A stretch of 64,000 nt of DNA, from contig OY970216.1 in NCBI GenBank assembly GCA_963713955.1, positions 8,075 to 72,074 of the forward strand, given 5' to 3'. The translations under genes and the position numbers were made by a program. This DNA is from an uncultured bacterium. Lineage in GTDB: Bacteria > Patescibacteriota > Minisyncoccia > UBA6257 > GWB1-50-10. This document shows, piece by piece, positions 1 through 64,000 of this stretch (position 1 is the first letter of the stretch; each line of letters begins with the position of its first letter). The notes under the pieces are model-generated. The model worked only from the letters and a program-made list of their open reading frames with translations, did not search any database and was not told where the DNA came from.

Positions 1-207
1 GCTTCCAATAATTGTATATTTAATTTTACCTGCACCTTCCCTCAGCTGTTTTTTATAAACGCTGGCACCAGATTCAGATGTGTATATAATTTGGGACATA
101 TGATCAAATTTACTCAAATATCTGACTATCTCAACCAATGATCTCTCACCGCCAGAAATATTGGGCGAAGTATGGGAAAGTGCGACGTGATGGATTACGG
201 TTTTCAT
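1..207 (-). CDS. glycosyltransferase, N-terminal fragment (GT4-like); the gene continues past the window start
   Basis: Minus-strand ATG at 205-207 forms an ATGA overlap with the stop of the next ORF. The translation begins MKTVIHHVALSHTSPNISGGERSLVEIVRYL, which resembles the GT-B glycine-rich N-terminus. Confidence 0.4.
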   Translation of the reverse strand, partial: MKTVIHHVALSHTSPNISGGERSLVEIVRYLSKFDHMSQIIYTSESGASVYKKQLREGAGKIKYTIIGS

Positions 208-1313
208 ATTTTGATCCGTTCTGCGACCTTTTTAAAAATCACTTCCCATTCGTACGTAGATAGTACTTTCTTTTTTTCTGCAATGTTAAAATGAAAACGC
301 AGCAATCTGTCTTCCAATGACTCAGACAATTCCCCGAAGGAGCTGTATATTATGCCGAATTTTTTAAGTTCTTCGGGAATATAAGCCGTACTATTGGTTA
401 TATATGGTAAGTTATAATTTAAATACTCTTTTACTTTAAGGCTATCCCCGTAATATACGTGATCACCGGTATTGCCACCAAAGAAATAGGGTGCGATGCC
501 AAATAATTTTTTTTCGATTTTATCAAGAAAATCTTTGATTTCCTGTTGATTTTTATAACCAAGGTACTTAATTTTATCAGACAAGTTACGTTCTTTTATA
601 ATTTCCCGCAAATTAGCCGACATTTCGCCGCTACCGATAATATATAAGCTGACAGAACAATGATTTTTAATATAAAAATAATTCAAGAAATCAACGATAC
701 CATGTTGTTTAGTAATTGAACCCATATATAAAAAAGCTACCTCTCCGAAACCAGAAAAGTCTTTTTGAAACTCGATCGGTTTAACGCCGTTAGTAATGTT
801 GACGGTATTTTCTTCTTTTAGACCATGGAACTTCTGTCGAGCCATAGCCTGCCGGGGAGATTGGTTGATAGTCAAAATTGAATACTTGCAGGCCAAAGTC
901 TCGGAAAGGAGATAAAGTCCATTGAGGGCCTGGTTTAAAAATCTTTTTCTTGAATAATCAACTCCCCAGAAATAAACATTCCTCTTCAGTTGCTTTTCAA
1001 AAAAGATGAAAGGGGCAACATTAAAACTTCCAAAGGAAATAATTTTATCAATTTGCCTTCCGAGCTTAATCGACACCATCATTGAAACACAAAAGTTCTT
1101 ACAAAGATTCAGTATCTCATTATTGATCTTTTTATATCTTTTCAAAATGGCATCTTGACCACCGGAATAAAAAACTAACTCCGAAAATTTAGAATCGGCA
1201 GAAAAGAAAGGGTGCTTTAGGACAAAAAAACTTTTCTTTTGTTCCTTCAGATAATCGATAAAAAAATCCGTCACTCCTCGACACTCTGTAAAATGAGAAA
1301 CGATTAGCATCAT
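204..1313 (-). CDS. GT-B fold glycosyltransferase (group 1 / GT4-like)
   Basis: 369-aa ORF with a GT-B-like layout, sitting in a cluster of glycosyltransferases. Confidence 0.5.
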   Translation of the reverse strand: MMLIVSHFTECRGVTDFFIDYLKEQKKSFFVLKHPFFSADSKFSELVFYSGGQDAILKRYKKINNEILNLCKNFCVSMMVSIKLGRQIDKIISFGSFNVAPFIFFEKQLKRNVYFWGVDYSRKRFLNQALNGLYLLSETLACKYSILTINQSPRQAMARQKFHGLKEENTVNITNGVKPIEFQKDFSGFGEVAFLYMGSITKQHGIVDFLNYFYIKNHCSVSLYIIGSGEMSANLREIIKERNLSDKIKYLGYKNQQEIKDFLDKIEKKLFGIAPYFFGGNTGDHVYYGDSLKVKEYLNYNLPYITNSTAYIPEELKKFGIIYSSFGELSESLEDRLLRFHFNIAEKKKVLSTYEWEVIFKKVAERIKI

Positions 1314-1344
1314 TTTCTTCTTGGGATAGGTTAGATTGACGCGT

Positions 1345-2196
1345 TCACGCTGCTCTGTTTTTACTTATTAAATATCCCACCCCGCCGACGACAAACTCAC
1401 AGGTTTTCATAAAGAGCATTCCAAGGCCGATAGGCGGATTTTTGAAAAGTTTGATAGGGTGAGCGAAAAACAACATATATCGCGCCGGAGTACTAATCTG
1501 CTCTGCCGCAAATACCTCACTTTTATTCGCGTCTTTGTATAGATGAAAGTTTTTTGCATAATAAAATTTCTTTTTAATGGTCTTAGCGAGACTAATCTTC
1601 CCTTCGTTATGGTAAATAAAATTGCTGATCCTAATAATTCTTCCTCCTTTCTTCACCCTCTGTGACAAATCCCAATCCTCGCCACTTATCATCGCCTCGT
1701 TATATCCCCCGCTTTTACTAAAAATCTCCTTTTTAAAAAACCTGGCCGCCTCCATCCAGTCCACTCCCACATAAAAACTTCTCTCTAATTTTTTGCACTT
1801 AGCCCAAAATCCTTCGCCGAACGACTCCTCGGGGATTGCAATGGCCACCGCACGCGAATCGCTCCGTATTTTTTCAACACATTCGAAAACTATCTTCTTG
1901 GATAGTTCCATATCACTGTCAATGAATAATACATATTCCCCACTCGCCTGCGCTGCCCCAAAATTTCTCTGGGCGCTTCTCTCCGGTCCTTCATTAAAAA
2001 CTTTGTCGGTATATTTTTTGGCAATTTCTTTGGTATTGTCGGTACTGTTATTATCAATAACTATCAACTCAGTACTTTCATATGTCTGATTTTCTATGGA
2101 TTTTAAACACGCGTCAAGCGTTCTTGAAGAATTTTTGGTCGGAATGATAACGGAAACCAATGGATTTGTCGTCATATAACCTGTGAATGTAGACAC
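1345..2196 (-). CDS. family 2 glycosyltransferase
   Basis: N-terminus VSVIIPTKNSSRTLDACLKSIENQTY...ELIVIDNNSTDNT is the GT2 (GT-A) signature. Confidence 0.7.
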   Translation of the reverse strand: MSTFTGYMTTNPLVSVIIPTKNSSRTLDACLKSIENQTYESTELIVIDNNSTDNTKEIAKKYTDKVFNEGPERSAQRNFGAAQASGEYVLFIDSDMELSKKIVFECVEKIRSDSRAVAIAIPEESFGEGFWAKCKKLERSFYVGVDWMEAARFFKKEIFSKSGGYNEAMISGEDWDLSQRVKKGGRIIRISNFIYHNEGKISLAKTIKKKFYYAKNFHLYKDANKSEVFAAEQISTPARYMLFFAHPIKLFKNPPIGLGMLFMKTCEFVVGGVGYLISKNRAA

Positions 2197-2218
2197 GTTT
2201 TAAGGTCTCAGTGCCATA

Positions 2219-2947
2219 TTAGGGCAATGGCCTTATTTTCCACTTTTTTAGATATTCTTCCACTTCGTCCCATTTTTCCTTTGTGTCGACGCCTTTTGAA
2301 TAATCGCCAGATTCATAACCATAGAACTTTTCATGATGCCGAAGAAGATTCGGCAGAAGATCCTTCCCTATCTCATAATACAAGTCATCTGGAATATAAG
2401 AAAGTATCCTTTTCTTCAGAATAAATACACCCCGCATACGATGCGCATTCACATATTTCTCAGGATGAGGTTTCGGATGAATGGCAATGAATTCTCCCTT
2501 TTGGCTGATTTCCGCCACATCAGCGTCAGCATAGTTCTCTGTTTTCTGCACGAGCTGTATCCCGACGGCATCTTTCTTTCCATGCCATGCTTTTTCCATT
2601 GCCCTATAATCGACGAGGCTAAAGACGTCTCCATAAATCAAAAAAAAACTCTGGTCAAGATTCTTAAACGCCTTAAGTGCCCCGGCCGTCCCCAAGATCT
2701 CCGGCTCAAAATGATAGTTAATCTTCACGCCCCACGATGCACCATCTCCAAAATAATCTTTGATAACGTCAGGTAAATAGTGGAGGTTGATAAAAAATTC
2801 TTGGATGCCGTATTTTTTAAATTGCAAAATATTCCATTCAAGCATCGGCTTGCTGAGAATCGGGATCATGACTTTCGGCATCGTATCGGTATAGGGCTGC
2901 AGCCGCGTCCCTAATCCAGCGCAAAGGATAACGGCTTGCTTGATCAT
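2219..2947 (-). CDS. sugar-phosphate nucleotidyltransferase, probably D-glycero-D-manno-heptose 1-phosphate guanylyltransferase (HddC-like)
   Basis: N-terminus AVILCAGLGTRLQPYTDTMPKVMIPI is the nucleotidyltransferase G-x-G-T-R-L motif; the gene lies directly beside gmhB and gmhA. Confidence 0.6.
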   Translation of the reverse strand: MIKQAVILCAGLGTRLQPYTDTMPKVMIPILSKPMLEWNILQFKKYGIQEFFINLHYLPDVIKDYFGDGASWGVKINYHFEPEILGTAGALKAFKNLDQSFFLIYGDVFSLVDYRAMEKAWHGKKDAVGIQLVQKTENYADADVAEISQKGEFIAIHPKPHPEKYVNAHRMRGVFILKKRILSYIPDDLYYEIGKDLLPNLLRHHEKFYGYESGDYSKGVDTKEKWDEVEEYLKKWKIRPLP

Positions 2948-3579
2948 CGTTGTTTTTCTCTTTGTATGATTTTTACGGCTCGTCGGAGATCCTGCGCGAT
3001 AAAATTTGGCGTACCTTCATAGTGCCATAGGTCACTGCCGCCATGTCCGGTTCTCACGAGGATCATGCTCACCCCGGCACGATTGCCGGCAAGGACATCC
3101 CGCGTGCTATCGCCCACAAGAAAGCTCCTTTTTAAATCTATGCCGAGATCCTTCGCCGCGGCGAAGATCATACCTGGTGCTGGTTTGCGACAACCGCAAA
3201 CCATCCTATATTTTTTGATGTTCGCCTGCGGATGATGAGGGCAATAGTAGAAAGCATCGATCCGCGCGCCACGGCCAGCAAGGCGCCGGAAGATAAGCTC
3301 ATGCACGGCATCCACGTCGGCAGGCGTCGCCATACCCCGCGCGACAACCGGTTGATTGGTCGCAACAACTACCGCATAGCCAAGATCGTTAATTGTTTTG
3401 ATCGCCTGAACGGCACCCGAAAGTAGACGCACCCCCGAGGGCGAGCAGAGTAACTCGACCTGCTGGATGATCGTTCCGTCCCGGTCCAAAAAGACCGCAG
3501 GACGTTTCACTTTCCTGTTACGGATTCCCACTTTCCTTTCTGCGTCTGGAATTTTGGATGTGAAACAATGAGATGCCAT
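2944..3579 (-). CDS. gmhB: D,D-heptose 1,7-bisphosphate phosphatase (HAD-IIIA, GmhB-like)
   Basis: Motifs FLDRDGT, VVATNQ and the GmhB Zn-finger CxH...CxCRKP. The first ATG (3648) overlaps gmhA, so the internal ATG at 3579 or a later non-ATG start is more likely. Confidence 0.65.
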   Translation of the reverse strand: MASHCFTSKIPDAERKVGIRNRKVKRPAVFLDRDGTIIQQVELLCSPSGVRLLSGAVQAIKTINDLGYAVVVATNQPVVARGMATPADVDAVHELIFRRLAGRGARIDAFYYCPHHPQANIKKYRMVCGCRKPAPGMIFAAAKDLGIDLKRSFLVGDSTRDVLAGNRAGVSMILVRTGHGGSDLWHYEGTPNFIAQDLRRAVKIIQREKQR

Positions 3580-4115
3580 ATGACTGCTTGAAATTCCTCC
3601 GTATGTGGCGTCACGGTTTCCGGACTCACGACCGGCACGATCACACACACATCGGCAACTTGTTTGGTATAGCCACCGTCGCGACCGACGACCCCCATTA
3701 TTTTAGCATGTTTCTTTTTTGCTAATTTTAAGGCTTCCACGATATTCAGGCTGATGTTTTTCTCCGAATCACCGCCGCCGACCGAAAACACCAATACCGC
3801 GTCTCTTTCATTCAAATGACTGCCAATGAGCCAATTGGAAAAGATGGTATGCCATCCATCATCATTCGCCCGGGCCGTAAGCTCAGAAACATTATCAACG
3901 GGCGTATAAGTCTCGATAGCGGTAAGTTTTCGGAAATCGTTCACCGCATGGCTTGCATGCCCCGCACCGCCGCCGATCCCTATGACAAAAAGGCGCCCCT
4001 GTTTCTCGCGGACATCCGCGAGGACGTTGATCATTTGGTTCACCGCGTCATGATCGATCTTTCCCGCGATTTCGCCAACTTCCTTGAAGTACGACGCGAT
4101 ATAATCTTTATACAT
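3507..4115 (-). CDS. gmhA: phosphoheptose isomerase (SIS domain, GmhA-like)
   Basis: SIS-domain motifs GRLFVIGIGGGAGHASH and VFSVGGGDSEKNISL. Confidence 0.7.
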   Translation of the reverse strand: MYKDYIASYFKEVGEIAGKIDHDAVNQMINVLADVREKQGRLFVIGIGGGAGHASHAVNDFRKLTAIETYTPVDNVSELTARANDDGWHTIFSNWLIGSHLNERDAVLVFSVGGGDSEKNISLNIVEALKLAKKKHAKIMGVVGRDGGYTKQVADVCVIVPVVSPETVTPHTEEFQAVIWHLIVSHPKFQTQKGKWESVTGK

Positions 4116-4117
4116 AG

Positions 4118-4837
4118 TTATAATTTATATCCTGCCTTTTGTCCGTCATCGTAGAACATCTTCACGGTATCCACCGAAAAATCCTCGAGCGGATAACCGG
4201 CCTTCCCCACCTTCTTCAGGAGGTCCGGTGTCACTGTAATAATGTCCGATCCCGCCTCTTCCGCATGGAAAATGTTCAAGAACTCGCGGGGGCTCGCCCA
4301 CAGAAGTTCAAACTTCGGATATGCCACGAGAAGCGATTTCGCCTCCTTCATTAAAGGAAGCGGATCGACACCCGTATCCGCAATCCTGCCCGCGAAGACG
4401 GAGATGATCGCCGGGATTTCGGGCGAGAGCGACGTGACCGTTCCCCTTACTTGGTCTATGGTAAAAACCGCCGTGACGTTCATTTTCACGCCATCGGTCG
4501 CCAAACGCTTGATGAGACTGTAGGATGGTTCCCGTTTTGTATTGGTGATCGGAATCTTCACATACACATTGTCACCCCATGAAGCGATGAGGCGCGCCTG
4601 TCGCTCCATCTCCCCAAAATCGTCGGAGAACACCTCGAACGATATTGGTCGGTCCTTGATCATGGAAAGGATGTCCTTCGCAAAACCAGCATAATCGGTA
4701 ATGCCCGCCCTACACATCAGAGTCGGATTCGTTGTGAAACCCCTGATATACGGCCGCGTAGCCATATCCAACATGCTCGCTTTTTCCGCGCAGTCAGCAA
4801 ATATTTTTATTCGTAATTCTTCAAATTTCTTAGCCAC
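4118..4837 (-). CDS. transaldolase / fructose-6-phosphate aldolase family protein; candidate sedoheptulose-7-P supplier
   Basis: TIM-barrel transaldolase-like motifs (TTNPTL, catalytic-Lys region VKIP), sitting in the heptose cluster. Confidence 0.6.
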   Translation of the reverse strand: MAKKFEELRIKIFADCAEKASMLDMATRPYIRGFTTNPTLMCRAGITDYAGFAKDILSMIKDRPISFEVFSDDFGEMERQARLIASWGDNVYVKIPITNTKREPSYSLIKRLATDGVKMNVTAVFTIDQVRGTVTSLSPEIPAIISVFAGRIADTGVDPLPLMKEAKSLLVAYPKFELLWASPREFLNIFHAEEAGSDIITVTPDLLKKVGKAGYPLEDFSVDTVKMFYDDGQKAGYKL

Positions 4838-4865
4838 ATCTTTATTATAATACTCACGGACTATT

Positions 4866-6890
4866 TTAAATATGACTGTTCGGTCTGTAATCCTGTTCTA
4901 TCCTTGACCGTAGATTCAGACCAGTAGAAACGCTGGTAATGATCTTGCCTGACAAAACCGAATAACAGCCGAAACCGTGGCTCGTAACGGTGGTAGGCCG
5001 GGCATCACTCAGGGACGACGAAGATTCAACTGGTAGAGTTATATACATTGAACCGAAATACCGCGCTTGTTTTAATATGGGGAACCATATAAGACATCTC
5101 TCCAGCATCTTCGGCCACTTCGTTTTTACTCCACTTCTCCATTTTTCAAAAGCATGGTTATCAAATCTGGAGACTTTTTTACGCACAGAAAGAGGTACGT
5201 CGCCGAAAGTATATCTATTACCATGCCCAGTCGGAACCAGTGTGGCGAATGGGCCATCCATAATGGTTACCGCGCATTTCTGGGGTCCATCGATATCGAG
5301 CAAAACGAGCTCTTTGAATCTATACTGGAGATCCTTCAATGGAAAGCCTAACCATTGGCAAAAGACATTGTAATCCGCGTATGTTGCGTTTATTACAATG
5401 TCATAGTCGCCGTGACCTTTTTGTCCGTTTTTATTTATCCATTCCAATCTCTTTCGGCCATCGGGCAAAAACTTGGCCGAAGTGACCTCGTGTCCCAAAT
5501 GTACGTTTAATTTAGGCATACCCTTCATCCTTTTTTTGATTAAGGACTTCAAGGCTTCATAATCGTAAATTTGCTCGCCGGTCTTTACTGAAACCGAGAC
5601 GGTGTTTCGATTCAAGAACCCAGCGGGCGGATATCCTTCCGTAAATTTTAACCCCATACTTTTGCAGGTTCTCAAAAATTGTTCTGGTGATGTATATGAA
5701 CCTCGGTTAGGCACACAGTAGTAACTCGGGAAATTACCTACGACAATACTTCGGTAAAAGCTCTCAAAGTTTTTAGTGGCCGACTTTATTTCTTCGATAG
5801 TCTTAAGACTTCTGGGGTAATGAAAACCTTGATGATGGCGATATTGATTAGCATAGGAAGCTTTTTTAAGGATGTCTTCCTCCCGCTCAAAAAGATCAAC
5901 CTCGAATTTTTCTGCTAATATTAAACCTGCAGTTGCCCCAAAAATTCCGCCGCCGATTATGGCCACTTTGGGTTTGTCTTTTTTTATCACGCTTGCCCGC
6001 TCGGCGACACCAGTAACCCTGACGACATCCCGCGCGCCGATGACGATTCTTCCGCCATTAACCTCGTTAATAAAAGTGTGGAGTTCGTCTTCTAGGGGTT
6101 CCGTCCATATTTTGATTATTTTTCGTTTAGAACCGTTCCGATCTTCTGTTGTAACTATAGATAAAGCAAAATCAGCAGTAATTTTGGTCACTAAACCGTT
6201 CTTTTTAGAAACAAATGTTAAGGATCGGATCTTCTCTCCTGCCCGCCACCCAATTGTAAGGTCAACGTTTAAATTCGGAGCATATCGCATTTCGACCCTC
6301 GTTAAACTGTCAGAACCAGCAGAATGAACGACTTCGGGTTCCTTGCCAATTAAAAAATCTAAAATATCAAAAAGGTGTAATTCCTCAAAAGAAGCCTTAT
6401 CTCCCCTCTTATACGTTTCAGAAGGACTGATAAATTGGCCGGAGACCGAGACGATGTGACTGACGTCTAATGTCTTTTTTAAAAATTTGGTCACGGGATG
6501 AAACCTATAAATATGCCCCGCCATGAGAACCTTCTTATTCTTTAATGCCAGATCATAAAGATAATTAGCTTCGCTCGGACTAAATGCCAATGGCTTTTCG
6601 ACAAAAACATGAGCTTGCTTTAAAGCGGCTCTGGCCAAGTTCTGATGTGTCTCCCCTGGCGTGACTATATCGACAGCATCAACCCCAATAAAAAGATCGG
6701 TTCTCACCCCACGATAGACTGGTATAGATAATTCTTTTGACAATTCTTCCTGAGCCCTCCTGCTTTTCACAACCACTCCGACCAATCTTAGAAGTCCGTT
6801 CCTATCCAACTTCTGAAGCACTCTTAGGTGGTTTTCCCCAAACTGGCCCGCCCCTATCAATAGCACCCTAGGAATCAGTTTATTTGACAT
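4866..6890 (-). CDS. fusion oxidoreductase: N-terminal Gfo/Idh/MocA-family domain plus C-terminal FAD/NAD(P)-binding oxidoreductase
   Basis: N-terminal VLLIGAGQFG Rossmann fold and the EKP motif (VEKPLA); from about residue 330, KPKVAIIGGGIFGATAG is a second dinucleotide-binding fold typical of FAD-dependent oxidoreductases. The start is taken at MSNKLIP (6890) to avoid overlap with the kinase gene. Confidence 0.55.
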   Translation of the reverse strand: MSNKLIPRVLLIGAGQFGENHLRVLQKLDRNGLLRLVGVVVKSRRAQEELSKELSIPVYRGVRTDLFIGVDAVDIVTPGETHQNLARAALKQAHVFVEKPLAFSPSEANYLYDLALKNKKVLMAGHIYRFHPVTKFLKKTLDVSHIVSVSGQFISPSETYKRGDKASFEELHLFDILDFLIGKEPEVVHSAGSDSLTRVEMRYAPNLNVDLTIGWRAGEKIRSLTFVSKKNGLVTKITADFALSIVTTEDRNGSKRKIIKIWTEPLEDELHTFINEVNGGRIVIGARDVVRVTGVAERASVIKKDKPKVAIIGGGIFGATAGLILAEKFEVDLFEREEDILKKASYANQYRHHQGFHYPRSLKTIEEIKSATKNFESFYRSIVVGNFPSYYCVPNRGSYTSPEQFLRTCKSMGLKFTEGYPPAGFLNRNTVSVSVKTGEQIYDYEALKSLIKKRMKGMPKLNVHLGHEVTSAKFLPDGRKRLEWINKNGQKGHGDYDIVINATYADYNVFCQWLGFPLKDLQYRFKELVLLDIDGPQKCAVTIMDGPFATLVPTGHGNRYTFGDVPLSVRKKVSRFDNHAFEKWRSGVKTKWPKMLERCLIWFPILKQARYFGSMYITLPVESSSSLSDARPTTVTSHGFGCYSVLSGKIITSVSTGLNLRSRIEQDYRPNSHI

Positions 6891-6912
6891 TAGTAATAAT
6901 ATCTTTGCTATT

Positions 6913-7899
6913 TTAAAAATCAGTGACAACTTTTGATCCCTCAAAATCGAAACGATACCGCATTTCCCTTAAACCAAAATTGCGCATTGTTTCCCTGGTG
7001 TTCTTTTGATCACCGGGAACATAAAAGGTGAAGAATCCTCCACCGCCAGCCCCAGAGATTTTGCCACCCAAGGCACCGCTCTGCAGGGCTGAGGCATATA
7101 TCTTGTCGAATATCGGGTTTGACATCTTTGTTGATATCTTCTTTTTGTATTGCCAGTGTTCATCAAACATCTTGCCGATGGCGTCAATATTGCCGGCCTC
7201 CGCTGCTTCAAGGATCTTATAGCCAAGCTCTTTGATAAAATGCATACTCTCCACCACGTCCTTCTTTTTCTCTTTTACACCGCTTGATTGTTCTTGCAAG
7301 ATTTCGTCGGCACTTCGTGTCTGTCCGGTAAAAAAAACGAGAAGGTTGTTATTGAGATTATCGGCCGTTTCCATGGAGATGTTCGCCTTGCGGATATTCA
7401 CTTTCCCGTTCTTCTCGATATCGAGAACCGTTAGCCCGCCGAATGCAGCCATGTACGGATCTTGTTTTCCGATGGGACGTTTTAAAAGCTCTGCCTCAAT
7501 ATGAAAATCTTCTTCCGCCAGTTGATCAAGCGATACATACTCTCGCCTGAGCGTATGAAGCGTATGTAAAAGACCGACCGTGTAACAGCTTGACGAACCG
7601 AGACCTGTTCCTCCGGGGATATCCGATATGGAGCTAATCTCAATATTCTTTTTTATGCCTAAATATTGCAATACTTTCTTAGCAAGATCGTTTTTTAGTT
7701 CATCCGCACTTTTTACGGTTTCTGCTTTGGAATATTTCAGCCGGACTAAATCGTCCGCAACCGAACGATTTGCATCAATAAACATATACTTATTGATCCC
7801 TGCGGAAAAAATAAAACCGCCGTATTTTTTATAATACGCCGGCAAATCGGTGCCACCGCCACCCAATGTTATTCGGAACGGAGTTCGTGTGACAATCAT
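6913..7899 (-). CDS. GHMP-family sugar kinase, probably D-glycero-D-manno-heptose 7-phosphate kinase (HddA-like)
   Basis: GHMP motif PGGTGLGSSSCYTVGLL, within the heptose pathway cluster. Confidence 0.6.
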   Translation of the reverse strand: MIVTRTPFRITLGGGGTDLPAYYKKYGGFIFSAGINKYMFIDANRSVADDLVRLKYSKAETVKSADELKNDLAKKVLQYLGIKKNIEISSISDIPGGTGLGSSSCYTVGLLHTLHTLRREYVSLDQLAEEDFHIEAELLKRPIGKQDPYMAAFGGLTVLDIEKNGKVNIRKANISMETADNLNNNLLVFFTGQTRSADEILQEQSSGVKEKKKDVVESMHFIKELGYKILEAAEAGNIDAIGKMFDEHWQYKKKISTKMSNPIFDKIYASALQSGALGGKISGAGGGGFFTFYVPGDQKNTRETMRNFGLREMRYRFDFEGSKVVTDF

Positions 7900-7905
7900 A
7901 TCTCT

Positions 7906-8961
7906 TTATAAATTTATTCTGCTCATAACCTGACTTGTTTCTATTTTACCGATTCCACTATTCAGCCCTTTCGGCACTACTCTCTTCAGATCGTATCGGT
8001 ACCACGGCTTGAAGTTTTCCGGACGCACCAAGGTAACCAAATCCCTATCATAGGGCAGACTCCATTTATCATTCGTCGAAGCCCACAAAGTCACTATTTT
8101 CTTCCCCAAGGCAACGGCCAGGTGGCCGAATCCGTTATCGTTACAGATAAGCATTTCAACTTGGTCCAGAACTCCCAAGGATTGGCCGAAGCTGATATCC
8201 TGTAACAGATGGCAGTTGTCTTTATCGTTTACCAACTGAGACAACCTGCTCCCCAGATCAATCTCGTCGGGACCCACGAAAATGAGTACCTTCTTCTTTT
8301 TTTCGCTTATCAGAAACTTCGCGACCTCGGCATACCTCTCGACCGGCCAGCGCCTAAGAAGCGCCGCCGGGGAATTCGTGGAGCCGGGATGAATTCCGAT
8401 TATGCTCCGGTTCTCCCAGCCCAAGTTTTTCACGTACTCTTTCCCGAATTCCACATCTTCTTTGTCGAGAGACAGATCATATCTTATATTTTCTTTCTTG
8501 ATCTCCGTTTCCCAAGATATCCCTAGAGCCTTCAATAAATTCAAGTTATTAATCACGTTGTGCTCGTTCTCGTCGACTTCAATCAAGTCGGTATTCAACC
8601 AATGCAATTCGGTGAAGTAGCCGCTCTTGAACCGATGAGCTATCCTCTTTTTCGCTCCAGCCAAGAAGTGAACGAGATGATACTCCCGCCGGTAGCATGG
8701 GAAAGCCAGGATGGAAACGTCGTACTTCTTTTTACGCAACTTGAGTGTTTGCATCAGCCCTTTCAATTTATTCTCGCCGTAAAGCGAGAGTCTATAAATA
8801 TCGTTAATGTTCGGATTGTTTTTAAAAACATATTCCACGCCGCCGAGCATACAGGCCACGTCGATTTCCGCGCCGGGTAGTTTTTCTTTCAAAAGCTTCA
8901 CCATCGGCGTCGCCATCAGGGAATCCCCTATTCCGGGTAGGCAAAAGACCAGAATTTTCAT
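7906..8961 (-). CDS. family 9 glycosyltransferase (heptosyltransferase-like)
   Basis: N-terminus MKILVFCLPGIGDSLMATPMV is the GT9 (ADP-heptose:LPS heptosyltransferase family) signature. Confidence 0.6.
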   Translation of the reverse strand: MKILVFCLPGIGDSLMATPMVKLLKEKLPGAEIDVACMLGGVEYVFKNNPNINDIYRLSLYGENKLKGLMQTLKLRKKKYDVSILAFPCYRREYHLVHFLAGAKKRIAHRFKSGYFTELHWLNTDLIEVDENEHNVINNLNLLKALGISWETEIKKENIRYDLSLDKEDVEFGKEYVKNLGWENRSIIGIHPGSTNSPAALLRRWPVERYAEVAKFLISEKKKKVLIFVGPDEIDLGSRLSQLVNDKDNCHLLQDISFGQSLGVLDQVEMLICNDNGFGHLAVALGKKIVTLWASTNDKWSLPYDRDLVTLVRPENFKPWYRYDLKRVVPKGLNSGIGKIETSQVMSRINL

Positions 8962-9917
8962 ATATTCTTTTTCCTTCGTATCACGTACATCGGGCGGTTC
9001 TCCACTTCACCATGGATATTGGCAATATAAAGGGCCATAAGCCCGAGACAACTCAGTATGATACCCACAAGGAACAGGATTATCACGGCCAATATGGCCG
9101 GACCCGAAAAACTCAGACTCAAGGGATCACCCAACACGAATCTCTCAACCAGAATAAACAACCCGAAAAGCCCGGAAAGAACGGTTATAAACCCCCCAAG
9201 ATAGCCGCTCACTCTCAAGGGAAACAAGCTGTTAGCCACAAGCGCCGAAAGAGCGAGCTTCACCAATTTCCCCGTCTTATAGCCCGCCTTTCCGGAGCTT
9301 CTCCCGTTGGCTTCAAAATAAACGTAGTCTCTCTTGAAACCCAGCCAGTTCAGGAGTCCCCGCGTCATCCGGAGGCGCTCGGTGAACCTGTTGAACTCGT
9401 CGATCACTTTCCGATCCACGAGGCGGTAATCAGTTTCGCAAGGGATGAGTTTCATGTCGCTGACCCGGTTCATGATTTTGTAAAACAAAAACGAGCCGAA
9501 TTTTTTCACGACCCCCTCGCCCTCATTCTTTTCCCGGATTCCTACGACCATTTCCGCACCGTTCTCCCACTTGGCCACGAACTCCGGGATAAGTTCCACG
9601 GGATGCTGGAGATCCGCATCCAAGATAATCGCTGCGTCCCCTTTAGCGTAATGGAGGCCGGCGGAAGTCGCTATTTCTTTGCCGAAGTTTCTTGAAAATT
9701 CCAGGTACTTGATTCCTTTGTTACCGGCAACCATCCTCTCTATCAATTCTGCGCTCCCGTCATTACTCCCGTCATTCACGAAAATGATCTCATAGCCATA
9801 TTTGTCTTCCAGTTTTTCCCAGACTTTCGCGAAAGCGTCACAAAGCGAGGGGATATTCTCTTCCTCGTTGTAAACGGGAAATATGACGGAAATGAGTTTT
9901 TTGCGGCTCCCCCTCAT
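8958..9917 (-). CDS. GT2 polyprenyl-phosphate glycosyltransferase (ArnC/GtrB/DPM1-like) with C-terminal TM helices
   Basis: ISVIFPVYNEEENI...IIFVNDGSNDGS...ILDADLQHP, followed by two C-terminal hydrophobic helices. Confidence 0.7.
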   Translation of the reverse strand: MRGSRKKLISVIFPVYNEEENIPSLCDAFAKVWEKLEDKYGYEIIFVNDGSNDGSAELIERMVAGNKGIKYLEFSRNFGKEIATSAGLHYAKGDAAIILDADLQHPVELIPEFVAKWENGAEMVVGIREKNEGEGVVKKFGSFLFYKIMNRVSDMKLIPCETDYRLVDRKVIDEFNRFTERLRMTRGLLNWLGFKRDYVYFEANGRSSGKAGYKTGKLVKLALSALVANSLFPLRVSGYLGGFITVLSGLFGLFILVERFVLGDPLSLSFSGPAILAVIILFLVGIILSCLGLMALYIANIHGEVENRPMYVIRRKKNI

Positions 9918-9923
9918 ACATAA

Positions 9924-11174
9924 TTAAAATAACAACAGGCCGCCGATAAGTAAAGCCACGAGTTGCGCCACGGTCATTATTAAAAGCATTGAAGGGATGC
10001 TCTGCCCAGCGAGAAATATCGCGATTGTCGTCAAAGCAGCGATCACGAGAAAAACATAAGAGATCTTTGTCTTATGAATTGAGAGCGCGTATTGCAAAAC
10101 CAGATTGGCCAAGGAAAAAAGCGAGGCGGCGATAGCAAAGAATCCCAGATAAAAACCGACGTTTTCATATTTGTTTCCGAATAAAAGACTGAGAACTAGT
10201 TTGGGATCAGCGAAATAAACGAGCGTCGCCACGAGAGAAACGATGAGAGTGGCAAGAAAGGCGTCTTTGAAAATACGGGAAGAGCTGATACCTTTGTGTT
10301 TGTTTTCGGCCGACATCGAAAAAAGAACGGTGGCGACGACGCCAGTCGCAAAGAAAATAATTTTGGAAACGACCGACAGAGCTCCGTACTGACCCGCTGC
10401 GAGAGAACTGAGATTATGCTTGGCTAAAACCACGTCGACATTCCCCAAAAAACTGATCGCCAAACTCCCCGCAAAAACGGCGGCGACGTAACTTTTCATT
10501 CCCAGAAAAGCGTCGATGCTTTTACGCGGAGAATCATTATTTTGCCTGCGCAAGATGAATCTGATGACAACAACGGACGCAACGTAGGAAATCACCCCAC
10601 CCAATAAAATACTCCCTATTATTCCCCCCAAGGCGAAACCAATCTTTATAAGCACGAATGCCGCTGCCAATTTCACTATCGCACCATAAACGCCTACCAA
10701 ACCTACATCCTTGAACTTCTGCCAGCCACTAAGTATCCCGGAATTCACTGCCCCCAAAAGAGAAAGAAATATAAGAATCCAAACCTCTATCAGCGGGAAA
10801 CCGCTCGACAGATTGAAGAAATATTTCAAATAAGGCGTGAAAACTATGCCGGCGAAAAGGAGCGGCAAGCCGTAAATCAAAACCTTACCGTTGAAATACC
10901 TCAGGATTTCCCTCACGCCCTCCGAGTTGCCGGCCGCTTTGCATTTGGCGGCATAATTCGTGGCTACCAGGGTCAGGGTGGCCGCCGGGACTGATATTAT
11001 GTTTATGAGAGATATGAGAGATTCAGCTTCACCGTACACCTCGACGCTCACCATCCTCCCGACCATCAGATGGAAAAGATAATTGAGGATATTGACCGAC
11101 GCGGTTCCCAGAAAAAGAACCAGGCTATTTTTAACAAAAGTGCTGTTTTTTAGGTAACTTAGAGCTTCCTTCAT
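9924..11174 (-). CDS. MOP-superfamily oligosaccharide flippase (Wzx-like polysaccharide biosynthesis protein)
   Basis: 416-aa polytopic membrane protein placed at the head of the glycosyltransferase operon. Confidence 0.5.
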   Translation of the reverse strand: MKEALSYLKNSTFVKNSLVLFLGTASVNILNYLFHLMVGRMVSVEVYGEAESLISLINIISVPAATLTLVATNYAAKCKAAGNSEGVREILRYFNGKVLIYGLPLLFAGIVFTPYLKYFFNLSSGFPLIEVWILIFLSLLGAVNSGILSGWQKFKDVGLVGVYGAIVKLAAAFVLIKIGFALGGIIGSILLGGVISYVASVVVIRFILRRQNNDSPRKSIDAFLGMKSYVAAVFAGSLAISFLGNVDVVLAKHNLSSLAAGQYGALSVVSKIIFFATGVVATVLFSMSAENKHKGISSSRIFKDAFLATLIVSLVATLVYFADPKLVLSLLFGNKYENVGFYLGFFAIAASLFSLANLVLQYALSIHKTKISYVFLVIAALTTIAIFLAGQSIPSMLLIMTVAQLVALLIGGLLLF

Positions 11175-11467
11175 TGCTTGTCTTTGTTTAAAATCCCGTT
11201 CACGGCGGATAGTAAATCATGAAAATACACCATGTCTCTGTCGCCACCGAACTCAAAGATAATCCTATAATCACTGTTTATGGAAAAAGCCCAGAATAAA
11301 CTCAACCTTCCATGGAGCTTATGAGTTTCCAGTTCAGGGTTAAACGGATTCTTTCTGAACAGCACCTCAGCTTTCTCGGCAGCAGCCTTCACCTCTTTGG
11401 GAAGCTTCTTATATTTTCTCGCGAACTGAGTCGAGTAAATTATTTTCATGCCCCTCCTTAATGGCAC
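11171..11467 (-). CDS. type II toxin, RelE/ParE family
   Basis: 98-aa basic protein abutting an RHH antitoxin gene; its C-terminal YRIIFEFGGDRDMVYFHDL resembles RelE/ParE. Confidence 0.5.
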   Translation of the reverse strand: MPLRRGMKIIYSTQFARKYKKLPKEVKAAAEKAEVLFRKNPFNPELETHKLHGRLSLFWAFSINSDYRIIFEFGGDRDMVYFHDLLSAVNGILNKDKQ

Positions 11468-11683
11468 TTATCTCAAGCTCTTCAGGGAACGGAGCGTTTT
11501 GCCCTTCCCCGCTAACATTTCAGCCTGACTTACTCTGATTTCTCTTAAAAGTTTTTCCTCTTCCCACAGGCGAAGCAAATCCCTAAAAAATTCACTCTTC
11601 GTGGCATAACCACCTTCCTTTACCTCTTTACTGACCTTATTATGCAATTCCTCGGGAAGGGATATGTTTATGATTTTTCTCAT
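11468..11683 (-). CDS. ribbon-helix-helix (CopG/ParD-like) antitoxin
   Basis: MRKIINISLPEELHNKVSKEVKEGGYATKSEFFRDLLRLWEE has the RHH fold pattern. The internal ATG at 11683 was chosen as the start. Confidence 0.5.
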   Translation of the reverse strand: MRKIINISLPEELHNKVSKEVKEGGYATKSEFFRDLLRLWEEEKLLREIRVSQAEMLAGKGKTLRSLKSLR

Positions 11684-11751
11684 ACTTTCAAGTGTAATAC
11701 AAAGTATTACAAAGTCAAGCTCCCGAGCGCCTTCAGTGCTCGGGAGGCGGT

Positions 11752-11812
11752 TATCCCCCAAAATATGGCCTCCCGCTCTCGATAGATCCGCCAGCTGGCG
11801 GAGTGGATAACT
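11752..11812. repeat. GGCCTCCCGCTCTC palindromic repeat family, copy 1
   Basis: GGTTATCCCCCAAAATATGGCCTCCCGCTCTCGATAG with neighbouring CTCCCGAGC/GCTCGGGAG and CCGCCAGCTGGCGG palindromes; closely similar to the sequence at 32176-32238. Confidence 0.5.
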
Positions 11813-11856
11813 TTGAAGATTGCCGAAGTTCTTATTGTTGATATAATACAAGCACC

Positions 11857-12132
11857 ATGAAAGAAGCTAAAGAAACAACCGTTGATACATTAGCTAGAAT
11901 GGTGGATGAAGGATTTAAAGAAGTGCATGAGCAATTCAGGTCAGTACGCAAGGGAATGAATGAACGCTTCAACAAGGTTGATGACGACATTCGATACATC
12001 CACAGCAGCTTGGACGTGATACAGAGGGAAATATCCGAAATTAAAGAACAACTTAAACGGGTGGTGTACCGCGAAGAGCTGGAAGCCGTGAAAGCGCGCA
12101 TCGCAAGATTGGAAAAGAAACTGGGGATATAG
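11857..12132 (+). CDS. hypothetical coiled-coil protein
   Basis: 91-aa ORF with a charged heptad-like sequence and a TATAAT-like box upstream. Confidence 0.3.
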   Translation: MKEAKETTVDTLARMVDEGFKEVHEQFRSVRKGMNERFNKVDDDIRYIHSSLDVIQREISEIKEQLKRVVYREELEAVKARIARLEKKLGI

Positions 12133-12151
12133 ATACAAGGGGAGGCAGATA

Positions 12152-12520
12152 TCAAAATAAGGCGTAAATGCGATCCAGAGGCAATCCCGAACCAATATAC
12201 GATTCGGCAAGGAGGTTGCGCAGAAGGAACAATAATCTCAGATTGTCTTTCCATTTATCGTCTTCCAAAGATAAATCCACGAGATTCAAGCCGCGCTCCA
12301 ATATCTCGTTTTTGAGTTTCGGGTTCTCTTTCTCGTACAGCGAAGCGCGCTTCACTTCGGAAGCGATATGCTTTAGTTGTTCGTTTTTGGAAAAACTTTG
12401 CCAGCGTTCTTGAGACATAGTACGAGAATTTCTAATTTCAATTTTCTTAGACACATCAACAGCTGCTTTAGAAAATGGTTTCTCTATAGAGTTCTTATCA
12501 AGCTTACCCTCAACAATCAT
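12152..12520 (-). CDS. hypothetical protein
   Basis: 122-aa ORF with no recognisable motifs. Confidence 0.25.
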   Translation of the reverse strand: MIVEGKLDKNSIEKPFSKAAVDVSKKIEIRNSRTMSQERWQSFSKNEQLKHIASEVKRASLYEKENPKLKNEILERGLNLVDLSLEDDKWKDNLRLLFLLRNLLAESYIGSGLPLDRIYALF

Positions 12521-12681
12521 GAGAATATTTTAACACTGATTTTAAATATTTTGGATACGCAATATAAAACTATGTCAGCCCCTCGGGAGACCTGCGGTTT
12601 CCCGAGGGACCAAAAAACCAAAACCCCGGCGCGAGGCCGGGGTATTTGGTGTCCGATTATGCGCTATCGGGAAACCGAGTG

Positions 12682-15600
12682 CTAGTTGGCCAAGTTGGTC
12701 AAGAGAGGTCCCGGAATCGGCAGAGTCACGCTTGCCGGCAATACCGTCAAGCTCTGCGAGGAGCCATCGCTCCACGTTACGCTCTGCACCGAGATCTGAT
12801 ACGTACCGTTGTTGTTCGTCGCCGACGTCGTGTCAGAAACCGCAGTTATCTGACCGATGATCGTGCGAGTCGCACCGCTCGGTACATCCCATCCTGAAGT
12901 CACACTGCTGCTGCCGAGATCAACCGACGAAGTGGCTGTGCTGCTGAGCGTCGTCGTCCCGAGGATTATTGAAGGATTCAACGAATCGAAGAACTTCAAT
13001 GAGATCGACGTCGTAGCGTTCACGATTGAGCCTCCTTCGGAGACCACCAATTTCTGAACGTAGACATCGTTTCCACCCGCGGTCGCACCGACGTTCATGG
13101 CAAACACATTCTGGCCGACACCGGTCGCAGCGATCTGCGAAACCGTTCCCGCACCGATCGACGCAACCAAAGCCCGGTAGACGGTTATGTTGTTACCCGC
13201 GGCGGCAAGAGCCCCAACATTCGTTGAAGACGCGCCTGTCGCGAGATTAACAACATAGTTCGTAACCTGGAATGAATGCGTGGTTGCCTCAGATGTCGTC
13301 GCGTTGTTGTAAGCAACGGCATTACCCGTCAAGCTTACCGTCGCATACCCGTTCTGCGGAATCGAGATCGGCGTACCGAAGACGAAGGTCGCCGTACCAG
13401 AAGCGTTCAACGACTGCTGAGTGTTCAGCGTTTGTCCGCCGTACACCAAGCCGAACGTGTTGAAGGCGCTCAGGTTACCGTTCACCGTCGTCGTAGCAGA
13501 GCTCGCGGCATCCTTGACCGTCATCTGAGTGACCGTGACGGGGCCGGATGCGCTACCGTTCAAGCGGAAGATGGCCAACGTGTTGTTGGCTATACCCATA
13601 CCCATGGCGGTCGCGGCAGGAGACGTCGGATCAAGCGAAACGCCCGCCAACACATTACCCTGCGATATCGCGACGGACTGACCAGTGACGGCCGTTCCGT
13701 TTTCACCGCTCGCGGTAAGAGTCACCGCATTGTTCCCGGCTGTCGCGCTTATCGACGCCAAGTCAGCCAAGACTTTCGATGCCGTCGAGGCACCGTTCGA
13801 AACGGAAGCATAGACGTTCACAATCACCGATGAATTCACGGCAACCGTGACCGGCGAAGAACCGCTGAAGGTGTACTGACCGCTCGGCGTGACGTTCCCC
13901 TGGGTTTGACCCATCGGGGTGCCGTTCACCGTTATGTAGAGGTTAGACAACCAACCTGACGTAACGCCCGAAGGAATCGCGATCGAGACGCCGCTCAGAA
14001 GGACGGGGTTCACCTGTCCGGACTGAAGGACGAAAGACGCAATCTGCGAAGCCGACGAACCGGCCATCACGACCGGATTCCCGAAGGAACCGTTCTGGTA
14101 AGCCGTCATGTTCGAGGCATTCGCGAGAACCTGAAGAACCGGAGACGTCTGCGCGGTCGGGCCGACCGTCACATAATTGGACTGTGACTGACCGGTCAGA
14201 GACACGGTGACGCCGATGCTCGAACCGCTCGATACGCCGCTCCCCACGCTGCCCTGAACCATCAAGGCCTGGGTCGTGTTCGCGGGTATGATGTAGTTCA
14301 AGTTGCTGAAGGTTACCGATCCGCCGCTCCCAATCGTCTCGTTCTGCGTGGTACCCAACTGGGCACCGCCGAGCAGTACCTGGACGTTATTGAGCGAACT
14401 TGTCGCAACGCCCGTTCCATTGATCGTCAAGGTCATCGAGGTTAAGCGGATGCTGTCACCCGACGCCAAGACGCTGAATTGTCCAAGACTTGCATTGGTA
14501 TTCCCGGCCACAACATAAAGCGCCGTGGACGAGGCTGCGTTAACCACTAATCCACCTTGGGCTACCGTTACGTAGTTCAGGTTCTGAGCGCTGAATCCAG
14601 TCCCGCCACTGATCGTGGCGCCAATGCTAACATTGTACATGTTATCAATGGCTTGTATGTCAGACGTTTGCTGAACGGTGAACTGGAAGTAATATCCGAC
14701 ACCGCCCGTCACGTCGGCATAGAGCTGAAGCGTCGCGGCCTGACCCGCCGAGAGCATCAAAGGCGCGCTCGAAAGATCGAAGTACGCCACGTTGCTCGTC
14801 AAGGAAGGCAAGGTCGGACCCACCTGGGTTCCGCCGTTCACGAGTTTCACGTTCTGGACGTACTGGGTCGGTAAGGAACCAGTCATCGTGAAGCGTAAGC
14901 TCGTGACCTTCACCGGGTCATTGCCGGCGGTCAACGTGAATTGACCGATGACGTTATTCGTCTGCCCGGCATTGATGGTCGTGGAAGCGGTTGTTGTCTG
15001 GAAGGTCAAGGTAGCGAGGTTCGTCACCGAAACCAACGACATATTGTTCCCCATCACGGGGTACGTTCCGCCAACCGTAGCGGTCGCTTGGACGTCAGAC
15101 GCCGAAGCCACTGCGAAGTTGATCACATGGCTCGCGATCGACGAGACGTTGGCGATGTCAGCCTTAACCCAAATCTCCACCGTGGAATTCGCGGGGACCG
15201 TGAAAAGTCCGGAACCGCTCGCGAACATTATCTTGCCGTTGGAGATGCTCTGGTTGATCGCAAGACGAGTGCCTCCTTGATAGAGGTAAACGTTCTGCAG
15301 ATCGGCATCTTGCGACAAGCCGCTCCTCGTGATCGCGAAGGAATTCACCGTCACCGGCTGAGAGCCGGCCGTGAAGTTCAAGGCGAGCATCGGGGTGGCG
15401 ACGGCGCCGATCGCGACGTTGCCGCCCACAGGACTATCGGAAGCGGTGCTTACGACTAATCCCGTTCCCACAGGAACGATAACATTAGTCCCCGTACCGG
15501 TTCCGGTACCAACCATCGTGCCCTCCATCGCGTTAACGGCCTTCATGGTTATGGGGCCGAAGTAACCCGCGGCTGGAGAAATACTACTTGCAGCTTGGAA

Positions 15601-15969
15601 TTTAGCCAAGGCTTTCTGGGTCGCCGGTCCGAAATATGTCGTTTCGTTGCCCGGGGAACCAGCTCCGCTCGCGGCTACCGTATATCCCTTCGCGTTCAAG
15701 AATTTCTGCAAAGCCTGAACGTCGGCACCCTTCGATCCAAGTGTGAGGGACTTGGCGAAAGTGTATCCGGACGCGCCGGCCGTAGAACCCGAACCGCTCT
15801 GGAGAGTCTGTAACTGCGCCTGCAACTGCTGAATCTGAGCCATCAGCGTTGATATGGTGCTCGCTGATGTTTGAGCAGAAGCCGTAAACACCGATCCGGC
15901 GAACCAAGCCGCCGTCGCGAATGTGAGGGCCACTGCTACTGCTTTTCGACTAAAACTATTCATTTTCAA
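12682..15969 (-). CDS. large secreted threonine/serine/glycine-rich surface protein with an N-terminal peptidoglycan-binding (PG_binding_1-like) domain
   Basis: Signal peptide MKMNSFSRKAVAVALTFATAAWFAGSVFTASA; GSKGADVQALQKFLNAKGYTVAAS...FGPATQKALAKFQ matches the PG-binding motif; about 900 aa of low-complexity beta-rich repeats. GC content is clearly higher than in the flanking DNA. Confidence 0.65.
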   Translation of the reverse strand: MKMNSFSRKAVAVALTFATAAWFAGSVFTASAQTSASTISTLMAQIQQLQAQLQTLQSGSGSTAGASGYTFAKSLTLGSKGADVQALQKFLNAKGYTVAASGAGSPGNETTYFGPATQKALAKFQAASSISPAAGYFGPITMKAVNAMEGTMVGTGTGTGTNVIVPVGTGLVVSTASDSPVGGNVAIGAVATPMLALNFTAGSQPVTVNSFAITRSGLSQDADLQNVYLYQGGTRLAINQSISNGKIMFASGSGLFTVPANSTVEIWVKADIANVSSIASHVINFAVASASDVQATATVGGTYPVMGNNMSLVSVTNLATLTFQTTTASTTINAGQTNNVIGQFTLTAGNDPVKVTSLRFTMTGSLPTQYVQNVKLVNGGTQVGPTLPSLTSNVAYFDLSSAPLMLSAGQAATLQLYADVTGGVGYYFQFTVQQTSDIQAIDNMYNVSIGATISGGTGFSAQNLNYVTVAQGGLVVNAASSTALYVVAGNTNASLGQFSVLASGDSIRLTSMTLTINGTGVATSSLNNVQVLLGGAQLGTTQNETIGSGGSVTFSNLNYIIPANTTQALMVQGSVGSGVSSGSSIGVTVSLTGQSQSNYVTVGPTAQTSPVLQVLANASNMTAYQNGSFGNPVVMAGSSASQIASFVLQSGQVNPVLLSGVSIAIPSGVTSGWLSNLYITVNGTPMGQTQGNVTPSGQYTFSGSSPVTVAVNSSVIVNVYASVSNGASTASKVLADLASISATAGNNAVTLTASGENGTAVTGQSVAISQGNVLAGVSLDPTSPAATAMGMGIANNTLAIFRLNGSASGPVTVTQMTVKDAASSATTTVNGNLSAFNTFGLVYGGQTLNTQQSLNASGTATFVFGTPISIPQNGYATVSLTGNAVAYNNATTSEATTHSFQVTNYVVNLATGASSTNVGALAAAGNNITVYRALVASIGAGTVSQIAATGVGQNVFAMNVGATAGGNDVYVQKLVVSEGGSIVNATTSISLKFFDSLNPSIILGTTTLSSTATSSVDLGSSSVTSGWDVPSGATRTIIGQITAVSDTTSATNNNGTYQISVQSVTWSDGSSQSLTVLPASVTLPIPGPLLTNLAN

Positions 15970-16492
15970 TTTTTCTTTACGGACATTCGTACATCAAAAA
16001 TAGGAATCTATTTTTAAGTACTTTTGTCCGCTTTTTGTTCGACAATAATTTCTTTATTTACCCCCCAACTTTCGGCTGAGAGGCCGACCTTTTGTTTTTC
16101 TTTGTTTCGGAATACCGCCCTGCGAGATCATTCGACCCGATCCGCCGACGGTACTAGTATCATTGAAAAGACCTCGCTTGGAGGCGAGGTCACATGCCAG
16201 TAAACCGCGAAAAGCGCGAATCCGCCGTGAGGCGGATGGAGCAATCATTTTCGTGACGTTACTAGCGCTTGGCCTCACTCCAAGCCCTGTACTACAACTT
16301 CCATTGTAGTGTCACTAGGCTTATCCTGTCCTACGACCTCCTTACCGTGAGATTGTAGTACGGGGCAAGCTCTAATGTTCTTATTATAACAAAATACGTC
16401 AGATAATCAACAATCGGTGCAAAAACGGGGATCTCTGTCGCTACAGTAAATAAAACGATGGGGCGTATCGAACGTTACGGAGAACAAGCAAA
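15970..16492 (-). ncRNA. candidate structured RNA or long 5' leader; family not assigned
   Basis: 523-bp gap with no ORFs and many hairpins (GACCTCGC/GCGAGGTC, ATCCGCC/GGCGGAT, CCCTGTACTACAA...TTGTAGTACGGGG long-range stem). Shares a conserved roughly 35-nt motif with 36766-36866. No RNase P, SRP or tmRNA signatures were found. Confidence 0.25.
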
Positions 16493-17245
16493 CTATATCC
16501 TCCAGGAAGCCGTGGCGAAAATAACCGAGGAAACAACTACAAAAATAGTCACTTCCCTCAAAACCAGGGACAGGTTGAGAACCCCCCTCCGATGGGCAAA
16601 AATCACCTCCCGCGCGATCAAGATAAGCATGGTGAGAAACGCGGCGGCATTCAGGAAGCCGAGCGGCAGGAAAGCTGCGAGGGCCGAGATCTCCGACGAA
16701 ACGAATCCTAGGGAACAGCCATAGAGGCCGAGCTTTTTCTCGGGGCCTTGCCCGAGGACATCGGCATATTCCCGGAACGAGAAATACACCACCGCAAAAT
16801 CGGCCAAAAACCACAGCGCGACGTCCCAGACGGAGCCGAGAGAAAAAAGCGGCACCCCGTAAAAGAGAACCGCAAAGAAGCATAAGAGCGTCACCGTCGA
16901 AAAGAGACTGTAGACGAACGATCGGTTCACGAAAACCGAATTCATGAGTCCCAAAAGAAAAAACATCAGGATCGCGTAGATCGCGAGTATCGGGGCCGGA
17001 GCCGGGATGCTCCCGAGCGCGACAAGGAAAAGGACCTGCAAGAGCCAGAAGGAAAATCTGAAGCTCCGCCGGTCCGGCGTTTCCAAGAGATAGGCCCAAA
17101 GGAGAATGAAAAAGAAGCCGACGACGGCCAGAAACGAAAATGACAAGAGGTAAGTTAAAAAGAGGGCGACCGCGCAAACGATCGCTCTACTGACTAACCT
17201 CCACTTTATCAGATTTGTTAATGAAGATAGTAACCTCCTTGCCAT
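16493..17245 (-). CDS. polytopic membrane protein, function unknown
   Basis: Hydrophobic Phe/Leu/Val-rich segments throughout. The overlapping alternative frame (16407-17177) is Arg/Gly/Pro-rich nonsense. The true start is probably downstream of 17245, to avoid overlapping clpB. Confidence 0.4.
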
Positions 17246-19817
17246 CCTTCAAAAGACCTCTCACCATTTTGTCGGCCAAGGCATCGACGATGACTTTTTG
17301 TATCATGCGCTTGATCGGCCGCGCGCCGTAATCCGGGTCGAACCCGTTCTTCACGACGTAACTCCTCACATCCGGCTTCACGTTCAAGGTAATCCCCCGT
17401 ACGGCAAGCCGCTTTTCGACCTCCGCGAGCTGGATCGCGACGATTTTCTCTATGTCTTTCGGCGTCAGCGATTTGAATATGATGGTCTCGTCGAGGCGGT
17501 TCAGAAATTCCGGCTTGAACGTCTCCCGGAGCGATTCCATGATCCGCTCCCGCAACGTTTCTTCTTTGTCTTCCACCTCGCGCGATACACCGCCCTGGAA
17601 GCCCAGCGCGGACATTTCCTTGAAATACGCCCCGCCGACGTTCGAGGTCAAGATGATAACCGTGTTCCTGAAATTGACGGTCTTGCCCTTGCCGTCGGTC
17701 AAACGACCGTTGTCCAAAACCTGGAGCAATATATTGAAAACCTCAGGGTGCGCTTTTTCTATCTCGTCGAACAAAATGAGACTGTACGGCCGGTGCCGGA
17801 CCGTTTCGGTGAGCTGCCCGCCTTCTTCGTGGCCAACGTAACCGGGCGGAGAACCGATAAGCCGCGCAACCGTGTGCCGCTCCATGTACTCGGACATGTC
17901 GACCCGGATGAGCGCTTTCTCGTCGTTGAACATGAAAGAAGCAAGCGCTCGCGCGAGCTCGGTCTTCCCGACGCCGGTCGGTCCCAGGAACATGAAGGAT
18001 CCCGACGGCCGATCCTCGTCGGCGAGCCCGACCCGGGAGCGCCTGAGAGCCCGGGCGACGGCACTCAAAGCTTCTTCCTGCCCGATGACCCGTTTCCCCA
18101 ACTCCTCTTCGATGCGCGAAAGTTTTTTCACTTCGGACTCAAGCATCTTCGCGACGGGTATGCCCGTCCAGTTCGAAACGACCGAGGCGATGTCTTCTTC
18201 GTCAACCATTTCTTTGATAAATTTGCGCGACTTCCCGCCGGATGCGAGGAAATTTTCTCCCTTGGAATATTCTTTTTCGGCTTTCGGCAGGGCCCCGTAC
18301 CGTATCTCGGCCACCTTGTCGAAATTTCCTTCGCGCTCGGCGAGCTCCGCTTCCCGCCTCAGGTCCTCTATTTTCTTCCTCAAATCGTGCGATCCGCTGA
18401 TGCTCTTCTTCTCGCTTTCCCACTTCGCGGAAAGCTTGGTGTTTTCATTTTTCAACTTCTTGAGTTCATCGCTTATCTCCCTGAGACGCGCCGGCGTTTT
18501 TTTGGAACTCTCCTTGGACAAAGCCGACTTCTCCACTTCGAGCCGGGTTATTTCCTTCCTGATTTTTTCTATCTCCGCCGGTATACTGTCCGATTCCAGC
18601 CGCCGCGCCGCCGCCGCCTCGTCGATCAAGTCGATCGCTTTGTCGGGCAGGAACCGGTCGGTGATGTAGCGGGCGCTCAAATTCACCGCCGCGATGATGG
18701 CGTTGTCGGTGACTTTGAGCCCGTGGTGCATCTCGTATTTCTCCTTGAGGCCGCGGAGAATGGATATGGAATCCTCAATCGAGGGTTCTTCCACGAAAAC
18801 CGGCTGGAACCTCCGCTCGAGCGCCGCGTCTTTCTCGATGTATTTTTGATATTCCCTCAAGGTCGTCGCGCCCACCGCGTGAAGCTCTCCTCGCGCGAGA
18901 GCCGGTTTCAGCATATTCGATGCGTCTATCGCGCCTTCGGCCGCGCCGGCGCCGACAATCATGTGAATCTCATCTATGAAAAGTATGATCTTCCCTTCCG
19001 CGCGGCTAATCTCTCTCAAAAACGCTTTCAGCCGATCCTCGAACTCGCCCCGGAACTTGGTCCCCGCGACGAGAGATCCGAGATCGAGCGTCACGACTTC
19101 CTTATTCTTCAGGGGTTCAGGCACATCTCCCGCGACAATCCGCTCCGCGAGCCCCTCGACGATGGCGGTCTTCCCGACGCCCGGCTCCCCGATCAAAACT
19201 GGATTGTTCTTCGTCCTCCGGGAAAGTATCTGCATCACCCGACGGAGTTCCTCCTCGCGGCCGATGACCGGATCGAGCTTCCCCTGCCTCGCCTTCTCCG
19301 TGAGATTCACGGCGTATTTTTCGAGAACTTGGAACTTCGATTCCGGCGTTTCATCGGTAACGCGGACGGATCCCCGAAGTTCTTCGAGGATCTTCGGCAG
19401 GGAATCTTTCCGCACGCCGAATTTCGCGAGCATTTCGGAAGCCGTGGACGGAACTTCTGTCAAGGCCAAGAGCAGATGCTCGCAAGAAACGAACTCGTCC
19501 TTGTATCGGAGAGAAATTTCTCCCGCCTTGTCGAGAATCCTTATGATTTCCTGGGAAAGGTACATTTGACCGATCGATCCACCGCTCGAAAAAACCTTGG
19601 GGAGCGTTTCGAGGAGCCGGAACGTTTCTTTTTCCAGCTCGGAAAGATTCACGTTTGTCTTCACGAGGAGCGGCCGCACGAGCGTCTGTTCGTCGTCGAG
19701 AAGGGCGGAGAGAAGGTGAAGCGCCTTGAGCTCGCCGTGGTTGTAGCGCGAAACCATCTCCTGGGCGGACTGGAGAGCTTCCTGGGCTTTTATGGTGAAT
19801 CGTTGGAAGTTAGGCAT
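17187..19817 (-). CDS. clpB: ATP-dependent chaperone ClpB (Hsp100)
   Basis: Two AAA+ modules (GEPGVGKT and GPTGVGKT Walker A motifs), a coiled-coil middle domain, 876 aa. Confidence 0.9.
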
Positions 19818-19946
19818 AGGAATCTTTACGAAATTACGAAAAGATACAAAAGTACGAAAACTGACGGCTCCTCCTACCTATACAGTATACCCCAATGCTA
19901 CTACCTTTTGGTAGGATTAGCAAGAGGACAAGTCGAGCGCTAATCT

Positions 19947-21230
19947 CTATTGCGTGGTTGCCGGGCGCTCTTCGAGCTTCACCGGGATATCCAATGTCTT
20001 GCTCCCCCTCTGAACCTTAAGCGTCACCGTGTCGCCGACGCTGTGTTCGTTCACGAGCGACACGAGCGTGTTCGTCGCGTCGACCGGAGTGCCGTTGACT
20101 TCCAATATGATGTCCTCAGCCGCAAGGCCGGCTTTGTCGGCAGGCGATCCGGGGATCACGGCCGGCCCGGTGTCATCCCCCCGAAGGAGCGCACCGTGGT
20201 TAACCGAAAGATTCTGGGTCTTCGCTATGTCGGCGGTGACGGTAAGGTACCGGACCCCGAGGTACGGCGTCTGTATGGCGCCGCTCTTTTGGACCGACTC
20301 GATGTCCCGCTTCGCCTGATTGATGGGAATTGCGAAGCCGATATTCTGCGCGCCGGAGACGATCGCCGTATTGATGCCGATGACGTCGCCGTTCAAATCG
20401 AGAAGCGGCCCCCCGGAATTCCCCGGATTGATGGCCGCGTCCGTTTGCATGACCCCTTGGATCGTTTCGGAACCGTACGTCGCGCCGGAAGCGGTTATCG
20501 TCCGTGACAAACCCGATACCACCCCCACCGAAACCGTGTTCCGGAACTCACCGAGCGCGTTCCCGATTGCGATGGATGTCTGTCCAAGCTGTACCCCGTC
20601 GGAATCACCCAAGGTGACCGTCGGCAAGCCCGCGGCGTCGATTTTTATCAAAGCCAAGTCTTGAATCGGATCCCTCGCCAGAACGGTAGCCGTGTATTTC
20701 TTGCCATCGTTCAAGAAGACCGTGTAATCGGCCGTTGTATCGGAAACGACGTGCTTATTGGTGATGATCAAACCGTCCGAAGAAACAATGAAGCCGGAAC
20801 CGCCGCCGACGTCCTGCTTCTGAGTCCCCTTTTGGCACGGTACGTACGTTTGGAAATTATTACCGCCAAAATTCTGGCCGAAGAACTGCTGGAACTCGGG
20901 CGGCAAATCAGAGAACGGATTGAACGACTGGGGGCATTGCTCAATGATCGGAACGTCCTTCGAAATGACGATTGAAACTACGGCCGGCGAATTTTTCTTG
21001 ACCGTGTTGATCACCGCTTGCTCATAGCTGTAGGCGGATTGGTAGAGCGTCGTTGTCGCAGCGTTCCCGCTCGTCGCGGAAGACGTCGAAGTCGACTTAT
21101 TCCCGCTCAAGAAATCCCAGATATTGCTCAGAATGTCGGCTCGCGCGGTGCTGGCGCTTATGAGAGAACCGAAAACGCCCCCGACCAGGGCCGCCGCAAC
21201 AACCAAAGAAACTATCTTCTTGCTAGACAT
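19947..21230 (-). CDS. HtrA/DegP-family serine protease (trypsin-like S1C plus PDZ)
   Basis: Catalytic-triad context HVV...D...GNSGGPL; N-terminal signal/TM; C-terminal PDZ-like region. Start set at MSSKKIV. Confidence 0.8.
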   Translation of the reverse strand: MSSKKIVSLVVAAALVGGVFGSLISASTARADILSNIWDFLSGNKSTSTSSATSGNAATTTLYQSAYSYEQAVINTVKKNSPAVVSIVISKDVPIIEQCPQSFNPFSDLPPEFQQFFGQNFGGNNFQTYVPCQKGTQKQDVGGGSGFIVSSDGLIITNKHVVSDTTADYTVFLNDGKKYTATVLARDPIQDLALIKIDAAGLPTVTLGDSDGVQLGQTSIAIGNALGEFRNTVSVGVVSGLSRTITASGATYGSETIQGVMQTDAAINPGNSGGPLLDLNGDVIGINTAIVSGAQNIGFAIPINQAKRDIESVQKSGAIQTPYLGVRYLTVTADIAKTQNLSVNHGALLRGDDTGPAVIPGSPADKAGLAAEDIILEVNGTPVDATNTLVSLVNEHSVGDTVTLKVQRGSKTLDIPVKLEERPATTQ

Positions 21231-21463
21231 ACTATTATTGTTTAAATTCTGGAGCTCACTTCGTGGCGAACAAAATTTAACCACAATAATGAGCACCCCG
21301 CACCTTTTGTATACTATTTATTACGAATTAATTTCCAAGAAGTTACATTTTCCCTCCTCCAGAAGCCGTAAATCCTGTCCGCAGAAAAGGTGCGGGGTAA
21401 GGTTTGATGAACGAAATTCCTGCTCCCTCGGCAAGCTCAGGATTGAAATTTCGTATCAAGCCC

Positions 21464-22258
21464 TTACTTTATTTCGTACCTCAATGTTACAGAAACGTCC
21501 ACCTCTTCGGAACCGGCTTCTATGGTCGGCGCCAGAACGGCACCGGTCCCCGCCGAAGACAGGGTTTTCATTTCATTCATAGCGTACACCGGACCCGGGA
21601 AATTCTGATTCTCATCTATGGACAAGAGGCGACCCACCGAGAAACCGGCTTCCTTGGCAATTTGTTCGGCCTGCGCCTCGGCCTTCTGTATCGCCTGGCT
21701 CCTCGCTTCGGCTTGAACCGCTGTCGGATCGTCTATCGTGAAACTCAAAGACGAGACAGTATTCGCACCATTCTTGACCACGCCTGAAAGTATATCGCCG
21801 ATTTTCGAGAAATCCCTTGCTTTAACGTCGACGTTCTGCGTCACCGTGTAGCCGACTATGGTCGGCGGCGGACATACGCTGCTTGAAACCGTGCCGGAAT
21901 AAACTCCGCAGTTAGAATACTGGTATCTGGGCGAAATATTATAACCGCTCGTTTGGATATCCTTGGAATCGACGCCTTCTCCTTTCACGAAATCGATCGC
22001 TTTGTTCATGCCGTCGGTATTCTGGCTCTGGAGAGAAGCCAGATCTTTTCCGCCCTCCGTCACGATGCTGAAGGTGAACTCCGCGACATCGGGAACTCCG
22101 ATCGCCTTACCGTCAGACGTCACGCTGAAACTTCTGTATGACGACGGCTCAATAGAGTTCGAATAAGCTCCTACGAAAGATATGGCCGCATACGCCACGA
22201 CTAAAACTCCCACTATGATTGCTACATACAAGTAGCCCCTTATTTTTTCTGTGTTCAT
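21464..22258 (-). CDS. SIMPL/DUF541-family periplasmic protein
   Basis: N-terminal TM anchor, then a domain with the spacing typical of SIMPL (26 kDa periplasmic immunogenic protein) family proteins. Confidence 0.5.
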   Translation of the reverse strand: MNTEKIRGYLYVAIIVGVLVVAYAAISFVGAYSNSIEPSSYRSFSVTSDGKAIGVPDVAEFTFSIVTEGGKDLASLQSQNTDGMNKAIDFVKGEGVDSKDIQTSGYNISPRYQYSNCGVYSGTVSSSVCPPPTIVGYTVTQNVDVKARDFSKIGDILSGVVKNGANTVSSLSFTIDDPTAVQAEARSQAIQKAEAQAEQIAKEAGFSVGRLLSIDENQNFPGPVYAMNEMKTLSSAGTGAVLAPTIEAGSEEVDVSVTLRYEIK

Positions 22259-22317
22259 GCTTTTATGGTAACAAGTAACCAGCAACCAGTAAACAGAATT
22301 TATCCCCCGATTACCAG

Positions 22318-23664
22318 CTACGTTATTTTCCTAATTCTTCGAATGGCTTCATCGATTTCTTTCTTCGTGGTCGTGATACCGAAACTGAACCTAACGCTGC
22401 CTCTTACTCTCTCTTCCGAAAACCCAAGAGCATGCAAAACATGAGAGGGAGTAAAAGCTCTGGCCGAACAAGCCGAACCGGCGGAAGCCGCGACGCCCGC
22501 CATATCGAGCTTGACCAAGAGATCTCCGGTATACTCATCGGGAAAATAAACGTTGAGGATATGAGGAGTATTGGAATCGCTATTCTCTTCCACTTTCTTA
22601 TTTATCTTTTTCAAACCGCTCCAAAAATATTTTTTCAAACTTTCAACGTATTTCCTATTCTTGTTTCTCGATTTGGAAGCCAACTCGACCGCCTTGCCGA
22701 AGCCGATGATCAAGGGTGTGTTTTCCGTTCCTGAGCGGAGACCGAACTCCTGGCCACCGCCAGTCACAATAGGGTCTAGGGGATAGGGTCTAGGGGATAG
22801 GGAATTTCCGCGAACATACAAAGCGCCGATGCCCTTGGGGCCGTAGATTTTCTGGCCGGACAAAGTCATGAGATCGACGCCGAGTCCGCCAGCTGGCGGA
22901 TTGACATCGCAGTCGAGATACATGAAAGCCTGGGCGGCATCGGTGTGAAACAAAGGGTACGGGGAATAGCCTGCCTGCGCAGGCGTGGGTTTAGGGTGCA
23001 GGGAGTTCCTGAAATTGCGAATTATCTTCGCGATTTCAGATATGGGCTCAACAGTGCCAATTTCGTTATTGACATACATTATAGAAACTAAGATCGTGCG
23101 CTCATCAAGTTCTTTTTCGAGTTTTTTTAAATCAACGATTCCCCTCTTGTCGACCGGCAGAGCGACAACCTCAACACCTTCCCTTTCCAATTCATACGCT
23201 GTGTCGAGAACCGATTCGTGCTCAATTGCCGAAACGATCACCTTAGGTTTCAAAAAATTATCCGGGTTGGGCGGCGCGATTTGTTTTGAGCGGAATGTCT
23301 CGAAGGCGCGGTCGGCTCGGTCTCCGAAGGAGCGAACGAGCCGAGAGTCAAGGCCGCTTTTTTCCGCTGGAGAAAAAAGACGGCCGGTTCCGCGAGAAAT
23401 AAGTCGCGCCGCTCCAACTACCCCGCGGAGCGCGAGGTTGTTAGCTTCCGTTGCCGAACCCGTGAAGATCACTTCGCGAAAATCGGCACTGATCACTCTC
23501 GCAATTTTCTCGCGTGACTCGTCGATGGCCGCCATTGCTTCCTGCCCGAACGAATGGAGTGATCCGGGGTTGCCGAACTTCCGCGAGAAATAGGGAAGCA
23601 TTTCTTTCAAAACCTCCTTTCTCACCGGAGTTGAAGCGGCGTAATCAAGATAGATCCGGCTCAT
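22318..23664 (-). CDS. cysteine desulfurase (aminotransferase class V, IscS/NifS-like) carrying insertions
   Basis: Motifs YLDYAASTP, SGQKIYGPKGIGALYVR, GGGQEFGLRSGTEN. About 45 aa longer than typical IscS. Confidence 0.8.
   Translation of the reverse strand: MSRIYLDYAASTPVRKEVLKEMLPYFSRKFGNPGSLHSFGQEAMAAIDESREKIARVISADFREVIFTGSATEANNLALRGVVGAARLISRGTGRLFSPAEKSGLDSRLVRSFGDRADRAFETFRSKQIAPPNPDNFLKPKVIVSAIEHESVLDTAYELEREGVEVVALPVDKRGIVDLKKLEKELDERTILVSIMYVNNEIGTVEPISEIAKIIRNFRNSLHPKPTPAQAGYSPYPLFHTDAAQAFMYLDCDVNPPAGGLGVDLMTLSGQKIYGPKGIGALYVRGNSLSPRPYPLDPIVTGGGQEFGLRSGTENTPLIIGFGKAVELASKSRNKNRKYVESLKKYFWSGLKKINKKVEENSDSNTPHILNVYFPDEYTGDLLVKLDMAGVAASAGSACSARAFTPSHVLHALGFSEERVRGSVRFSFGITTTKKEIDEAIRRIRKIT
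22771..22798. repeat. 14-bp x 2 tandem direct repeat inside the cysteine desulfurase gene
   Basis: AGGGTCTAGGGGAT repeated twice with a partial third copy; on the coding strand it encodes SPRPYPLDPIVT. Confidence 0.6.
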
Positions 23665-23669
23665 ATCAG

Positions 23670-24140
23670 TTACTTGTCGCCTGTTCCGCCTTCAGGCAAT
23701 TCCTTCACGCCGATTTTGCGAGTCAAAAACAGAATCAAAGCCAGACCGATCGCGCTCACGAAAGCGAACTCGATTAAACCGACGCCGCAGAGGACACCCA
23801 AGGCGGCTACCACCCAAACGGTCGCTGCGGTCGTCAAGCCCCGCACCTTTTGGCCCTGATGGAGGATAATCCCCGCCCCCAGAAAGCCGACGCCAATGAC
23901 GACATTCGCCACGACGGTCAGAAAGCCGCTATTCCGCGCCACGACATCCGCGAGGTTCCCCACCGCGACGATGTACGGGAGCGTAACGCCAACCATCGTG
24001 AAAATGGCCGCTCCGGAAGCAACCATCAAATTGGTCCTGACGCCCGCCTCCTTGCCGATGAGTTCGCGCTCGAGGCCGATGATCGCCCCGACGACGACCG
24101 CGGCGAGCAAACGGAGAAGCATTTCTTGAATAGTAAGCAT
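23670..24140 (-). CDS. MgtC/SapB-family membrane protein
   Basis: AIIGLERE...GVRTN motif of the MgtC family; 156-aa hydrophobic protein. Confidence 0.7.
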   Translation of the reverse strand: MLTIQEMLLRLLAAVVVGAIIGLERELIGKEAGVRTNLMVASGAAIFTMVGVTLPYIVAVGNLADVVARNSGFLTVVANVVIGVGFLGAGIILHQGQKVRGLTTAATVWVVAALGVLCGVGLIEFAFVSAIGLALILFLTRKIGVKELPEGGTGDK

Positions 24141-24149
24141 GAATCTTAT

Positions 24150-24566
24150 TTACTCCCTTTTCTTCCTCAGGAAAGGTTCCGCGACTCTATCCGCGAACAA
24201 GTTAACCATCGGCTCCATCTTTTCTGCTGTTTCCATATCACGGTCGTTCGCTATGATCTCGAGTAATACTCTCTTTATATTTCTACTACCCGACATATCC
24301 CGATCATCTGGCACCTTAAATTCCAAATCGTTGAAGAACCTTTTTAGGGATTTCTCCATGACTTGTAGCATCCATCTTACCTCCTTCGGACTCCATCCGA
24401 GCTTCTCTTCGAAAAACTGCGCTGGAGTCTTTCCTTCCTCCGGAGCCGAGAGAAAAGCGTTGAATCTTTCCTGTATCAGCCGCGCGTCCAATTTGTCCGC
24501 ATCGTGCAATATTTTCTCTGGACTTACTGGCGGCCAACCACCTTCTTCTTTGCTCATCATAGCCAT
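24150..24566 (-). CDS. hypothetical protein
   Basis: Start set at MAMMSKEE to avoid overlap with the upstream gene; no recognisable motifs. Confidence 0.3.
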   Translation of the reverse strand: MAMMSKEEGGWPPVSPEKILHDADKLDARLIQERFNAFLSAPEEGKTPAQFFEEKLGWSPKEVRWMLQVMEKSLKRFFNDLEFKVPDDRDMSGSRNIKRVLLEIIANDRDMETAEKMEPMVNLFADRVAEPFLRKKRE

Positions 24567-24591
24567 AGATAAATTATAACCCAAAATGGGA

Positions 24592-25167
24592 TCAATGATA
24601 ATCCGGGTTTTCCTCTTTGGCGCCCGCCGCGAAGTTGGCATACCGCGCGAGGGCGAAAAGCAGGCTCGAAAGGCGGTTCAAGTACTGGAGCGTTTCCGGG
24701 GAAAGCGGCCTTTTCTCGCTGAACTTCACGATCGACCGCTCAACTCTCCTCACAAGAGATCTCCCGTAATCCAACCGCGCGCCAACCTCGCTGCCACCCG
24801 GCATGATGAAATTTCTCAAGGGCGGCAGCTTCGCGTCCGCCCATTCGATAATTCTCTCGAGCCCCGCCGTCTTTTCGGCGGTAATCTTCTTGAATTTTTT
24901 TATTGAATACTCGAACCCCGCAGCGGCTACTTCAGCCTGAATGATGAAGATGTCTCTCTCAACCGATTTTAGAATTTCGTCCAAACTGAATCTCCCCAAC
25001 CTAAAATTATCTTTCTTTTCGAGCGACGCGCGGCAAACGCCGAGCCAGGAGTTGAACTCATCCAAGTTTCCCAAAACCTCGAAGAGGAGGTCACCTTTGG
25101 ATAAACGCTTGTTGCCGTGGAGGCTTTTTCCCCCGTCCCCGCGGCCGGTGTAAAAATTCGTTTTCAT
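24592..25167 (-). CDS. ATP:cob(I)alamin adenosyltransferase, PduO-type
   Basis: FYTGRGDGGKSL...LGNLDEFNSWLG is the PduO/MMAB family N-terminal signature. Confidence 0.7.
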   Translation of the reverse strand: MKTNFYTGRGDGGKSLHGNKRLSKGDLLFEVLGNLDEFNSWLGVCRASLEKKDNFRLGRFSLDEILKSVERDIFIIQAEVAAAGFEYSIKKFKKITAEKTAGLERIIEWADAKLPPLRNFIMPGGSEVGARLDYGRSLVRRVERSIVKFSEKRPLSPETLQYLNRLSSLLFALARYANFAAGAKEENPDYH

Positions 25168-25233
25168 GGCCTTACTCTAATTATACAACGGGCAGGAAAA
25201 CTTGCGACAAAAACAGCGGAACCGGCCAAATCG

Positions 25234-26244
25234 CTAGATGATATGATGCTGATTTGAAGGAAACGTTACCGCTTCTTTAATGTCATCAGTTCCCAAGATC
25301 CAGCGGAGAATCCGAGACATACCAAAGCCGCATCCGACATGAGGTACCATTTTATTCCTGGAGCACTCGATGTACCATCCGAAATCATCCATACTGCCCC
25401 CCATACTCAAGAGGCGCTTATACATTTTGGAGTTCGAGAGTCGGTATACCAGCGTATCGGGGTTGTCGATTCTTGCAGCAGACCCTACTGCTTCACCGGC
25501 AATCGGAAGAATGAGATCCGCCGATTGCACCAATCCGGGATTTTGAGGATCAGGCAGCATATTGAAGAACTTTTCAACCTCGATTTCCTTCCCGTGATCC
25601 CACAGCGGATCAGGATAGTGGGTGATAAAAACGGGATGATCGTCGAACTGAGCCACCAATTCCGCTTCCTTCTTGGAGTTGATGTCGTCTCCCCAAGTTA
25701 AGTGCAATCGCGCCATCGCTTCGTTGTAGGTTACCTTGGGAAAAACCGGCTGCGTTTTCGCAAGACGGGTGATGTGCGCTTCGCTCAACCCCAACTTTTT
25801 TTGTTCTTTTGCCGGGAGCGCGATCAAATCCCGGACAATCGAAGAGATGAATTTCTCGATGTGGCCGAGAAGCTCTTGAAAATTCCCCGTGAATTCTATC
25901 TCCATCATTTGGAATTCGATAAGGTGGCGGTTGTCGTTGCCTGGCTCGGCGCGGAAACTCGGACCCACGCAATACACCTTATTCAAATAAGGAACGAAGG
26001 CTTCCAAGTACAATTGGCCGGTTTGCGCGAGATAGGCTTGATGTTTCTCAGGATAGCCGAACCACTTAAAATCCTTGCTGGAAGAAACTTCAAAGAGCGT
26101 ATTCACGTTTTCGCAGGCTCCCGAAGCCCTGACGATACGGGGCGGGAAAATTTCGGTGAACCCTTCTTTTTCAAGGTGCGCTCGCCCCGATTTGAATACC
26201 TGAGCTTCCAAGAGCGCAGTGGATATTTTATTTTTTATATTCAT
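25234..26244 (-). CDS. class II aaRS catalytic-core paralog (AsnRS/AspRS-like; possibly archaeal-type asparagine synthetase A)
   Basis: Motif 2 FRAE and motif 3 GCGFGMSRIL are present, but the protein is only 336 aa and has no N-terminal anticodon-binding OB fold. Confidence 0.6.
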   Translation of the reverse strand: MNIKNKISTALLEAQVFKSGRAHLEKEGFTEIFPPRIVRASGACENVNTLFEVSSSKDFKWFGYPEKHQAYLAQTGQLYLEAFVPYLNKVYCVGPSFRAEPGNDNRHLIEFQMMEIEFTGNFQELLGHIEKFISSIVRDLIALPAKEQKKLGLSEAHITRLAKTQPVFPKVTYNEAMARLHLTWGDDINSKKEAELVAQFDDHPVFITHYPDPLWDHGKEIEVEKFFNMLPDPQNPGLVQSADLILPIAGEAVGSAARIDNPDTLVYRLSNSKMYKRLLSMGGSMDDFGWYIECSRNKMVPHVGCGFGMSRILRWILGTDDIKEAVTFPSNQHHII

Positions 26245-26352
26245 ATTGTTGTCCTATATATTTTGCTTTGCGACGAGAAATCCTGGGGATTGATTTGGTC
26301 TCCACCGATACGAGGCGGTGCTTTGTCCTTGTTTTTCCATGCCCGAGGCGGC

Positions 26353-26375
26353 AAAAAAAATCCCCCGAAGGGGGA
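26353..26375 (-). terminator. rho-independent terminator (minus strand)
   Basis: CCCCC-GAA-GGGGG hairpin, followed on the minus strand by T8. Confidence 0.5.
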
Positions 26376-26517
26376 GTTCAAAATCGAAAGGTCAAAGAAT
26401 GAGGTTTTCTGGTCACGGAGATAACGGGTCTTTTTTCTCACGGGCGCCATTAAGGTAATAATGGCAAGGTATGGGAGATTAGTCAACTGTGCATAACGAG
26501 GCCTGAAAATGAGGCAT

Positions 26518-26739
26518 TTAATTGATTCTGTACACTTCGATCGTCTCGCCCATTCCTTCGATATCGAGGTAGTATTTCAATCCGTCCCGGTACACCTTCA
26601 CCGCTGGACGATAGGCGTGATGATACTGGTATTTATATTTCGCCTGCTGGTATTTCTCCCCGCTCGTCAGGGTAAAAATCGCATGCTCGGCAAAGCCGTC
26701 AAACTCCCCCTCGATGTGAGATTCTTTTATCAGTTCCAT
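26518..26739 (-). CDS. hypothetical small protein
   Basis: 73-aa Tyr/Lys-rich ORF with the terminator above downstream of it. Confidence 0.35.
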   Translation of the reverse strand: MELIKESHIEGEFDGFAEHAIFTLTSGEKYQQAKYKYQYHHAYRPAVKVYRDGLKYYLDIEGMGETIEVYRIN

Positions 26740-26883
26740 ACATATATTATATCAGGAAGGGATGTTTTTCGCTCCGCACGCTGGAGGCAGTGAAGGAAGT
26801 CAGAACCTGTTTGATAGGTATTCCAAGTCGTTGAGTTTTGGGGCCGCTTGACGGCCGGTTTATCTTCAGATAAACTTCATAGT

Positions 26884-27108
26884 ATGAAAAACAATACTAT
26901 CGTCGGTCTGAAAGAACTGCGGGAAAATATAGAGTCTTATATCTCCAAAGTAAAGGAGGGGGGCTCTTTTATTGTGGTGCGGAAATCCAAACCGGTATTC
27001 AAAATTTCCCCCCCCGAAGAGGACGTGAGTTTCTGGGAACCGGTTGTCGACTTTACGAAGATTAAAAAAGGAGGGGTGGCCATCGCCGATTTACTGTCTC
27101 GATTGTAG
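26884..27108 (+). CDS. Phd/YefM-family antitoxin
   Basis: TIVGLKELRENIESYISKVKEGGSFIVVRKSKPVFKI matches the Phd/YefM pattern; directly upstream of a RelE-like ORF. Confidence 0.5.
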   Translation: MKNNTIVGLKELRENIESYISKVKEGGSFIVVRKSKPVFKISPPEEDVSFWEPVVDFTKIKKGGVAIADLLSRL

Positions 27109-27124
27109 CGGACAAGAAAAACAC

Positions 27125-27364
27125 ATGGACTCCATCCGGAAAGCGCTCAAAAAACTCGATGCGAGAGAGCAGGAGCGCGTGAAGGGCATACTCACCAAAT
27201 TGTCGTCTGGTGATCTGCAAGGATTGGATATTAAAAAACTCAAGGGGAGGAACGATATCTTTCGGGTGAGAAAGGGAGACCTTCGCATCGTCTACCGACA
27301 GGAGAATAAGAGCGTCTTCATTTTGCTTATCGAGCGACGGAATGAAAAGACCTACGATTTGTAG
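27125..27364 (+). CDS. RelE/ParE-family toxin
   Basis: About 80 aa, basic; ...DLRIVYRQENKSVFILLIERRNE; starts 17 nt after the antitoxin stop. Confidence 0.5.
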   Translation: MDSIRKALKKLDAREQERVKGILTKLSSGDLQGLDIKKLKGRNDIFRVRKGDLRIVYRQENKSVFILLIERRNEKTYDL

Positions 27365-27437
27365 GATTCGGTTTTGCCCCTTACCAATACTATGAACTCA
27401 AGAATCTATCATAGAATGGGGCCGTCAAAATCAAAAA

Positions 27438-28067
27438 TCACCAATTTTTGGCAGTTATGTGAAATTCACGAACGATTTTTAATTTTGCGCCCTGTTCATC
27501 TTTGCCCGAAATTATCGTTGTTATTGTATTTACCAGAAAACTCTTGCTCCACGATATCGCCCGAGAAACCTCCGTGGCGTCCTTCTCGTCTGCCAAAGCA
27601 AGAACAGTAAGGTGGGGTCTATAAAGGTTCATAACATATGGGTATCCCCACTCATCTATATTTTTCTGCTCCTCTTTAGTCAAATTCTGCGTCGAAATTT
27701 TGTAGGAATCCTTAATGTTTCCCTCTCTTAGTGGATTCAGTTTCTCTATGAGCTTTTTGTGAAAGCGCTCTGCCTCACCGCCATCCTCTAGTCCCAGAGA
27801 AACGTACCTACCTTTGATTTTGATCCCAATCGGGACAAAAGATACTGCCTCCGAAGTGCTTGCGAGCGACTTTATGACTTGTAATACTTCTTTTTCGTTC
27901 TTCTTGGGAAATTCTGCCTGATAAATGGTTATATGTGGCGTGTAAGTTGGGAATTCGCTCCCCAAAAAAGTTTTGTATTTTTCCGACAATTGCCTATTCA
28001 AATCCATCAACTCTTTTTTGATGGGGGTTGGCAGACTAAAGACGATGGTAATAAGTTCACTGTTCAT
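27438..28067 (-). CDS. 2H phosphoesterase superfamily protein (LigT/ThpR-like 2'-5' RNA ligase)
   Basis: Two H-x-T/S-x motifs (PHITIY and PHLTVL) spaced as in LigT. Confidence 0.55.
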   Translation of the reverse strand: MNSELITIVFSLPTPIKKELMDLNRQLSEKYKTFLGSEFPTYTPHITIYQAEFPKKNEKEVLQVIKSLASTSEAVSFVPIGIKIKGRYVSLGLEDGGEAERFHKKLIEKLNPLREGNIKDSYKISTQNLTKEEQKNIDEWGYPYVMNLYRPHLTVLALADEKDATEVSRAISWSKSFLVNTITTIISGKDEQGAKLKIVREFHITAKNW

Positions 28068-28273
28068 GTGAAAATCATACCAAGTTAGAACTAAAAAGTC
28101 CCTAGCTAATAAAGGCTTCTAAGCGAGTTTTTATTTGGGTCTTGGATACGGAGATATTATAACGATCCTCATGGATGGGAGATAATGGGAGGTATATGAA
28201 TGAGATGAGAAATCAGCTGATTCTCATGTCCAAGCTGATAAGTGATAAGGGGGTTGAAACTTAAGGACTTACT

Positions 28274-28293
28274 GTGCTCCGCGCACTGGATGA
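28274..28293. promoter_or_regulatory. copy 1 (degenerate) of the GTGCTCCGCGCGATGGAGG intergenic motif
   Basis: GTGCTCCGCGCACTGGATGA. Confidence 0.3.
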
Positions 28294-28433
28294 TGTGGGG
28301 AACTGTTTTCGAGAGGAGGGAGGGAAGTTATGTGCCGGATCCGAATCAGGCAAACGTCCCCTTGAGGTTACGCATAATAAAACAAGGCAAGGTCTGGACC
28401 TTGCCTGGAAACAGATGGTTGGATATTTTCAGA

Positions 28434-28964
28434 CTATCCAAGGAATAATATAAGTGGGCCGAAAATTTCAATCAATACCCCCACAATAAACCCGATGGTA
28501 GAGAAGACTATGACGAAAACCCAACCGATGACCCAGATAATAATTTCGATCAGGAATGGAAATTTAGCCGTGACGGTCGCAGTGCTACTGGCAGCAAGCT
28601 CCCTCCACCCGGCCGCAGGGGTAAGATTCCCATTGATGCAGTCTGCTGGATAAAGTACCGCTTTAATCTGGTAATTACCCTCAGCTGGCGGCTCCCATTT
28701 GTAACTGCCGCTTGATGGTAAGGCATAAGTGTGCACCGAGTACTGAGCCTTTGTAAAATATAAAATAACACAATATTCCCTGTTCGAAAGATTATAAGAC
28801 TCCCAAGTTATTGTGTAGGATGAATTAACAGAAGTCGTGTCTCCATCGTGATCAGGTGTTATTGTTAGCGTTATGGAAGGCTCATACCCATAGTCTTGGG
28901 CGCAAACCCTGCCTACCACTGTCAGTAACACGGTGGCTACAAGAACAACAAATAATCGCTTCAT
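28434..28964 (-). CDS. secreted / membrane-anchored hypothetical protein
   Basis: Signal peptide MKRLFVVLVATVLLTVVGRVCA and a C-terminal hydrophobic anchor. Confidence 0.4.
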   Translation of the reverse strand: MKRLFVVLVATVLLTVVGRVCAQDYGYEPSITLTITPDHDGDTTSVNSSYTITWESYNLSNREYCVILYFTKAQYSVHTYALPSSGSYKWEPPAEGNYQIKAVLYPADCINGNLTPAAGWRELAASSTATVTAKFPFLIEIIIWVIGWVFVIVFSTIGFIVGVLIEIFGPLILFLG

Positions 28965-29093
28965 AACACACCTCCTGTTTTTTGAAGCTTCTGATTATAT
29001 TAAACAACGAAATTTGATGTCTTGCAAGTCGCTAGATTTAAACATCCTACTGGGATTATAAAAAATCCCACATGCTATGTGGGTTATTTTATA

Positions 29094-29113
29094 GTGCTCC
29101 GCGCGATGGAGGA
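29094..29113. promoter_or_regulatory. copy 2 of the GTGCTCCGCGCGATGGAGG motif
   Basis: GTGCTCCGCGCGATGGAGGA, 60 nt upstream of ORF 29172. Confidence 0.35.
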
Positions 29114-29171
29114 GGTTAGAAAACCGTTTTCAAAGTACTTCCACCGAATGTTATAATCATCAAAGAAAATT

Positions 29172-29447
29172 ATGGGAGATTTGAATATGGAACAAGAACC
29201 AAAAGGGAAAATCCTTTCCCTGAAGGAATATCTGGAGCTAGAGAGACAAGAAATGCTCAGTCCAGAGAACAAATGGTTTGCTGGGGAAAAACTCGGTCAT
29301 TCTCCAACCGATCAAGAAGCGGAACAATACTACGTTGAAAATGGCGGTCCTGAGGGCTTCGCTAAAAGGCATATCCTCAAGGCAAGAATGGAGAAGGAGA
29401 AAGAAGATAGGGAAAGAGAGAGCAGAAACGGAAACAATAAGCCCTAA
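29172..29447 (+). CDS. hypothetical small charged protein
   Basis: 91-aa ORF followed by the GCCCT-AAAAAATTTC-AGGGC hairpin. Confidence 0.3.
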   Translation: MGDLNMEQEPKGKILSLKEYLELERQEMLSPENKWFAGEKLGHSPTDQEAEQYYVENGGPEGFAKRHILKARMEKEKEDRERESRNGNNKP

Positions 29448-29466
29448 AAAATTTCAGGGCTTATTT

Positions 29467-29486
29467 AGTTCCCGCGCGATGGAGGG
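29467..29486. promoter_or_regulatory. copy 3 of the motif
   Basis: AGTTCCCGCGCGATGGAGGG, 70 nt upstream of the HTH gene. Confidence 0.35.
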
Positions 29487-29556
29487 TATTGGGAACTATA
29501 TCGGCAATTAAGTACCCGTGATGATCATTTATTTGTACCTTAACATATGTTAATAT

Positions 29557-29817
29557 ATGAATATGTCAAAAGAGTTTTATTCCACAACTGAGACAGCTCA
29601 AATCTTAAGAATCAGCCGCATCTCAGTCTTTAACAGAATAAAGTCTGGCAAGATCAAGGCTGAAAAGATTGGTAGAAATTACATTATAAGCCACAAAGCT
29701 CTTTTAGAAGCGCTAGGTAAAACAATTGGTCAAGAGAATAAAAAAGATATAGAACGCACCATAGATAAAGCCTTACACGATTATAAGACAACGTTCAAAT
29801 TACTTGGACGAGAATGA
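29557..29817 (+). CDS. helix-turn-helix DNA-binding protein (excisionase/MerR-like HTH); putative antitoxin or regulator
   Basis: STTETAQILRISRISVFNRIKSGKIKAEKIG is an HTH_17-like motif; 4-bp ATGA overlap with the downstream Doc-family gene. Confidence 0.5.
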   Translation: MNMSKEFYSTTETAQILRISRISVFNRIKSGKIKAEKIGRNYIISHKALLEALGKTIGQENKKDIERTIDKALHDYKTTFKLLGRE

Positions 29818-30242
29818 GACCAAAACCACTCACTATCGCAGAAGTAGAATATACTGCTTTCAGGTTGGCTGAAAAACTGATGACCTGGGACGAGCCCATA
29901 CCTGATTTTGGCTCCAGATTTCCGAATATACTTGAGAGTTGTCTAGAAAGCCCGTTTGCGAGATTCAGTAAGAAAGATCTTTATAGAGGTTTGGTTGGCA
30001 AGGCGAGTGTAATGTTCTATCTCATGATCAAAAATCACCCTTTTCAAAACGGCAATAAAAGAATTGCTGTGATGACTTTGTTGTATTTCCTGTATAAAAA
30101 TGGGAAGTGGCTTAAAATAGATAATGTCCATTTATATAACTTTGCAAGAGGTATAGCCAAAAGCAAACCTCGATCAAGAGAAAAGATAATGCTTCAGATA
30201 CAGGGCCTGTTAAAGAAAAATATCGTCAGTTACCTGACTTAA
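29814..30242 (+). CDS. Fic/Doc-family protein (death-on-curing type toxin)
   Basis: Contains the Doc active-site motif HPFQNGNKR. Confidence 0.7.
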   Translation: MRPKPLTIAEVEYTAFRLAEKLMTWDEPIPDFGSRFPNILESCLESPFARFSKKDLYRGLVGKASVMFYLMIKNHPFQNGNKRIAVMTLLYFLYKNGKWLKIDNVHLYNFARGIAKSKPRSREKIMLQIQGLLKKNIVSYLT

Positions 30243-30246
30243 TATA

Positions 30247-30266
30247 TTACTCCGCGCGATGGAGGA
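30247..30266. promoter_or_regulatory. copy 4 of the motif
   Basis: TTACTCCGCGCGATGGAGGA, 33 nt from the 3' end of tRNA-His. Confidence 0.35.
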
Positions 30267-30299
30267 ATTAAAAAATGAAAGATTATAACAAATACCTAC

Positions 30300-30374
30300 T
30301 GGGGTGCCCAGAGAGAATTGAACTCTCGATATCGGCTCCACAGGCCGAAGTTTTACCGCTAAACTATGGGCACC
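30300..30374 (-). tRNA. tRNA-His (anticodon GTG)
   Basis: Minus-strand cloverleaf GGTGCCCA..TCGGC-CTGTGGA-GCCGA..GAGAG-TTCAATT-CTCTC-TGGGCAC-C-CCA, with the extra G-1 and C73 typical of tRNA-His. Confidence 0.85.
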
Positions 30375-30501
30375 ATGTCACAATTTTAATAGAACCAAAT
30401 GAGGTCTAAGATGCGTCGAAGTTTTAAATTGTCTAGAACTTGGCAGTTATAAAACCTCTCCTTAGAGTTAATAATAAACCCGATATGCTAATATGTAAAC
30501 C

Positions 30502-31254
30502 ATGGGAGGGCTATTAGATAACCTTGGGCAGATCGTTTTGACCCACCAAGCGTGGAGTCACTACCTGATTGCGCTCGGTGTGCTCCTTCAGGGCGAGGTC
30601 ACCGTCCTCGTATCTGTCTACCTTGTCATAAACGGGAGTCTGGGCTGGCTTGATTTTCTCATACCCGCCTTCCTGGGGATTCTCATCGGCGATTACCTCT
30701 TGTACTTTGTGGGAAGACTGCTCCGGGGCACTCGTTTCGGGTGGAAGGCATACAAGAAACTGAAGCAGAACAAAAATGCGCAGTTCTATACCTATTATGT
30801 CTCCCAAAATCTGAAGAAAATCATAATTCTCTCGAAGTTTCTCATCGGAACGAACTTCCTCGCCATGCTCGCCGTCGGCTGGACCAAGGTCAAGTTCGGA
30901 AAATTCTTCAAGGCGCACCTCCTCGCGGCCCTCGCCTGGCTCCTCGGCGTCACTCTCGTTTCTTATTTCCTGGCGGGTGGACTCTACCTCTTGAAAGCCG
31001 AGAAGGTTTTCAAACAAGTGGAGGTAGGAATTGTCATAATATTGGTGCTCCTCATCGGCGGAGAAGTCCTTCTCAAGAAAATTCTCGGCAGGTCTCTTAC
31101 CTTCGAATCGAAAATGAAAGATCTCGGCGAAAAATTAAACGAGGGACTGGAAGAAAGTAACCCGCAAAATGACCAGGAACCAGGAGGCAACCGGATCAAA
31201 AGCGAACACGCGGGAAACATCTTCAAGCGCGGGGGAAAAGAGGAAGGCGATTGA
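30502..31254 (+). CDS. DedA/SNARE-associated (VTT-domain) membrane protein
   Basis: Polytopic protein with the G-x-x-x-[VY]-x-x-x-F style DedA core (FLIPAFLGILIGDYLLYFVGRLL). Confidence 0.65.
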   Translation: MGGLLDNLGQIVLTHQAWSHYLIALGVLLQGEVTVLVSVYLVINGSLGWLDFLIPAFLGILIGDYLLYFVGRLLRGTRFGWKAYKKLKQNKNAQFYTYYVSQNLKKIIILSKFLIGTNFLAMLAVGWTKVKFGKFFKAHLLAALAWLLGVTLVSYFLAGGLYLLKAEKVFKQVEVGIVIILVLLIGGEVLLKKILGRSLTFESKMKDLGEKLNEGLEESNPQNDQEPGGNRIKSEHAGNIFKRGGKEEGD

Positions 31255-31355
31255 CCTTCGCGGCAAGGACCCCGCACCAAAACGAATGCTACACTTGCAC
31301 GGCTCCCGCCGAAGTGACCCGGAGCATTCGTTTGGTGACGGGGCAAGTGAAATCG

Positions 31356-31685
31356 TTAACCGAGAAGTTTGTTAACTTTAGCTGCTAAAATGAAGTCATT
31401 CTCTGACAACCCGCCGATCGCGTGCGTGGAAAGCGTGAGTTTCACTTTGTTGTAGAAAACATAGATATCCGGATGGTGATCTTCTTCGTTCGCGATGTCG
31501 GCGACGCGGTTCACGAAGTCCATTGATTCTTTGAAATTCTTGAACTCAAAATTGCGGCTGATGCTTTTTTTGTCACCGGCGAGTTCCCACCCCAGAACTT
31601 CCGCCATGTATTTATTCGCCTCTTCCTCCGTCATCGGAGGCATACCCCCTTCGCACGGCACGCATTTCTTTGAAGTCAAATCCAT
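31356..31685 (-). CDS. pterin-4a-carbinolamine dehydratase (PCD/DCoH)
   Basis: EEDHHPDI...V.LSTHA is the PCD signature; start set at MDLTSKK. Confidence 0.7.
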   Translation of the reverse strand: MDLTSKKCVPCEGGMPPMTEEEANKYMAEVLGWELAGDKKSISRNFEFKNFKESMDFVNRVADIANEEDHHPDIYVFYNKVKLTLSTHAIGGLSENDFILAAKVNKLLG

Positions 31686-31707
31686 TTTTTTATTATATAA
31701 TATACGC

Positions 31708-31998
31708 ATGGAAACAATAATCGGCTGGTGCGCGGCAGCGATGGGCGTCGTAATGTCGCTCGCCTACTATCCGCAAGCGTATAAAATCTGGAGAACAAAA
31801 TCGTCTGAAGACATCTCTGTCTTCACATATCTCATGTTCGGTATCGGCACGGTCGTGTGGTTCATTTATGGCGCGTACCTGCGCGATTCTGTCATCATGA
31901 TTGGGTTCTTGTTCGGCGTCATCGGCTCGTGGCTTGTATTACTTCTCTCGCTGCGATACAAAAAGCGGATTCCCGCCGAGAACAACAAAAAAGGATAA
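31708..31998 (+). CDS. semiSWEET / PQ-loop family small membrane transporter
   Basis: Three TM helices and the PQ motif (YYPQAYKIWRTK); about 97 aa. Confidence 0.55.
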   Translation: METIIGWCAAAMGVVMSLAYYPQAYKIWRTKSSEDISVFTYLMFGIGTVVWFIYGAYLRDSVIMIGFLFGVIGSWLVLLLSLRYKKRIPAENNKKG

Positions 31999-32001
31999 CC
32001 T

Positions 32002-32029
32002 AAAACCACCCGAGAAATCGGGTGGTTTT
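32002..32029. terminator. bidirectional hairpin terminator
   Basis: AAAACCACCCGA-GAAA-TCGGGTGGTTTT, a 12-bp stem flanked by an A-run and a T-run. Confidence 0.55.
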
Positions 32030-32031
32030 GC

Positions 32032-32106
32032 TGGTGCCGCGGGAGGGAGTCGAACCCCCGACGCCGGCCTCTTCAGGGCCGCGCTCTACCGCTGAGCTAC
32101 CGCGGC
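32032..32106 (-). tRNA. tRNA-Phe (anticodon GAA)
   Basis: GCCGCGG-TA-GCTCAGCGGTAGAGC-G-CGGCC-CTGAAGA-GGCCG-GCGTC-GGGGGTTCGACTCCCTC-CCGCGGC-A-CCA. Confidence 0.85.
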
Positions 32107-32175
32107 TTTCATCGATAATTGAGCTAATGAGTATGGTAAATCAGTTCTCTCTTTCTTTCAATCCTATTCTGAGTT

Positions 32176-32238
32176 ATCCCCAGAATCTATGGCCTCCCGC
32201 TCTCCCTAAGGAGAGCGGGAGGCCATATTCAGAGCGGG
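32176..32238. repeat. GGCCTCCCGCTCTC palindromic repeat family, copy 2
   Basis: GTTATCCCCAGAATCTATGGCCTCCCGCTCTCC-CTAA-GGAGAGCGGGAGGCCAT (17-bp perfect palindrome arms) plus a third partial copy AGCGGGAGGCC. Confidence 0.55.
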
Positions 32239-32242
32239 AGGC

Positions 32243-33325
32243 CTAAAATTTCTGGAGATCGTAAATGTTCGAAGGGTTCCATGCCATCCACGTATCGCCG
32301 AATCCGGCGTCCTTGATGGCTCTGATTTCATCCTGAATTTTCGTCCTGTCATAAACGGCCCCCATATTGAAATCCTGAATCCACGGCCGCACGATCGCAG
32401 TCGAACTCGCCGGCAAGAATTTCTTTCCGTCCTCAAGCGTTTGGAATACAACTTCGTACGGGTCATCCGCCGGGTTCGGGAAACCGAAATTACCGGGCAG
32501 GTAGTGCGACGGATAAACCATCGGCGAGATGACATCGAAATACTTGGCGGCGTCTCCCGCCCGCTGACCCACCCCCAACCCGTCGTTCCGAATAAAACTG
32601 TACGCGAAGAGATCGACCGAGAGCACCGCTCCCGGTTTTTTCTTCCTAATCTCCGAAGTCAAGTACTTAAAAAAATCGTCTATCACGGCAACCTTGGAGG
32701 TCGTGCCGTTGTAAATCGGATACCTCACTCCGCCCGTATCACCATCGGATGGAAATCTCACATAATCGAAGTTGACCTCGCGGAATCCCAGGTTCAGTGC
32801 ATCGACGGCAACTGCAACCGTCCGATCCCAAACCTCGCGGCTCGCCGGGTCAACCCAGCGATAGCTCCCGCCGCTCGACCAGAGTGTCCCCGAGGCGTCA
32901 CACAACGCGAGATCCGGGCGCGCCAGAGCCAGCGCATTATCCTGGAAAACGACAATGCGGGCGATCGGGTAAACGCCCTCTTCGTTGAATTTCTCCACGA
33001 CGTGTTTCATACCATCCCCTACGTACGTTCCGTCGCCGTCTTTGACATTCACCACAACAGCATTCAGATGATCCGTCTTTATCACGTTCATCACCCCCTG
33101 AACCATCGAGGGAACCGAGGCTGCATAGGCGGTTAGATACAAAGCTTTCACGCCCTTCAGAGGTACCGCCGCAGCCGGAGAAGAAGCGGAAGAAGTAGAA
33201 ATTGAATTGGAAGCGACAGGCTGCAACCCCGAGGGAAATGATTGCAACCCTTCCTTAAAACCGAAAACAACGAGGGCCACGCAACATATGACGATCAGCG
33301 AATTGATCAATATTTCTTTATTCAT
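32243..33325 (-). CDS. secreted putative glycoside hydrolase-like protein (GHL10/DUF4015-type TIM-barrel)
   Basis: N-terminal TM/signal, a Ser-rich linker, then a domain resembling the putative glycosyl hydrolase-like family 10. This is a weak call. Confidence 0.4.
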   Translation of the reverse strand: MNKEILINSLIVICCVALVVFGFKEGLQSFPSGLQPVASNSISTSSASSPAAAVPLKGVKALYLTAYAASVPSMVQGVMNVIKTDHLNAVVVNVKDGDGTYVGDGMKHVVEKFNEEGVYPIARIVVFQDNALALARPDLALCDASGTLWSSGGSYRWVDPASREVWDRTVAVAVDALNLGFREVNFDYVRFPSDGDTGGVRYPIYNGTTSKVAVIDDFFKYLTSEIRKKKPGAVLSVDLFAYSFIRNDGLGVGQRAGDAAKYFDVISPMVYPSHYLPGNFGFPNPADDPYEVVFQTLEDGKKFLPASSTAIVRPWIQDFNMGAVYDRTKIQDEIRAIKDAGFGDTWMAWNPSNIYDLQKF

Positions 33326-33352
33326 TCAAAATCAAAAACTGCTTAGCGAAAG

Positions 33353-33424
33353 TCCCCTCGGCAGGAATCGAACCCGCATCAACTCCTTAGAAGAGAGCTG
33401 CTCTATCCATTGAGCTACAAGGGG
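33353..33424 (-). tRNA. tRNA-Arg (anticodon TCT)
   Basis: CCCCTTG-TA-GCTCAATGGATAGAGC-A-GCTCT-CTTCTAA-GGAGT-TGAT-GCGGGTTCGATTCCTGC-CGAGGGG-A. Confidence 0.75.
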
Positions 33425-33494
33425 AAAACCGGAAAATCTGTTTTACAATATACCTATTTTTGAATAGAATGTAAATAAATTGAAGATAAATAAA

Positions 33495-33565
33495 CGGGCC
33501 ATAGTGTAACGGTAGCACGAGTCCTTTGGGAGGATTTAGTTTCGGTTCAAATCCGGATGGCCCGA
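33495..33565 (+). tRNA. tRNA-Pro (anticodon TGG)
   Basis: CGGGCCA-TA-GTGTAACGGTAGCAC-G-AGTCC-TTTGGGA-GGATT-TAGT-TTCGGTTCAAATCCGGA-TGGCCCG-A. Confidence 0.75.
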
Positions 33566-33579
33566 CACCGCAATGGAAA

Positions 33580-35139
33580 CTATCCCAAGAGTTCCGGTAG
33601 GAGGCTTTGGCCGGTCATTTCTTTCGGCTTCTGGATTTTCATGAGGTCCAATATCGTCGGGGCCACGTCGGAGAGCATCCCCACGACGGGAAGTGGTGCG
33701 AGATCCGGCAATGGGGACTTCCTTTTGAATCGACGGGCGATAAGGTAAAGGGGAACGGGGCTTGGATCGTGTTTCGTTTCCTTTTCCCCCGTTTTGAGAT
33801 CAAGGAGCACCTCGGCATTGCCGTGATCGGACGTTATGATGACCGTCTGATCCAGGGGGTATGCGCTTTCCACGAGCCTTTTCAACTCAGCATCGACGAC
33901 GCCGATGGCTTTCTTGGTCGCTTCGTAGTTCCCCGTGTGCGCAACCATGTCCGGATTGGCATAGTTCACGAGGATGAAATCGAACGTGCCTTCGCTCAAG
34001 GCGGCGAGAACGCGGTCGGTCACGGGCTTCGCCATCATCTCGGGATGCTCGTCGTACCGGACGGAGTTCCCGGAAGGTATGAGAATCCGATACTCGCCGG
34101 GAAACGGCTCCTCGCGGAGACCGTTGAAAAAATACGTGACGTGGGCGTATTTCTCCGTCTCGGCAACCCGGAGCTGCATTTTGCCGCTGTCCGACAAAAC
34201 CTGCCCGAGAGATTCTTCGACCACTTCGTTGGGGAAGGCGGTCGGCACGACGAACGATTGATCGTAGGTCGTCATGGTCGCGACAAAAAGGTTTTTGAAA
34301 CGTTTCACCGGGAAATTATTGAAATCGGGATTTACGAACGCGCCGACGATCTGCTTCATCCGGTCCTCACGGAAATTAAAGAAGAATACCGCATCATTGT
34401 CGCAAATCGGATGCGCGGTTGTCATCAGGGACGGCTCGATGTATTCATCGTCCAGATTTTTATCGTAAGCTCTCTTCGTAATTTCCTCGACCGTCCCCCG
34501 GGAATCGCTCTCGCCAACGAGAACCCGGTACGCTTTCTCCGTCCTATCCCAATGTTTGTCCCGATCCATCGCATAGTACCTCCCCGAAACGCTCGCGAGC
34601 CGCTCCGCGAGATCAAGGCCAGTGTCGGCAGCAAAGCGCAGAAGGAGTTTGCGGAAAGATCGGGGGGCGCTGTCACGACCGTCCGAAAAGAGGTGAAGGT
34701 AGAAATTCTCACATTTCGTTTCCTGAGCCATCTTTATCAGCGCTTCGAGATCTTCGAGAGAGGAATGCACGTTCGCTTCCGTCAAAAGCCCCACGAGGTG
34801 AAGGTTCGATTTGTTTTTCGCCGCCCAGTCGAAAGTTTTGAGAATGACTTCGTTTTTGAAAAAGCTTCCGTCCTTGAGAGCCAGGGAAATTTTCGGGAAA
34901 TGTTCCAAGAGAACTCGGCCGGCACCCAAGGTCATATGCCCCACCTCGCTGTTTCCCTCTTCGTCATACGGCAATCCGATGGCCATCCCCGAAGCCTGAA
35001 GAGCTCCCGCGGGAAAGTTCGCTTGGATGTAGGCGATAGTCTTCGGCTCCGCGCGGTAAATGGGGTTACTTTCGTCGAGCCGACCCATCCCCCAGCCATC
35101 CAAGACCACCAAAACAACTGTTTGCTTCATCAGGGTCAT
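33580..35139 (-). CDS. gpmI: 2,3-bisphosphoglycerate-independent phosphoglycerate mutase (iPGM)
   Basis: 519 aa; N-terminus VVLVVLDGWG and the metalloenzyme-superfamily motifs; ...ITSDHGNAE. Confidence 0.85.
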   Translation of the reverse strand: MTLMKQTVVLVVLDGWGMGRLDESNPIYRAEPKTIAYIQANFPAGALQASGMAIGLPYDEEGNSEVGHMTLGAGRVLLEHFPKISLALKDGSFFKNEVILKTFDWAAKNKSNLHLVGLLTEANVHSSLEDLEALIKMAQETKCENFYLHLFSDGRDSAPRSFRKLLLRFAADTGLDLAERLASVSGRYYAMDRDKHWDRTEKAYRVLVGESDSRGTVEEITKRAYDKNLDDEYIEPSLMTTAHPICDNDAVFFFNFREDRMKQIVGAFVNPDFNNFPVKRFKNLFVATMTTYDQSFVVPTAFPNEVVEESLGQVLSDSGKMQLRVAETEKYAHVTYFFNGLREEPFPGEYRILIPSGNSVRYDEHPEMMAKPVTDRVLAALSEGTFDFILVNYANPDMVAHTGNYEATKKAIGVVDAELKRLVESAYPLDQTVIITSDHGNAEVLLDLKTGEKETKHDPSPVPLYLIARRFKRKSPLPDLAPLPVVGMLSDVAPTILDLMKIQKPKEMTGQSLLPELLG

Positions 35140-35226
35140 TTTAAACCGGCAAGTTGTAAGTTACCAGTCGTTGGTTTATAATCAAGATACAAAAGTCGAT
35201 GAATTTCAACATTTACCTTTTGAAAC

Positions 35227-36744
35227 ATGGAACTAACCCCCTGGATCGTGGGCGGTTTGTTGGGCTTGGCGATTGGTTACGCAATAAGATTATCGGTTGC
35301 AAAAAAACTCCAAAACTCAATAGAGCAAAAAGCTGAAGCTCAGCTTGAAGCCGCGAAATCCGAAGCAAAAGAAATAATCGTGGAGGCAAAGGACAAGGCC
35401 TCCCAAGTGCTCGCCGATGCGGGCAAGGAAGAAAGAGAGAGAAAACAAGAACTGAGGCAACTTGAGGATCGGCTCCTCAGGCGCGAGGATACGCTCGACC
35501 AAAAAGTCAGAGATCTCGAGAATGACGGAAAATCACTGAAGCTCAAAGAAAACGAAATCAAGGAGCGGATGAACGATGTCGAATCCTTGCGACAGCGGGC
35601 CATCGGTGAGCTCGAGAACGTTTCGGGGCTCACGCGCGAAGACGCGAAAAAAGCGATGTTCGAGGAGATCGAGACCTCTTACCGGCAAGACCTGGCGAAT
35701 TCCATCGTCAAACTCGAGAAGGAACGCCGCGAGGAAACCGAGTCCAAAGCGAACGAGATCATAACGGCGGCCATTCAGAGATACGCCCGAAATTCGATCG
35801 CCGACATAACGACGAGTGTCGTCAATCTCCCCGACGAAGAAATCAAGGCGAAAATAATCGGGAAGGAAGGAAGGAACATAAGAACGTTCGAAAGATTGAC
35901 CGGCGTCGAAGTCATCGTAGACGAGACGCCGGAGAACGTCGTCCTTTCCTCTTTCGACCCCATGAGACGGGAGCTCGCAAAAATGGCCCTCGAGAAACTC
36001 ATAAAAGACGGGCGTATCCACCCGGCAAAAATAGAAGAGAAGGTTGAGGAAGCGAGGCAAGAGCTCGAACAGAGAATACAAAAGATAGGAGAGGAAGCGG
36101 CCTATGAAGTCGGCATTCTGGACTTGCCGAAGGAGATAGTATACCTCTTGGGAAGACTGAATTTCAGGACGAGCTACGGACAAAACGTCCTCTTGCACTC
36201 GATAGAAATGGCGCATATTTCCGGCATGATGGCCGAGGAATTGAACCTCAACGTCGAAGTCGCTAAAAAAGGCGCGCTCCTGCACGACATTGGCAAAGCC
36301 GTGGACCATGAGGTGGAGGGAACGCATGTCGAGATAGGAAGGAAACTCCTCAAGAAGTACGGGATACCGGAGAATGTGATCAAGACCATGGAATCCCACC
36401 ACGAGGAGTATCCCTACTCGACGCCTGAATCGTACATCGTCTCCGCGGCCGATGCCATTTCGGCGGCGAGGCCGGGCGCGCGCCGCGACACGCTTGAAAA
36501 GTACATAAAACGCCTGGAGGACATCGAGAAGACCGTCCAAGGTTTTGAAGGCGTGAAGCAATCCTATGCCGTCTCGGCCGGCAGAGAAGTAAGAGTGTTC
36601 GTCGTGCCGGAGAAAATAGACGATTTTGGAGCCCTGGAACTTGCGAAGAAAATCGCGAGCAAGATTCAATCTGATGTCCAGTATCCCGGGGAGATAAAAG
36701 TCACCGTGATACGGGAGGTGAGGGCGGTGGAATACGCGAGATAA
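35227..36744 (+). CDS. rny: ribonuclease Y
   Basis: N-terminal TM, coiled coil, KH domain and HD domain (LLHDIGKA; HHEE). Confidence 0.9.
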   Translation: MELTPWIVGGLLGLAIGYAIRLSVAKKLQNSIEQKAEAQLEAAKSEAKEIIVEAKDKASQVLADAGKEERERKQELRQLEDRLLRREDTLDQKVRDLENDGKSLKLKENEIKERMNDVESLRQRAIGELENVSGLTREDAKKAMFEEIETSYRQDLANSIVKLEKERREETESKANEIITAAIQRYARNSIADITTSVVNLPDEEIKAKIIGKEGRNIRTFERLTGVEVIVDETPENVVLSSFDPMRRELAKMALEKLIKDGRIHPAKIEEKVEEARQELEQRIQKIGEEAAYEVGILDLPKEIVYLLGRLNFRTSYGQNVLLHSIEMAHISGMMAEELNLNVEVAKKGALLHDIGKAVDHEVEGTHVEIGRKLLKKYGIPENVIKTMESHHEEYPYSTPESYIVSAADAISAARPGARRDTLEKYIKRLEDIEKTVQGFEGVKQSYAVSAGREVRVFVVPEKIDDFGALELAKKIASKIQSDVQYPGEIKVTVIREVRAVEYAR

Positions 36745-36765
36745 CTTGTGCTCGGCAGGTACTCC

Positions 36766-36866
36766 TCCTCAGGCAGTCTCCGGGGCGACGCCCAAGCCCT
36801 GCACTACAACTTCGTTGTAGTGCAGGGCAAGTCTTAGCCTTCGGAAGGAGTGCCTGCCTCGCTTTC
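36766..36866 (+). ncRNA. candidate structured element (14-bp perfect hairpin inside a longer stem), related to the motif at 16279-16380
   Basis: CCCTGCACTACAAC-TTC-GTTGTAGTGCAGGG, flanked by CGGCAGGTACTCCTCC ... GGAAGGAGTGCCTGCC, which can pair. No T-tract follows. Confidence 0.3.
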
Positions 36867-37003
36867 TCTGTGCCATGGCTTCAGACTCCGCACGGTTTTC
36901 TCGGATCCAGGAGGGTATCCCCCTTATTACTGAATTGTATAGTAAAATAGAGGTGGATTTGCTATAATACTTTTAAAGAAAGGTCGGTAAACCAAAAACA
37001 ATC

Positions 37004-37279
37004 ATGAAAAAAGACGGATTGGTGGAGGCTGTCATCAAAGCAGCCAATACGGAAACGAAGAAGCAGGCTCAGCAGGCGGTCGAGGCCGTTTTCGAAACGA
37101 TAGTCAAATCACTCTCAAGAGGAGAAGAGGTCGCCATAGCCGGCTTCGGGACGTTCAGGGTAGCTAAGAGGGCGGCGAGAATGGGTGTCAATCCTAAAAC
37201 CGGCGAAAAAATACAGATCGCCGCGTCGACAAAACCCAAATTCAGGGCCGGCAAGTTCCTGAAAGAAGCCGTTAAGTAA
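37004..37279 (+). CDS. hup: DNA-binding protein HU
   Basis: 91 aa with the HU fold motifs GFGTFRV and NPKTGEKI. Confidence 0.9.
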   Translation: MKKDGLVEAVIKAANTETKKQAQQAVEAVFETIVKSLSRGEEVAIAGFGTFRVAKRAARMGVNPKTGEKIQIAASTKPKFRAGKFLKEAVK

Positions 37280-37305
37280 ATTTAAGAAGCGCTTCTTAAC
37301 AAAAA

Positions 37306-37330
37306 ATCCCCCTTTGGACGGGGATTTTTT
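37306..37330 (+). terminator. rho-independent terminator after hup
   Basis: ATCCCC-CTTTGGAC-GGGGAT followed by T6. A perfect 9-bp palindrome TTAAGAAGC/GCTTCTTAA sits just upstream. Confidence 0.6.
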
Positions 37331-37363
37331 GTTACTCTCGCTTTTTCGCTCCTGCGAGTCGCG

Positions 37364-38320
37364 CTATTGAAGCAATTTCCTCACAAAATTGCTTATATCA
37401 ATAAAGTTCTGATAAGCGCCTTTGACTTTCGCCAAAGACGAATTTACCAGATCTTTAATTGATACAACCTGAGAAGATCCTCCCGCCGCACCTGAGTCGG
37501 TGCTGGAACTTGTGGTCGCGGTGGATGTCGCTGACGACGAGTCGGATGTGGTGGTAGACGTCACCGTGGAAGAGGCTTCCAGAGCGGCAGTGCCCGTCGC
37601 AGAAGAAGTCGAGTCACTTCCCGGCGTGACTTCGGTGCTCGTGGAAGAAGTCGCCGTGAGGGGACTTACGTATCGTTCCAAGAATAAGTTGTAAGCCTCC
37701 CCATTCAAATCATTCGCTTCCTTTATGTCTTCCTTAGCCGCATCCAGCATGTCGCTGATCGTCTGCCGGTCCTTGGTCTTGAAGGTCAAAGAAGAAAGGT
37801 CCTTGGTTATATTCGTGAGCCTTTTTTGGGAAGTGTTTATTGCGGAAAATTCCTGCTGCACCAGAAGGAAATCCTGTACCTGACTGGTCAAGGGCAGATA
37901 GTCGGCATCCCTCCAGGTTTTAAAATCCTCGGCGACGGTTTTTATTCCGGCCAAATCAAGTGAAGAGGTACCGGTAATAAGTTGCCTCTCCGAATCAAAG
38001 TAAGAAAGATCTTGTTTCAACTGATCCGTTGAACTACTAACCCAGGCATCATAATCCGGATTCTTGGGAACTTGAAAAAGCTTAGATTCAAAATCCTTCA
38101 CCTCAGCGGTAGAGAGATCAAGAACTTGCTTGAAAGCGTTGATTCTCAAAGCTACGTCGTCCACGCTGCCTTCATCTTTGGCCGTGACGAGACTGTCCAG
38201 GGCGTCTTTCGCGTTCTGGAAAACCTGAGTCACCGGGCTCGCGTCGTCCGCCAATGCAACCCTCGAAAAGCCGAAACCCGCAACTATCAATATGAATGCC
38301 GATATTAAAACTTTTTTCAT
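37364..38320 (-). CDS. secreted protein with a Ser/Thr-rich C-terminus, encoded downstream of the ECF sigma and anti-sigma pair
   Basis: Signal peptide MKKVLISAFILIVAGFGFSRVALA; an S/T-rich low-complexity tail. Confidence 0.4.
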   Translation of the reverse strand: MKKVLISAFILIVAGFGFSRVALADDASPVTQVFQNAKDALDSLVTAKDEGSVDDVALRINAFKQVLDLSTAEVKDFESKLFQVPKNPDYDAWVSSSTDQLKQDLSYFDSERQLITGTSSLDLAGIKTVAEDFKTWRDADYLPLTSQVQDFLLVQQEFSAINTSQKRLTNITKDLSSLTFKTKDRQTISDMLDAAKEDIKEANDLNGEAYNLFLERYVSPLTATSSTSTEVTPGSDSTSSATGTAALEASSTVTSTTTSDSSSATSTATTSSSTDSGAAGGSSQVVSIKDLVNSSLAKVKGAYQNFIDISNFVRKLLQ

Positions 38321-38778
38321 TGCAAAACTTGGTTCAAGAGGTTATCTATCTTGGAACTTTGATCGGTCACCGTACTGCTCGTAATCTTTGCACTCTCCGA
38401 TTGCAATACATCCCCATTCAGATGGGGCGCCTTATTGCTCGTTATCGCGGAAATAGCATTGTTAATCGTCTGATTGACCTCGTTGTTATAGCTGACTTCC
38501 TGCAAGGTGATATTGATGTTCATGTCCGCCAGTTCTCTGTTCAGCGTCTCGGCACTTGCCAAAGGAAGAACGTTACCTCTCGTCGGTATGAAAACGTAAC
38601 CCAAAATCACGAGGAACACCAAGGCGAAAGAAGCCGCCCATGCGACAAGATAAGTCTTCACCGTGAAGTTCCTCTTCTTTTCAAAGGAAAAGATGAGGGC
38701 TTTGCTTCCCCGTAAAAAGGATTCATCGGGCTCTATGGTTCTAAACCTCTTTAGTTGTTTCTTTAAATCTTGACTCAT
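38317..38778 (-). CDS. putative anti-sigma factor (single-pass membrane protein)
   Basis: One central TM helix (TYLVAWAASFALVFLVILGYVFI). The gene overlaps the stop of the sigma factor gene. Confidence 0.4.
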   Translation of the reverse strand: MSQDLKKQLKRFRTIEPDESFLRGSKALIFSFEKKRNFTVKTYLVAWAASFALVFLVILGYVFIPTRGNVLPLASAETLNRELADMNINITLQEVSYNNEVNQTINNAISAITSNKAPHLNGDVLQSESAKITSSTVTDQSSKIDNLLNQVLQ

Positions 38779-39310
38779 GTTCGAGAACCGCCTTTTTGAG
38801 CTGCCGCAGGGCCCGGTGCTGAATCACCCGTACCGCACCCTCGCTCTTCCCGAGAGCGGCGCTTATTTCTTTGTTGGATAAATCTTCCACAAATTTCATA
38901 ATGAGGACATCTTGATAAGTTTGCTCCAACAAACCGATGCATTCCTTGACGACCTTGAGGTCGGAATCCGAATCCATTTTCTCTCCCAGAGCGGACTCGA
39001 CGGAAAAAACGTTTTCCGGGACCGTCTCAATATCGTAAGTTTGCTTCCGGGTTCTCCAATAATCTATGACCGAATTCCTCGCCGCCCGATAAAGGTAACT
39101 GGAAAAAGGTATTCCTCTCACGTCGAATGTTTCGATGTTTTTCCAAGCACTCAAAAACACTTCGTGAGTTAAATCCTCAGCTTCACCTCTCCTGCCGCCC
39201 AGTTTCAAAAAAACATACCGATATATTTTCGGCGCATACCGGCCATATATTTCCCCGAAAGCAGAAGTATCCCCTTTTTTTGCCTTCTTAAGGAGCTTAT
39301 CGTCCTCCAT
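38741..39310 (-). CDS. RNA polymerase sigma-70 family, ECF subfamily
   Basis: Region 2 (DLTHEVFLSAW) and region 4 (LSNKEISAALGKSEGAVRVIQHRALRQL). Confidence 0.8.
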   Translation of the reverse strand: MEDDKLLKKAKKGDTSAFGEIYGRYAPKIYRYVFLKLGGRRGEAEDLTHEVFLSAWKNIETFDVRGIPFSSYLYRAARNSVIDYWRTRKQTYDIETVPENVFSVESALGEKMDSDSDLKVVKECIGLLEQTYQDVLIMKFVEDLSNKEISAALGKSEGAVRVIQHRALRQLKKAVLEHESRFKETTKEV

Positions 39311-39458
39311 AGCTTAAAACGATGATTCCCATTTTTTGTTTCTCTTTTCCCTTCTCCAGGGTGTAACGCCCCGTAACAAACATCAAAAATATGGTAACAA
39401 AAACCACCATATTAGTAAACGAACCCACTAATCTCACATTACAAAGAGAGTTGGTAGA

Positions 39459-39475
39459 TGAGCGGGTAAGGGGAG
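39459..39475. other. attL-like 17-bp direct repeat (TGAGCGGGTAAGGGGAG), identical to the 3' end of tRNA-Gly at 54300-54316
   Basis: Exact 17-nt identity with 54300-54316; the flanks are partly similar (ATCAAAC versus TCGAACC). Confidence 0.55.
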
Positions 39476-39590
39476 ATCAAACGTCGCTCCAATGTTACGT
39501 CATCGGAGCTCCCACGAACCCAGCGGTTCGTGTGCTCCGCGACGGGAAAACTCCCGTTTTCCCGACCCCTTTCCCGTTCGACTCCCCGAG

Positions 39591-39919
39591 GTGAATATTG
39601 AGTATTTATACGGAGCAGTTAAGACCTATTTTACCCAAAATTTCTGATTTTGGATACCCCCGAGCCTAGTCAATCACCCCGTCAATCACGATTGACTACC
39701 CTCACCCCTCTTTCGTCCAGATTCCACCGGGCTTTCCTCGAAAACCTTGTCCCCGACAATACTCGCCTCCGCCCCTTACCGGTGCGTCGGCTCGTCTCCC
39801 GCAGAGGCCGCCCCCATGGGAAGGGTCGAAGGGAAGGAATGGGGGGCGGCCTCTGCTTCACGTCGCGCGTCAGAGATGCTCCCGAGGCCGGATTGGAAAA
39901 GGGAAGCAAAAAGGAGGAG
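39591..39919. repeat. left copy of the roughly 330-bp near-perfect inverted repeat (partner at 51477-51804)
   Basis: The reverse complement of 51477-51804 matches almost base for base (the identical 82-aa ORF artefact MDTPEPSQ... appears in both copies). It contains the nested motif TAGTCAATCACCCCGTCAATCACGATTGACTA. Confidence 0.8.
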
Positions 39920-39959
39920 CGGCTTATAAGGCAGTGCGTTTTTCGGTATCATTAAGGGA

Positions 39960-40793
39960 ATGCCCCGATACCGCAAGAGATTCGAGAGGAGCAAGGAGCC
40001 GCCCAAGAATTTTCGCATCCAGACGCGCGACTACGGCCTCCTCGCTGACATAGCTGGCTATGGGGTGCTCTCGACCGAGCAGATTTTCGCGCTTCACAAG
40101 GGAGGAGAAAGGAATCTTCGGCGGAGATTGGCCGCGCTCTATCACTTGGGATACATCGAGAGACCGAAAGCGCAAAAACTGCTTCCTCCCGGGAGCTTCA
40201 TCATCTATTCCCTCGGCAGAAAAGGAGCGGAGCTCCTTCACCGCGAGGAGTCCGTCGGGAAAAGACACCGCGAGGTTTCCTTCCCTCATCTTTCCCACGC
40301 TTTGATGATCTCGAGGTTCCGGTCCATCCTCTCCCTCGCCTTGAAGGGCGGAGACAAGAAGATCGAGAAATGGATGCAGGGCAGGGAGTTGTACGATACG
40401 CTCTCCAAGCGGGAGAAGACCGACCTCGTTCCGGATGCTTTCTTCACGGTCGAGAGCAAAGAATACAAGTGGCCCTTCTTCCTCGAAGCGGACATGGGTA
40501 CGATGACGCGGACGAAGATGCTCGAAAAATACCGGACGTACTGGCGGTGGTGGCGGGAGAGGCGGCACGAGCATACGCTCGGCATACAGAGATTCCGCGT
40601 CCTCACGATCGCTCCCTCGGAGACGAGAACGGAGAATCTCGTGAAAGCCGCGAAGGAGGCCGACGACCGGAGAACCGGCAGCGACATGTTTCTCTTTTTA
40701 TCGGAGACTGCATACTCCTTGAAGGAGCCGGAAGAAATACTGAAGTCCGTCTGGCTTTCCGCGAAGGGCGGAAGGCACGGAATACTCGAATAA
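39960..40793 (+). CDS. replication-relaxation family protein (Replic_Relax-like, N-terminal HTH)
   Basis: RDYGLLADIAGYGVLSTEQIFALH matches the N-terminal motif of plasmid replication-relaxation proteins; 277 aa. Confidence 0.5.
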   Translation: MPRYRKRFERSKEPPKNFRIQTRDYGLLADIAGYGVLSTEQIFALHKGGERNLRRRLAALYHLGYIERPKAQKLLPPGSFIIYSLGRKGAELLHREESVGKRHREVSFPHLSHALMISRFRSILSLALKGGDKKIEKWMQGRELYDTLSKREKTDLVPDAFFTVESKEYKWPFFLEADMGTMTRTKMLEKYRTYWRWWRERRHEHTLGIQRFRVLTIAPSETRTENLVKAAKEADDRRTGSDMFLFLSETAYSLKEPEEILKSVWLSAKGGRHGILE

Positions 40794-40817
40794 CCCGCTC
40801 CATCGGACGGGTGGCTT

Positions 40818-41010
40818 CGCAACGCATACTCGTCAAAAGACCTGCGGCTTTTGGCTCGAGACTGCGTTCGCCGCCCTTCCGCTCTCGCTCGTCTGCCTTC
40901 GTTCAATGCACTTTCTCTTAATCGCGCTTGGATTCCTCGCTTCCGTGAGCCGCAATCTCCGCAACGCATACTCGCTGAAAACCTCTGGTTTCCAGTTCGA
41001 GACTGCGTTC
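40818..41010. repeat. two copies of a roughly 52-bp imperfect palindromic unit (iteron/operator-like), 142 bp apart, in a 465-bp non-coding stretch
   Basis: CGCAACGCATACTCG-N23-CGAGACTGCGTTC at 40818-40869 and again at 40960-41010 (about 80 percent identical to each other; each unit is an inverted repeat). Confidence 0.5.
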
Positions 41011-41258
41011 AATTGCGTCTCCCGTCGCTTAAAGGAAAAACGCGGGAGGCTTTAGGCTCAACGCTAAGCCCCGCGCATTTTTCCTTTCGCGGGGAGCGCG
41101 ACGGAGCGCGCCCCCCGTGCGATTCTGCCCTTGCCCCACCACGCCCGTGCGCGGGCAAGAACGCTCCCCGAAACTAGCAAAGGTTGACATTCTTTGATGG
41201 GATTTTGTAACATCCTCCCGACATCGTCCTTTCGGGCGGTGTACGGTGAGGGGGACTC

Positions 41259-41516
41259 TCACGAGTCCCCCTTGGTCTTTTCCGAAGTTACATCATTATC
41301 TGAAACCATTATCAACCTTATAACCCAATCTGAAAGCCAGACGGCTCCGGCTTGCTTCCCAGACTCTAGAAGAAACTGGTTCTGGGACGCGACAAGCGTT
41401 TCTTGAGTAGCGTTGGCGGATGACGGAGGCGCCGCATCGGTGGGAGACGACGCAAGTGCGATCTGTATGATCCAGAGAAGCAGAAAACCGATTACAACTC
41501 TCAAAAATTTCCCCAT
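41259..41516 (-). CDS. small secreted or membrane protein (pilin-like?), hypothetical
   Basis: 85 aa; signal/TM MGKFLRVVIGFLLLWIIQIALA plus a second mildly hydrophobic stretch. Confidence 0.3.
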   Translation of the reverse strand: MGKFLRVVIGFLLLWIIQIALASSPTDAAPPSSANATQETLVASQNQFLLESGKQAGAVWLSDWVIRLIMVSDNDVTSEKTKGDS

Positions 41517-41836
41517 GACTTTGAAGAAAAATTGGGTTGCTCGACCTTTATATTGGTTTATTAAAGAACTCCCCAGAGATTAAAAATCCCCCTGTCGCTC
41601 TTCGGTGGTACTTCAACCTGCGACAGGGGGTGTTTTGGTGCTAATTTTTTCGCTCTGCGCCAGAAATTTCTATCGAATAAACACCCTTAAGTTATGGTAA
41701 TGATAACAAACCGGTGGTGAAAGTCAACTTCGCTCTCCTAAAAACTTTGAATGTAGTAAAATAACTCCATATCCCTCGTGCCTCTTTCTCGGCACGACAC
41801 AAGGTCGAGAGTTCTATAAAAACAGCATAAAAATAC

Positions 41837-42541
41837 ATGTGGACGTTCATCTTAATCGTCATCGTAGCCGTCGTCGCGTGGAATGTGTACAAGAAAAAGC
41901 AAGAAGAACAGCAGGAAAGCGGAGCCTACGAGACCGCCGACGTCCCTCCGGAGCGGAAACACTTGAAACGGATGTCTCTCTCGGAGAAGTGGCGCACGGT
42001 GAGTAGCTGGACGACCCTCGTTCCCGGAGCAGAGGGAAAGGGAGATGCGATCTTCAAAGCCGCGAAGGAAAGTATCGGGAAAGCCGCGGCGCCGAACCTC
42101 GTAGTCGAGGAGCGGCGGGTTAGCGTAAACGACCTCGCGAAGAGGTACGGCGAGCGGCGGCTGCTCGTGGTCGAGAACCGGAAAATCCTCGGCTACTACG
42201 CCTTCGTCTCCGTCATGGATTACGGCCATCAGCTTTCCGTCTCGTGGTATCTTATGTTTCAGGAAAACTGGTTCACGAAGTTCATGAAGACCGCGGTCAA
42301 GGGCGGCGTGATCGCCTTCCTCGCCAACTGGTTCGTCGTAATCATGGCGAGAATCTTCTACGCCGCGAGGCGGTGCACCATCCCCGAACTCATGAACATC
42401 TTCGACGCGGAGGAATTGACCGCCTACACGACGACCGTCCACCACGCCGTAACGGGGGCGGTCGAGGAGCTGATGGGCGGCATGAACATGGACTTCTCGA
42501 GGGTGGACACGAGGTCGCGGGGATTTTTAAATATCTCTTAG
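41837..42541 (+). CDS. membrane protein; its stop lies one base before the ATPase start, so it may be the membrane half of a split coupling protein
   Basis: N-terminal TM (MWTFILIVIVAVVAW) and an internal TM (VIAFLANWFVVIMARIF). It ends at 42541 and the ATPase starts at 42543. Confidence 0.4.
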   Translation: MWTFILIVIVAVVAWNVYKKKQEEQQESGAYETADVPPERKHLKRMSLSEKWRTVSSWTTLVPGAEGKGDAIFKAAKESIGKAAAPNLVVEERRVSVNDLAKRYGERRLLVVENRKILGYYAFVSVMDYGHQLSVSWYLMFQENWFTKFMKTAVKGGVIAFLANWFVVIMARIFYAARRCTIPELMNIFDAEELTAYTTTVHHAVTGAVEELMGGMNMDFSRVDTRSRGFLNIS

Positions 42542-42542
42542 C

Positions 42543-43925
42543 ATGGCGGAACCGCGCATCTTCCGCCGCGAACCCAAGAGCGACGAACTCGCGCTGGGTT
42601 ACGCGTGGGGCGAGGACCAAAAAGGCGACCTCTGGCAATTGAAGGGCGTCGCGCAGGAAGACCGCGCCACCCATTTTTACGTGATCGGCGCATCCGGCAC
42701 TGGCAAGACGAAGTTCTTGGAATACATGATCGGGCAGGACATAGCGAACGGGGCGGGATTCGGTGTGATTGATCCCCATGGGGACTTGATCGAAGCCGTG
42801 AAAGAGCGGCTCGCGCTTTCCGGAGACGATCTCGAAAGCCGCGTCGTCCTTATCGACCCCACAGACAAGAAGAAGGTCGTCTCCTTCAATCCCCTCGAAC
42901 GGCTGGACGGTGTCTCCCCGGCGGAGCAGTCCGCCGAGCTCACGCTCGCGTTTAAAAAGATTTGGGCGGACGCGTGGGGCGCACGGATGGAGGACATTCT
43001 CCGCAATTCTTTCATCGCCTTGATTGAGAACGACCTCACCCTCGCGGAACTGCCCCTCCTGTTCGCCGATGCCGGACTCCGCGCGAAGCTCACGGCGAAC
43101 CTGAAAAACGAGACCGCGAGGGATTTCTTCCACAAGTTCGATTCGTGGAGCAAGACCTTGAAGAACGAGTGGACGGAATCCACCTTGAACAAGGTGAACG
43201 CCTTTTTGTCCGACGAGCGGGTGCGGGACATGTTTGTCTCGCCCAAAAGTTCCTTCAATCTGCGGGACGCGATTGATGCGGGAAAGATATTGTTGGTGAA
43301 ACTGGATAAGGGAAGATTGAAGGGCGCAAGCGACCTTCTGGGTTCGCTCATCTTGACGAAGCTCCAGATGGCCGCCTTCTCCCGGACGGACGTGAGAGAA
43401 TCCGAGCGCAAGCCCTTTTACTTGTACATCGACGAGTTCCAGAACTTCGCGACCGAGAGCTTCACGGACGTCCTCACGGAGGCGAGGAAATACAAGCTGT
43501 CACTTACGCTCGTGAACCAGAACTTGGGGCAGCTTCCCTCCGAACTCCGGGCTTCCATCCTCACGAACTGCGGGATACAGGCGTGTTTCCGCCTTTCCCG
43601 CTTCGATGCGGAGCTTCTCGCCAAAGAAGCGTTCGGCGGGGTGGCCGACGCGACCCCGCAATGGGAAAAAAAATTCCAGTTGCTCCAAGCCCTCCCTAGG
43701 CAGGTGTGCCTCGTGAAGAACAAGGCGGCGGGCGGGATTGTTCTTATCCGCGTGCCGGACATAGGAGACGGGATGGACGAGCGGGAGCTTGAGGCCGCCT
43801 TGCGGGAAGCAGGGATCGGAGAGAAATACCTCCGCAAACGGGACGAGATTAACAAGGAGTATCACAGAAGGCACGAGGCCTTAACGAAAACCGACGAGCC
43901 GGACGGGTTCAAGGAGAAAAGATAG
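42543..43925 (+). CDS. P-loop ATPase, TraD/TrwB/VirD4-like or HerA/DUF87-like (candidate DNA translocase / coupling protein)
   Basis: Walker A VIGASGTGKT; DPHGD motif; Walker B YLYIDEFQNF. Paralog of 50122-51420. Confidence 0.55.
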   Translation: MAEPRIFRREPKSDELALGYAWGEDQKGDLWQLKGVAQEDRATHFYVIGASGTGKTKFLEYMIGQDIANGAGFGVIDPHGDLIEAVKERLALSGDDLESRVVLIDPTDKKKVVSFNPLERLDGVSPAEQSAELTLAFKKIWADAWGARMEDILRNSFIALIENDLTLAELPLLFADAGLRAKLTANLKNETARDFFHKFDSWSKTLKNEWTESTLNKVNAFLSDERVRDMFVSPKSSFNLRDAIDAGKILLVKLDKGRLKGASDLLGSLILTKLQMAAFSRTDVRESERKPFYLYIDEFQNFATESFTDVLTEARKYKLSLTLVNQNLGQLPSELRASILTNCGIQACFRLSRFDAELLAKEAFGGVADATPQWEKKFQLLQALPRQVCLVKNKAAGGIVLIRVPDIGDGMDERELEAALREAGIGEKYLRKRDEINKEYHRRHEALTKTDEPDGFKEKR

Positions 43926-43940
43926 TATTTTTCTACACTG

Positions 43941-43969
43941 TTTGACATTATTGCTATATTATGGTATCA
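43941..43969 (+). promoter_or_regulatory. sigma70-like promoter upstream of the DGR target gene
   Basis: TTGACA, a 17-nt spacer, then TATCAT. AAGGAGG lies 5 nt before the ATG at 44038. Confidence 0.4.
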
Positions 43970-44037
43970 TATCAACATTCCTGAAACTTAGGAACGCATC
44001 TAAAAAACTTCATATTCACTAACCAAGAAAGGAGGCA

Positions 44038-44919
44038 ATGACGATGAATACTACATCGATCATGCCAATGACAGAAGGTCAAGAAAAGCAACTGAGTCGC
44101 GTCGTAATGGAGGACGAACTCTTTACACCGAAACCCACAAACGACGAAGCTCAGTGTCTTCTAAAGCACGGCAATATACTGCAAACGGCAGTCCGAATTT
44201 CCCGCAAGGAGATATTCGTCAAGTATCTCTACGCAGATGAGGAAAAATCGTCCGACTACACCTATCCCAAGGAATACAAGCGAAAATCAATCCGAGAGCA
44301 AATCGATATTCTTCTGGAGTGCTTCCCCGGATTGAACGCAACATGGGCTTTAATGAAGGGAGAAGCTTGGTACGACAGCCTGAAGAACTTGCCGGATTGG
44401 ATTGAAGGCCCGCTCGTCTATGTATGGTGGGAAATGTTCGGCAACTACAACGCCGCAACGGAACAGGTGCTCTCCGCTCTGGGGAAGAAGTACCAAAACT
44501 TCGTGAACTACCGGAACGGCCAGCTTGGACCAGAATACCTGCAACAGTCGAAAAAGACGACCGGTCTCGAAGCAAAGATTAAGAAGGACCAGCCTGGCGA
44601 TCTCATCATCGTCCCGAGTCAAGCCGGATTGCGCTGGAGGGGAAAATCTGTCCGTCGCGGCAGAGTCCTCTATGATCAGAACGAATTCGGTTCGGGAAGC
44701 GTCGCCGAAGGATGCCGAGTGCTGACCCATAATCGGTTCGTCCAATGGGAGCAACTGCACGTTGATTGCGGAGGAGACGAATACGCTCCTGAGGCCGATC
44801 GGGTTTTCTCGCACGCTCCGCACCTCTACTTCCTCGATAGCGAGATCGGGTTCGTCACGTACTGGATTGACTATGCCCATGGGCACTTCGGTTCGGCTTC
44901 CTCCCTTCTCCCGCAGTAA
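44038..44919 (+). CDS. DGR target (variable) protein; the C-terminal approximately 43 aa are encoded by the variable repeat
   Basis: The 3' end of the ORF (44787-44917) is the VR homologous to the TR. The gene has a strong RBS and promoter and is followed by a hairpin terminator. No signal peptide is evident. Confidence 0.7.
   Translation: MTMNTTSIMPMTEGQEKQLSRVVMEDELFTPKPTNDEAQCLLKHGNILQTAVRISRKEIFVKYLYADEEKSSDYTYPKEYKRKSIREQIDILLECFPGLNATWALMKGEAWYDSLKNLPDWIEGPLVYVWWEMFGNYNAATEQVLSALGKKYQNFVNYRNGQLGPEYLQQSKKTTGLEAKIKKDQPGDLIIVPSQAGLRWRGKSVRRGRVLYDQNEFGSGSVAEGCRVLTHNRFVQWEQLHVDCGGDEYAPEADRVFSHAPHLYFLDSEIGFVTYWIDYAHGHFGSASSLLPQ
44787..44917 (+). repeat. DGR variable repeat (VR)
   Basis: 131-bp alignment with TR 45299-45430: 17 mismatches, all at positions where the TR has A. 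The final approximately 30 nt are identical and GC-rich (IMH-like), ending at the target stop codon. Confidence 0.85.
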
Positions 44920-44992
44920 TCGAACATTGCACCTCGGACACTTGAACCTTTTGATGTCTTGTCCTTCGTTCCTTTCGTCCGCGTTATTTTTG

Positions 44993-45034
44993 AGAGGTTA
45001 TCCACACCATTGTGGGTAACCTCTTTATTTTTTA
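44993..45034 (+). terminator. hairpin plus T-run downstream of the VR/target gene
   Basis: AGAGGTTATCCACA-CCAT-TGTGGGTAACCTCT (14-bp stem with 1 mismatch) then TTTATTTTTTA. The stem contains a perfect TTATCCACA. Confidence 0.55.
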
Positions 45035-45298
45035 TAATCATGAATGAGACTAGGTTCATGAATGGCCGTCCACGGATTGCCGTCACCGAACTCCCTCTTC
45101 AATGAAGAGAAAAACAACCGGAATCTTAGCGACCACGGTTTCTAAGAGCGCGTTGTATTGAGGAGATTACTGCTTGTCCCCGTCTAGCGCAGGTTCCCGT
45201 TCGGGATGCTGCCGAATAAAATTCAGGATTGAGAGGATATAAGCTCCCCTTGAGCGGTAAACCTCGATTTCCAGTGATACGGACGGATGGGGGCAATG

Positions 45299-45430
45299 AT
45301 CCTGAGGCCGATCAAGTTTTCTCGCACGCTCCGAACCTCAACTTCAACGATAGCAAGATCAAGTTCAACACGAACTGGATTGACAATGCCAATGAGAACT
45401 TCGGTTCGGCTTCCTCCCTTCTCCCGAAGT
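45299..45430 (+). repeat. DGR template repeat (TR)
   Basis: Adenine-rich AAC/AAT/AAG-containing copy of the VR; the ORF-track entries 45229-45483(+) and 45223-45474(-) merely overlap it and are not believed to be genes. Confidence 0.85.
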
Positions 45431-45446
45431 CGCTCCTCAAGGAGGC

Positions 45447-45477
45447 AGAATGCCCGCGATTTATACGCGGGCATTCT
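45447..45477. terminator. strong hairpin between the TR and the avd stop (bidirectional terminator or TR-RNA 3' structure)
   Basis: AGAATGCCCGCG-ATTTATA-CGCGGGCATTCT, a 12-bp perfect stem. Confidence 0.5.
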
Positions 45478-45479
45478 CC

Positions 45480-45830
45480 TTAATTTTCTTTAGCCGATCT
45501 TATCCATCCGCCTAACATCCGGCCGATTTCATCCACGGAAGATTCGAGCGCCACATACTTTTTATTGTCTATGGTTTTCACTTCCTTCATGAGACGAAGA
45601 AAAACGCGCAGGAGATTAAGCTTGACGCTCGTCTTGTCTAAAACCGGCACTTTCTCCGATTTATAGAGTTTGCTGGCCGTAAGTATCCCCTCAAGAATTT
45701 CGAGTGTTAGTTCTTCCGATCTCTGCCAGATGGCGTACCGGTCTTGCTTGGGAACAATTGTGCGATAACCATAAAATGTTTTGTATAAGTCATAAGTTTT
45801 CTTGAATATGGGTATGTCAAAATCATCCAT
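45480..45830 (-). CDS. avd: Avd-like accessory variability determinant (four-helix-bundle, 23S rRNA-IVS protein family)
   Basis: 116 aa; C-terminal EIGRMLGGWIRSAKEN closely resembles the Bordetella phage bAvd C-terminus EVGRILGSWIARVNRK; it lies between the TR and the RT. Confidence 0.7.
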   Translation of the reverse strand: MDDFDIPIFKKTYDLYKTFYGYRTIVPKQDRYAIWQRSEELTLEILEGILTASKLYKSEKVPVLDKTSVKLNLLRVFLRLMKEVKTIDNKKYVALESSVDEIGRMLGGWIRSAKEN

Positions 45831-45844
45831 AAGTTTTACGCCAC

Positions 45845-46870
45845 ATGAAAACCTGCAAAAACATTTTTGAAAAGATAATCTCGCCAGAAAATCTTTTTTT
45901 GGCTTGGGACGCGTTCAAAGGCGACAAGCGGAATAAACCTGACGTTCTCCGGTTTGAATGGAATCTGGAACAGAACATTTTCCGGTTGCACGGAGATTTG
46001 AAAGATAGAACCTACCAGCATGGCCCCTATGCGAGCTTTTACATCAACGATCCGAAGCAGCGCCACATTCATAAGGCGACGGTTCGAGACAGGATTCTGC
46101 ATCACGCGGTTTTCTCGGTTATAAATCCAGTCTTCGAGCCGACCTTCATTCCGACTTCTTTTTCTTGTCGCATCGGATACGGCACTCATAAGGGTGTCGA
46201 GACTCTGGAAGAGATGATAAGAAGGGTAAGTAGGAATAATACGGCTCCCTGTTTTGTCTTGAAATGCGATGTTCAGAAATTTTTTGCGAGCGTAAGCCAC
46301 GAAATTCTGCTCTCCATTCTGGAAAAGAGAATTAAAGACGATGATGCAATGTGGCTTATGGGAAGCATCGTTAAAAGCTATGAGAGCGTGTCCAGGCGAG
46401 GCATCCCCATAGGGAATTTGACCTCCCAGCTCTTTGCCAACGTCTACATGAACGAACTTGATCAGTTTATGAAGCACGTGTTGAAGGTAAAATATTACAT
46501 TCGCTACACCGACGACTTCGCCGTAGTCGCTGGAGATAAAAAATATTTAGAAGAACTCCTGCCGCTTATATCCAAATTTCTTGAAAATAAACTCGCTCTC
46601 AAATTACATCCTAATAAAACCATATTTTTATCAATATGTCAAGGCGTAGATTTCCTCGGATACGTGATTTTCCCAAAACATAGACTTATCCGGTTACAGA
46701 CAAAGCATCGGATGTTTAAGAAATTGGAAAAACTGATGGAAGAATACAAAGCTGGAAATATCACCAAATTAAACTTCGAGCAGTCTCTCCAGTCTTATCT
46801 GGGTGTCTTATCTCATGCGGATACCCACACGATACGGGAAGAACTGTTGAACAAGTTCTGGATTTCTTAA
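45845..46870 (+). CDS. DGR-type reverse transcriptase
   Basis: RT motifs including IPIGNLTSQLFANVY (the DGR-specific I/LGxxxSQ in place of the group II QGxxxSP) and YIRYTDDFAV (YxDD); 341 aa with no maturase or endonuclease domains. Confidence 0.9.
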   Translation: MKTCKNIFEKIISPENLFLAWDAFKGDKRNKPDVLRFEWNLEQNIFRLHGDLKDRTYQHGPYASFYINDPKQRHIHKATVRDRILHHAVFSVINPVFEPTFIPTSFSCRIGYGTHKGVETLEEMIRRVSRNNTAPCFVLKCDVQKFFASVSHEILLSILEKRIKDDDAMWLMGSIVKSYESVSRRGIPIGNLTSQLFANVYMNELDQFMKHVLKVKYYIRYTDDFAVVAGDKKYLEELLPLISKFLENKLALKLHPNKTIFLSICQGVDFLGYVIFPKHRLIRLQTKHRMFKKLEKLMEEYKAGNITKLNFEQSLQSYLGVLSHADTHTIREELLNKFWIS

Positions 46871-46895
46871 CCTACGCTCCGCCTTTTTACCGACA

Positions 46896-47261
46896 TTACG
46901 TCTCTTCCTTTTCACGCTTCGGCGTCTCGTGCGGTATCTTTGCCGTATTGATTCCGATCTTCGCCATTCTTCCGCCTCCCGAGAAGAGGAGGAAGACAAA
47001 AAGATATTGGAGAACGATGTCCCCGAGCTTCCCGATGCTTTGGGAGACGACCGGAGGCACGCCGACCGATGTTTCTCCGAGATGGACGTTATTCACCGAA
47101 ACCGTGCTTTGCGCCGCGTCTCCTTTCCCTTCAAGAATGGAGGGGATATTGTTTCCGTGGAACACGCTGAACCCGTACCAGACGCCAAACCCGATTATCG
47201 CCGCTCCTCCTATAATGAGGATTAAGCTTAGGATGACGTAGTATTTCTCCTTGTGCTTCAT
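46896..47261 (-). CDS. small membrane protein, hypothetical
   Basis: N-terminal TM (YYVILSLILIIGGAAIIGFGVWYGF) and a C-terminal hydrophobic segment. Confidence 0.35.
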   Translation of the reverse strand: MKHKEKYYVILSLILIIGGAAIIGFGVWYGFSVFHGNNIPSILEGKGDAAQSTVSVNNVHLGETSVGVPPVVSQSIGKLGDIVLQYLFVFLLFSGGGRMAKIGINTAKIPHETPKREKEET

Positions 47262-47377
47262 TGAATTTTGATTATCCCGGCGCTATACAGGCCGAATTCG
47301 GCGAGCCAGAGCGCGGCGGATACCAGCACCCAGAACCACCAACGCAGATAGAGTTTGACTTTGGGTTTTTCGTTCAT
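47258..47377 (-). CDS. 39-aa single-TM micro-protein (not in the ORF track; ATGA-coupled to the downstream gene)
   Basis: MNEKPKVKLYLRWWFWVLVSAALWLAEFGLYSAGIIKIQ. Confidence 0.25.
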   Translation of the reverse strand: MNEKPKVKLYLRWWFWVLVSAALWLAEFGLYSAGIIKIQ

Positions 47378-47393
47378 GATATTTGTTTCAACG

Positions 47394-47546
47394 TCAGCTT
47401 AACGGCTGGTGCAGCGCAAGACGGATCGCACTAACGATAGCCGCAGCCACCAGCCAGCCGACAGCGAGCGCGGAAACGACCTTGAGAACTATTTTAACAA
47501 CCAACCAAAATTTCTTCATGGGTCCGTTTTTGGTTTTTCCGTCCAT
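47394..47546 (-). CDS. 50-aa single-TM micro-protein (not in the ORF track)
   Basis: MDGKTKNGPMKKFWLVVKIVLKVVSALAVGWLVAAAIVSAIRLALHQPLS. Confidence 0.25.
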   Translation of the reverse strand: MDGKTKNGPMKKFWLVVKIVLKVVSALAVGWLVAAAIVSAIRLALHQPLS

Positions 47547-47550
47547 AAGT

Positions 47551-47766
47551 TTATTTCGCATTGTTCAACGACGCAGAACTTAGAATGAAGTTCTGGATGA
47601 TGGGGCATCGCTCCGCTTCGTCCGCCGGAACGGTGAACGTGGCGTCCGGCTGGTATTCCTTGAAAGCGCAGTCCACGAGCGAAGGCGACGGCCCCGTTTT
47701 CCAGAGGAGGGTTACGGCGACCAGCAATACTACGATTATTCCCACTAACCAGATGAGAGATTTCAT
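47551..47766 (-). CDS. 71-aa small membrane/secreted protein
   Basis: MKSLIWLVGIIVVLLVAVTLLW TM or signal; overlaps the stop of the upstream gene. Confidence 0.3.
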   Translation of the reverse strand: MKSLIWLVGIIVVLLVAVTLLWKTGPSPSLVDCAFKEYQPDATFTVPADEAERCPIIQNFILSSASLNNAK

Positions 47767-48734
47767 TTCGTGAGGTTAATTGGAGCCATGATGATGGTAT
47801 CGCTCGCCCCGCCTTCATCGCCCATGGGGAGCAAGAAAGTTCCGCCACCCCTGTAGAGTTTGCCGTAGTCTCCCTGCTTGTACGAAATGATGGTGTAGCT
47901 CGGCTCGTTCATTATCATCGCGCCGTTTTCGTTCGTGCAGGTTGTGTTAATGGACAATATGCTGTCCGGCGTGAAGTAGGCGGTATTCGTGCTCGTGCTC
48001 TTGAGCGCGACCCAGCCGTTGTTCGCCACGCTGAAAGAGCATCCACTCTTATTCGCGCTCATCGTCACCTTGATCCTTGCGGGTCCGAAGACGTTCAGTC
48101 CTCCCCAGTTGGAGTTTATGATCCCATCGGACTCCAGCACTTCGGCCGAGACGCTCACGTCCTTCGCCGTTGACGATGCCGCAAAGGCGCCGGTCTTCGG
48201 AAGATCGGCACCCCCCGCCGCGTTCACCGCCGCGTCTTCCTCGCTCTTCACATACAGGGCGAGCTTGAACGTTGCGTCCGTGAACTCCTTGACGGCGGGG
48301 CAGCTGTTTAACTTTATGTTTTCGTCAGGCGTGAGGCCGAAGGACGAATCGTTCAAGTATTTGTTCATGTCCGAACCCAAGGCGTCCTTGAGACACTGCT
48401 GCACCGACGGAGGAGCGCCCGTCGAGAGAGTGAGCGCCGTGGTGCTCGTGTTCACGCAGCCGCTACTGCTCATAAGCTTTTGGGTCGAACTGGTTACAAT
48501 CCCTTCGCTGTATGCGGCATTGAAGGCATCGCCCATCTTGGACTGGAGGCAGGCCACGAACTCACTGCTCGTCGAGTAGAGGTCGATAAACGCTTGGAAC
48601 GGGTTCGGCTTCACGACTTGGGGGAGCTTGGCGGCGGCGAATTGCTGGACGGGGCGGTACAGCAAGAAGGCGGTTGCTCCCGCCGCAACAATTACGACGA
48701 TGACTACGCCTAAAATTATTTTGTTTTTGTTCAT
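47763..48734 (-). CDS. N-terminally anchored extracellular Ser/Thr-rich protein, hypothetical
   Basis: TM IILGVVIVVIVAAGATAFLLY, then a 300-aa Cys-containing beta-rich domain. Confidence 0.4.
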   Translation of the reverse strand: MNKNKIILGVVIVVIVAAGATAFLLYRPVQQFAAAKLPQVVKPNPFQAFIDLYSTSSEFVACLQSKMGDAFNAAYSEGIVTSSTQKLMSSSGCVNTSTTALTLSTGAPPSVQQCLKDALGSDMNKYLNDSSFGLTPDENIKLNSCPAVKEFTDATFKLALYVKSEEDAAVNAAGGADLPKTGAFAASSTAKDVSVSAEVLESDGIINSNWGGLNVFGPARIKVTMSANKSGCSFSVANNGWVALKSTSTNTAYFTPDSILSINTTCTNENGAMIMNEPSYTIISYKQGDYGKLYRGGGTFLLPMGDEGGASDTIIMAPINLTK

Positions 48735-48845
48735 AAATTTTTAAAGAAAAAAGCTAACCGGCGGGTTCGACGTTTAGCTTTGTGCAGAAACACAAAGCCC
48801 CCAGCCAGTGATCCCTTGCGAGACCCATACCAGTTTCCCGATATG

Positions 48846-48895
48846 ACGATTGCGCGTGCTCTGACTAGGAGCTTTCTATGCGCAATCGTTTTTTA
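48846..48895 (+). terminator. plus-strand hairpin plus T6 in a 380-bp ORF-free gap between two minus-strand genes (candidate sRNA 3' end)
   Basis: ACGATTGCGC-N24-GCGCAATCGT followed by TTTTTT. Confidence 0.3.
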
Positions 48896-49112
48896 AACCC
48901 TGCCGCAGGCTTTCCTACGGGTTAGGTCTCATATGAAATTGTATGGAGTCAATAGTAACACAACGGCAGGAAAAGGCAAGATTAAAAACGCCCGATTTTA
49001 TATGAAATATCAGGCGGTTGTTACCATAGTCGGCTTGCTCCTTGTATATAAGTTTGCTATACTTTAGTTAACGTAGCAACGAAATGAACAAGCTTTACGA
49101 TATAGTTCAGTA

Positions 49113-49880
49113 CTAGTTGGCTGGTATCGCCAGCTCTACGGCGAACGTGTCTTTTGCTATTCGCTCCGTACCCTTAAATGGCTCTACCAAGTCGTCAAAG
49201 TAATGTAAATTTTCCGGCCGAAGAGTCTCGGATAGATAAGCTTCAGCTCGCGTTTTATCGGCGATGTAATCTTTGGCTAGCTCCCTGTTTTCAGGTTTTT
49301 CTAAAAATCCTTTAAACTGCTTCGGGGTTAACGTACCTCTGTAATAACCCCATTTCCTCGTTAGACAATGTACGAGGTTGTTTTCATTTATAAGCAACTC
49401 GCGGAGTATTCTTTTCTTTAAATCCTTCTCGCCTATCTTGTTTATATCTATCTCATCGATATATGCGATAGCATCCCTGAAAGAAAGCAAGGCATTATTT
49501 ATTTGAGCCAATCTTTTGGAGCCGTGTTTAATACCCTTGTCATGGGCGGCTCCATCGCGGACATTCTCGTATTCATAAATCTCCAAGTGAGATATTCCTA
49601 AAGTGCGGGCCATCTGCGATTTGGATATGCTTCTCTCTTTCTCCCAGTTCTTTGCGTTCTCCTCTAAAATCTGTTTTCTTAATGCCTCGATTTCCTCTCC
49701 GGTCATCTGGAGCAAAAGGTAATTCGCCGCTCCCACGAGTGCTATGATCAGAGCGAGAAACGCCATGAGATTTAAAGCGTCTCCCGGCGAGAAAACTTTA
49801 GGCCATATAAAAGCAGCGAATCCCATTAAGACAACGGCAGCGAGAAATAACCCGATAATCCACCAAAATGTAACTTTCAT
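49113..49880 (-). CDS. membrane protein with a cytoplasmic helical domain, hypothetical
   Basis: Two N-terminal TM helices; ...SQMARTLGISHLEIYEYE is an HTH-like segment. Confidence 0.4.
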   Translation of the reverse strand: MKVTFWWIIGLFLAAVVLMGFAAFIWPKVFSPGDALNLMAFLALIIALVGAANYLLLQMTGEEIEALRKQILEENAKNWEKERSISKSQMARTLGISHLEIYEYENVRDGAAHDKGIKHGSKRLAQINNALLSFRDAIAYIDEIDINKIGEKDLKKRILRELLINENNLVHCLTRKWGYYRGTLTPKQFKGFLEKPENRELAKDYIADKTRAEAYLSETLRPENLHYFDDLVEPFKGTERIAKDTFAVELAIPAN

Positions 49881-50121
49881 ATATAAGCTTATTTTTTAAC
49901 AAACCCCTTAGGCTCTTATTATACCACCCCCGTTTGACACCAGCCCACCAAAAATGGTATCCACTATCAGCCCATTACCTCCCCCGCCCGAGCCAATCGG
50001 TGCGGAGGAAGGCGGAGCGCAGGAGAGCTTGCCTTCCGCCTGCCGCAAGATAATCGCTCCCGGTTGTCTTGCGGAGGAATGAAGCTCGTATCATAAAAGA
50101 TATACAATAAAGGGACGCAAC

Positions 50122-51420
50122 GTGCGCCCCTTTTTGTATTTTCTGATGGACGACATCCTCCCCATCGGCAGGACGACCTCCCATTCGAGCGGGCTTGTCT
50201 TCGGAATCCGGACGAGAGACCGGCGACACCACATGTATGTCGTGGGGCAGACCGGCACGGGAAAATCGACTTTGCTCAAGAATATGGCGATAACGGACAT
50301 CCGGGGCGGGCGCGGCTGCGCCGTGATAGACCCGCACGGGGAACTCGTCGAGGACATCCTTAACTTCATTCCTTCTAAGAGGGCGAACGAAGTCGTGTAT
50401 TTCAATCCCTCGGATGTCGAGAATCCCATCGGCTTGAACATTCTCGAAGCGAGGGACGAGGAGGAAAAGCAACTGGTCGCCTCGTCCTTGATCTCGGTAT
50501 TCAAACACCTATGGAAGGGGTTCTGGGGGCCTCGGCTGGAACACGTCTTCCATAACGCCATATTAGCTCTTATGGATACGCCGGGGAGCACCCTCCTCGG
50601 CGTTTATCGTATGCTCGCGGACGACGATTACCGCCGCCTCGTCGTTTCCCACGCGAAAGACCCCATAGTTAGGTTGTTCTGGGAAAAGGACTTCGACGAA
50701 TATCCGCCTCAATTCCGCAAAGAGGTCGCCTCTCCTATCCAGAACAAGATCGGGCAATTGCTCACGAACACGCCCTTGCGGAATATCGTGGGACAGACGA
50801 CGAGCACGATTGATCTCAAATACATCATGGATAACCGGAGAGTCCTTCTCGTGAACCTCGCGAAAGGCAGAATCGGAGAAGACAAGGCGAACCTTCTCGG
50901 GTCCGTCCTCGTTACCAAGCTCTATTTGGCCGCTTTGGAGAGGCAGGCGATCCCGGAGGAGGAACGCAAGGACTTCTACCTCTACGTTGACGAGTTCCAG
51001 AACTTCTCGACGGACGTGTTTCCTTCGATACTCTCGGAGGCGAGGAAATACCGGCTGAACCTCATCTTGGCTCACCAGTATCTCCACCAGTTGACCGACG
51101 AGGTGCGGCACGCCGTCTTCGGAAACGTGGGCACTTTGGTCGCTTTCCGCGTGGGGAGCATAGACGCGGAGGAACTCGCAAGAGAGTTCCTGCCCTCGTT
51201 CGGGAGGAGCGACCTCGAATGCGAGGACAACTACCACACTTATATTAAATTGATGATCGACGGCAAGCGTTCGCTTCCCTTCTCGGCGGAAACGCTCCCG
51301 CCCCTCTGCCTTATGGGCGACGAGGCGAAGAAAGACATTCTGATTCAGGTTTCACGGGAGCGTTTCGCTTCAAAAAGATGCGAGATCGAATCCAAAATCG
51401 AAAAATGGATTGGCAGGTGA
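50122..51420 (+). CDS. P-loop ATPase, paralog of 42543-43925 (TraD/VirD4- or HerA-like)
   Basis: VVGQTGTGKST, DPHGE, YLYVDEFQNF; roughly 45 percent identical to the first ATPase. Probably a GTG start. Confidence 0.55.
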   Translation: MRPFLYFLMDDILPIGRTTSHSSGLVFGIRTRDRRHHMYVVGQTGTGKSTLLKNMAITDIRGGRGCAVIDPHGELVEDILNFIPSKRANEVVYFNPSDVENPIGLNILEARDEEEKQLVASSLISVFKHLWKGFWGPRLEHVFHNAILALMDTPGSTLLGVYRMLADDDYRRLVVSHAKDPIVRLFWEKDFDEYPPQFRKEVASPIQNKIGQLLTNTPLRNIVGQTTSTIDLKYIMDNRRVLLVNLAKGRIGEDKANLLGSVLVTKLYLAALERQAIPEEERKDFYLYVDEFQNFSTDVFPSILSEARKYRLNLILAHQYLHQLTDEVRHAVFGNVGTLVAFRVGSIDAEELAREFLPSFGRSDLECEDNYHTYIKLMIDGKRSLPFSAETLPPLCLMGDEAKKDILIQVSRERFASKRCEIESKIEKWIGR

Positions 51421-51476
51421 TCCATTTTTCGCTCGTTTGTTCCTCGGCCATGCGGGCCTTGAGCTGTTTTTTTATT

Positions 51477-51804
51477 TCCTCCCTTTTTCCTTCCCTTTTC
51501 CTTCCGGCCTCGGGAGCATCTCTGACGCGCGACGTGAAGCAGAGGCCGCCCCCCATTCCTTCCCTTCGACCCTTCCCATGGGGGCGGCCTCTGCGGGAGA
51601 CGAGCCGACGCACCGGTAAGGGGCGGAGGCGAGTATTGTCGGGGACAAGGTTTTCGAGGAAAGCCCGGTGGAATCTGGACGAAAGAGGGGTGAGGGTAGT
51701 CAATCGTGATTGACGGGGTGATTGACTAGGCTCGGGGGTATCCAAAATCAGAAATTTTGGGTAAAATAGGTCTTAACTGCTCCGTATAAATACTCAAGTT
51801 TCAC
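51477..51804. repeat. right copy of the roughly 330-bp inverted repeat
   Basis: Reverse complement of 39591-39919. Confidence 0.8.
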
Positions 51805-51986
51805 ACAAAGGTTATTTTCCCCAAAATTTTCACGGGCTTCGCGGAGCGAAGCATAAGGTTTGATGGGGCTAAATACGATGCGACGGTTTTTTAGAGAGAG
51901 GTTCGAGAGTTAAGGGTATAACACTTGCCCCACACCACCCGTGCGCGTGTTATGAATCTTGCTGATTTGATAATCAGCTACTCCCT

Positions 51987-52526
51987 TTAGATCACTAACT
52001 TCCCGTTATTTGCGACATATGCGGATAAGGTTATCAGATTCGTAATTGCGATGACGAAATTCGTTTTGTGGAGAGTTTGGCCGACACCCAAATTATCCAA
52101 ATCTTTTGCGTGTTGCTTCTCGTGGAAATAATAGCCATAGAGCCATTTCTTTATCACGTCCTCGCCAGTTTCAGATTTACTATTAATAATCATTTTTATG
52201 GTGGGTTCTTTCATTAGTGATGCGTAGATATCCTTACATTTTTGAAGATTATTAATGATCTTCTGATCTGTAGTATTGGCGATAAGCAAATCGCAGATAT
52301 CCGGCAGATACACACCATCTTTCTTAAGAGTAAATTTCCTCAAGTCCAAAAGCATTGAACGCAAATCTTCCTCATCGAAGCCCGTGGTTTCTTGCTTGAG
52401 AGGTTGTCCTGCTTCAAAGTTTAATTGATAGCCGACTTTTTTGGTTTCCCTCGTAAACCTTGCGTTCTTCACTTTTTCAACGATAGAAATAAACTGCTCG
52501 ACCTTCTCCTTATTTGACGGGTTCAT
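51987..52526 (-). CDS. hypothetical protein (element cargo)
   Basis: 179 aa; AT-rich gene with no recognisable motif. Confidence 0.35.
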   Translation of the reverse strand: MNPSNKEKVEQFISIVEKVKNARFTRETKKVGYQLNFEAGQPLKQETTGFDEEDLRSMLLDLRKFTLKKDGVYLPDICDLLIANTTDQKIINNLQKCKDIYASLMKEPTIKMIINSKSETGEDVIKKWLYGYYFHEKQHAKDLDNLGVGQTLHKTNFVIAITNLITLSAYVANNGKLVI

Positions 52527-52532
52527 GTCTAA

Positions 52533-52760
52533 TTATAAAAGGTCTTTAGGTCTTATACCTAACGCTTTTGCAATCTTTTCTATGTTCTTGAGTGTTGGGT
52601 TTCTTTCGCCGCGCTCTATCTGACTGATATAGGTTGAATGAACGCCCAAACTTCTCGCAATATCTCCTTGCGATAATTGCTTCTTGAGGCGGATGGCCTT
52701 GATCTGCTTTCTAACTCTTGTGGATATGTCCGTGTTCGCCATTGTTTTCATTATTATCAT
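52533..52760 (-). CDS. XRE-family (Cro/cI-type) HTH transcriptional regulator
   Basis: LSQGDIARSLGVHSTYISQIERGERNPTLKNIEKIAKALG. Confidence 0.75.
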   Translation of the reverse strand: MIIMKTMANTDISTRVRKQIKAIRLKKQLSQGDIARSLGVHSTYISQIERGERNPTLKNIEKIAKALGIRPKDLL

Positions 52761-52812
52761 AACAGTTGCCGTGCTATTGCTCTATGGAACGCAAATGCTC
52801 TATAATAGAACC

Positions 52813-54390
52813 ATGTCTACTTACTTCCTCTACGCCCGCAAATCGACCGACGTTGAAGACAAGCAAGTCCGGTCGATTGACGATCAGCTTTCAGTGCTTC
52901 GTACCCTTGCAAAAGACGAGGGACTACACATCGTTTCCGAGTTTGTGGAGAAGCAGTCCGCCAAGATGCCCGGTCGCCCCGTATTCAATAACATGCTTTC
53001 CCGCATTGAGAAAGGAGAGGCGCAAGGCATCGTCTGTTGGAAACTAGATCGGCTTGCCAGAAATCCGGCGGACGGCGGCACGATACAATGGATGCTCCAG
53101 CGGGGCATCATCCAACATATCCAAACCTACGAAAAGAGTTATAAGACAGCCGACAACACGCTATTGATGAGCGTGGAGTTCGGGATGGCGAACCAGTTCA
53201 TTCTTGACTTGGCTGCGAACACCAAGCGCGGCCTCTATGAGAAAGTGAAGCGTGGCGAATATCCTTCGCTTGCCCCTATCGGATACTTGAACGACCGGGT
53301 GAGGAAAACCGTCGTTGTGGACAGGGCGACGGCGAAGATCGTCCGTGCCGCGTTTGAACTCTATGCCGAAGGCAACTCACGATTGGAAGACATATCCGCA
53401 TTTTTTGCCAAACATCACATCTATTCCGAGAACGGCAAACCTTTGAAACGCGACCGGATAACCTACATCCTCTCGAATCCCTTTTATATCGGTTTCTTCC
53501 GCTACGCAAAAGAGCTTCACGAGGGAAAGCACAAGCCCCTCATTTCCAAGACTCTTTTCGACAAGGTGCAAGCCGTCTTAAAAGGGAGGGGCAGACCTCA
53601 TCACAAATTGCAGAACGAGCCGAAACCTCTTTGCGGACTGCTCTACTGCGCCGAGTGCGGATGCGCGATCACCGGAGAGGAAAAGGTGAAGCACCAGAAG
53701 AACGGCAACGTCCACACCTACCGCTATTATCGTTGCACGAAAAAGAAAGGTGCCTGTTCCCAGCCAAACGTTCGAGAGGAAAACCTTACTTTGCAACTAT
53801 CCGAGGCTATCAGACCATTCGCCCTTCCGTACGAATGGGCGGCGGAGCTTTCAAAGAAAGCTGATATGGATGAGCAAGTTACCCTCACATCTTCCGCCGC
53901 CCAGAGCCAAACGATACGGGACGAGATAACGGCCGTTTCCCAAAAGATCAAGCGACTTCACGCGATGTATCTAGACCAAGACATTGAACGGGAAAGCTTC
54001 CTTGAGGAGAAGGCGAATCTGCTTTCCCAGAAGAAGTCGCTCACGGAGAAAATGGCTGATGTTTCAAAGGGGGTGATCGCTTGGCTCGAACCGATGCGGG
54101 AATGGATAAAAGACGCGTCAAATCTGAACGATTTCGACGAAACCGCCTCTCTTTCCCTCACTAAGTCGTATACTCTTAAAATTTTCGGCTCGAACCTCTC
54201 TCTAAAAAACCGTCGCATCGTATTTAGCCCCATCAAACCTTATGCTTCGCTCCGCGAAGCCCGTGAAAATTTTGGGGAAAATAACCTTTGTGTGAAACTT
54301 GAGCGGGTAAGGGGAGTCGAACCCCTCTCATCAGCTTGGAAAGCTGAGGTAATGCCGATATACGATACCCGCCAACATCTTTTATCTTAA
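52813..54390 (+). CDS. large serine recombinase (resolvase catalytic domain, recombinase domain, zinc ribbon)
   Basis: YARKSTDVEDKQVRSIDDQ (catalytic Ser), APIGYLNDR, CAECGC...C zinc ribbon. Start set at MSTYFLY. The last approximately 30 codons are antisense to tRNA-Gly. Confidence 0.8.
   Translation: MSTYFLYARKSTDVEDKQVRSIDDQLSVLRTLAKDEGLHIVSEFVEKQSAKMPGRPVFNNMLSRIEKGEAQGIVCWKLDRLARNPADGGTIQWMLQRGIIQHIQTYEKSYKTADNTLLMSVEFGMANQFILDLAANTKRGLYEKVKRGEYPSLAPIGYLNDRVRKTVVVDRATAKIVRAAFELYAEGNSRLEDISAFFAKHHIYSENGKPLKRDRITYILSNPFYIGFFRYAKELHEGKHKPLISKTLFDKVQAVLKGRGRPHHKLQNEPKPLCGLLYCAECGCAITGEEKVKHQKNGNVHTYRYYRCTKKKGACSQPNVREENLTLQLSEAIRPFALPYEWAAELSKKADMDEQVTLTSSAAQSQTIRDEITAVSQKIKRLHAMYLDQDIERESFLEEKANLLSQKKSLTEKMADVSKGVIAWLEPMREWIKDASNLNDFDETASLSLTKSYTLKIFGSNLSLKNRRIVFSPIKPYASLREARENFGENNLCVKLERVRGVEPLSSAWKAEVMPIYDTRQHLLS
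54302..54372 (-). tRNA. tRNA-Gly (anticodon TCC)
   Basis: GCGGGTA-TC-GTA-TATCGGCAT-TAC-C-TCAGC-TTTCCAA-GCTGA-TGAG-AGGGGTTCGACTCCCCT-TACCCGC-T. The acceptor, anticodon and T stems are perfect; the D-stem has 3 bp. Confidence 0.7.
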
Positions 54391-54458
54391 ATAAACATCG
54401 GCTTTTCTACAAGATGCATATCTGGAAAAGGCCTAGATTTGGTGCTAAAGTCAGAAAT

Positions 54459-55076
54459 ATGAAATTTAAGGTGAATGATCAAGAAAACATCCAAAAGAAA
54501 GTCATCCTCCTCGTCCTGCCCATACTTATCATCGTTGCTCTCTCCGTTTATTACGTAACGGCGGGGGGCAAATCTGGGGGACCTCCCAAAGACTTCGTAG
54601 AAGCCAGGCAAAGCGTTTCCGCCATCAGCAAAGACATCGTAAATCTTAATGTACAAATCTCAAACCAGATAAAGGCGATCCAGGACGCTGAAACGGCAAA
54701 GAACGAAAGCAAGGTTCTCTCGCTCATAGGAGAAGCAAAACAAATCAACTCACAATCGTACAAAAAGGCGGAGGATTTGTCCTACGGCCTGGAAAACATG
54801 ACGAAATCCATAAGCGGCATTCCCTCTTCTCAAAGCCAAGAGTTGGCTTCGGAAGCGGTCTCGACGGAAATAACGCTGGCCGATGAGTTTATATCCTACA
54901 CACAAATGCTGGATAATTTTTTCAATCTTCTCTCCATAGCGGCGACGAGCGACAGCCCAGCCCTGGAGAGCGACATCAAAACCAGCCTCGGCGAAATAAA
55001 CAAAAAGGTTGACGAAATCAACGGTCTCAACCAGACGTTTATCCAAAAAATGCAGGTCTTCGATAACTCTTTATAA
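54459..55076 (+). CDS. N-terminally anchored hypothetical protein
   Basis: TM VILLVLPILIIVALSVYYV followed by a Ser/Gln-rich helical region. Confidence 0.35.
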   Translation: MKFKVNDQENIQKKVILLVLPILIIVALSVYYVTAGGKSGGPPKDFVEARQSVSAISKDIVNLNVQISNQIKAIQDAETAKNESKVLSLIGEAKQINSQSYKKAEDLSYGLENMTKSISGIPSSQSQELASEAVSTEITLADEFISYTQMLDNFFNLLSIAATSDSPALESDIKTSLGEINKKVDEINGLNQTFIQKMQVFDNSL

Positions 55077-55078
55077 AA

Positions 55079-55429
55079 ATGAAAGCCCTCGGAAGATTCA
55101 TACTTCACATCATCTCGAACGCAATTGGGATACTCGTCGCCGGCTACCTCATCCCGGGGTTTTTCTCGGGCGGTCTCGCCGAGCTTACCGTGGCCGCTTT
55201 CATACTCACCGTCATTAATACGTTTTTGAAGCCGATCGTGAAACTCGTGAGCAGTCCCCTCATACTCCTCACCTTCGGGTTGTTCACCATCGTCATCAAC
55301 GCGATCATGATATACATTCTTGACATACTGAGTAGCGCGATTACAATTCAAGGGATACCGGAACTCGTCATCGTGACACTTATCATAAGCATCGTGAACT
55401 TCGTGTTCGGTTCGCCGACAAAAAAATGA
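55079..55429 (+). CDS. 4-TM phage-holin-family-4-like membrane protein
   Basis: LIPGF...INTFLKPIVKL...LTFGLFTIVINAIMIYIL pattern. Confidence 0.5.
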   Translation: MKALGRFILHIISNAIGILVAGYLIPGFFSGGLAELTVAAFILTVINTFLKPIVKLVSSPLILLTFGLFTIVINAIMIYILDILSSAITIQGIPELVIVTLIISIVNFVFGSPTKK

Positions 55430-55638
55430 TTTTGGTTCTCCAGATAATAACATCCATCATATTGATAGTGCTCGTCATCATCCAAGAGAGGGCCAGCGGC
55501 ATCTCCGGCGTTTTCGGCGGACAGGGCGCCACTCCTTATCAGACAAGAAGAGGGCTGGAAAAAACCATTTATTACGCGACCATAGCTTTCGCCGTCATTT
55601 TCGGCGCACTGGCGGTGGTGAATCTCCTCCAGCACTAA
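55426..55638 (+). CDS. secG: preprotein translocase subunit SecG
   Basis: 70 aa, two TM helices, with a central SGISGVFGGQGA...TRRGLEKT. Confidence 0.55.
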   Translation: MILVLQIITSIILIVLVIIQERASGISGVFGGQGATPYQTRRGLEKTIYYATIAFAVIFGALAVVNLLQH

Positions 55639-55659
55639 CCTCACGCGGGTTGTTTATCC

Positions 55660-57270
55660 ATGAACCTCATAAATGCAATCTTCCTGAAATTCTCAGGCAA
55701 AGAGAGAAGAATGTTTCTCGGATCGATCGCGGTTCTCGTAATCGCGCTGGTATCCCTCACCTACGTCGTCATCAGGGAGAACGGAACTTTCATCTCAATA
55801 CCGGGAGGATCGTACGCGGAAGGGATCGTCGGCCAGCCCGTTAACCTGAATCCCGTCCTTTCGACGAACAGCGTTGACCAGGAAATCAGCTCTCTCCTCT
55901 ACGCGCCGCTTATGAGCCTCCTCGAAACGTGGAGCGTGAGCCCCGACGGCAAAACGTACACCCTGGAGATGAAAGACGGCCTCAAGTGGAGCGACGGAGA
56001 GGCCCTTTCAAGCGACGACGTTATCTTCACCATAAACACCGCCCAAGATCCCCACTCCAATTCCCCTTTCTTCCAGAGCTGGCAGGGAGTCTCGGTCGAG
56101 CGAGTGAGCGCAATACAGGTGAAGCTTACCATACCCAATGAGAACGTGTTCTTCATGGATAATGTAAGAAACCTTCCCGTTATACCGGAACACATCTATG
56201 GTGTGATACCGATCGAAAATTTCTATCTCTCGGAATACAAACTGAATCCGGTGGGAAGCGGGCCCTACGAGGTACAAAGCTTCTCCCAGAGAAAGGACGG
56301 CTTCATAACGGAGTATCATCTCGAGAGGAACCGTAACTTCTCCGGCGATGTCCCTTTCATACCGGACTTTTATTTCAAATTCTTCGAGAACAAGGACGAT
56401 CTTGCCAAAGCTCTCGAACTCCACGAGGCGAACGGCTACAATTCCCTGTGGCCTCCGGAATTCGATACGACGATATTCAAGGGGTCCCTCACGGAAAGGA
56501 TGCCCTCCTCCGACTACTACGCTCTTTTTTTCAACCAAAGCACGAATCCCGTCATGAAGGACGCGGGGCTCCGGACGGCGCTCACGGAAGGCGTAGACAA
56601 GAACGCGATCGCGAACCAGGTTTTCGGCGATGCGATATCACCCATCGAGGGACCAGTACTTCTCCCCGGCACCGCGACCGGCACGACCCTCTCATACAAT
56701 CCGGCTGATGCGAGTCAAATCGTGGGCTCTTTCAAATCCAAGAACAAGCTCGGGAGTCTCACCATCTCGATATCCGTGCCCGACGTGGATTTCCTGAAAA
56801 GAACAGCCGATATCATAAAAAGCGAGTGGCAGGCAATCGGCATTGACAACGTCGAGGTAAAAACGGTCGACGTGACGAATCCCGTGACGTCACCTCTCCG
56901 AACCCGCGATTACGACACGCTCCTCTTCGGAAATTTCCTGGAGAACGAGGAGGACCTCTTCCCGTTCTGGCATTCCTCCCAGGAGACTTATCCCGGCCTC
57001 AACTTGTCCTCGTACGGAGACACAACCGCGGATAACCTCATGGAGGAAATAAGGCAAACCAGCGACGATGCGGGGCGGCAGGCATTGCTTACAAAACTCC
57101 AAAGCGTCATCGTGAAAGACGACCCCGCGATTTTTCTCTTCTCTCTTCCCTATTTCTACGTCCACCCGGACGAACTCAAGGGCTTCAACGCCGAGTCCAT
57201 AACCTCTGAGGCTGACATTTTCAAGGACGTCAACAAATGGTCCATTGCAGACGTACAGGTGATAAAATAA
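55660..57270 (+). CDS. extracellular solute-binding protein, family 5 (OppA/DppA-like)
   Basis: N-terminal TM anchor; ...YTLEMKDGLKWSDGEALSSDDVIFTIN is the SBP_bac_5 pattern. Confidence 0.65.
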   Translation: MNLINAIFLKFSGKERRMFLGSIAVLVIALVSLTYVVIRENGTFISIPGGSYAEGIVGQPVNLNPVLSTNSVDQEISSLLYAPLMSLLETWSVSPDGKTYTLEMKDGLKWSDGEALSSDDVIFTINTAQDPHSNSPFFQSWQGVSVERVSAIQVKLTIPNENVFFMDNVRNLPVIPEHIYGVIPIENFYLSEYKLNPVGSGPYEVQSFSQRKDGFITEYHLERNRNFSGDVPFIPDFYFKFFENKDDLAKALELHEANGYNSLWPPEFDTTIFKGSLTERMPSSDYYALFFNQSTNPVMKDAGLRTALTEGVDKNAIANQVFGDAISPIEGPVLLPGTATGTTLSYNPADASQIVGSFKSKNKLGSLTISISVPDVDFLKRTADIIKSEWQAIGIDNVEVKTVDVTNPVTSPLRTRDYDTLLFGNFLENEEDLFPFWHSSQETYPGLNLSSYGDTTADNLMEEIRQTSDDAGRQALLTKLQSVIVKDDPAIFLFSLPYFYVHPDELKGFNAESITSEADIFKDVNKWSIADVQVIK

Positions 57271-57403
57271 TAACCATGCCCCGTAGGACAACTTCGAACG
57301 TCATGCTACGGGCAGGTCAAAGTTCTTCACCAAGAGATCAGAGATAAAAAGTCCATTATATCGAACGAACAGTAAACAGTAATTCGAAGTTGTACTACAG
57401 GGT

Positions 57404-58363
57404 ATGGATATCTACGAAAAAAACATCCGGGATTTCAACAAACAGCTTTCTCTGCAAGCCGTCAAAGGCCTGAACTTCGAACGTTTGACGAAGAAAAAAC
57501 CGGACAGCGTGACGGTGGTAGGGATGGGGGGCTCGGGGTTTATCGGTACTCTCCTCGAGGCAACACGCGAAGAAATAAACCTTGAGGTTCCGGTCTTCAT
57601 CGTGAAAGACAACACCCTGCCGCATATTCCTTCGGAAAATCCTCTCCTCGTCTTTATCTCATTCTCGGGTAATACGGAGGAAACGATCGATTGCTTTGAG
57701 TCAGCTCTCAAAAGATTCGGGCGCGAGAGAACGGCAGTCGTGACCGGCGGAGGATTCCTTCTCGATGAGGCCTCAAAAAAAGGCGTGCCTCTCGTGACCT
57801 TCGATCGAGGGTTCTTGACTCCGCGACAGTCTTCTGGTTTAATGTACTACGGATTAGGGAAAGTGCTCAAAAGACTCCTCAAGCTGCGCCTCGGGGAATA
57901 TGAAACCAAGATAAATCCCGCTGCCTTAAGAGAGGAGGGGTTCACGATAGCCAGAAAGCTCAGGGGAAAAAACGCCTTGATTTACTCGGGTAACACCATG
58001 AGCCATTTGTCTTACATCTGGAAAACGAATCTCAACGAGACTTCCAAAAACGGGGCGTTCTCCAATGTTTACCCCGAAGTGAATCACAACGAGATCGTTG
58101 GATTCGACAATCTATACGGGCCGTGGACACTGCTCTTTCTGGGTGACTATCCTCGAGGATTCGAAAAAAAGATCGGCTTCCTCGCAAGGAAACTGAAAAG
58201 GAAAAACATTCAGATGATAAACGTGAAAATGAAGGGCGGAAACTTCATGGAGAAAACGTGGAACGGGATTATCCTGTCACATTGGGTAAGTTTCAGCTTG
58301 GCTCTCTTGAACGGGGTCGAGCCGTCGCGAGTCAAGATTATTGAAGAATTAAAAAGCATTTAA
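57404..58363 (+). CDS. SIS-domain bifunctional phosphoglucose/phosphomannose isomerase family protein
   Basis: VTVVGMGGSGFIG and the C-terminal bact-PGI-like region. Confidence 0.5.
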   Translation: MDIYEKNIRDFNKQLSLQAVKGLNFERLTKKKPDSVTVVGMGGSGFIGTLLEATREEINLEVPVFIVKDNTLPHIPSENPLLVFISFSGNTEETIDCFESALKRFGRERTAVVTGGGFLLDEASKKGVPLVTFDRGFLTPRQSSGLMYYGLGKVLKRLLKLRLGEYETKINPAALREEGFTIARKLRGKNALIYSGNTMSHLSYIWKTNLNETSKNGAFSNVYPEVNHNEIVGFDNLYGPWTLLFLGDYPRGFEKKIGFLARKLKRKNIQMINVKMKGGNFMEKTWNGIILSHWVSFSLALLNGVEPSRVKIIEELKSI

Positions 58364-58368
58364 GGGCT

Positions 58369-58455
58369 GCGGAGATGGCGAAATCGGCAGACGCGCAGGC
58401 TTCAGGAGCCTGTGGAAGCAATTCCATGAGGGTTCAAGTCCCTCTCTCCGCACCA
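58369..58455 (+). tRNA. tRNA-Leu (anticodon CAG)
   Basis: GCGGAGA...CAGGC-TTCAGGA-GCCTG with a long variable arm TGGAAGCAATTCCATG, ...AGGGTTCAAGTCCCT-CTCTCCGC-A-CCA. Confidence 0.85.
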
Positions 58456-58515
58456 CATAACATAGAAAAGTCAGATAAAAAAATAAAAACAAATACAAAC
58501 TACAAGTTTTGAAAC

Positions 58516-60240
58516 ATGACTCCAAGAACAAACACAAAAATCATAAAAAAAACATACGATAAGAAAACAACGGGAGGAGACTATGTGCGGCTCGCCGCCT
58601 TAGGCGGACTCGAAGAGGTCGGCCGCAACATGTCGTTCATCGAATACAAGGACGACATCGTGGCCATCGACATGGGTCTCCAATTCCCGGAAGAATCGAC
58701 CCCGGGCGTTGATTTCATCATACCCAACGTCTCTTACCTCGAGGAACGGAAGGAAAGAGTAAAAGCGGTCGTCATCACGCATGCTCACTACGACCACATC
58801 GGCGCCATCCCCTACCTCATCGGCCGTTTGGGGAATCCTGTCATCTACACCACGCGGCTCACGCGGGCGATCATAGAAAAAAGGCAAGCTGAATTCACGA
58901 ACGCACCTCGCCTCCGGGTGCAAGAAGTAAAGTACGGTGACAAATTAAAAATCAGCGAAACCATCGAGCTGGAATTTTTCGGCGTCGACCATACGGTGCC
59001 CGAAACGATGGGCGTCATCGTGAAAACACCAATCGGCAACATCGTCCACTTCGCGGACTTCCGGATCGAGTATAACGAGAAGGAAGAACCGCAGGGACTC
59101 GACACGTTCAAGCGCATCGGCGAAATGGGGGTTCACACCTTCATGGTGGACAGCACGAACGCCGAAGAAGAGGGGCATTCCCTCTCGGAAAAAATCATAG
59201 AAAAGAACATCGAGATGCTCTTCAAGCAAGCCAAGGGGAGAATTATCCTCTCGACTTTTTCCTCGATGCTCACGAGAATCACCGAGATCATCAAAATCGC
59301 CGAAAAGCTGGGGAAGAAAGTCGCCATCAACGGCCGATCGATGCGTGATAACGTCCTCATTGCGAAAAACCTCGGCTACATCAAAACCAAGAATAAAGAC
59401 ACCCTAATCGCGGTTGAAGACATTCACAAGTACAAAGACAACGAAATCCTAATACTTTCGACCGGCGCTCAGGGAGAATCATCGGCGGGGCTCATGAAGA
59501 TCGTGACCGGCATCCACAAATACATCCGCCTCAAGCCCGGCGACACGGTGATATTCTCGTCGTCGGTCATTCCCGGGAATGAACGCGGCGTCCAAACGCT
59601 CAAGGATAACCTGGCACGACAAGGAGCGGTCGTCTATACGTCGTCCATTATCGACATCCACGTGAGCGGACACGCGATGAAAGAGGATATCAAACTCGTG
59701 ACAAGAATCTTGAAACCGAAGTTCGTCATGCCCATCCACGGCTATTACTTCATGCGGTTCGCGAACGGCCAAAACGCCGTCGCGGGCGGCGTGAGGCCGG
59801 AGAACGTGCGGCTCATGGACAACGGGCAGGTTGCACAACTAACCGAGGAGGGATTCGTCATAACCGACGAGAACATCCCGGCGAATTACGTTCTCGTCGA
59901 CGGCCTCGGCGTTGGCGACATCGGGGAGGTAGTCCTCCGGGACCGGCTCGTGCTTGCCCAGGAAGGGATGTTCGTCGTCATAGCGACCATCGACCGGAAA
60001 ACCGGCCGCGTTGTGAAGAACCCGGACATCATCTCGCGAGGTTTTATTTACCTTCGGGAGAACCAGGAACTTTTGGACGAGATAAGGCGCAAAGTGAGAG
60101 GTATCGTGGGACGGATTCCCACGTATCAATCGATAGATATCGATTACCTTAAATCACTCATCAGGGACCAAATCGGACAATTCCTCTACAACAAAACGAA
60201 ACGCAGACCCATGGTTCTGCCCGTCATCATTGAGGTCTAA
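58516..60240 (+). CDS. rnj: ribonuclease J
   Basis: Metallo-beta-lactamase HAHYDHIG, a beta-CASP domain and the RNase J C-terminal domain; 574 aa. Confidence 0.85.
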   Translation: MTPRTNTKIIKKTYDKKTTGGDYVRLAALGGLEEVGRNMSFIEYKDDIVAIDMGLQFPEESTPGVDFIIPNVSYLEERKERVKAVVITHAHYDHIGAIPYLIGRLGNPVIYTTRLTRAIIEKRQAEFTNAPRLRVQEVKYGDKLKISETIELEFFGVDHTVPETMGVIVKTPIGNIVHFADFRIEYNEKEEPQGLDTFKRIGEMGVHTFMVDSTNAEEEGHSLSEKIIEKNIEMLFKQAKGRIILSTFSSMLTRITEIIKIAEKLGKKVAINGRSMRDNVLIAKNLGYIKTKNKDTLIAVEDIHKYKDNEILILSTGAQGESSAGLMKIVTGIHKYIRLKPGDTVIFSSSVIPGNERGVQTLKDNLARQGAVVYTSSIIDIHVSGHAMKEDIKLVTRILKPKFVMPIHGYYFMRFANGQNAVAGGVRPENVRLMDNGQVAQLTEEGFVITDENIPANYVLVDGLGVGDIGEVVLRDRLVLAQEGMFVVIATIDRKTGRVVKNPDIISRGFIYLRENQELLDEIRRKVRGIVGRIPTYQSIDIDYLKSLIRDQIGQFLYNKTKRRPMVLPVIIEV

Positions 60241-60273
60241 CAAGTCTTACCCACTTTTTGATATAATGTTTCC

Positions 60274-61263
60274 ATGAAACCGATTTTGATTTCAGGTGTC
60301 CAGCCGACGGGAAAACTGCACATCGGAAATTATCTGGGATCCTTGAAGAATTTCGTGGCGCTTCAGGATTCCGACGAGTATCAGTGTTACTTCTTCATCG
60401 CCGACCTCCACTCCCTCACGGAAAACTTCGATCCCGGGGAAAAGTACGAGCAGATTCTGAGCGTGACCGCAGACTACCTGGCGGCCGGCTTGAACCCGAA
60501 AAAATCCGTCCTTTTCCAGCAATCCGAGGTGCCGGCACATAGCGAACTCGCCGTCATCTTGAATAACTTCACACCGATGGGCGAACTCGGCAGGATGACC
60601 CAATTCAAGGACAAGTCCGAAAACCAGCCGCAAAACGTGAACATGGGCCTTTTCGATTATCCCGTCCTCATGGCGTCCGATATTCTCCTCTACGACGCCG
60701 CAGTCGTGCCGGTCGGCGAGGATCAAGTCCAGCATCTGGAACTCACGAGAACCATCGCGCGGAGATTCAATTCGAAATTCGGGAAAACCTTCGTCGAACC
60801 GAAACCGATCCTCACGGAAGCGAAGCGGATCATGAGCCTGGATGACCCGGAAAAGAAGATGTCCAAGTCGCGACCTGCGGGATGCCTTTTCCTCGACGAC
60901 GAACCCGACGCCATGCGGCAGAAAATAAAACGGGCCGTGACCGACTCGGGAAACGAGGTACGGTACGACCCGGACCGGAAACCTGCTCTCTCGAACCTCA
61001 TGCGGATCTACTCGGCGATGGCGGGGATCCGCATCGACGAGATTGAAAAGAAATTCAGAGGGAAGGGATACGGTGATTTTAAAGAAGAACTCGCCGAAAT
61101 GATCGTAAGCACTCTCACGCCGTTCCAAAAAAAGAAAAAGGAGCTCATGAAAAACCCGGCAACGATCAAAAAAATCCTGGCGGCCGGCGACAAGAAAGCG
61201 AACGCTGTCACAAGCAAAAAAATGGCCGAAATAAAAAACAAAATAGGTTTAGTATATGAATGA
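60274..61263 (+). CDS. trpS: tryptophan--tRNA ligase
   Basis: Class I motifs TGKLHIGN (HIGH) and KMSKS; 329 aa. Confidence 0.9.
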   Translation: MKPILISGVQPTGKLHIGNYLGSLKNFVALQDSDEYQCYFFIADLHSLTENFDPGEKYEQILSVTADYLAAGLNPKKSVLFQQSEVPAHSELAVILNNFTPMGELGRMTQFKDKSENQPQNVNMGLFDYPVLMASDILLYDAAVVPVGEDQVQHLELTRTIARRFNSKFGKTFVEPKPILTEAKRIMSLDDPEKKMSKSRPAGCLFLDDEPDAMRQKIKRAVTDSGNEVRYDPDRKPALSNLMRIYSAMAGIRIDEIEKKFRGKGYGDFKEELAEMIVSTLTPFQKKKKELMKNPATIKKILAAGDKKANAVTSKKMAEIKNKIGLVYE

Positions 61264-62134
61264 GGGAAGACGTTTCTATGAACAAGATAAGGTTTTGGAT
61301 AGGCTTCTTTTCGAACAGGCGTGGAAAAAGGCCAGACACACTCTAGCGGAGGCAGCAGTGAAAATGGAGAAGTTCAAGCACCTCTATAATGTGGGGAAAG
61401 ATCTGGAGCTCGTTAAGAAACGTGAGGTTAGGTTTTTAGAAGAAAAAACACCGACGGAGCTGGAAACAGATAAAATAGCGACTGTTCTAGAGGCTATTAT
61501 ATACACGCAGATCAAATCTAACGATTGGCTCGGAGAAAGCGCCCACATTATGAAAACGTGCCGCTTTGACGATATAGAGAATAAGGTGGATAGCCTGATT
61601 GAATTTAGAAAAGAAGAACGCTCTGCCTCTTATCTCGGTCTAGCCATAGATGTAACAATGGAATCCGAAATGAGTGATAAATTTGATGAGATTAGAAAAG
61701 AAATAGACTCGGGTAAACTCTCTACCATAAAGTATTTCGACTCTGAGTATACCAACACACTGGGGGAAAAGTCCCAAATACCACGAGTCATAGTTGCGGC
61801 CGACTCAAAGAGTATAAAAGAACTAACCGGATTGTGGCTTGAAGGAAAGAAAGAAGCGTTAGCGAACCATCCAATGCTATTTCAGATGCTAGAAGAAATA
61901 TTACTGCAACTAAAGAAGTTCAGAGAATACGCCGAATCAAAGGAAAAATATGAACTTGTCGACATATATGACGTTTCAATTTCCCTCGTACAAAAAATCT
62001 ACGACAACAAATCCAAGACTGTGAAAGATAGCGACATAAAGGACCGAAAGGATCGCGCTTTCCTAACAATATCGGAAAGTCTTAACTTTTTCGGAGACAG
62101 AGATACTCCAAGAGATACTATAAGATCACTTTAA
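61256..62134 (+). CDS. hypothetical protein
   Basis: 292 aa, charged and helical; 8-bp overlap with trpS. Confidence 0.35.
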   Translation: MNEGRRFYEQDKVLDRLLFEQAWKKARHTLAEAAVKMEKFKHLYNVGKDLELVKKREVRFLEEKTPTELETDKIATVLEAIIYTQIKSNDWLGESAHIMKTCRFDDIENKVDSLIEFRKEERSASYLGLAIDVTMESEMSDKFDEIRKEIDSGKLSTIKYFDSEYTNTLGEKSQIPRVIVAADSKSIKELTGLWLEGKKEALANHPMLFQMLEEILLQLKKFREYAESKEKYELVDIYDVSISLVQKIYDNKSKTVKDSDIKDRKDRAFLTISESLNFFGDRDTPRDTIRSL

Positions 62135-64000
62135 CTTCTTCACCCCTAGCCATATCGGCTCGCCGTCGAATTTCGTGTCGAGCTCCGCGTCGAACTTATC
62201 CGAACGTTTCAGGACGATATCTGAGGCGTTTACTTCCTTCATTAAGAGTTTTTTGTTCCGATCTACAATTTTCTTGACCTCCGGATCAGCCTCGATCATG
62301 AGGACAATGCTGTCTTTCGGGGTGAGCCCCCCGTCCTGGCGGAGACCCTGAACCATCCGCACAAACTCGCGCACTATTCCTTCTTCTCTCAACTCAGGAG
62401 TTATCTCAACATCGAGAACGGAATCTCCCGCTTTGAGATTCTTATCAAAAATTATCCTCTTAACGTTGATCTCGTCTTTCAAAATCTCCAAGAGCTCGGG
62501 GCCGTTGGAAGTTTGGAATTTAAAGTTCGGGACTCGGAGTGAAGCGAGCGGCTGCCGAACCCTAATTCCCAATTTGGCGCGCTTCCCCAACGCGGCGCTC
62601 GCCAAGTCCCGCACTATCTTCATGTCACTCAGCAACTTTGAATTTTGAACTTTGAACTTTGAACTTACCTTCGGCCACCTCTCGAGATGAACCGACGATT
62701 CCCCCTGCAAAGCCAAAGATTTATACAAAGCCTCGGCAAAAAACGGCATAAAGGGAGCTATCACTTCACTGACCGTAATCAAGTTCCGACGCAAGGTCTC
62801 GAAAAACGTTTTGTCCTTGCGCTTGCGGCTCCGGCGTAGATACCACGTGGAAAGATCGTCCACGTATTCCTGAATCGCTCGCGTAGCGTGCACCGTATCA
62901 TACGCGTCAAGATTCTCCGTGACGCTCCGCACGAGCTCCGCAGTGCGGATATCGATCCACAAATCAAGGACGTTCTTCGACTTTCCAAGCCTAAGGTCAT
63001 CGGCTGTCGGTTCTGACATCTCAACATACGTCCCGAAGTACCGGTAGACGTTCCAGAGAAGCAAGACGACTTTGCGGTAGGCGCTCTCAACACCCTTCTC
63101 CGAAAAATCCAAGTTGTCCGCCTGCATAACGACCGAATTCATGAGGTAAAAGCGCAAACTGTCGGCACCATATTTTTCTATAACAACCCACGGGTCCGGG
63201 AAGTTGCCTTTGGACTTGCTCATTTTGGAACCGTCCTCCGCGAGAATCGTGCCGGTTGTGACGACATTCTCGAATGGAGCCTTTTTAAAAAGAATGAGGG
63301 AAATCACGTGCATCACGTAAAACCAGGCTCGCGTCTGGGCGATGTATTCGGCCACGAACTGCGCCGGAAGCCTGCTTTCGAACGTTTTCTTGTTCTCGAA
63401 GGGATAGTGGTACTCCGCAAACGGCATGGAGCCGGCCTCCGTCCAGGAGTCGAAGATTTCCGACGTGCGCTTCATCGTGCCGCCGCAGGAGGGGCAGGCA
63501 AACGTCACTTCATCGATATAGGGACGGTGCAAATCGACTTCGCCGGTATCATTCCGGGGGATAACCCTGAAATCAAGCTTCATCGCCTCCGCAAAAGAAA
63601 CGAAATCTTTCCCTCTCTTCTCTTTCTCCGCGATCGCTTTCTTCTCGCTCCAGCCTTCCGCCGCCTGGAACAGCATCCACACGGGATATTCATGCGTCAC
63701 GAGGAGTATATTCTTGCCTTCGTACTTCGATTCGCAATCCTTCAAAAAACCCCACAAACGGGTCCGCAAATCGCGGAGAGATTCTCCTCCCTCGGGAATT
63801 TCCTCAAACCTCGCTTCGTACGTCGGGAACATCTCAAGGTACTTCTCGTCATGACAACCCGTAAGCTCAGATCCCAAATGTATCTCCTCAAGCCTCTTGT
63901 CTACCTTGAACTCCGCGTCCCCCAGCATTCTAAAATCGATTTCTCCCGTTTCCCTGGTCCTCAGGACATCCGAAGATAAAATCAGGTCCACTTTCTCGTG
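62126..64000 (-). CDS. ileS: isoleucine--tRNA ligase, C-terminal approximately 620 aa (the N-terminus lies beyond the window end)
   Basis: HYPFEN, AEYIAQTRAWFY, KMSKSKGN; CPSCGG zinc motif. The ORF runs to the window edge with no upstream stop, and the HIGH motif is absent. Confidence 0.75.
   Translation of the reverse strand, partial: HEKVDLILSSDVLRTRETGEIDFRMLGDAEFKVDKRLEEIHLGSELTGCHDEKYLEMFPTYEARFEEIPEGGESLRDLRTRLWGFLKDCESKYEGKNILLVTHEYPVWMLFQAAEGWSEKKAIAEKEKRGKDFVSFAEAMKLDFRVIPRNDTGEVDLHRPYIDEVTFACPSCGGTMKRTSEIFDSWTEAGSMPFAEYHYPFENKKTFESRLPAQFVAEYIAQTRAWFYVMHVISLILFKKAPFENVVTTGTILAEDGSKMSKSKGNFPDPWVVIEKYGADSLRFYLMNSVVMQADNLDFSEKGVESAYRKVVLLLWNVYRYFGTYVEMSEPTADDLRLGKSKNVLDLWIDIRTAELVRSVTENLDAYDTVHATRAIQEYVDDLSTWYLRRSRKRKDKTFFETLRRNLITVSEVIAPFMPFFAEALYKSLALQGESSVHLERWPKVSSKFKVQNSKLLSDMKIVRDLASAALGKRAKLGIRVRQPLASLRVPNFKFQTSNGPELLEILKDEINVKRIIFDKNLKAGDSVLDVEITPELREEGIVREFVRMVQGLRQDGGLTPKDSIVLMIEADPEVKKIVDRNKKLLMKEVNASDIVLKRSDKFDAELDTKFDGEPIWLGVKKLK

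Follow-up and report, generated by a model that had tools for sequence, protein, structure and literature searches.

Paired hairpins behind a MOBC-class relaxase gene appear private to one Patescibacteria mobilizable element and are not iterons of a replication origin

The window, a 64,000-nucleotide stretch of DNA, contains a relaxase gene with structured non-coding DNA on its 3′ side. Genes and repeats showed that this relaxase gene belongs to a predicted integrative mobilizable element (IME) of about 14.8 kb, which sits in a Patescibacteria chromosome at the tRNA-Gly 3′ end. The element encodes the relaxase, two coupling proteins, a DGR and a large serine recombinase (Table 1). The features by which an IME is recognised were found together, namely a recombinase, attachment repeats at a tRNA gene, and a relaxase with a T4CP, with no VirB4 or pore genes inside the element. 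The other ORFs of the element had no T4SS family match in Pfam or NCBIfam, and profile searches found no Rep family among them. The recombinase is also a called gene in the public record, and its convergent overlap with the tRNA 3′ end was seen in 7 loci (this one and 6 others). Because no direct repeat of the tRNA 3′ end of at least 12 nt was found at the far end of related elements, the 17-nt repeat appears to be specific to this window. The element also carries nested inverted repeats of 328 nt and 115 nt.

Table 1. Features of the element, with positions in the 64-kb window.
Feature	Position	Strand	Basis and remarks
17-nt direct repeat TGAGCGGGTAAGGGGAG, candidate left attachment site	39459..39475	+	copies tRNA-Gly 3′ end; exact repeat of 54300-54316
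I1L, left arm of 328-nt inverted repeat	39591..39918	+	97% complementary to 51477-51804
Conserved I1 core	39624..39703	+	TATTTTACC-AAAAT..CTGA.TTTG, then direct repeats, then inverted copy; fold z = -6.4
GC-rich hairpin	39801..39856	+	15-bp perfect arms, 26-nt loop; 96 nt past I1 core
Replic_Relax (PF13814), MOBC-class relaxase gene, 277 aa	39960..40793	+	Pfam match
Hairpin unit 1 (52 nt)	40818..40869	.	15-nt arm CGCAACGCATACTCG, 24-nt spacer, 13-nt arm CGAGACTGCGTTC
Hairpin unit 2 (51 nt)	40960..41010	.	arms as unit 1; 23-nt spacer; different central stem-loop
Third long hairpin	41031..41087	.	22-nt arms, 86% complementary; -21 kcal/mol, z = -3.8; abuts class-B module
Class-B module, diverged copy	41080..41174	+	covariance model R1 31 bits, E 7e-6; core CTTGCCCCAC-N5-CCGTGCGCG in stem; closed by GGGGAGCG/CGCTCCCC
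Sigma-70-like promoter match	41184..41213	+	TTGACA, 18-nt spacer, TAACAT; consensus match only
Intrinsic-terminator-like hairpin	41247..41284	+	perfect 9-bp stem 41250-41271, then T-rich tail; fold z = -4.2
85-aa ORF	41259..41516	-	hydrophobic N-terminus; stop codon within terminator loop; no known family
Conserved 234-aa protein gene	41837..42541	+	tblastn synteny; directly 3′ of relaxase gene in most relatives
VirD4/TrwB-type coupling protein gene (T4CP1)	42543..43925	+	Pfam and NCBIfam
Second coupling-protein-like ATPase gene (T4CP2)	50122..51420	+	profile matches
I1R, inverted copy of I1L	51477..51804	-	inverted-repeat match, far end of module
Class-A module, full element, stems P1, P2, P3	51885..51992	+	covariance model R1 102.7 bits; no Rfam family
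Large serine recombinase gene	52693..54390	+	Pfam Resolvase + Recombinase + Zn_ribbon_recom; 3′ end overlaps tRNA-Gly 3′ end
tRNA-Gly(tcc), integration target and right attachment site	54301..54372	-	tRNA detection; 17-nt repeat

The relaxase matched PF13814 with an E value of 2.7e-24 and 86.7 bits (cut-off 25.3) over residues 28-205. An earlier reading of the locus from the letters alone (the sequence-only reading) had rightly called the gene replication-relaxation-type. Its second label, RepL-like, was mistaken, as RepL is a different family. In CONJscan, PF13814 represents MobC (PMC5357655). D159, E176, D178 and K190 were invariant among 28 homologues and are the presumed catalytic residues. 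The AlphaFold (AF2) model, with a pLDDT of 88.6, combined a MarR-like wHTH with a FokI/XisH-like nuclease core. About 85 N-terminal residues superposed on MarR-family wHTH proteins with a probability of 1.00, and for the core there were weak matches to the folds of FokI and XisH-like nucleases, at E 3e-3 and with probabilities of 0.91 and 0.72. According to the model, the relaxase consists of a winged-helix domain and a PD-(D/E)XK nuclease core, the two marks of its class. Since PF13814 stands for MobC and the model pairs a wHTH with a nuclease core, the protein is taken to be a MOBC-class relaxase and not a replication initiator. Searches with the relaxase gave no match in 72,556 plasmids (tblastn) or among PDB sequences (phmmer).

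On the 3′ side of the relaxase gene lie 465 nt (40794-41258) without a credible ORF. ORFs inside this stretch, among them 40851-41177 (+, 108 aa, TTG start) and 41029-41262 (-, 77 aa, GTG start), had zero matches in a Pfam and NCBIfam profile search and zero in tblastn against 80 related loci. Rfam 15 covariance models applied to 39300-41900 likewise gave zero gathering-level matches (best sub-threshold E 0.57 and 3.4). Coding potential was rejected because the ORFs showed neither a family match nor conservation, and the claim of the sequence-only reading that the stretch is without a credible ORF was upheld by the empty Pfam, NCBIfam, tblastn and Rfam searches. GC content was 0.56-0.59 throughout, with no AT-rich stretch; GC skew, computed as that reading had suggested, was uninformative at this scale. 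The same sequence is present on other public contigs, from three further sample accessions.

Judged by its sequence, the 465 bp is non-coding and has three apparent parts. The first, 40794-41090, contains three long imperfect hairpins, two of which are copies of one 52-nt unit. The second, 41080-41174, is a diverged second copy of the conserved palindromic module of the family (class A/B), and the third, 41184-41284, combines a promoter-like match with an intrinsic-terminator hairpin. Sigma-70-like promoter matches numbered 2 against 1.1 expected. The stem at 41250-41271 (9-12 bp, GC-rich) is followed on the + strand by GTCTTTTCC, as in an intrinsic terminator, and TTGGTCTTTT directly 3′ of the perfect 9-bp hairpin gives the predicted site its terminator-like character on that strand. 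This perfect hairpin had been noticed before; it is real, and its position is 41250-41271 rather than 41249-41274. The 85-aa ORF on the opposite strand is annotated as a gene in public assemblies, and tblastn found no homologue of it in related loci.

The two copies of an imperfect palindrome 142 bp apart that had been reported earlier were found again, as units of 52 and 51 nt with a start-to-start distance of 142 nt. Units 1 and 2 share the 15-mer CGCAACGCATACTCG and the 14-mer TCGAGACTGCGTTC without a mismatch. Among 1000 dinucleotide-shuffled versions of the region, one had an exact direct repeat as long as 14 nt, and none had one of 15 nt. The arms of the units are identical at 28/28 positions and the centres at 14/24 (Fisher p = 1.2e-4), a comparison by which the arms appear constrained. 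The centres differ in sequence, yet each forms its own stem. Folded as ssDNA, units 1 and 2 reached -16.4 and -14.1 kcal/mol (z = -3.3 and -4.3), with similar values on the opposite strand; the strand bias was inconsistent, with the + strand favoured by unit 1 and the - strand by unit 2. Within the window, the half-sites occur only in units 1 and 2. Perfect conservation of the arms, including mismatched dinucleotides, suggests a specific ligand, which could be the relaxosome of the element itself.

Integron attC sites share with the units an imperfectly palindromic form, a length of about 50-60 nt, conserved AAC...GTT ends and a centre that varies yet pairs. The attC consensus is RYYYAAC/GTTRRRY, with AAC/GTT at the inner end of the R box. 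In the units, by contrast, AAC/GTT lies at the outer stem end and the flanks do not fit RYYYAAC/GTTRRRY; there is no integron integrase, there are no cassette ORFs, and the units stand 142 bp apart. The idea of attC-like sites was rejected by inspection against the consensus, given the position of AAC/GTT and the lack of an integron context.

The paired hairpins were absent from all of about 50 related elements. A search for the unit in 80 related loci gave no match, and repeat scans of the post-relaxase gaps of L004, L005, L013, L017, L018, L060, L115 and L116 detected no such units. Of 26 syntenic relatives, 19 have a gap of 16-106 nt 3′ of the relaxase gene, and four more relatives (L114, L121, L122 and L124) have one of 6-82 nt. 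Cargo genes fill this gap in L012. In L013 the space from the relaxase stop codon to the class-B module holds an inverted repeat that is long and unrelated. By these comparisons, the hairpin part at 40794-41090, flanked by the relaxase stop codon and the class-B module, appears private to this element, at a place where relatives have almost no DNA or have cargo genes. The closest relatives have only 56-61% relaxase identity, so a loss of non-coding similarity is expected and only the missing space counts against a conserved role. Metagenomes and a viral collection were scanned with the hairpin pattern AACGCANNCTCG-N15-30-CGAGNNTGCGTT (20 specified bases). The viral collection gave 0 matches and the metagenome scan 30, all of them unrelated palindromes that had neither a relaxase gene nor a T4CP gene in their vicinity. 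By a rough estimate made without computation, 30 matches is about the chance level for 20 specified bases.

As the mark of a transfer origin (oriT), we took a cis element at the equivalent position beside the relaxase gene in relatives. The paired hairpin units have no such counterpart. Conservation of position was found for I1 (39591-39918), whose left arm ends 42 nt before the relaxase start codon and whose interior, 39598-39893, is identical in both arms. The I1 core contains two 12-nt direct repeat copies, GTCAATCAC twice (39665-39688), with an inverted copy at 39690-39698. With an nhmmer profile the core was located in 23 loci, upstream of the relaxase gene at a fixed distance of about 300-420 nt. 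In L114 and L116 the core has perfect tandem 12-mers, and the I1 repeats co-vary within each element. At least 13 of 22 loci have an inverted repeat beyond chance expectation at 96-170 nt from the I1 core.

The class A/B module is a conserved palindrome of about 100 nt with covariation. It was found in at least 13 loci, adjoining the relaxase gene or I1, and so also has the conserved position of an oriT. In its alignment, 90.6% of cells are paired. Double-change pairs, counted on the alignment fitted to the model, numbered 14 against 7.2 +/- 1.8 in shuffles (0/500 reached 14), and slid controls gave at most 8. G-T cells (16) and A-C cells (15) are at parity, which, on only about 30 cells, points to DNA and not RNA. 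The class-B copy at 41080-41174 has a low score (31 bits) and is without stem P3. In L012, L013, L036 and L115 the class-B core motif follows directly on the stop codon of the relaxase gene; in L123 about 300 nt separate the two. In viral contigs the core pattern of class A/B had 3 matches, all attributable to chance in high-GC sequence and unrecognised by the covariance model. Since a copy of the recombinase 3′ end usually flanks class A, class A/B could serve the serine recombinase instead. The idea of a tRNA-like class-A module arose because the elements target tRNAs; it was rejected, as ARAGORN and Rfam found nothing and no cloverleaf could be fitted.

On positional conservation, I1 and class A/B are better candidates for the oriT than the paired hairpins. 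The suggestion of an oriT in the sequence-only reading is therefore plausible for the module copy at 41080-41174 and not for the paired hairpins. Overall, we favour with a probability of roughly 0.55 the reading that the hairpins are private to the element, that the relaxase acts through cis elements which its relatives also keep, and that the hairpins are accessory or belong to a 3′ UTR. The winged-helix domain would bind the 12-nt direct and inverted repeats of upstream I1. Nicking would take place at a hairpin, either the GC-rich one about 100 nt from the I1 repeats or the conserved loop of class A/B. The paired hairpins would be dispensable for relaxase action. Most likely they serve as auxiliary sites for hairpin formation or protein binding, or are simply a structured 3′ UTR of the relaxase mRNA, a transcript that would extend to the terminator at 41250-41284. 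A more specific proposal, possible but on balance doubtful, is that I1 and class A/B form the transfer origin of a Patescibacteria-specific family (tRNA-integrating, with serine recombinase and MOBC), that the conserved loop CTTGCCCCAC-N5-6-CCGTGCGCG is the nic site of the relaxase, which is of restriction-endonuclease-like type, and that the hairpins are private extra relaxosome sites.

It is rather unlikely that the hairpins act as RNA, as a structured 3′ UTR of the relaxase mRNA with exonuclease barriers or signals for processing or attenuation. Unit 1 starts 25 nt past the relaxase stop codon, the stems are stable, and the centres diverge in sequence while both keep their pairing. A scan of the + strand for terminator-like sites found none at 40793-41247, which leaves the one at 41250-41284 as the only canonical terminator. 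Folding, however, shows no consistent strand preference, the arms are perfectly conserved even at unpaired positions where pairing alone would need less, no Rfam family matches, and the units are found in no relative. An element-specific oriT role of the units may also be considered, and we regard it as unlikely that the paired and third hairpins together with class B form the element's own oriT, with the relaxase or an accessory protein binding the units and the nick falling in or beside a hairpin. The position directly 3′ of the relaxase gene and ahead of the coupling-protein operon would suit such an origin, as would several long inverted repeats and a repeated unit, which many oriTs have. 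Conservation of the arms is perfect and extends to their internal mismatches, the hairpins abut the conserved class-B module, and MOBC oriTs pair repeats with a distant nic site. Against this, no relative has the units, and in most of them the gap is too short to hold such units; the repeats conserved throughout the family sit upstream, in I1; and the units are only two copies, 142 bp apart and dissimilar to the I1 repeats.

Very unlikely, in our judgement, is a functionless origin of the units as remnants of a small REP- or MITE-like palindromic element, inserted two times at an intergenic hot spot that tolerates insertions. Repetition is limited to the units of about 52 nt between unrelated flanks, and in relatives this site is a hot spot for cargo. 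There is, however, no further copy within the 64-kb window and no related copy in the metagenome or viral scans, and a neutral remnant would not hold 28/28 arms beside a 42% diverged centre. The proposal that the units are iterons or operators of an oriV served by an adjacent replication initiator has in its favour the family name 'replication-relaxation' and the direct repeats of a unit, and is exceedingly improbable. The adjacent protein is of a relaxase class, and no Rep family or gene is present among the element ORFs. Iterons would be expected as at least three regularly spaced direct repeats, and here there are two palindromic copies 142 bp apart in a GC-rich region (0.56-0.59) that offers no AT-rich stretch. 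The sequence-only reading had itself named absence of the repeats from related elements as grounds for giving up its proposal, and absent they are. As they are missing from about 50 relatives, which mostly have only 6-106 bp at that place, the paired hairpins are neither iterons of a replication origin nor the origin of the family. To expect a cis-acting site was nevertheless a fair guess, the stretch being non-coding, its repeats real and its neighbour a DNA-processing protein of a mobile element.

The closest known systems are the MOBC relaxases TraX of pAD1 and MobC of CloDF13 with their oriTs; these relaxases also belong to Pfam PF13814. MOBC relaxases have an N-terminal winged helix and a PD-(D/E)XK-type core, and a gene for a VirD4-type coupling protein lies close by, as in the element. 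TraX of the Enterococcus plasmid pAD1 has an N-terminal wHTH and a direct-repeat binding site 70-120 bp from nic (PMC12857230). In I1 a large hairpin lies about 100 nt from short direct repeats, an arrangement that resembles the TraX site and is suggestive of a similar role. In contrast to the pAD1 and CloDF13 systems, the relaxase here is very distant in sequence, its host belongs to the Patescibacteria, and nicking is only predicted. The element, moreover, resides in the chromosome, integrated at a tRNA gene, and has a second, inverted copy of the candidate oriT block.

The combination of MobC, VirD4 and a serine integrase corresponds, in the available part of the published description, to a known IME class, streptococcal IME class 8. 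From that part, class 8 has the same three signature genes in a compact integrated element with no mating-pore genes. Compared with class 8 as described there, the present element has two coupling-protein paralogues and DGR cargo, and it targets a tRNA 3′ end that the recombinase gene overlaps. Neither nested inverted repeats (here of 328 nt and 115 nt) nor a conserved palindromic module is mentioned for class 8 in that portion of the description. A survey of relaxases and T4CPs in Patescibacteria (Microb Genom 2025, PMC12102498) found that MOBC is the commonest relaxase class (58/109), that 39 relaxase genes are close to t4cp, that relaxases are rare and that most Patescibacteria T4SS are probably not conjugative. 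The survey is a census of genes only, in which the term oriT does not occur, and the sections available mention neither attachment sites nor conserved non-coding elements. Mechanistically, MOBC is the least understood relaxase class, and no covalent intermediate has been seen.

The paired hairpins are themselves a modest feature, a structured spacer behind a relaxase gene and not an iteron origin. Around them lies a recurrent order of parts in Patescibacteria mobile elements. It begins with a repeat block, a MOBC relaxase, a membrane-protein gene and a coupling-protein gene, continues with cargo (here an active DGR) and a second coupling-protein gene, and ends with the inverted repeat block, the conserved palindromic module and a serine recombinase gene abutting a tRNA gene. 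The conserved cis elements beside the commonest relaxase class of the phylum provide specific DNA fragments for nicking and mobilization tests. The role of T4SS and coupling proteins in CPR bacteria is openly debated. If I1 and class A/B are indeed the oriT, the CPR would have its first concrete model of an oriT for conjugative DNA transfer, and MOBC, a poorly understood class, would gain a second oriT architecture.

The gene at 39960-40793 (+ strand, 277 aa), which the sequence-only reading had taken for a RepL-like replication initiator, matches Pfam PF13814 (Replic_Relax) at 86.7 bits against a cut-off of 25.3. PMC5357655 equates this family with the MobC relaxase superfamily of CONJscan; in streptococci it defines a class of integrative mobilizable elements (IMEs) in which a relaxase of this kind is combined with a VirD4 coupling protein and a serine integrase. 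MOBC relaxases are restriction-endonuclease-like PD-(D/E)XK enzymes. TraX of pAD1, the prototype, carries a winged helix at its N-terminus and recognises five direct repeats that lie 70-120 bp from nic; no covalent intermediate could be detected for it (PMC12857230). Residues D159, E176, D178 and K190 are invariant among 28 homologues of the window protein. In its AlphaFold2 model (pLDDT 88.6, pTM 0.88) the N-terminal domain aligns structurally with winged-helix proteins of the MarR type (probability 1.00), and the best PDB match of the whole model is FokI, with an XisH-like nuclease also among the matches, at weak E-values. The conserved acidic and lysine residues, the winged helix and the nuclease-type fold agree with the MOBC description. 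Profile, residues and model identify the family and fold of a relaxase-class protein, which is neither RepL-like nor a replication initiator. Neither tblastn against 72,556 plasmids nor a sequence search of the PDB gave a match, which sets the protein far apart from the MOBC relaxases of plasmids. Nearly all homologues are from Patescibacteria/Parcubacteria, and the best non-self match has 61% identity.

The relaxase gene lies in an integrated element bounded by a tRNA-Gly repeat. It is followed by a conserved 234-aa gene, a VirD4/TrwB-type coupling-protein gene, a complete diversity-generating retroelement (DGR), several unknown genes with a LOOT RNA, and a second coupling-protein-like ATPase gene (T4CP2). 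No mating-pore genes were found in the element, which therefore appears to be mobilizable but not self-transmissible. At its 3' end the serine recombinase gene overlaps the tRNA gene convergently. Among related loci carrying relaxase homologues (L numbers), the same overlap occurs at tRNA-Thr (L013), Val (L008, L020), Leu (L014, L028) and Ser (L006). Seven loci including the window, with five tRNA types, thus have recombinase genes ending within the 3' end of an opposite-strand tRNA, which points to tRNA-targeting serine integrases. Such targeting is unusual for large serine recombinases.

Coordinates of features in and around the relaxase region (window positions)
Feature	Position	Details
Hairpin unit 1	40818-40869	CGCAACGCATACTCG, 24-nt spacer, CGAGACTGCGTTC
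Hairpin unit 2	40960-41010	23-nt spacer; starts 142 nt after start of unit 1
Third hairpin	41031-41087	22-nt arms
Sigma-70-like match	41184-41213	
Terminator-like hairpin	41250-41271	perfect 9-bp stem; 3' of sigma-70-like match
GC-rich hairpin of I1	39801-39856	15-bp perfect arms
tRNA-Gly(tcc)	54301-54372	3' end is the 17-mer TGAGCGGGTAAGGGGAG; repeat at 39459-39475
Large serine recombinase gene	52693-54390	Resolvase + Recombinase + Zn_ribbon_recom; just inside right end of element

The DGR is complete island cargo at 44038-46870, with VR at 44787-44917, TR at 45300-45430, bAvd at 45480-45830 (- strand) and RT at 45845-46870. VR/TR mismatches fall at TR adenines in 17 of 17 cases, and an independent 20.8-kb assembly (L117), otherwise 99.94% identical, differs from the window in VR (44801-44885), apart from a single SNP at 39243. 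This suggests that the DGR is active in the population. The LOOT RNA (Rfam RF03000; 48810-48928, - strand; 83.3 bits against a gathering score of 46.4) has unknown genes on one side and the second coupling-protein gene on the other. Beyond the island, close to its left end, in a minus-strand stretch (38317-39310), an ECF-type sigma-70 gene (38741-39310) is followed by an overlapping 153-aa ORF that matches no family and could encode an anti-sigma factor. A tRNA-Arg(tct) gene directly precedes the gene for the second coupling protein in L039 (3131-3203) and L017 (12979-13052), and L039 has a second copy of identical type (5062-5134) just past its inverted I1 arm.

The 465 nt 3' of the relaxase gene (40794-41258) are non-coding, as first read. 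They hold only short ORFs that overlap across both strands, have no Pfam or NCBIfam match and have no tblastn counterpart in 80 related loci. An Rfam search of 39300-41900 found nothing, even at permissive thresholds. The two palindromes were found as described, 142 bp apart. They share an exact 15-mer, longer than any repeat in 1000 dinucleotide shuffles of the region (maximum 14, once), and a further exact 14-mer in register with it. Their arms are identical at 28/28 positions and their centres at 14/24 (Fisher p = 1.2e-4), and each centre keeps a stem of its own (CAAAAG/CTTTTG in one, CTG-AAACC/GGTTT-CAG in the other). Single-strand folding gives -16.4 and -14.1 kcal/mol for units 1 and 2 (z = -3.3 and -4.3); the opposite strands fold about equally well, with inconsistent strand preference. 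Other public contigs, which come from three additional sample accessions and match the rest of the window almost exactly, have an identical hairpin region; it is therefore not an assembly artefact. The paired units are real. The perfect 9-bp hairpin is also present, slightly displaced from the 41249-41274 reported for it.

The stretch 41184-41730 may be a small regulatory unit. Its promoter-like site runs straight into a terminator (41250-41284), and the pair runs antisense to the 3' end of a minus-strand ORF (41259-41516; 85 aa) whose N-terminus is hydrophobic. A bidirectional terminator-like hairpin (41582-41636) and a minus-strand promoter-like site (41727-41700) follow. The whole could be an sRNA and small-protein pair.

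The hairpin units are private to this element. From the relaxase stop codon to the 234-aa gene there are 1043 nt in the window, 16-106 nt in 19/26 syntenic relatives and 6-82 nt in four further ones (L114, L121, L122, L124). Long gaps in relatives are filled otherwise, in L012 by two cargo genes. Neither the 52-nt unit nor anything alignable to 40794-41090 occurs in any relative compared, although at protein identities of 61% or less non-coding similarity would be lost in any case. The lack of space at this position in most relatives is the stronger argument. As an observation apart, L007 has a perfect 58-nt tandem duplication beginning at the relaxase stop codon (1795-1910).

Two other elements are conserved in the family. 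I1 is a 328-nt block directly 5' of the relaxase gene (39591-39918), with an inverted copy of 97% identity beyond the gene for the second coupling protein (51477-51804). Searching with a profile of the outer ~110 nt locates the block in 23 loci, 300-420 nt upstream of the relaxase gene, and an inverted second copy in nine (L002, L003, L007, L016, L031, L036, L039, L116, L124). After the conserved sequence, TATTTTACC-AAAAT..CTGA.TTTG, come a pair of 12-nt direct repeats and a single inverted copy, which vary between elements and change jointly within each (GTCAATCAC twice plus GATTGAC in the window; perfect tandem ACCTAGT(C/T)ATTC in L114 and L116). A GC-rich hairpin lies 96-170 nt beyond the repeat block in at least 13 of 22 loci. 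This layout, with repeats ~100 nt from a hairpin beside the relaxase gene, matches that described for TraX (PMC12857230).

Long inverted repeats bracket the module from relaxase to second coupling protein in the window (328 nt), L002 (351 nt), L116 (508 nt) and also L003, L007, L036, L039 and L124. They are possibly two inverted oriT copies or the ends of an invertible segment; inversion of the interior would keep the relaxase gene beside an identical arm. A second inverted repeat (115 nt, 100% identical; 51793-51907 and 54189-54303) places a duplicate of the recombinase 3' end next to class A and the outer edge of I1, with counterparts in L006 (2353-2512/6428-6587) and L116 (16148-16310/20488-20650). 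At the junction in 51796-51812 (minus strand), GTGTGAAACT|TGAG|TATTTATACGG, the I1 arm meets the arm that lies on the recombinase side of the tRNA junction; this looks like an internal attP-type site within the integrated element.

The second conserved element, class A/B, is a ~100-nt module with the core CTTGCCCCAC-N5-6-CC(C)GTGCGCG inside a stem of variable, compensated sequence (ATAACAC/GTGTTAT, ATAATGC/GCATTAT, ATAACCC/GGGTTAT, ATACTGC/GCAGTAT, CTTGCCC/GGGCAAG), a second hairpin and a closing pairing, GGGGAG/CTCCC(T/C). The loop is invariant. A covariance model places the full form, class A, at 51885-51992 in the window (102.7 bits). It lies ~140-250 nt past the outer end of I1 here and in L002, L006, L007, L016, L116 (two copies) and L124, ~490 nt after T4CP2 in L018, and across the relaxase 3' end in L028. 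The shorter class B directly follows the relaxase stop codon in L012, L013, L036 and L115, lies ~300 nt past it in L123, and occurs in the window at 41080-41174 (31 bits, E about 7e-6). The proposal of a cis element in the non-coding stretch thus holds for 95 nt at its 3' side, this conserved class-B copy, but not for the paired hairpins. In 13 aligned sequences 90.6% of cells are paired, with double changes at 14 pairs against 7.2 +/- 1.8 in shuffles (0/500) and at most 8 in slid controls, figures biased toward the structure by an alignment fitted to the model. G-T cells are as common as A-C cells (16 and 15), whereas RNA would show a G-U excess; class A/B, which matches no Rfam family, is thus probably a DNA palindrome or hairpin. 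Alternatively it may serve the serine recombinase as an accessory site: a copy of the recombinase 3' end is usually found next to class A, but none is near class B in L013.

We favor, at a probability of about 0.55, a composite reading in which the relaxase would work through I1 and class A/B. Its winged helix would bind the I1 repeats, and nicking may occur at the hairpin ~100 nt away or within the class A/B loop. The paired units would be an addition specific to this element, either auxiliary sites that form hairpins or bind protein, a role suggested by the perfect conservation of their arms, or the structured 3'-terminal part of the relaxase transcript, which fits the absence of terminator-like sites between the relaxase stop codon and 41247. 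A purely RNA-level role shares this last argument, but the two strands fold about equally well; we consider it unlikely. Somewhat less probable still is that the units are the oriT proper of this element: they lie beside the relaxase gene and form hairpins, but relatives carry I1 and class A/B without them.

A REP/MITE-like remnant would account for a palindrome in two copies, and is improbable: half-sites elsewhere in the 64-kb window are not above chance, a pattern scan of a metagenome collection gave 30 palindromes, all unrelated and with no relaxase or T4CP near, and a viral collection gave 0 matches. The suggestion of iterons at a replication origin was to fail if the repeats were absent from homologous elements. 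They are absent and the adjacent gene is relaxase-class, leaving oriV iterons, for all their paired copies, very improbable.

The flagged feature is of an ordinary kind: a stretch of structured DNA without coding function, next to the relaxase gene of an IME. MOBC is the commonest relaxase class in Patescibacteria and often lies near t4cp, according to the excerpted text of a 2025 survey, which in the same portion describes no non-coding elements; the term oriT occurs nowhere in it (PMC12102498). The architecture around the relaxase, with nested inverted repeats, the class A/B module and the recombinase-tRNA overlap, is recurrent and, as far as literature searches show, appears previously undescribed. 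It occurs in a phylum, the Patescibacteria, in which conjugation is doubted.

Follow-up and report, generated by a model that had tools for sequence, protein, structure and literature searches.

The locus at 44038-46870 of the window (the whole 64-kb stretch of DNA analyzed here) is very probably an intact and currently active diversity-generating retroelement (DGR) of B3 architecture and of the CPR/Patescibacteria type. All DGR components are present and undamaged, the mismatches between the variable repeat (VR) and the template repeat (TR) fall on adenines only, and adenine-site variation between two assemblies is confined to the VR. At the level of its genes this is an ordinary DGR, a new member of a type already common in candidate-phyla-radiation (CPR) bacteria. 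Upstream of the TR lies a structured leader RNA, and on balance we lean toward the view that the DGR RNA here is a circular permutation of the DGR RNA of Bordetella phage. A permuted DGR RNA of this kind is apparently undescribed.

Components and activity of the retroelement

The enrichment of DGRs in CPR bacteria is already known, and DGRs have reportedly been described from both CPR and DPANN genomes. A reading of the locus made from sequence only had proposed a complete DGR consisting of a target gene with its VR, a TR, Avd, and a reverse transcriptase (RT). This is borne out, with the four components at or very near the coordinates it gave (Table 1), though it missed the inversion of avd and a fifth component, the leader RNA upstream of the TR. 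The avd gene lies on the minus strand, head-to-head with the RT gene and 14 nt from its start. The order TR (+), avd (-), RT (+) corresponds to architecture B3, TR-(avd)-RT, which makes up 90% of the CPR DGR set (Wu et al., 2017, NAR, PMC5758913). The head-to-head arrangement of avd and RT recurs in about 44 of 45 related loci, and the TR is found on the RT strand just past the 3' end of avd in 36 of the 38 loci that have a detected TR/VR pair. All 53 RT relatives retrieved come from MAGs, mostly labeled Patescibacteria. The locus shares gene order, orientations, host group, and a target without a recognizable Pfam domain with the B3 DGRs of CPR and DPANN, and shows no gene-level difference from them. 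Its flanks encode a relaxase, two T4SS coupling-protein-like genes, and a large serine recombinase, and it is plausible that the DGR is cargo on an integrated element. In another genome, a close relative of the cassette is located among housekeeping genes.

Table 1. Features of the DGR locus (positions in the window).
Feature	Position	Strand	Remarks
Promoter-like site of target gene	43942-43970	+	TTGACA-17-TATCAT, TG-extended; 11/12 consensus matches; identified by consensus match
Target (variable protein) gene	44038-44919	+	293 aa ORF
Variable repeat (VR)	44787-44917	+	Last 43 codons of target gene; 131-nt repeat of TR
VR 3' junction (IMH-like)	44913-44921	+	GCAGTAATC: last Gln codon, stop codon, and 2 nt more
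Intrinsic-terminator-like hairpin and T-run past target gene	44992-45025	+	15-bp stem, then TATTTTTTAT
-10 box (TATAAT) of proposed DGR RNA gene	45033-45038	+	Sequence reading; TTGTGG 17 nt upstream
Structured RNA leader of DGR RNA	45057-45299	+	Covariation in 24-locus alignment A4; CM R1
Leader helix P1	45062-70/45075-83	+	CACG loop cap
Leader helix P2	45095-100/45104-109	+	Identified by eye
Leader helix P3	45124-33/45138-47	+	CACG loop cap
Proposed primer/guide strand	45158-45173	+	5' part UUGAGGAG, 3' part GAUUACUGC (45165-45173, directly 5' of P4)
Leader helix P4	45174-85/45285-96	+	
Leader helix P5	45189-96/45205-12	+	
Leader helix P6	45226-36/45262-72	+	
Leader helix P7	45243-46/45252-55	+	
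Template repeat (TR)	45300-45430	+	131 nt; invariant between assemblies; begins 3 nt past P4 3' strand
TR 3' flank	45432-45440	+	GCUCCUCAA; pairs with leader 45158-45167 (duplex prediction; covariation across 21 loci)
12-bp stem-loop past TR	45447-45477	+	16 nt after TR; ends 2 nt before avd stop codon
avd (accessory variability determinant)	45480-45830	-	116 aa; NCBIfam and Pfam profiles
DGR reverse transcriptase	45845-46870	+	341 aa; best PDB match BPP-1 bRT

The RT carries the motifs KCDVQKFF (residue 140), IGNLTSQ (residue 189), and YTDD (residue 221). Its best solved relative (phmmer against the PDB) is the bRT of Bordetella phage BPP-1 (8ub7_A, a chain 100% identical to BPP-1 brt; 161 bits, E 2.9e-46); the highest-scoring group II intron RT reaches 87 bits and a retron-type RT 85 bits. 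The bRT residues K29, F66, R74, I76, I181, G182, and Q187 are kept in the alignment. The call of a DGR-type RT, made on IGNLTSQ and YTDD, therefore holds: the motifs are present, bRT is the nearest solved relative, and models of other RTs score below their cut-offs. The 116-aa protein had been taken as Avd-like from a C-terminus resembling that of bAvd, and this is supported by two curated profiles, NCBIfam NF033474 (DGR-Avd equivalog; 80.7 bits, cut-off 80) and Pfam PF22296 (bAvd; 63.7 bits, cut-off 40). The top PDB match of the Avd family profile is bAvd (4dwl; E 0.035, full length), and EIGRMLGGWI aligns to EVGRILGSWI, a genuine bAvd motif. Most DGRs, though not every one, have this accessory protein.

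VR and TR align without gaps over 131 nt and differ at 17 positions, all of them adenines in the TR (seven A>G, five A>C, and five A>T, TR to VR), as the sequence-only reading had found; with 34 adenines in the 131 nt of the TR, the probability of this by chance is about 1e-10. Of the 34 TR adenines, 33 fall on codon positions 1 and 2, the codons including six AAC and two AAT. The placement of the VR in the final 43 codons of the target gene was confirmed, and so was that of the TR, except that the TR measures 131 nt (45300-45430) and not 132 bp from 45299. It is non-coding, with the RT gene beginning 415 nt downstream on the same strand. The mismatch nearest the 3' end (45427 A in the TR, 44914 C in the VR) recurs as A/C in all loci of the same subfamily, which marks it as a fixed difference of the IMH/IMH* type at the junction (VR GCAGT, TR GAAGT) and not a product of mutagenesis, so 16 mismatches are left to mutagenesis; the other subfamily shows a G/C difference instead.

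There is no GC-rich inverted repeat directly after the VR and IMH, the first hairpin being the terminator-like stem about 75 nt downstream. Efficient homing in BPP-1 requires such a repeat, which occurs in 34% of DGRs (Wu et al., 2017, PMC5758913). It is not a universal DGR trait.

The target protein likely starts at ATG 44044 (291 aa), 8 nt after GGAGG, the start also used in public records. It has no signal peptide and no recognizable Pfam domain, and its C-terminal half has a putative C-type-lectin-like fold. It is apparently a CPR-specific, cytoplasmic cellular protein. In the proposed mechanism, RT-Avd would reverse transcribe the TR RNA with misincorporation opposite adenines, and the resulting cDNA would take the place of the VR, rewriting the last ~40 codons of this protein.

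The same 21 kb are available from an independent assembly of the same population (L054), and a comparison of the two consensus sequences, as distinct from reads, reveals 12 differing positions, 11 of which fall within the 131-nt VR. These comprise 10 substitutions at TR-adenine positions and one 1-nt deletion beside AAC, which leaves the L054 VR frameshifted. Outside the VR there is one SNP in 20.8 kb, and the TR is identical. Heterogeneity at TR-adenine sites, for which read mapping had been suggested, is thus seen with a second assembly in its place. The two VR alleles have eight substitutions in common and differ at 10 adenine sites, a pattern that is not expected from one complete VR replacement; possible causes are selection, patchy repair, or a consensus assembled as a mosaic from a mixed population.

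Two other accounts of the cassette itself have to be weighed. If the RT came from a group II intron, a retron, or a defense system (Abi/DRT), the repeat would be coincidental. The top NCBIfam score does belong to a group II RT/maturase model, which is expected, as no DGR-RT model is among the NCBIfam matches. The bRT scores nearly double the best group II RT, and Avd and an adenine-specific TR/VR pair adjoin the RT, which leaves this origin a negligible chance. Candidates of each class were tried and rejected: TIGR04416 (group II intron) reaches 149 bits against a cut-off of 300, the best retron model 62.7 bits against 235, and the Abi/DRT models of NCBIfam score far under their cut-offs, while Rfam yields neither a group II intron match (E<=1) nor a retron ncRNA match in 43900-47300. 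Non-adenine mismatches, placement of the RT in another clade, or lack of an Avd fold had been named as grounds for abandoning the DGR assignment, and none of the three was found. The cassette might also be an inactive relic, a decayed DGR with ancient VR/TR differences, for which one could cite the frameshift in L054 and two degenerate relatives with truncated RT and avd (L063 and L068). Every ORF in the window's cassette is intact, however, the catalytic motifs are present, and the 11 sites inside the VR, all at or beside TR adenines, stand against a single SNP outside it. A relic is already disfavored, and we consider it very improbable.

A structured leader in the DGR RNA

The TR looks like part of a self-contained RNA gene of ~435 nt, judged from its sequence features: a -10 box, a covarying leader of ~250 nt, the TR, and a 12-bp stem-loop. 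Among 24 related loci, 22 have a TAnnnT box at an equal distance. Transcription of the DGR RNA would start at about 45046, and its 3' end is likewise predicted.

In the alignment of 24 loci, the leader has 50 base pairs, with compensatory changes in 42. Paired cells amount to 96.0%, versus 71.0% in shuffled alignments (none of the 500 attains 96.0%) and no more than 50.8% in slid ones; the covariation score is 0.776, versus 0.287 shuffled and at most 0.181 slid. The many G-U pairs fix the leader strand as plus. The covariance model scores 210 bits in the window and places the leader directly beside the TR in over 40 related loci. The model also matches three metagenomic contigs that were located by the leader motif alone, all three of which carry avd/RT. 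A search of Rfam 15 with 43900-47300 gave no family match even at E<=1, RT-n motifs included. In the literature on CPR DGRs, as far as accessible, we found no description of the leader RNA, its promoter, or guide-VR pairing. The TR is located "adjacent to RT" in the account of Wu et al. (2017, PMC5758913), which describes no RNA domain.

The stem-loop past the TR is probably an Avd-binding stem-loop, a terminator of the DGR RNA, or both, by analogy with BPP-1, in which the Avd-binding stem-loop occupies the matching position 3' of the TR (bioRxiv 10.1101/2023.10.23.563531). At this position, 31 of 38 loci have a stem of 8 bp or longer (median 12), with sequences that are unrelated, and a U-rich tail (+ strand) follows the hairpin in 16 of 38. 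In many loci this hairpin resembles a plain terminator.

Predicted pairing of the leader with the TR end and the VR junction

Just before P4, the leader contains a strand with two complementarities. The 5' segment (UUGAGGAG) is predicted to form a duplex with the sequence that flanks the TR on its 3' side. The 3' segment (GAUUACUGC) complements the VR 3' junction perfectly, and it can also pair with GAAGU at the TR end, where one G·A mismatch is left. The junction sequence GCAGTAATC has a sole plus-strand copy in the 64 kb; its other match is the leader, on the opposite strand.

Both complementarities are specific to the cognate partner: the energy of the leader/TR-flank duplex is -14.4 kcal/mol for cognate and -10.6 kcal/mol for non-cognate pairs, and the anchored guide complement to the VR junction has a mean length of 6.3 nt versus 2.8 nt for non-cognate pairs (p<2e-4 in each case, permutation values that overstate independence since the loci are phylogenetically related). 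In 25 of 35 cases, the perfect complement anchored at the guide 3' end extends over 6 nt or more of the VR junction. There are 16 distinct guide hexamers, each matched by its own VR, and the covariation of guide and VR junction spans ~35 loci. Between the window and a close relative (L055), a compensatory U>C / A>G change is present in both VRs of the relative. In all subfamilies, a single fixed mismatch separates the TR end from full complementarity to the guide.

Pairing between primer and IMH, and the IMH/IMH* logic, were proposed for Bordetella phage, where the primer lies downstream of the TR (Naorem et al., 2017, PMC5703328). As a control we recovered Sp48-56 of Bordetella as a perfect 9-nt complement of VR118-126 and not of the TR, a complementarity remarked on in the same study. 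In the permuted arrangement, the primer strand at 45165-45173 would act from upstream of the TR, its 3' terminal C45173 pairing with G45426 of the TR. If C45173, the likely priming nucleotide, does prime, C45425 would be the first templated base. P4, which follows the primer and closes 3 nt before the TR, would play the part of the "cPRT Stop" duplex of Bordetella. By position and analogy, P5, a conserved single strand, and P6/P7 may stand in for the small stem-loop, thumb ring, and RT-binding stem-loop, and the post-TR hairpin for the Avd-binding stem-loop. Because the primer matches the VR junction perfectly and the TR end imperfectly, RNA-linked cDNA would anneal continuously over the VR 3' boundary, and homing would in this way be steered to the VR and away from the TR.

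The leader could instead be a real structured RNA that is neither primer nor docking platform for RT-Avd. As a regulatory 5' element (riboswitch-like or acting on stability) it would set TR RNA levels, with priming elsewhere, for example downstream of the hairpin and antisense to avd as in Bordetella. The Bordetella primer does lie downstream of the TR (bioRxiv 10.1101/2023.10.23.563531), and with U-rich tails in fewer than half of the loci, read-through into antisense avd is possible. A regulatory element does not, however, predict 3'-anchored complementarity to the TR end and VR junction that covaries over ~35 loci. The geometry of primer, helix, and TR start mirrors the primer/cPRT-Stop layout of Bordetella, and past the hairpin lies the avd segment with the highest conservation, which shows no independent RNA signal, so that a purely regulatory leader appears quite improbable. 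The complementarity to the VR junction might, on the other hand, be a passive footprint, with primer nucleotides copied into the target at each homing and no role in target choice. Matches of 5 to 9 nt among loci, extending into the VR flank past the TR/VR homology, would fit such copying, as would linear RNA-cDNA molecules primed from a 3'-OH (Naorem et al., PMC5703328), the RNA part of which could be copied. Yet in the window the match takes in the target's stop codon and its conserved Gln codon, both constrained at the protein level, and the fixed TR-primer mismatch in every subfamily looks like selection against self-targeting. We regard a purely passive origin as rather unlikely; footprint and guide are compatible with each other. 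That CPR B3 DGRs generally use a circularly permuted RNA, with primer and RT docking in a ~250-nt leader upstream of the TR and the 3' segment of the primer guiding pairing to the VR junction, is a proposal whose chances we put at about even.

Relation to known systems and significance

The DGR of Bordetella phage BPP-1 (mtd-VR, avd, TR, Sp, brt) is similar to the one described here in its homologous RT (161 bits, with template/dNTP-contact residues retained in the window), homologous Avd, and adenine-specific mutagenesis. In both, the primer is a perfect complement of the VR IMH and an imperfect one of the TR IMH* (PMC5703328), a stem-loop is located just 3' of the TR, and the nucleotides after the primer form a helix with sequence just 5' of the TR (P4 here, the avd:Sp "cPRT Stop" in BPP-1). 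The systems differ in that the proposed primer and putative RT-docking elements reside here in a 250-nt leader upstream of the TR, and in BPP-1 in a 140-nt spacer downstream of it. TR/VR homology ends 5 nt past the inferred initiation site here, compared with 17 nt in BPP-1, and the primer complement therefore reaches into the VR flank. The GC-rich cruciform that follows the VR in BPP-1 is absent, and the target is a cellular, apparently cytoplasmic protein, whereas that of BPP-1 is a phage tail fiber.

In retrons, the msr-msd is a single ncRNA with its primer upstream of the template, and a duplex with the priming nucleotide at its end carries the primer to the template 3' end. The DGR RNA would be alike in being one ncRNA with the primer upstream. 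Retrons, however, have an RT of another clade and produce multicopy msDNA, whereas here the template copies a gene segment, Avd is present, and the product is used for homing into the VR. The RT-10 RNA motif is the structured Sp RNA of BPP-1-like DGRs and was proposed as primer (Weinberg et al., 2017, PMC5737381). Like the leader, it is a conserved structured RNA adjoining a DGR TR with a proposed primer role, but it differs in sequence and structure and lies on the opposite side of the TR.

With two assemblies that, outside the VR, are identical save for one SNP, the locus offers a clean natural case of ongoing diversification. The leader and its covarying complementarity bear on the least understood step of DGRs, in which the cDNA has to find the VR and replace it without touching the TR. 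The pairing of primer and IMH was earlier proposed from one Bordetella phage sequence; the same rule appears here over dozens of diverged loci, with the primer on the other side of the template. For engineering, the system is compact, comprising an RNA of ~435 nt and proteins of 116 and 341 aa, and, if the guide role is true, such systems would be retargetable by altering the TR and 6-9 guide nucleotides. In that case, the covariation across ~35 loci would provide the first comparative support for the idea that RNA-DNA pairing between cDNA-linked primer and target sets both the choice of DGR target and the directionality between IMH and IMH*.

An intact DGR with recent VR turnover

The window locus is a real, active and complete diversity-generating retroelement (DGR) that belongs to the known CPR B3 kind. 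Its cassette order, TR-(avd)-RT, is the B3 architecture of Wu et al. 2017 (PMC5758913), and at the gene level it is therefore a typical CPR DGR. Relatives of the reverse transcriptase (RT) were compared at 53 loci, nearly all from MAGs and mostly labelled Patescibacteria. Of 45 loci having a detected avd, about 44 have this gene head to head with the RT gene on the opposite strand; of 38 with a detectable TR/VR pair, 36 have the template repeat (TR) on the RT strand just past the 3' end of avd.

Features of the DGR and its surroundings (window coordinates)
Feature	Coordinates	Strand	Remarks
Inverted repeat 1	39591-39918 / 51477-51804		328 nt, 97% identity, 11.6 kb between arms
Replic_Relax relaxase	39960-40793		flanks the DGR
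T4SS coupling-protein-like gene	42543-43925		directly upstream of the DGR
Target gene	44038-44919	+	
Variable repeat (VR)	44787-44917		
-10-like TATAAT box	45033-45038	+	5' of the leader; equivalent at equal distance in 22 of 24 loci
Structured leader	45057-45299	+	helices P1-P7
Proposed guide (unpaired segment)	45158-45173	+	UUGAGGAGAUUACUGC; directly 5' of P4; two pairing partners
TR	45300-45430	+	
12-bp stem-loop	45447-45477	+	16 nt past the TR; ends 2 nt short of the avd stop codon
avd	45480-45830	-	116 aa
Sigma-70-like site TTGGGA-18-TAAAAT	45748-45777	+	inside the avd coding region, 68 nt 5' of the RT start
RT	45845-46870	+	
Second coupling-protein-like gene	50122-51420		flanks the DGR
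Inverted repeat 2	51793-51907 / 54189-54303		115 nt, 100% identity; encloses a 179-aa ORF and the large serine recombinase
Large serine recombinase	52684-54390		flanks the DGR

The RT gene proposed in a sequence-only reading of the window is present on the + strand. In a PDB search its best solved relative is 8ub7_A (161 bits, E 2.9e-46), which is 100% identical to brt of Bordetella phage BPP-1; group II intron RTs and one retron-type RT scored 85-87 bits, and the NCBIfam group II, retron, Abi and DRT models were all far under cut-off. The bRT residues K29, F66, R74, I76, I181, G182 and Q187, which contact the template or the dNTP (bioRxiv 10.1101/2023.10.23.563531), are kept in the alignment with the window RT. 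The 116-aa ORF of the same reading is also found, on the minus strand. Its product reaches the NCBIfam DGR Avd equivalog (80.7 bits; cut-off 80) and the Pfam bAvd cut-off, and a profile of 26 orthologues ranks bAvd (4dwl) first among solved structures, a comparison in which the motif pair named in the sequence-only reading, EIGRMLGGWI and EVGRILGSWI, does align. The ATG codons of avd and RT are head to head and only 14 nt apart, and the promoter and ribosome-binding region of each gene must thus lie inside the other. No obvious Shine-Dalgarno sequence was seen at the avd or RT start.

A 131-nt direct repeat joins the VR to the TR, for which 132 nt had been given before. Compared in register, the two differ at 17 positions, and all 17 are A in the TR (7 A>G, 5 A>C, 5 A>T), which bears out the earlier claim of adenine-only mismatches. 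Because only 34 of the 131 TR nucleotides are A, the chance of such a pattern is about 1e-10. The VR forms the final 43 codons of the target ORF, and, read in that frame, the TR has 33 of its 34 adenines at codon position 1 or 2, with six AAC and two AAT codons. No further TR copies or extra VRs occur elsewhere in the 64-kb window.

The VR has turned over recently. A variant in the protein cluster of the target (P0059) matches the window protein exactly as far as the VR and diverges beyond it, and its contig (L054), from a different assembly, shares 99.94% identity with window positions 34038-55019. The 12 differences comprise a SNP at 39243, ten VR substitutions opposite TR adenines and a deletion of 1 nt next to an AAC of the TR; both assemblies have an identical TR. 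Divergence is about 8% in the VR vs 0.005% in the rest, so the VR-specific heterogeneity at TR-adenine sites that the sequence-only reading proposed to look for is seen between two assembly consensuses. In L054 (10750-10879, the equivalent of the window VR) the 1-nt deletion frameshifts the target, giving a 326-aa product. The two VR alleles have eight substitutions in common and differ at ten adenine sites. Such a mosaic is not expected from a single complete VR replacement; it could be explained by a mosaic consensus from a mixed population, by patchy repair or by selection.

The likely start of the target is ATG 44044, 8 nt past GGAGG. We found no match for this protein among Pfam, NCBIfam or PDB sequences, none by Foldseek against the PDB at E<1, and no consistently matched family in a Pfam scan of 36 target-family members. 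A ubiquitin-like domain in residues 146-215 (phmmer E 0.003 to ubiquitin-derived Affilin chains) was judged a chance match and ruled out, the 36-member family profile having no PDB match at E<=1. The N-terminus, by reading of the sequence, is without a signal peptide or hydrophobic segment. All of the 57 homologues that are named by source come from CPR/Patescibacteria, and all 57 have a hypervariable C-terminus terminating in a conserved GSASGFLPQ.

Genomic setting of the cassette

The DGR had been described as cargo on an integrated element. This is plausible in the window, given the flanking relaxase, coupling-protein-like genes and recombinase, but it is not a family-wide property. In a close relative (L055, 10001-13959; 85% nucleotide identity in the target gene, with two tandem targets and a VR in both) the setting is non-mobile and housekeeping, including IF-2, RbfA and tRNA synthetases, which means that the cassette moves from one genomic context to another. 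Three other target-family members (L056, L057 and L058, the contigs of P0037, P0038 and P0025) sit amid housekeeping genes and have neither RT nor Avd closer than 8 kb; a DGR elsewhere might target them at a distance, or they could be paralogues that are not diversified.

The two coupling-protein-like genes share a 53-nt stretch that is 81% identical (43404-43456 and 50962-51014), and are thus paralogues within one putative mobile element. Inverted repeat 1 encloses the relaxase, both of these genes and the DGR; its right arm overlaps the left arm of inverted repeat 2 by 12 nt, and a tRNA-Gly gene (54301-54372, minus strand) abuts the right arm of the latter. The arrangement suggests invertible segments or element ends. 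Elsewhere in the window, G+C is 37-48% in 1-12000 and 50-56% in 12000-26000, and two pairs of long antisense ORFs (17187-19817 minus with 17298-19943 plus; 33580-35139 minus with 33607-35181 plus) are probably a composition artefact.

Two related loci hold two DGR cassettes apiece (L004, 1238-3204 and 4299-6329; L040, 2831-3536 and 5323-6723). The second cassette of L004 has avd on the + strand, the canonical orientation, and an RT just 35% identical; therefore, two DGR types are found in one CPR genome.

A structured RNA upstream of the TR

The approximately 255 nt from the terminator-like hairpin of the target (44992-45025) to the TR are strongly conserved, even where RTs share 55-67% identity. 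RNAalifold on 24 loci gave seven helices with 50 pairs, 42 of which show compensatory changes. Paired cells make up 96.0% of the total vs 71.0% in shuffles (none of 500 as high as the real alignment) and no more than 50.8% with slid partners, and the covariation score is 0.776 vs 0.287 and at most 0.181, respectively. G-U pairs are frequent and assign the leader to the + strand. A covariance model finds the leader once in the window (45057-45302, 210 bits) and also in more than 40 related loci, every copy sharing the RT strand and stopping where the TR begins.

The leader region has no match in Rfam 15 at E<=1. Scanning metagenomes with a 19-base leader motif returned 12 matches, three of them true leaders, so the motif alone is non-specific; IMG/VR gave 0 matches. 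The three contigs with true leaders, located by the motif alone, all contain the full leader with adjoining avd (minus) and RT (plus). Two metagenomic loci (L063, 13345-14759; L068, 987-2452) carry the full leader with an RT match from residue 79 and an avd match from residue 15, at overlapping coordinates. Judged from these matches, they look like a deletion derivative in which the 5' ends of both genes have been lost.

In 31 of 38 loci, the position of the post-TR hairpin is taken by a stem of unrelated sequence, 8 bp or longer (median 12). We considered this hairpin as a minus-strand avd terminator and rejected the idea: its 5' side is A-rich in 2 of 38 loci, and a U-rich + strand tail follows in 16 of 38. 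If it is a terminator, it would serve the + strand RNA. A minimum-free-energy fold of 45230-45500 that pairs 45273-45292 with the TR 3' end was superseded by the covariation-supported P4. The TR thus seems to be part of a self-contained RNA gene with a putative transcript of about 435 nt. The literature searched, which did not extend to Paul et al. 2017 (Nat Microbiol), holds no prior description of the leader, and the RNA has apparently been undescribed until now.

Predicted pairing of a leader segment with the TR end and the VR junction

One leader segment, the proposed guide, has complementarity that covaries with both the TR end and flank and the VR junction. Its 5' part pairs with the TR 3' flank CUCCUCAA (45433-45440). 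The 3' part, ACUGC, is complementary to the TR end GAAGU (45426-45430) except for one G·A mismatch. In 21 loci, this duplex averages -14.4 kcal/mol for cognate vs -10.6 kcal/mol for non-cognate combinations (permutation p<2e-4). The last 9 nt of the guide, GAUUACUGC (45165-45173), complement the VR junction GCAGTAATC (44913-44921) without a mismatch, and this junction is made up of the final Gln codon plus the stop codon and 2 nt more; the complement therefore extends 4 nt past the TR/VR homology. With the nucleotide directly 5' of P4 as anchor, 25 of 35 leader-VR pairs have a perfect complement of 6 nt or more at the VR junction. The mean length is 6.3 nt vs 2.8 nt for non-cognate pairs (p<2e-4), and 16 distinct guide hexamers each match their own VR. 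At three loci with two VRs (L055, L019 and L003) the complement is found at both; in L055 the leader has GAUCACUGC and both VRs GCAGTGAT(C), a compensatory change relative to the window.

The TR end always retains one mismatch to the guide (GAAGU vs VR GCAGU in one subfamily, GAACUU vs VR GAAGUU in the other). The "17th" adenine mismatch, 45427/44914, is thus a fixed difference of the IMH/IMH* type, that is, between the VR 3' junction element and its non-identical TR counterpart. The sequence-only reading, which took the 17 differences as the signature of mutagenic retrohoming, was right that every one is at a TR adenine, but this one is not due to mutagenesis.

The prototype BPP-1 (L071) has a comparable relationship: Sp48-56 AGGTGGTCA, in the spacer downstream of the TR, is a perfect 9-nt complement of VR118-126 TGACCACCT, anchored at the priming nucleotide A56, and the TR reads TGCCCATCA at these positions. 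This complementarity was already pointed out by Naorem et al. 2017 (PMC5703328), so the principle of primer-IMH pairing is not new. The layouts differ, however, the primer being downstream of the TR in BPP-1 and the proposed one upstream in the window. The BPP-1 order is stop strand b (avd 3' end), TR, Avd-binding stem-loop, primer, stop strand a, small stem-loop, single-stranded "thumb ring" and RT-binding stem-loop (bioRxiv 10.1101/2023.10.23.563531). In the window, P1-P3 are followed by the proposed primer, the P4 5' strand, the P5 stem-loop, a conserved single strand CGAAUAAAAUUCA, the long P6/P7 stem-loop, the P4 3' strand (ending 3 nt before the TR), the TR and a stem-loop. By position and analogy, this is the layout that would be expected from a circular permutation of the BPP-1 RNA, in which P4 would correspond to the cPRT Stop duplex, and the Avd-binding stem-loop would have its counterpart in the post-TR hairpin. 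The survey of Handa et al. covered 40 nt upstream of the TR and no more; the guide strand, about 130-140 nt 5' of the TR, therefore falls outside it.

We propose that the DGR RNA would be transcribed from its own promoter, ending at or past the hairpin, and bound by RT-Avd. Synthesis of cDNA would be primed by C45173 opposite C45425 and continue up to the P4 3' strand, a stop that would explain why TR/VR homology starts 3 nt past P4. The resulting RNA-cDNA chimera, 5'-GAUUACUGC-d(GGGAGAAGG...), would be colinear with the VR antisense strand over the junction; it could then anneal to the VR sense strand, with host repair finishing the replacement. The TR would be spared because its end and flank mismatch the guide. 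Beyond its place among CPR DGRs, the locus is of interest for its leader RNA, which is apparently undescribed, and for the comparative support that it gives to target recognition guided by a primer.

Follow-up and report, generated by a model that had tools for sequence, protein, structure and literature searches.

The locus described here, a diversity-generating retroelement (DGR), lies within a 64,000-nt stretch of DNA (the window, that is, the whole stretch analysed) and consists of a target gene whose 3′-end forms a variable copy (VR), a template copy (TR) of the same sequence, an oppositely oriented avd gene and a reverse transcriptase (RT) gene, with hairpins, an inverted repeat and a set of predicted RNA helices in between (Table 1). 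The open reading frames of target, Avd and RT are all intact. Upstream of the target gene, a sigma-70-like promoter match agrees with 11 of 12 consensus positions and is to be read as a consensus match only, total matches in the region equalling shuffle expectation.

Table 1 Features of the locus, in window positions
Feature	Position	Strand	Description
Sigma-70-like promoter match	43942-43970	+	TTGACA-17-TATCAT, upstream of target gene
DGR target gene	44038-44919	+	293 aa; N-terminal helices, then predicted C-type-lectin-like C-terminal domain
VR	44787-44917	+	Codons 250-293 of target, 3′-end of gene; from repeat comparison and second allele in assembly L048
IMH-like VR 3′-end	44886-44917	+	Adenine-free GC-rich block 44886-44913, then CAGT
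Two-tier inverted repeat	44935-44981	+	Outer stem 44935-44939/44977-44981, inner stem 44944-44947/44968-44971; conserved
Intrinsic terminator of target gene	44992-45035	+	15-pair stem and T-run
TATAAT, −10-like box	45034-45039	+	Upstream of DGR RNA; TATA(T/A)(A/T) conserved in alignment; putative promoter
Structured RNA domain 5′ of TR	45046-45299	+	~250 nt, conserved, covarying; RNAalifold
RNA helix P1	45046-45095	+	
RNA helix P2	45116-45154	+	
RNA helix P3	45174-45185 with 45285-45296	+	
RNA helix P4	45189-45212	+	
RNA helix P5	45226-45272	+	
Spacer-like strand	45158-45185	+	45158-45171 with TR 3′ flank (LR helix); 2-nt GC linker; 45174-45185 with TR 5′ flank (P3)
TR	45300-45430	+	131 nt, 34 adenines; same sequence in second assembly
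TR 3′ flank	45428-45440	+	AGTCGCTCCTCAA; 3′ strand of LR helix
12-bp hairpin and T-rich tail	45447-45487	+	Terminator-like; putative DGR RNA end
avd	45480-45830	−	116 aa; start codon 14 nt from RT start codon
DGR reverse transcriptase	45845-46870	+	341 aa; RVT_1; GIPIGNLTSQ and YTDD motifs

VR and TR form a direct repeat of 131 nt and 87% identity, the longest in the window. A preliminary description of this DNA had held that the two copies differ only at template adenines, and a base-by-base comparison bears this out: TR has A at 17 of 17 mismatches, the bases that stand in its place in VR (G, C or T) agree exactly with those listed earlier, and the pairwise alignment proposed as a check contains no mismatch at any of the 97 non-A TR positions. 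For 17 randomly placed mismatches all to fall on the adenines of TR (34 of 131 nt), p is ~2.5e-12. The TR frame given at that time (N-L-N-F-N-D-S-K-I-K-F-N-T-N-W-I-D-N-A-N-E-N-F) is likewise correct, as is the statement that the altered codons are mostly AAY (eight AAY, two AAG, one CAA and one GAG). VR positions that vary against TR or between alleles span 44801-44885. The 27-mer TTCGGTTCGGCTTCCTCCCTTCTCCCG has two sites only, in VR and in TR, and searches of the window for repeats and for this 27-mer found no second VR.

The IMH of a DGR lies at the VR 3′-end, is distinct from the IMH* of the TR, and sets the 3′ limit of mutagenesis. At the 17th mismatch, 44914 C in VR faces 45427 A in TR (context CCCG[C/A]AGT), after which the copies share AGT and then diverge; every one of the 21 related VR/TR pairs has the same C/A contrast. 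Judged by this sequence comparison, it is a fixed VR/TR difference and not a product of mutagenesis, so that the earlier count of 17 stands for position but is to be read as 16 mutagenic changes plus one fixed difference of IMH/IMH* type. The VR 3′ block was rightly described as GC-rich and invariant; since it is free of adenines, however, its invariance alone says nothing about an IMH-like role. A hairpin with a 14-bp stem about 75 nt past VR, also reported earlier, does exist (at 44992-45025, where 15 pairs, one of them G-T, form a stem that begins 75 nt past VR and is followed by TATTTTTTAT), but its role is that of target-gene terminator. An intrinsic terminator is conserved behind all target genes, with hairpin and T-run at this position in 17 of 17 aligned loci. 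The two-tier inverted repeat closer to VR, in which pairing reaches 76.7% of cells (slid controls, at most 48.8%) and 8 of the 11 pairs show compensatory changes, is a better candidate for the counterpart of the IMH-adjacent cruciform of the Bordetella phage.

DGR reverse transcriptases carry [I/L/V]GxxxSQ in motif 4 together with YxDD, and the accessory proteins of DGRs are either Avd or of the HRDC/MSL/CH1 types; DGR-clade RT motifs and an accessory protein are both found at the window locus. Avd matches PF22296 (bAvd, 2.6e-17) and narrowly passes the NF033474 DivGenRetAVD equivalog (score 80.7 bits, cut-off 80), while a PDB sequence search with it returned no match. The best PDB match of the RT is the Bordetella phage bRT (8ub7, E = 2.9e-46, full length), compared to E = 1.4e-23 for group II intron RTs; the two have the motif IGxLTSQ in common, and the named ones among its >7000 homologs are all CPR. 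The window RT has no (GA)n tract. Eight loci among the relatives have a (GA)n tract or are broken at that site, and seven of these have their RT out of frame; a phase-variable RT arising from this intragenic tract is a possibility, in relatives only, and a literature search turned up no relevant account of SSR phase variation in a DGR RT.

A search for related loci, built from nine target sequences, recovered ~22 loci with the same layout and with 10–22 adenine and 0–3 non-adenine VR/TR mismatches. The VR/TR pair with its mutagenesis-type adenine bias is thus confirmed, as the preliminary description had proposed: Avd and a DGR-type RT adjoin it, a second VR allele differs only at TR-adenine positions, and the structure recurs in an independent assembly as well as in these relatives, so the repeats are no assembly artefact. 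An ordinary partial gene duplication or artefact with coincidental adenine bias, for which the bare existence of a repeat speaks and no more, has next to no probability given that bias, the adjoining RT and Avd, and a structure shared with the second assembly and >20 related loci.

That second assembly (L048), from the same strain, is 99.93% identical to the window across 16,982 aligned nt, with 12 differences. Of these, 11 fall in VR at TR-adenine positions, and TR is identical, so that the element was recently active and is, again, no artefact; outside VR there is a single SNP in ~16.9 kb, a contrast that requires homing after the populations split. Two further loci (L036 and L040) behave similarly: leaving the RT tract aside, they differ by 11 substitutions or indels, every one of them in VR, so that natural VR variants with an unchanged TR, a mark of ongoing homing, are found in both pairs. 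The TRs of the window and of another locus (L001) differ at ~28 positions, and in both loci VR and TR nevertheless agree wherever TR has a base other than A. Taken as sequence evidence, these patterns indicate that the DGR is recently active. A fossil element, recording past mutagenic homing and now dead in this genome, is very unlikely: the window holds a single genome sequence, a 1-nt deletion in the VR allele of L048 puts its target out of frame, and RTs of relatives are out of frame as noted above, but the window ORFs are intact, VR and TR have diverged at none of the 97 non-adenine positions, and the one SNP outside VR stands against 11 TR-adenine differences inside. Instead of marking a true allele, the L048 deletion may itself stem from an error in the consensus of a mixed population. 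We are therefore highly confident in reading 44038-46870 as a complete, recently active CPR-type DGR (target-VR, TR, avd on the opposite strand, RT) on a mobile island.

The VR of a DGR lies in a protein-coding gene, usually at the C-terminal end, in a C-type-lectin or Ig fold. The model of the window target has a C-type-lectin-like fold whose matches include Mtd (1yu0) and Treponema TvpA (2y3c), and the i, i+2 spacing of the variable residues (255, 262, 264, 266, 269, 271, 273, 275, 279 and 281-283) suggests that they line one face of a predicted β-hairpin. Most likely, the target is a variable binding protein. No Pfam domain was found in its 293 aa and, as it has neither signal peptide nor membrane segment, a role as surface adhesin is unsupported. 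A PDB sequence search with the target profile and a protein search for the family in IMG/VR both returned no match; its named homologs are all CPR.

The DGR is located on an integrated mobile island of ~14.7 kb, in which a PHROGs search found no phage structural proteins, leaving a prophage setting unsupported. It belongs, as an ordinary member, to the known class of CPR/Patescibacteria-type DGRs, which are frequent among ultra-small CPR bacteria and of which Paul et al. 2017 is reportedly the first survey. In Wu et al. 2018 (PMC5758913), architecture B3, TR-(avd)-RT, accounts for 90% of CPR DGRs, and the order found here, TR (+), avd (−), RT (+), is that of B3. Roux et al. 2021 (PMC8144416) assign to Patescibacteria a DGR clade 2 with CPR-restricted RT, cellular setting and a target without TM or known domain; the named RT and target homologs here are all CPR and the target has no recognised domain.

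Between the target terminator and TR lies a conserved RNA domain of ~250 nt, with a DGR RNA that would start near 45046, judging by the −10-like box. In the domain, 92.3% of cells are paired compared to at most 52% in slid controls, and 46 of 72 pairs show compensatory changes compared to at most 24; its G-U pairs identify the plus strand. A covariance model (R1) reaches 136.9 bits over 45155-45299 and gives one match per DGR locus across 29 loci, each ending at the TR start, such that the domain occurs only beside TRs. No Rfam family matched it, even at E up to 1; a literature search found no description of such a domain in CPR DGRs, and the portions of Wu et al. 2018 and Roux et al. 2021 available to us do not mention it. 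An IMG/VR scan with a 16–17-nt RNA motif gave 58 loci, two with a DGR (L100 and L106) and the others chance matches. Pairs that RNAalifold placed within TR (A5 columns 301-309, 334-359 and 392-427) were discarded, as none covaries.

Two predicted helices pair the flanks of TR with a single upstream strand: P3 ends 3 nt before TR, and the LR helix starts 1 nt after A45427. Both show compensatory changes (L039, L043, L046 and L107), and in L107, whose TR is unrelated, both LR strands are rewritten. The LR helix is predicted in all loci, with energies from −12 to −19 kcal/mol; its outer pairs are only 69–77% paired in the MAFFT alignment. Downstream of TR, all loci have a terminator-like hairpin, differing in sequence but constant in position, ~17 nt past the LR strand, so that a 3′ spacer would not fit. 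This hairpin lies where other DGRs have predicted Avd-binding stem-loops.

Tentatively, and with doubt slightly outweighing confidence, we propose that B3 CPR DGRs use a circularly permuted template RNA in which the 5′ domain of ~250 nt supplies a strand pairing both TR flanks. With equal reserve, that strand may be the counterpart of the primer and stop duplexes formed by the Bordetella phage spacer. In the mechanism proposed for the window DGR, a separate non-coding RNA of ~445 nt (~45046-45490) would be transcribed, comprising the 5′ fold, the 131-nt TR and the terminator-like hairpin, and RT-Avd would copy TR into cDNA while misincorporating opposite the 34 template adenines. By analogy with the phage particle, the strand at 45158-45185 would pair both TR flanks and loop TR out; cDNA synthesis would begin beside A45427, a putative initiation region likened to phage TR G117, with the priming nucleotide predicted at U45171 to C45173; and P3 would halt synthesis at the TR 5′ edge, with the cDNA 3′ end predicted at ~45297-45300. 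The cDNA would then replace VR from 44787 to ~44913 at the target 3′-end, recoding up to 21 codons (~2e18 possible peptides) on the modelled β-hairpin of the C-type-lectin-like domain. The scaffold would thus stand 5′ of TR here and 3′ (Sp) in the phage. Alternatively, the DGR is real but the 5′ domain is a leader, regulatory element or sRNA, priming proceeding from 3′ sequence (hairpin 45447-45477 onward) as in Bordetella. We judge this unlikely, even though a conserved hairpin follows TR and published predictions place Avd-binding stem-loops and stop duplexes within 100 nt 3′ and 40 nt 5′ of TR in 207 of 278 DGRs, CPR included: only ~50 nt separate TR from the avd stop codon and in every locus they end in a hairpin with T-rich tail, both flank-pairing helices abut TR and covary, the strand order LR-2 nt-P3 copies Sp47-56-2 nt-Sp59-70, and the domain occurs only beside TRs.

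While the window DGR is a further well-documented, active example of a very large known class, what is new is the covarying 5′ RNA domain, an unexpected place for a conserved fold in a DGR template RNA. Together with the two flank-pairing helices, it provides a testable model of template positioning in the commonest CPR DGR layout, where, if the permuted reading is true, the RT-Avd scaffold lies 5′ and not 3′ of the template. R1 also marks TRs directly, without VR/TR detection. If true, the permuted model would extend the RNP mechanism of the Bordetella phage to DGRs of ‘microbial dark matter’ and would aid the design of compact engineered DGR cassettes, the RNA being a self-contained transcription unit.

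Compared with the CPR B3 DGRs of Wu et al. 2018 (PMC5758913), the window element is alike in gene order, orientation and host group. As in these and in clade 2 of Roux et al., its target is short and without recognisable domain or membrane segment, its VR likewise C-terminal with AAY-rich codons, and its RT likewise part of a clade with thousands of CPR members. There is no essential difference from these DGRs; the target family here (~290 aa, CPR, predicted C-type-lectin-like fold) has no Pfam model, and its VR class may correspond to a group that Wu et al. list as ‘unknown VR’.

The Bordetella phage BPP-1 DGR is ordered mtd-VR, avd, TR, Sp, brt and forms an RT-Avd-RNA particle (Handa et al., bioRxiv 10.1101/2023.10.23.563531). 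The RTs are homologous over their full length, and both systems have Avd, adenine-specific mutagenesis, a GC-rich VR 3′-end with an IMH/IMH*-type difference and an inverted repeat 3′ of VR. In BPP-1, one RNA strand forms two adjacent duplexes and TR loops out between them, an arrangement that covariation predicts here with identical strand order. In contrast to BPP-1, avd is encoded on the other strand and its mRNA can therefore not be the source of the RNA segment upstream; the scaffold strand is found ~130 nt 5′ of TR within a ~250-nt domain rather than in a 140-nt spacer 3′ of TR; the RNA ends at a terminator ~60 nt past TR; and the setting is a cellular, integrated island rather than a phage tail-fibre locus. 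For the phage spacer, Weinberg et al. 2017 describe the RT-10 motif only, and whereas RNAs of that type carry TR followed by a 3′ spacer, the pairing strand of the window DGR lies 5′ of TR, giving a DGR RNA that appears circularly permuted relative to that of BPP-1.

A base-by-base comparison of the longest direct repeat in the window, two 131-nt copies sharing 87% identity, identified 17 mismatches between the variable repeat (VR) and the template repeat (TR), at each of which the TR carries A and the VR carries G, C or T (p = 2.5e-12 for 17 randomly placed mismatches all falling on A, given 34 A among the 131 TR bases). These agree in identity and order with the mismatches listed in the preliminary description, whose TR reading frame was also correct, as was its interpretation of the repeats as the VR/TR pair of a diversity-generating retroelement (DGR): they lie within a complete DGR cassette spanning 44038-46870. 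The 27-mer at the 3′ end of the repeat occurs at only two sites, the VR and TR copies, and no second VR was found anywhere in the window. Among the accompanying genes, avd scores 80.7 bits against the NCBIfam equivalog DivGenRetAVD (cut-off 80), and the best solved structure for the full-length reverse transcriptase (RT) is the Bordetella phage bRT (8ub7, E = 2.9e-46), with group II intron and retron RTs far behind. The avd and RT starts are divergent and separated by just 14 nt (0-60 nt in relatives), so that the promoter of each gene must sit within the other; the sole promoter-like match near these starts lies within avd.

Coordinates of cassette, RNA and island features in the window, and of (GA)n sites in related loci (L numbers)
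Feature	Position	Strand	Basis or remark
Genomic island	39591-54303		Replic_Relax protein, two type-IV-coupling-protein (T4CP)-like ATPases, large serine recombinase, several unknown ORFs, LOOT RNA
Target ORF	44038-44919	+	293 aa; VR is its last 44 codons
VR	44787-44917		
Two-tier inverted repeat	44935-44981		nearer VR than terminator hairpin
Terminator hairpin	44992-45025		15-pair stem, T-run 3′ of stem
TATAAT	45034-45039	+	conserved, upstream of 5′ domain
P1	45046-45095	+	RNAalifold/alignment
P2	45116-45154	+	RNAalifold/alignment
R1 match	45155-45299		136.9 bits
P3	45174-45185 with 45285-45296	+	RNAalifold/alignment; 3′ strand ends 3 nt short of TR
P4	45189-45212	+	RNAalifold/alignment
P5	45226-45272	+	RNAalifold/alignment
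TR	45300-45430		
12-bp hairpin and T-rich tail	45447-45487	+	downstream of TR in every locus
avd	45480-45830	-	116 aa; 50 nt beyond TR; PF22296 bAvd, 2.6e-17
Promoter-like match	45748-45777	+	
RT	45845-46870	+	341 aa; GIPIGNLTSQ and YTDD
LOOT RNA	48810-48928	-	Rfam RF03000, 83 bits; ~1.9 kb downstream of RT, in island
(GA)n tract/break sites	L036 4487-4508; L040 3473-3492; L026 7400-7425; L033 6646-6691		
(GA)n tract/break sites, further	L034 7443-7482; L047 6003-6038; L032; L024 ~3330	L032: -	

Related loci were gathered by scanning collections of genomes, metagenomes and viruses and by looking up single homologs. RT homologs exceed 7000 at E <1e-40, the named ones all from CPR, and a shared layout was found in ~22 loci (target (+), ~350-500 nt spacer, TR (+), ~50 nt, avd (-), RT (+)), whose VR/TR pairs carry 10-22 adenine mismatches and 0-3 others. 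The window DGR, with TR, avd on the opposite strand and RT in that order, has the core order TR-(avd)-RT designated B3 by Wu et al. 2018 (PMC5758913), and Roux et al. 2021 (PMC8144416) describe a Patescibacteria-restricted, cell-encoded DGR clade with targets typically lacking a transmembrane or known domain. The element thus adds an unexceptional new member to a known, very large CPR DGR class. In its closest relative (L001, uncultured MAG MFD03726.bin.1.17; target 86% identical), a single TR (8393-8523) diversifies two tandem paralogous targets (6001-6879 and 7100-8005) of just 36% mutual identity, with 18 and 22 adenine-only mismatches, and T4CP or relaxase genes are absent nearby. In two further loci, L024 and L100, the TR-avd-RT module is flipped relative to the target, placing TR and VR on opposite strands; despite this inversion, L024 retains a VR/TR pair with 17 adenine-only mismatches.

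Evidence for activity comes from comparisons between closely and distantly related copies. The homologous protein P0059, in the 90% cluster of the target, belongs to an independent ENA assembly of the same strain (L048, contig_143291 of ERZ25039477) that is colinear with window positions 36038-53019 (16,982 nt, 99.93% identity). Only 12 differences separate the two: one SNP at 39243 and 11 within 44801-44885, each at a TR-A position, while the TRs are identical. Likewise, all differences between loci L036 and L040 (99.66% identity over 3.8 kb) fall within the VR or an RT dinucleotide tract, and the TRs of the window and L001 differ at ~28 positions, with each VR matching its own TR at all non-adenine positions. 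All three comparisons require homing after lineage divergence and exclude an assembly artefact; the window DGR has demonstrably been active recently. At a site where the TR reads AA, one of the 11 VR differences in L048 (VR allele at 8750-8879) is the loss of a single nucleotide, which frameshifts the target and gives the 326-aa product P0059 in the +1 frame; either the DGR truly introduced this indel, or long-read assembly of a mixed population yielded an erroneous consensus.

Although all 17 differences fall at TR adenines, the last of them (44914 C / 45427 A, within CCCG(C/A)AGT) does not behave as a mutagenic one: VR C faces TR A in all 21 VR/TR pairs compared, where random adenine mutagenesis would yield a mixture. 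This pattern argues for a fixed difference, either of the kind seen between IMH and IMH* (the 3′-end elements of VR and TR) or kept by selection for a conserved C-terminal Gln, and the position would show where information transfer ends on the 3′ side. The adjoining 3′ block, proposed as IMH-like, is indeed invariant, but this is uninformative because 44886-44913 contains no adenine and cannot vary. Furthermore, the 14-bp-stem hairpin reported 75 nt downstream of the VR is present, yet by its T-run, kept with it downstream of every target gene, it is the target's intrinsic terminator. In the Bordetella phage DGR, a GC-rich inverted repeat comes after the IMH; by analogy, its better counterpart here would be the two-tier inverted repeat nearer the VR, which is conserved with compensatory changes in 8 of 11 pairs (76.7% paired vs ≤48.8% in slid controls).

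Pfam, NCBIfam and PHROG searches gave no match for the target, and its 57 homologs derive, where named, from Kaiserbacteria, Paceibacterota, Nealsonbacteria and Parcubacteria. An alignment of 46 homologs yielded a confident AlphaFold2 model (pLDDT 89.8, pTM 0.86). Within the set of altered codons (255, 262, 264, 266, 269, 271, 273, 275, 279, 281, 282 and 283), 262/264/266 and 269/271/273/275 occupy every other residue along a predicted beta-hairpin with strands E259-266 and E269-276, a spacing at which their side chains would share one face and the intervening L, F, I, F and W would point inward. Substitution of all template adenines would reach about 2e18 peptides. No signal peptide or membrane segment is predicted, and a surface location is therefore unsupported. 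Target homologs also occur in chromosomal settings where the 5-6 kb of retrieved sequence holds no TR, Avd or RT (L003-L007, L017, L018 and L029; for example L006 6001-6882, flanked by a ComEC-like gene and nrdG/nrdD); these are either remote targets or non-diversified family members.

The cassette lies within a ~14.7-kb island with housekeeping genes on either side and an adjoining tRNA-Gly. Four other loci also have T4CP-like genes upstream of the target, and in others the DGR sits amid chromosomal genes; two IMG/VR contigs carry the family, and no phage structural genes were found in the island. Nested inverted repeats of 328 nt (97%; 39591-39918 with 51477-51804) and 115 nt (100%; 51793-51907 with 54189-54303) are also present in L048. 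Read on the minus strand, 51477-51907 joins the right end of the island to its left end and therefore corresponds, in inverted orientation, to the junction that a circular form would have, and since the 115-nt pair brackets the serine recombinase gene, the segment between may be invertible. A tRNA-like 3′ fragment (GTTCGACTCCCC), inverted relative to tRNA-Gly, lies immediately left of 39591. LOOT, an sRNA of unknown function according to Rfam, recurs in L024 (5949-6067 (+), 75.5 bits, 190 nt past the target gene) and was not found in the other 13 DGR loci scanned.

In related loci, the RT gene contains a (GA)n microsatellite (n = 10-23) immediately upstream of the IGNLTSQ motif; the window RT has no such tract at 46380-46420. 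The RT is in frame in L036 (n = 11) and frameshifted in L040 (n = 10), 99.66% identical elsewhere; of the 8 loci in which this site holds a tract or break, 7 have the RT out of frame. In these relatives only, the pattern resembles ON/OFF switching of the DGR RT by strand slippage; a literature search found no description of such switching, and a tract that determines whether the RT is in frame may be new.

The 380 nt between target and TR align well across loci whose targets share only 33-60% identity, and RNAalifold returned a multi-helix structure for this interval. Pairs of the 5′ domain were 92.3% standard, with changes on both sides in 46 of 72 and a covariation score of 0.519, compared to at most 52%, 24 pairs and 0.156 in slid controls; none of 500 shuffles attained the observed values. 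Frequent G-U pairs assign the RNA to the plus strand. As TATAAT precedes the domain and a hairpin with T-rich tail closes the TR side, the predicted RNA would be a self-contained unit of ~445 nt ending ahead of avd. An additional helix, LR, pairs 45158-45171 (TTGAGGAGATTACT), just 5′ of P3, with the 13 nt at 45428-45440 (AGTCGCTCCTCAA), which start 1 nt past A45427. LR is predicted in every locus (-12 to -19 kcal/mol). Its pairs show compensatory changes in L039, L043 and L046, and in a Moranbacteria DGR with unrelated TR and target (L107) both of its strands have changed sequence (GAGAGTTAATTT with AAATTACCTC). R1, a covariance model of the LR 5′ strand and P3-P5, matched each of 29 DGR loci exactly once (50-141 bits; 15 loci outside the training set) and gave only 21-25 bits on pattern-selected control loci; no Rfam 15 family matched, even with E values of up to 1 admitted. 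The P2 loop accepts insertions (~85 nt in L011, ~1000-1090; ~20 nt in L022 and L042, A4 columns 285-375), which suggests a peripheral element. A weaker R1 match in L013 (2211-2365, 49.7 bits) lies 150 nt past a target homolog; tblastn detected no Avd or RT on this 4.3-kb contig, whose cassette may have degenerated or been rearranged.

The hairpin 3′ of the TR matches in position the Avd-binding stem-loops predicted for other DGRs in a published survey, whose coverage on the 5′ side of the TR was limited to 40 nt and so could not include the 5′ domain. This putative 5′ scaffold RNA may be new, and its model merits experimental follow-up. In the Bordetella phage particle (bioRxiv 10.1101/2023.10.23.563531), a single Sp strand downstream of the TR forms two adjacent duplexes: the template:primer duplex (Sp47-56 with TR117-129; primer A56, first template base G117) and, 2 nt on, a "stop" duplex (Sp59-70 with avd369-379, upstream of the TR) that ends cDNA synthesis, with the TR looped out between them. 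Similarly, one strand in the window carries, 5′ to 3′, LR (pairing with the TR 3′ flank), 2 nt (GC) and P3 (pairing with the TR 5′ flank). From covariation and this analogy, the 5′ domain would be bound by RT-Avd, and cDNA synthesis would start at or next to A45427, which would explain why that base never reaches the VR, and halt at P3, which would explain the sharp 5′ edge of VR/TR identity at 45300. Because the strand order is that of the phage and the pairing strand, unlike Sp, lies upstream of the TR, we infer that the window DGR RNA is circularly permuted relative to its phage counterpart.
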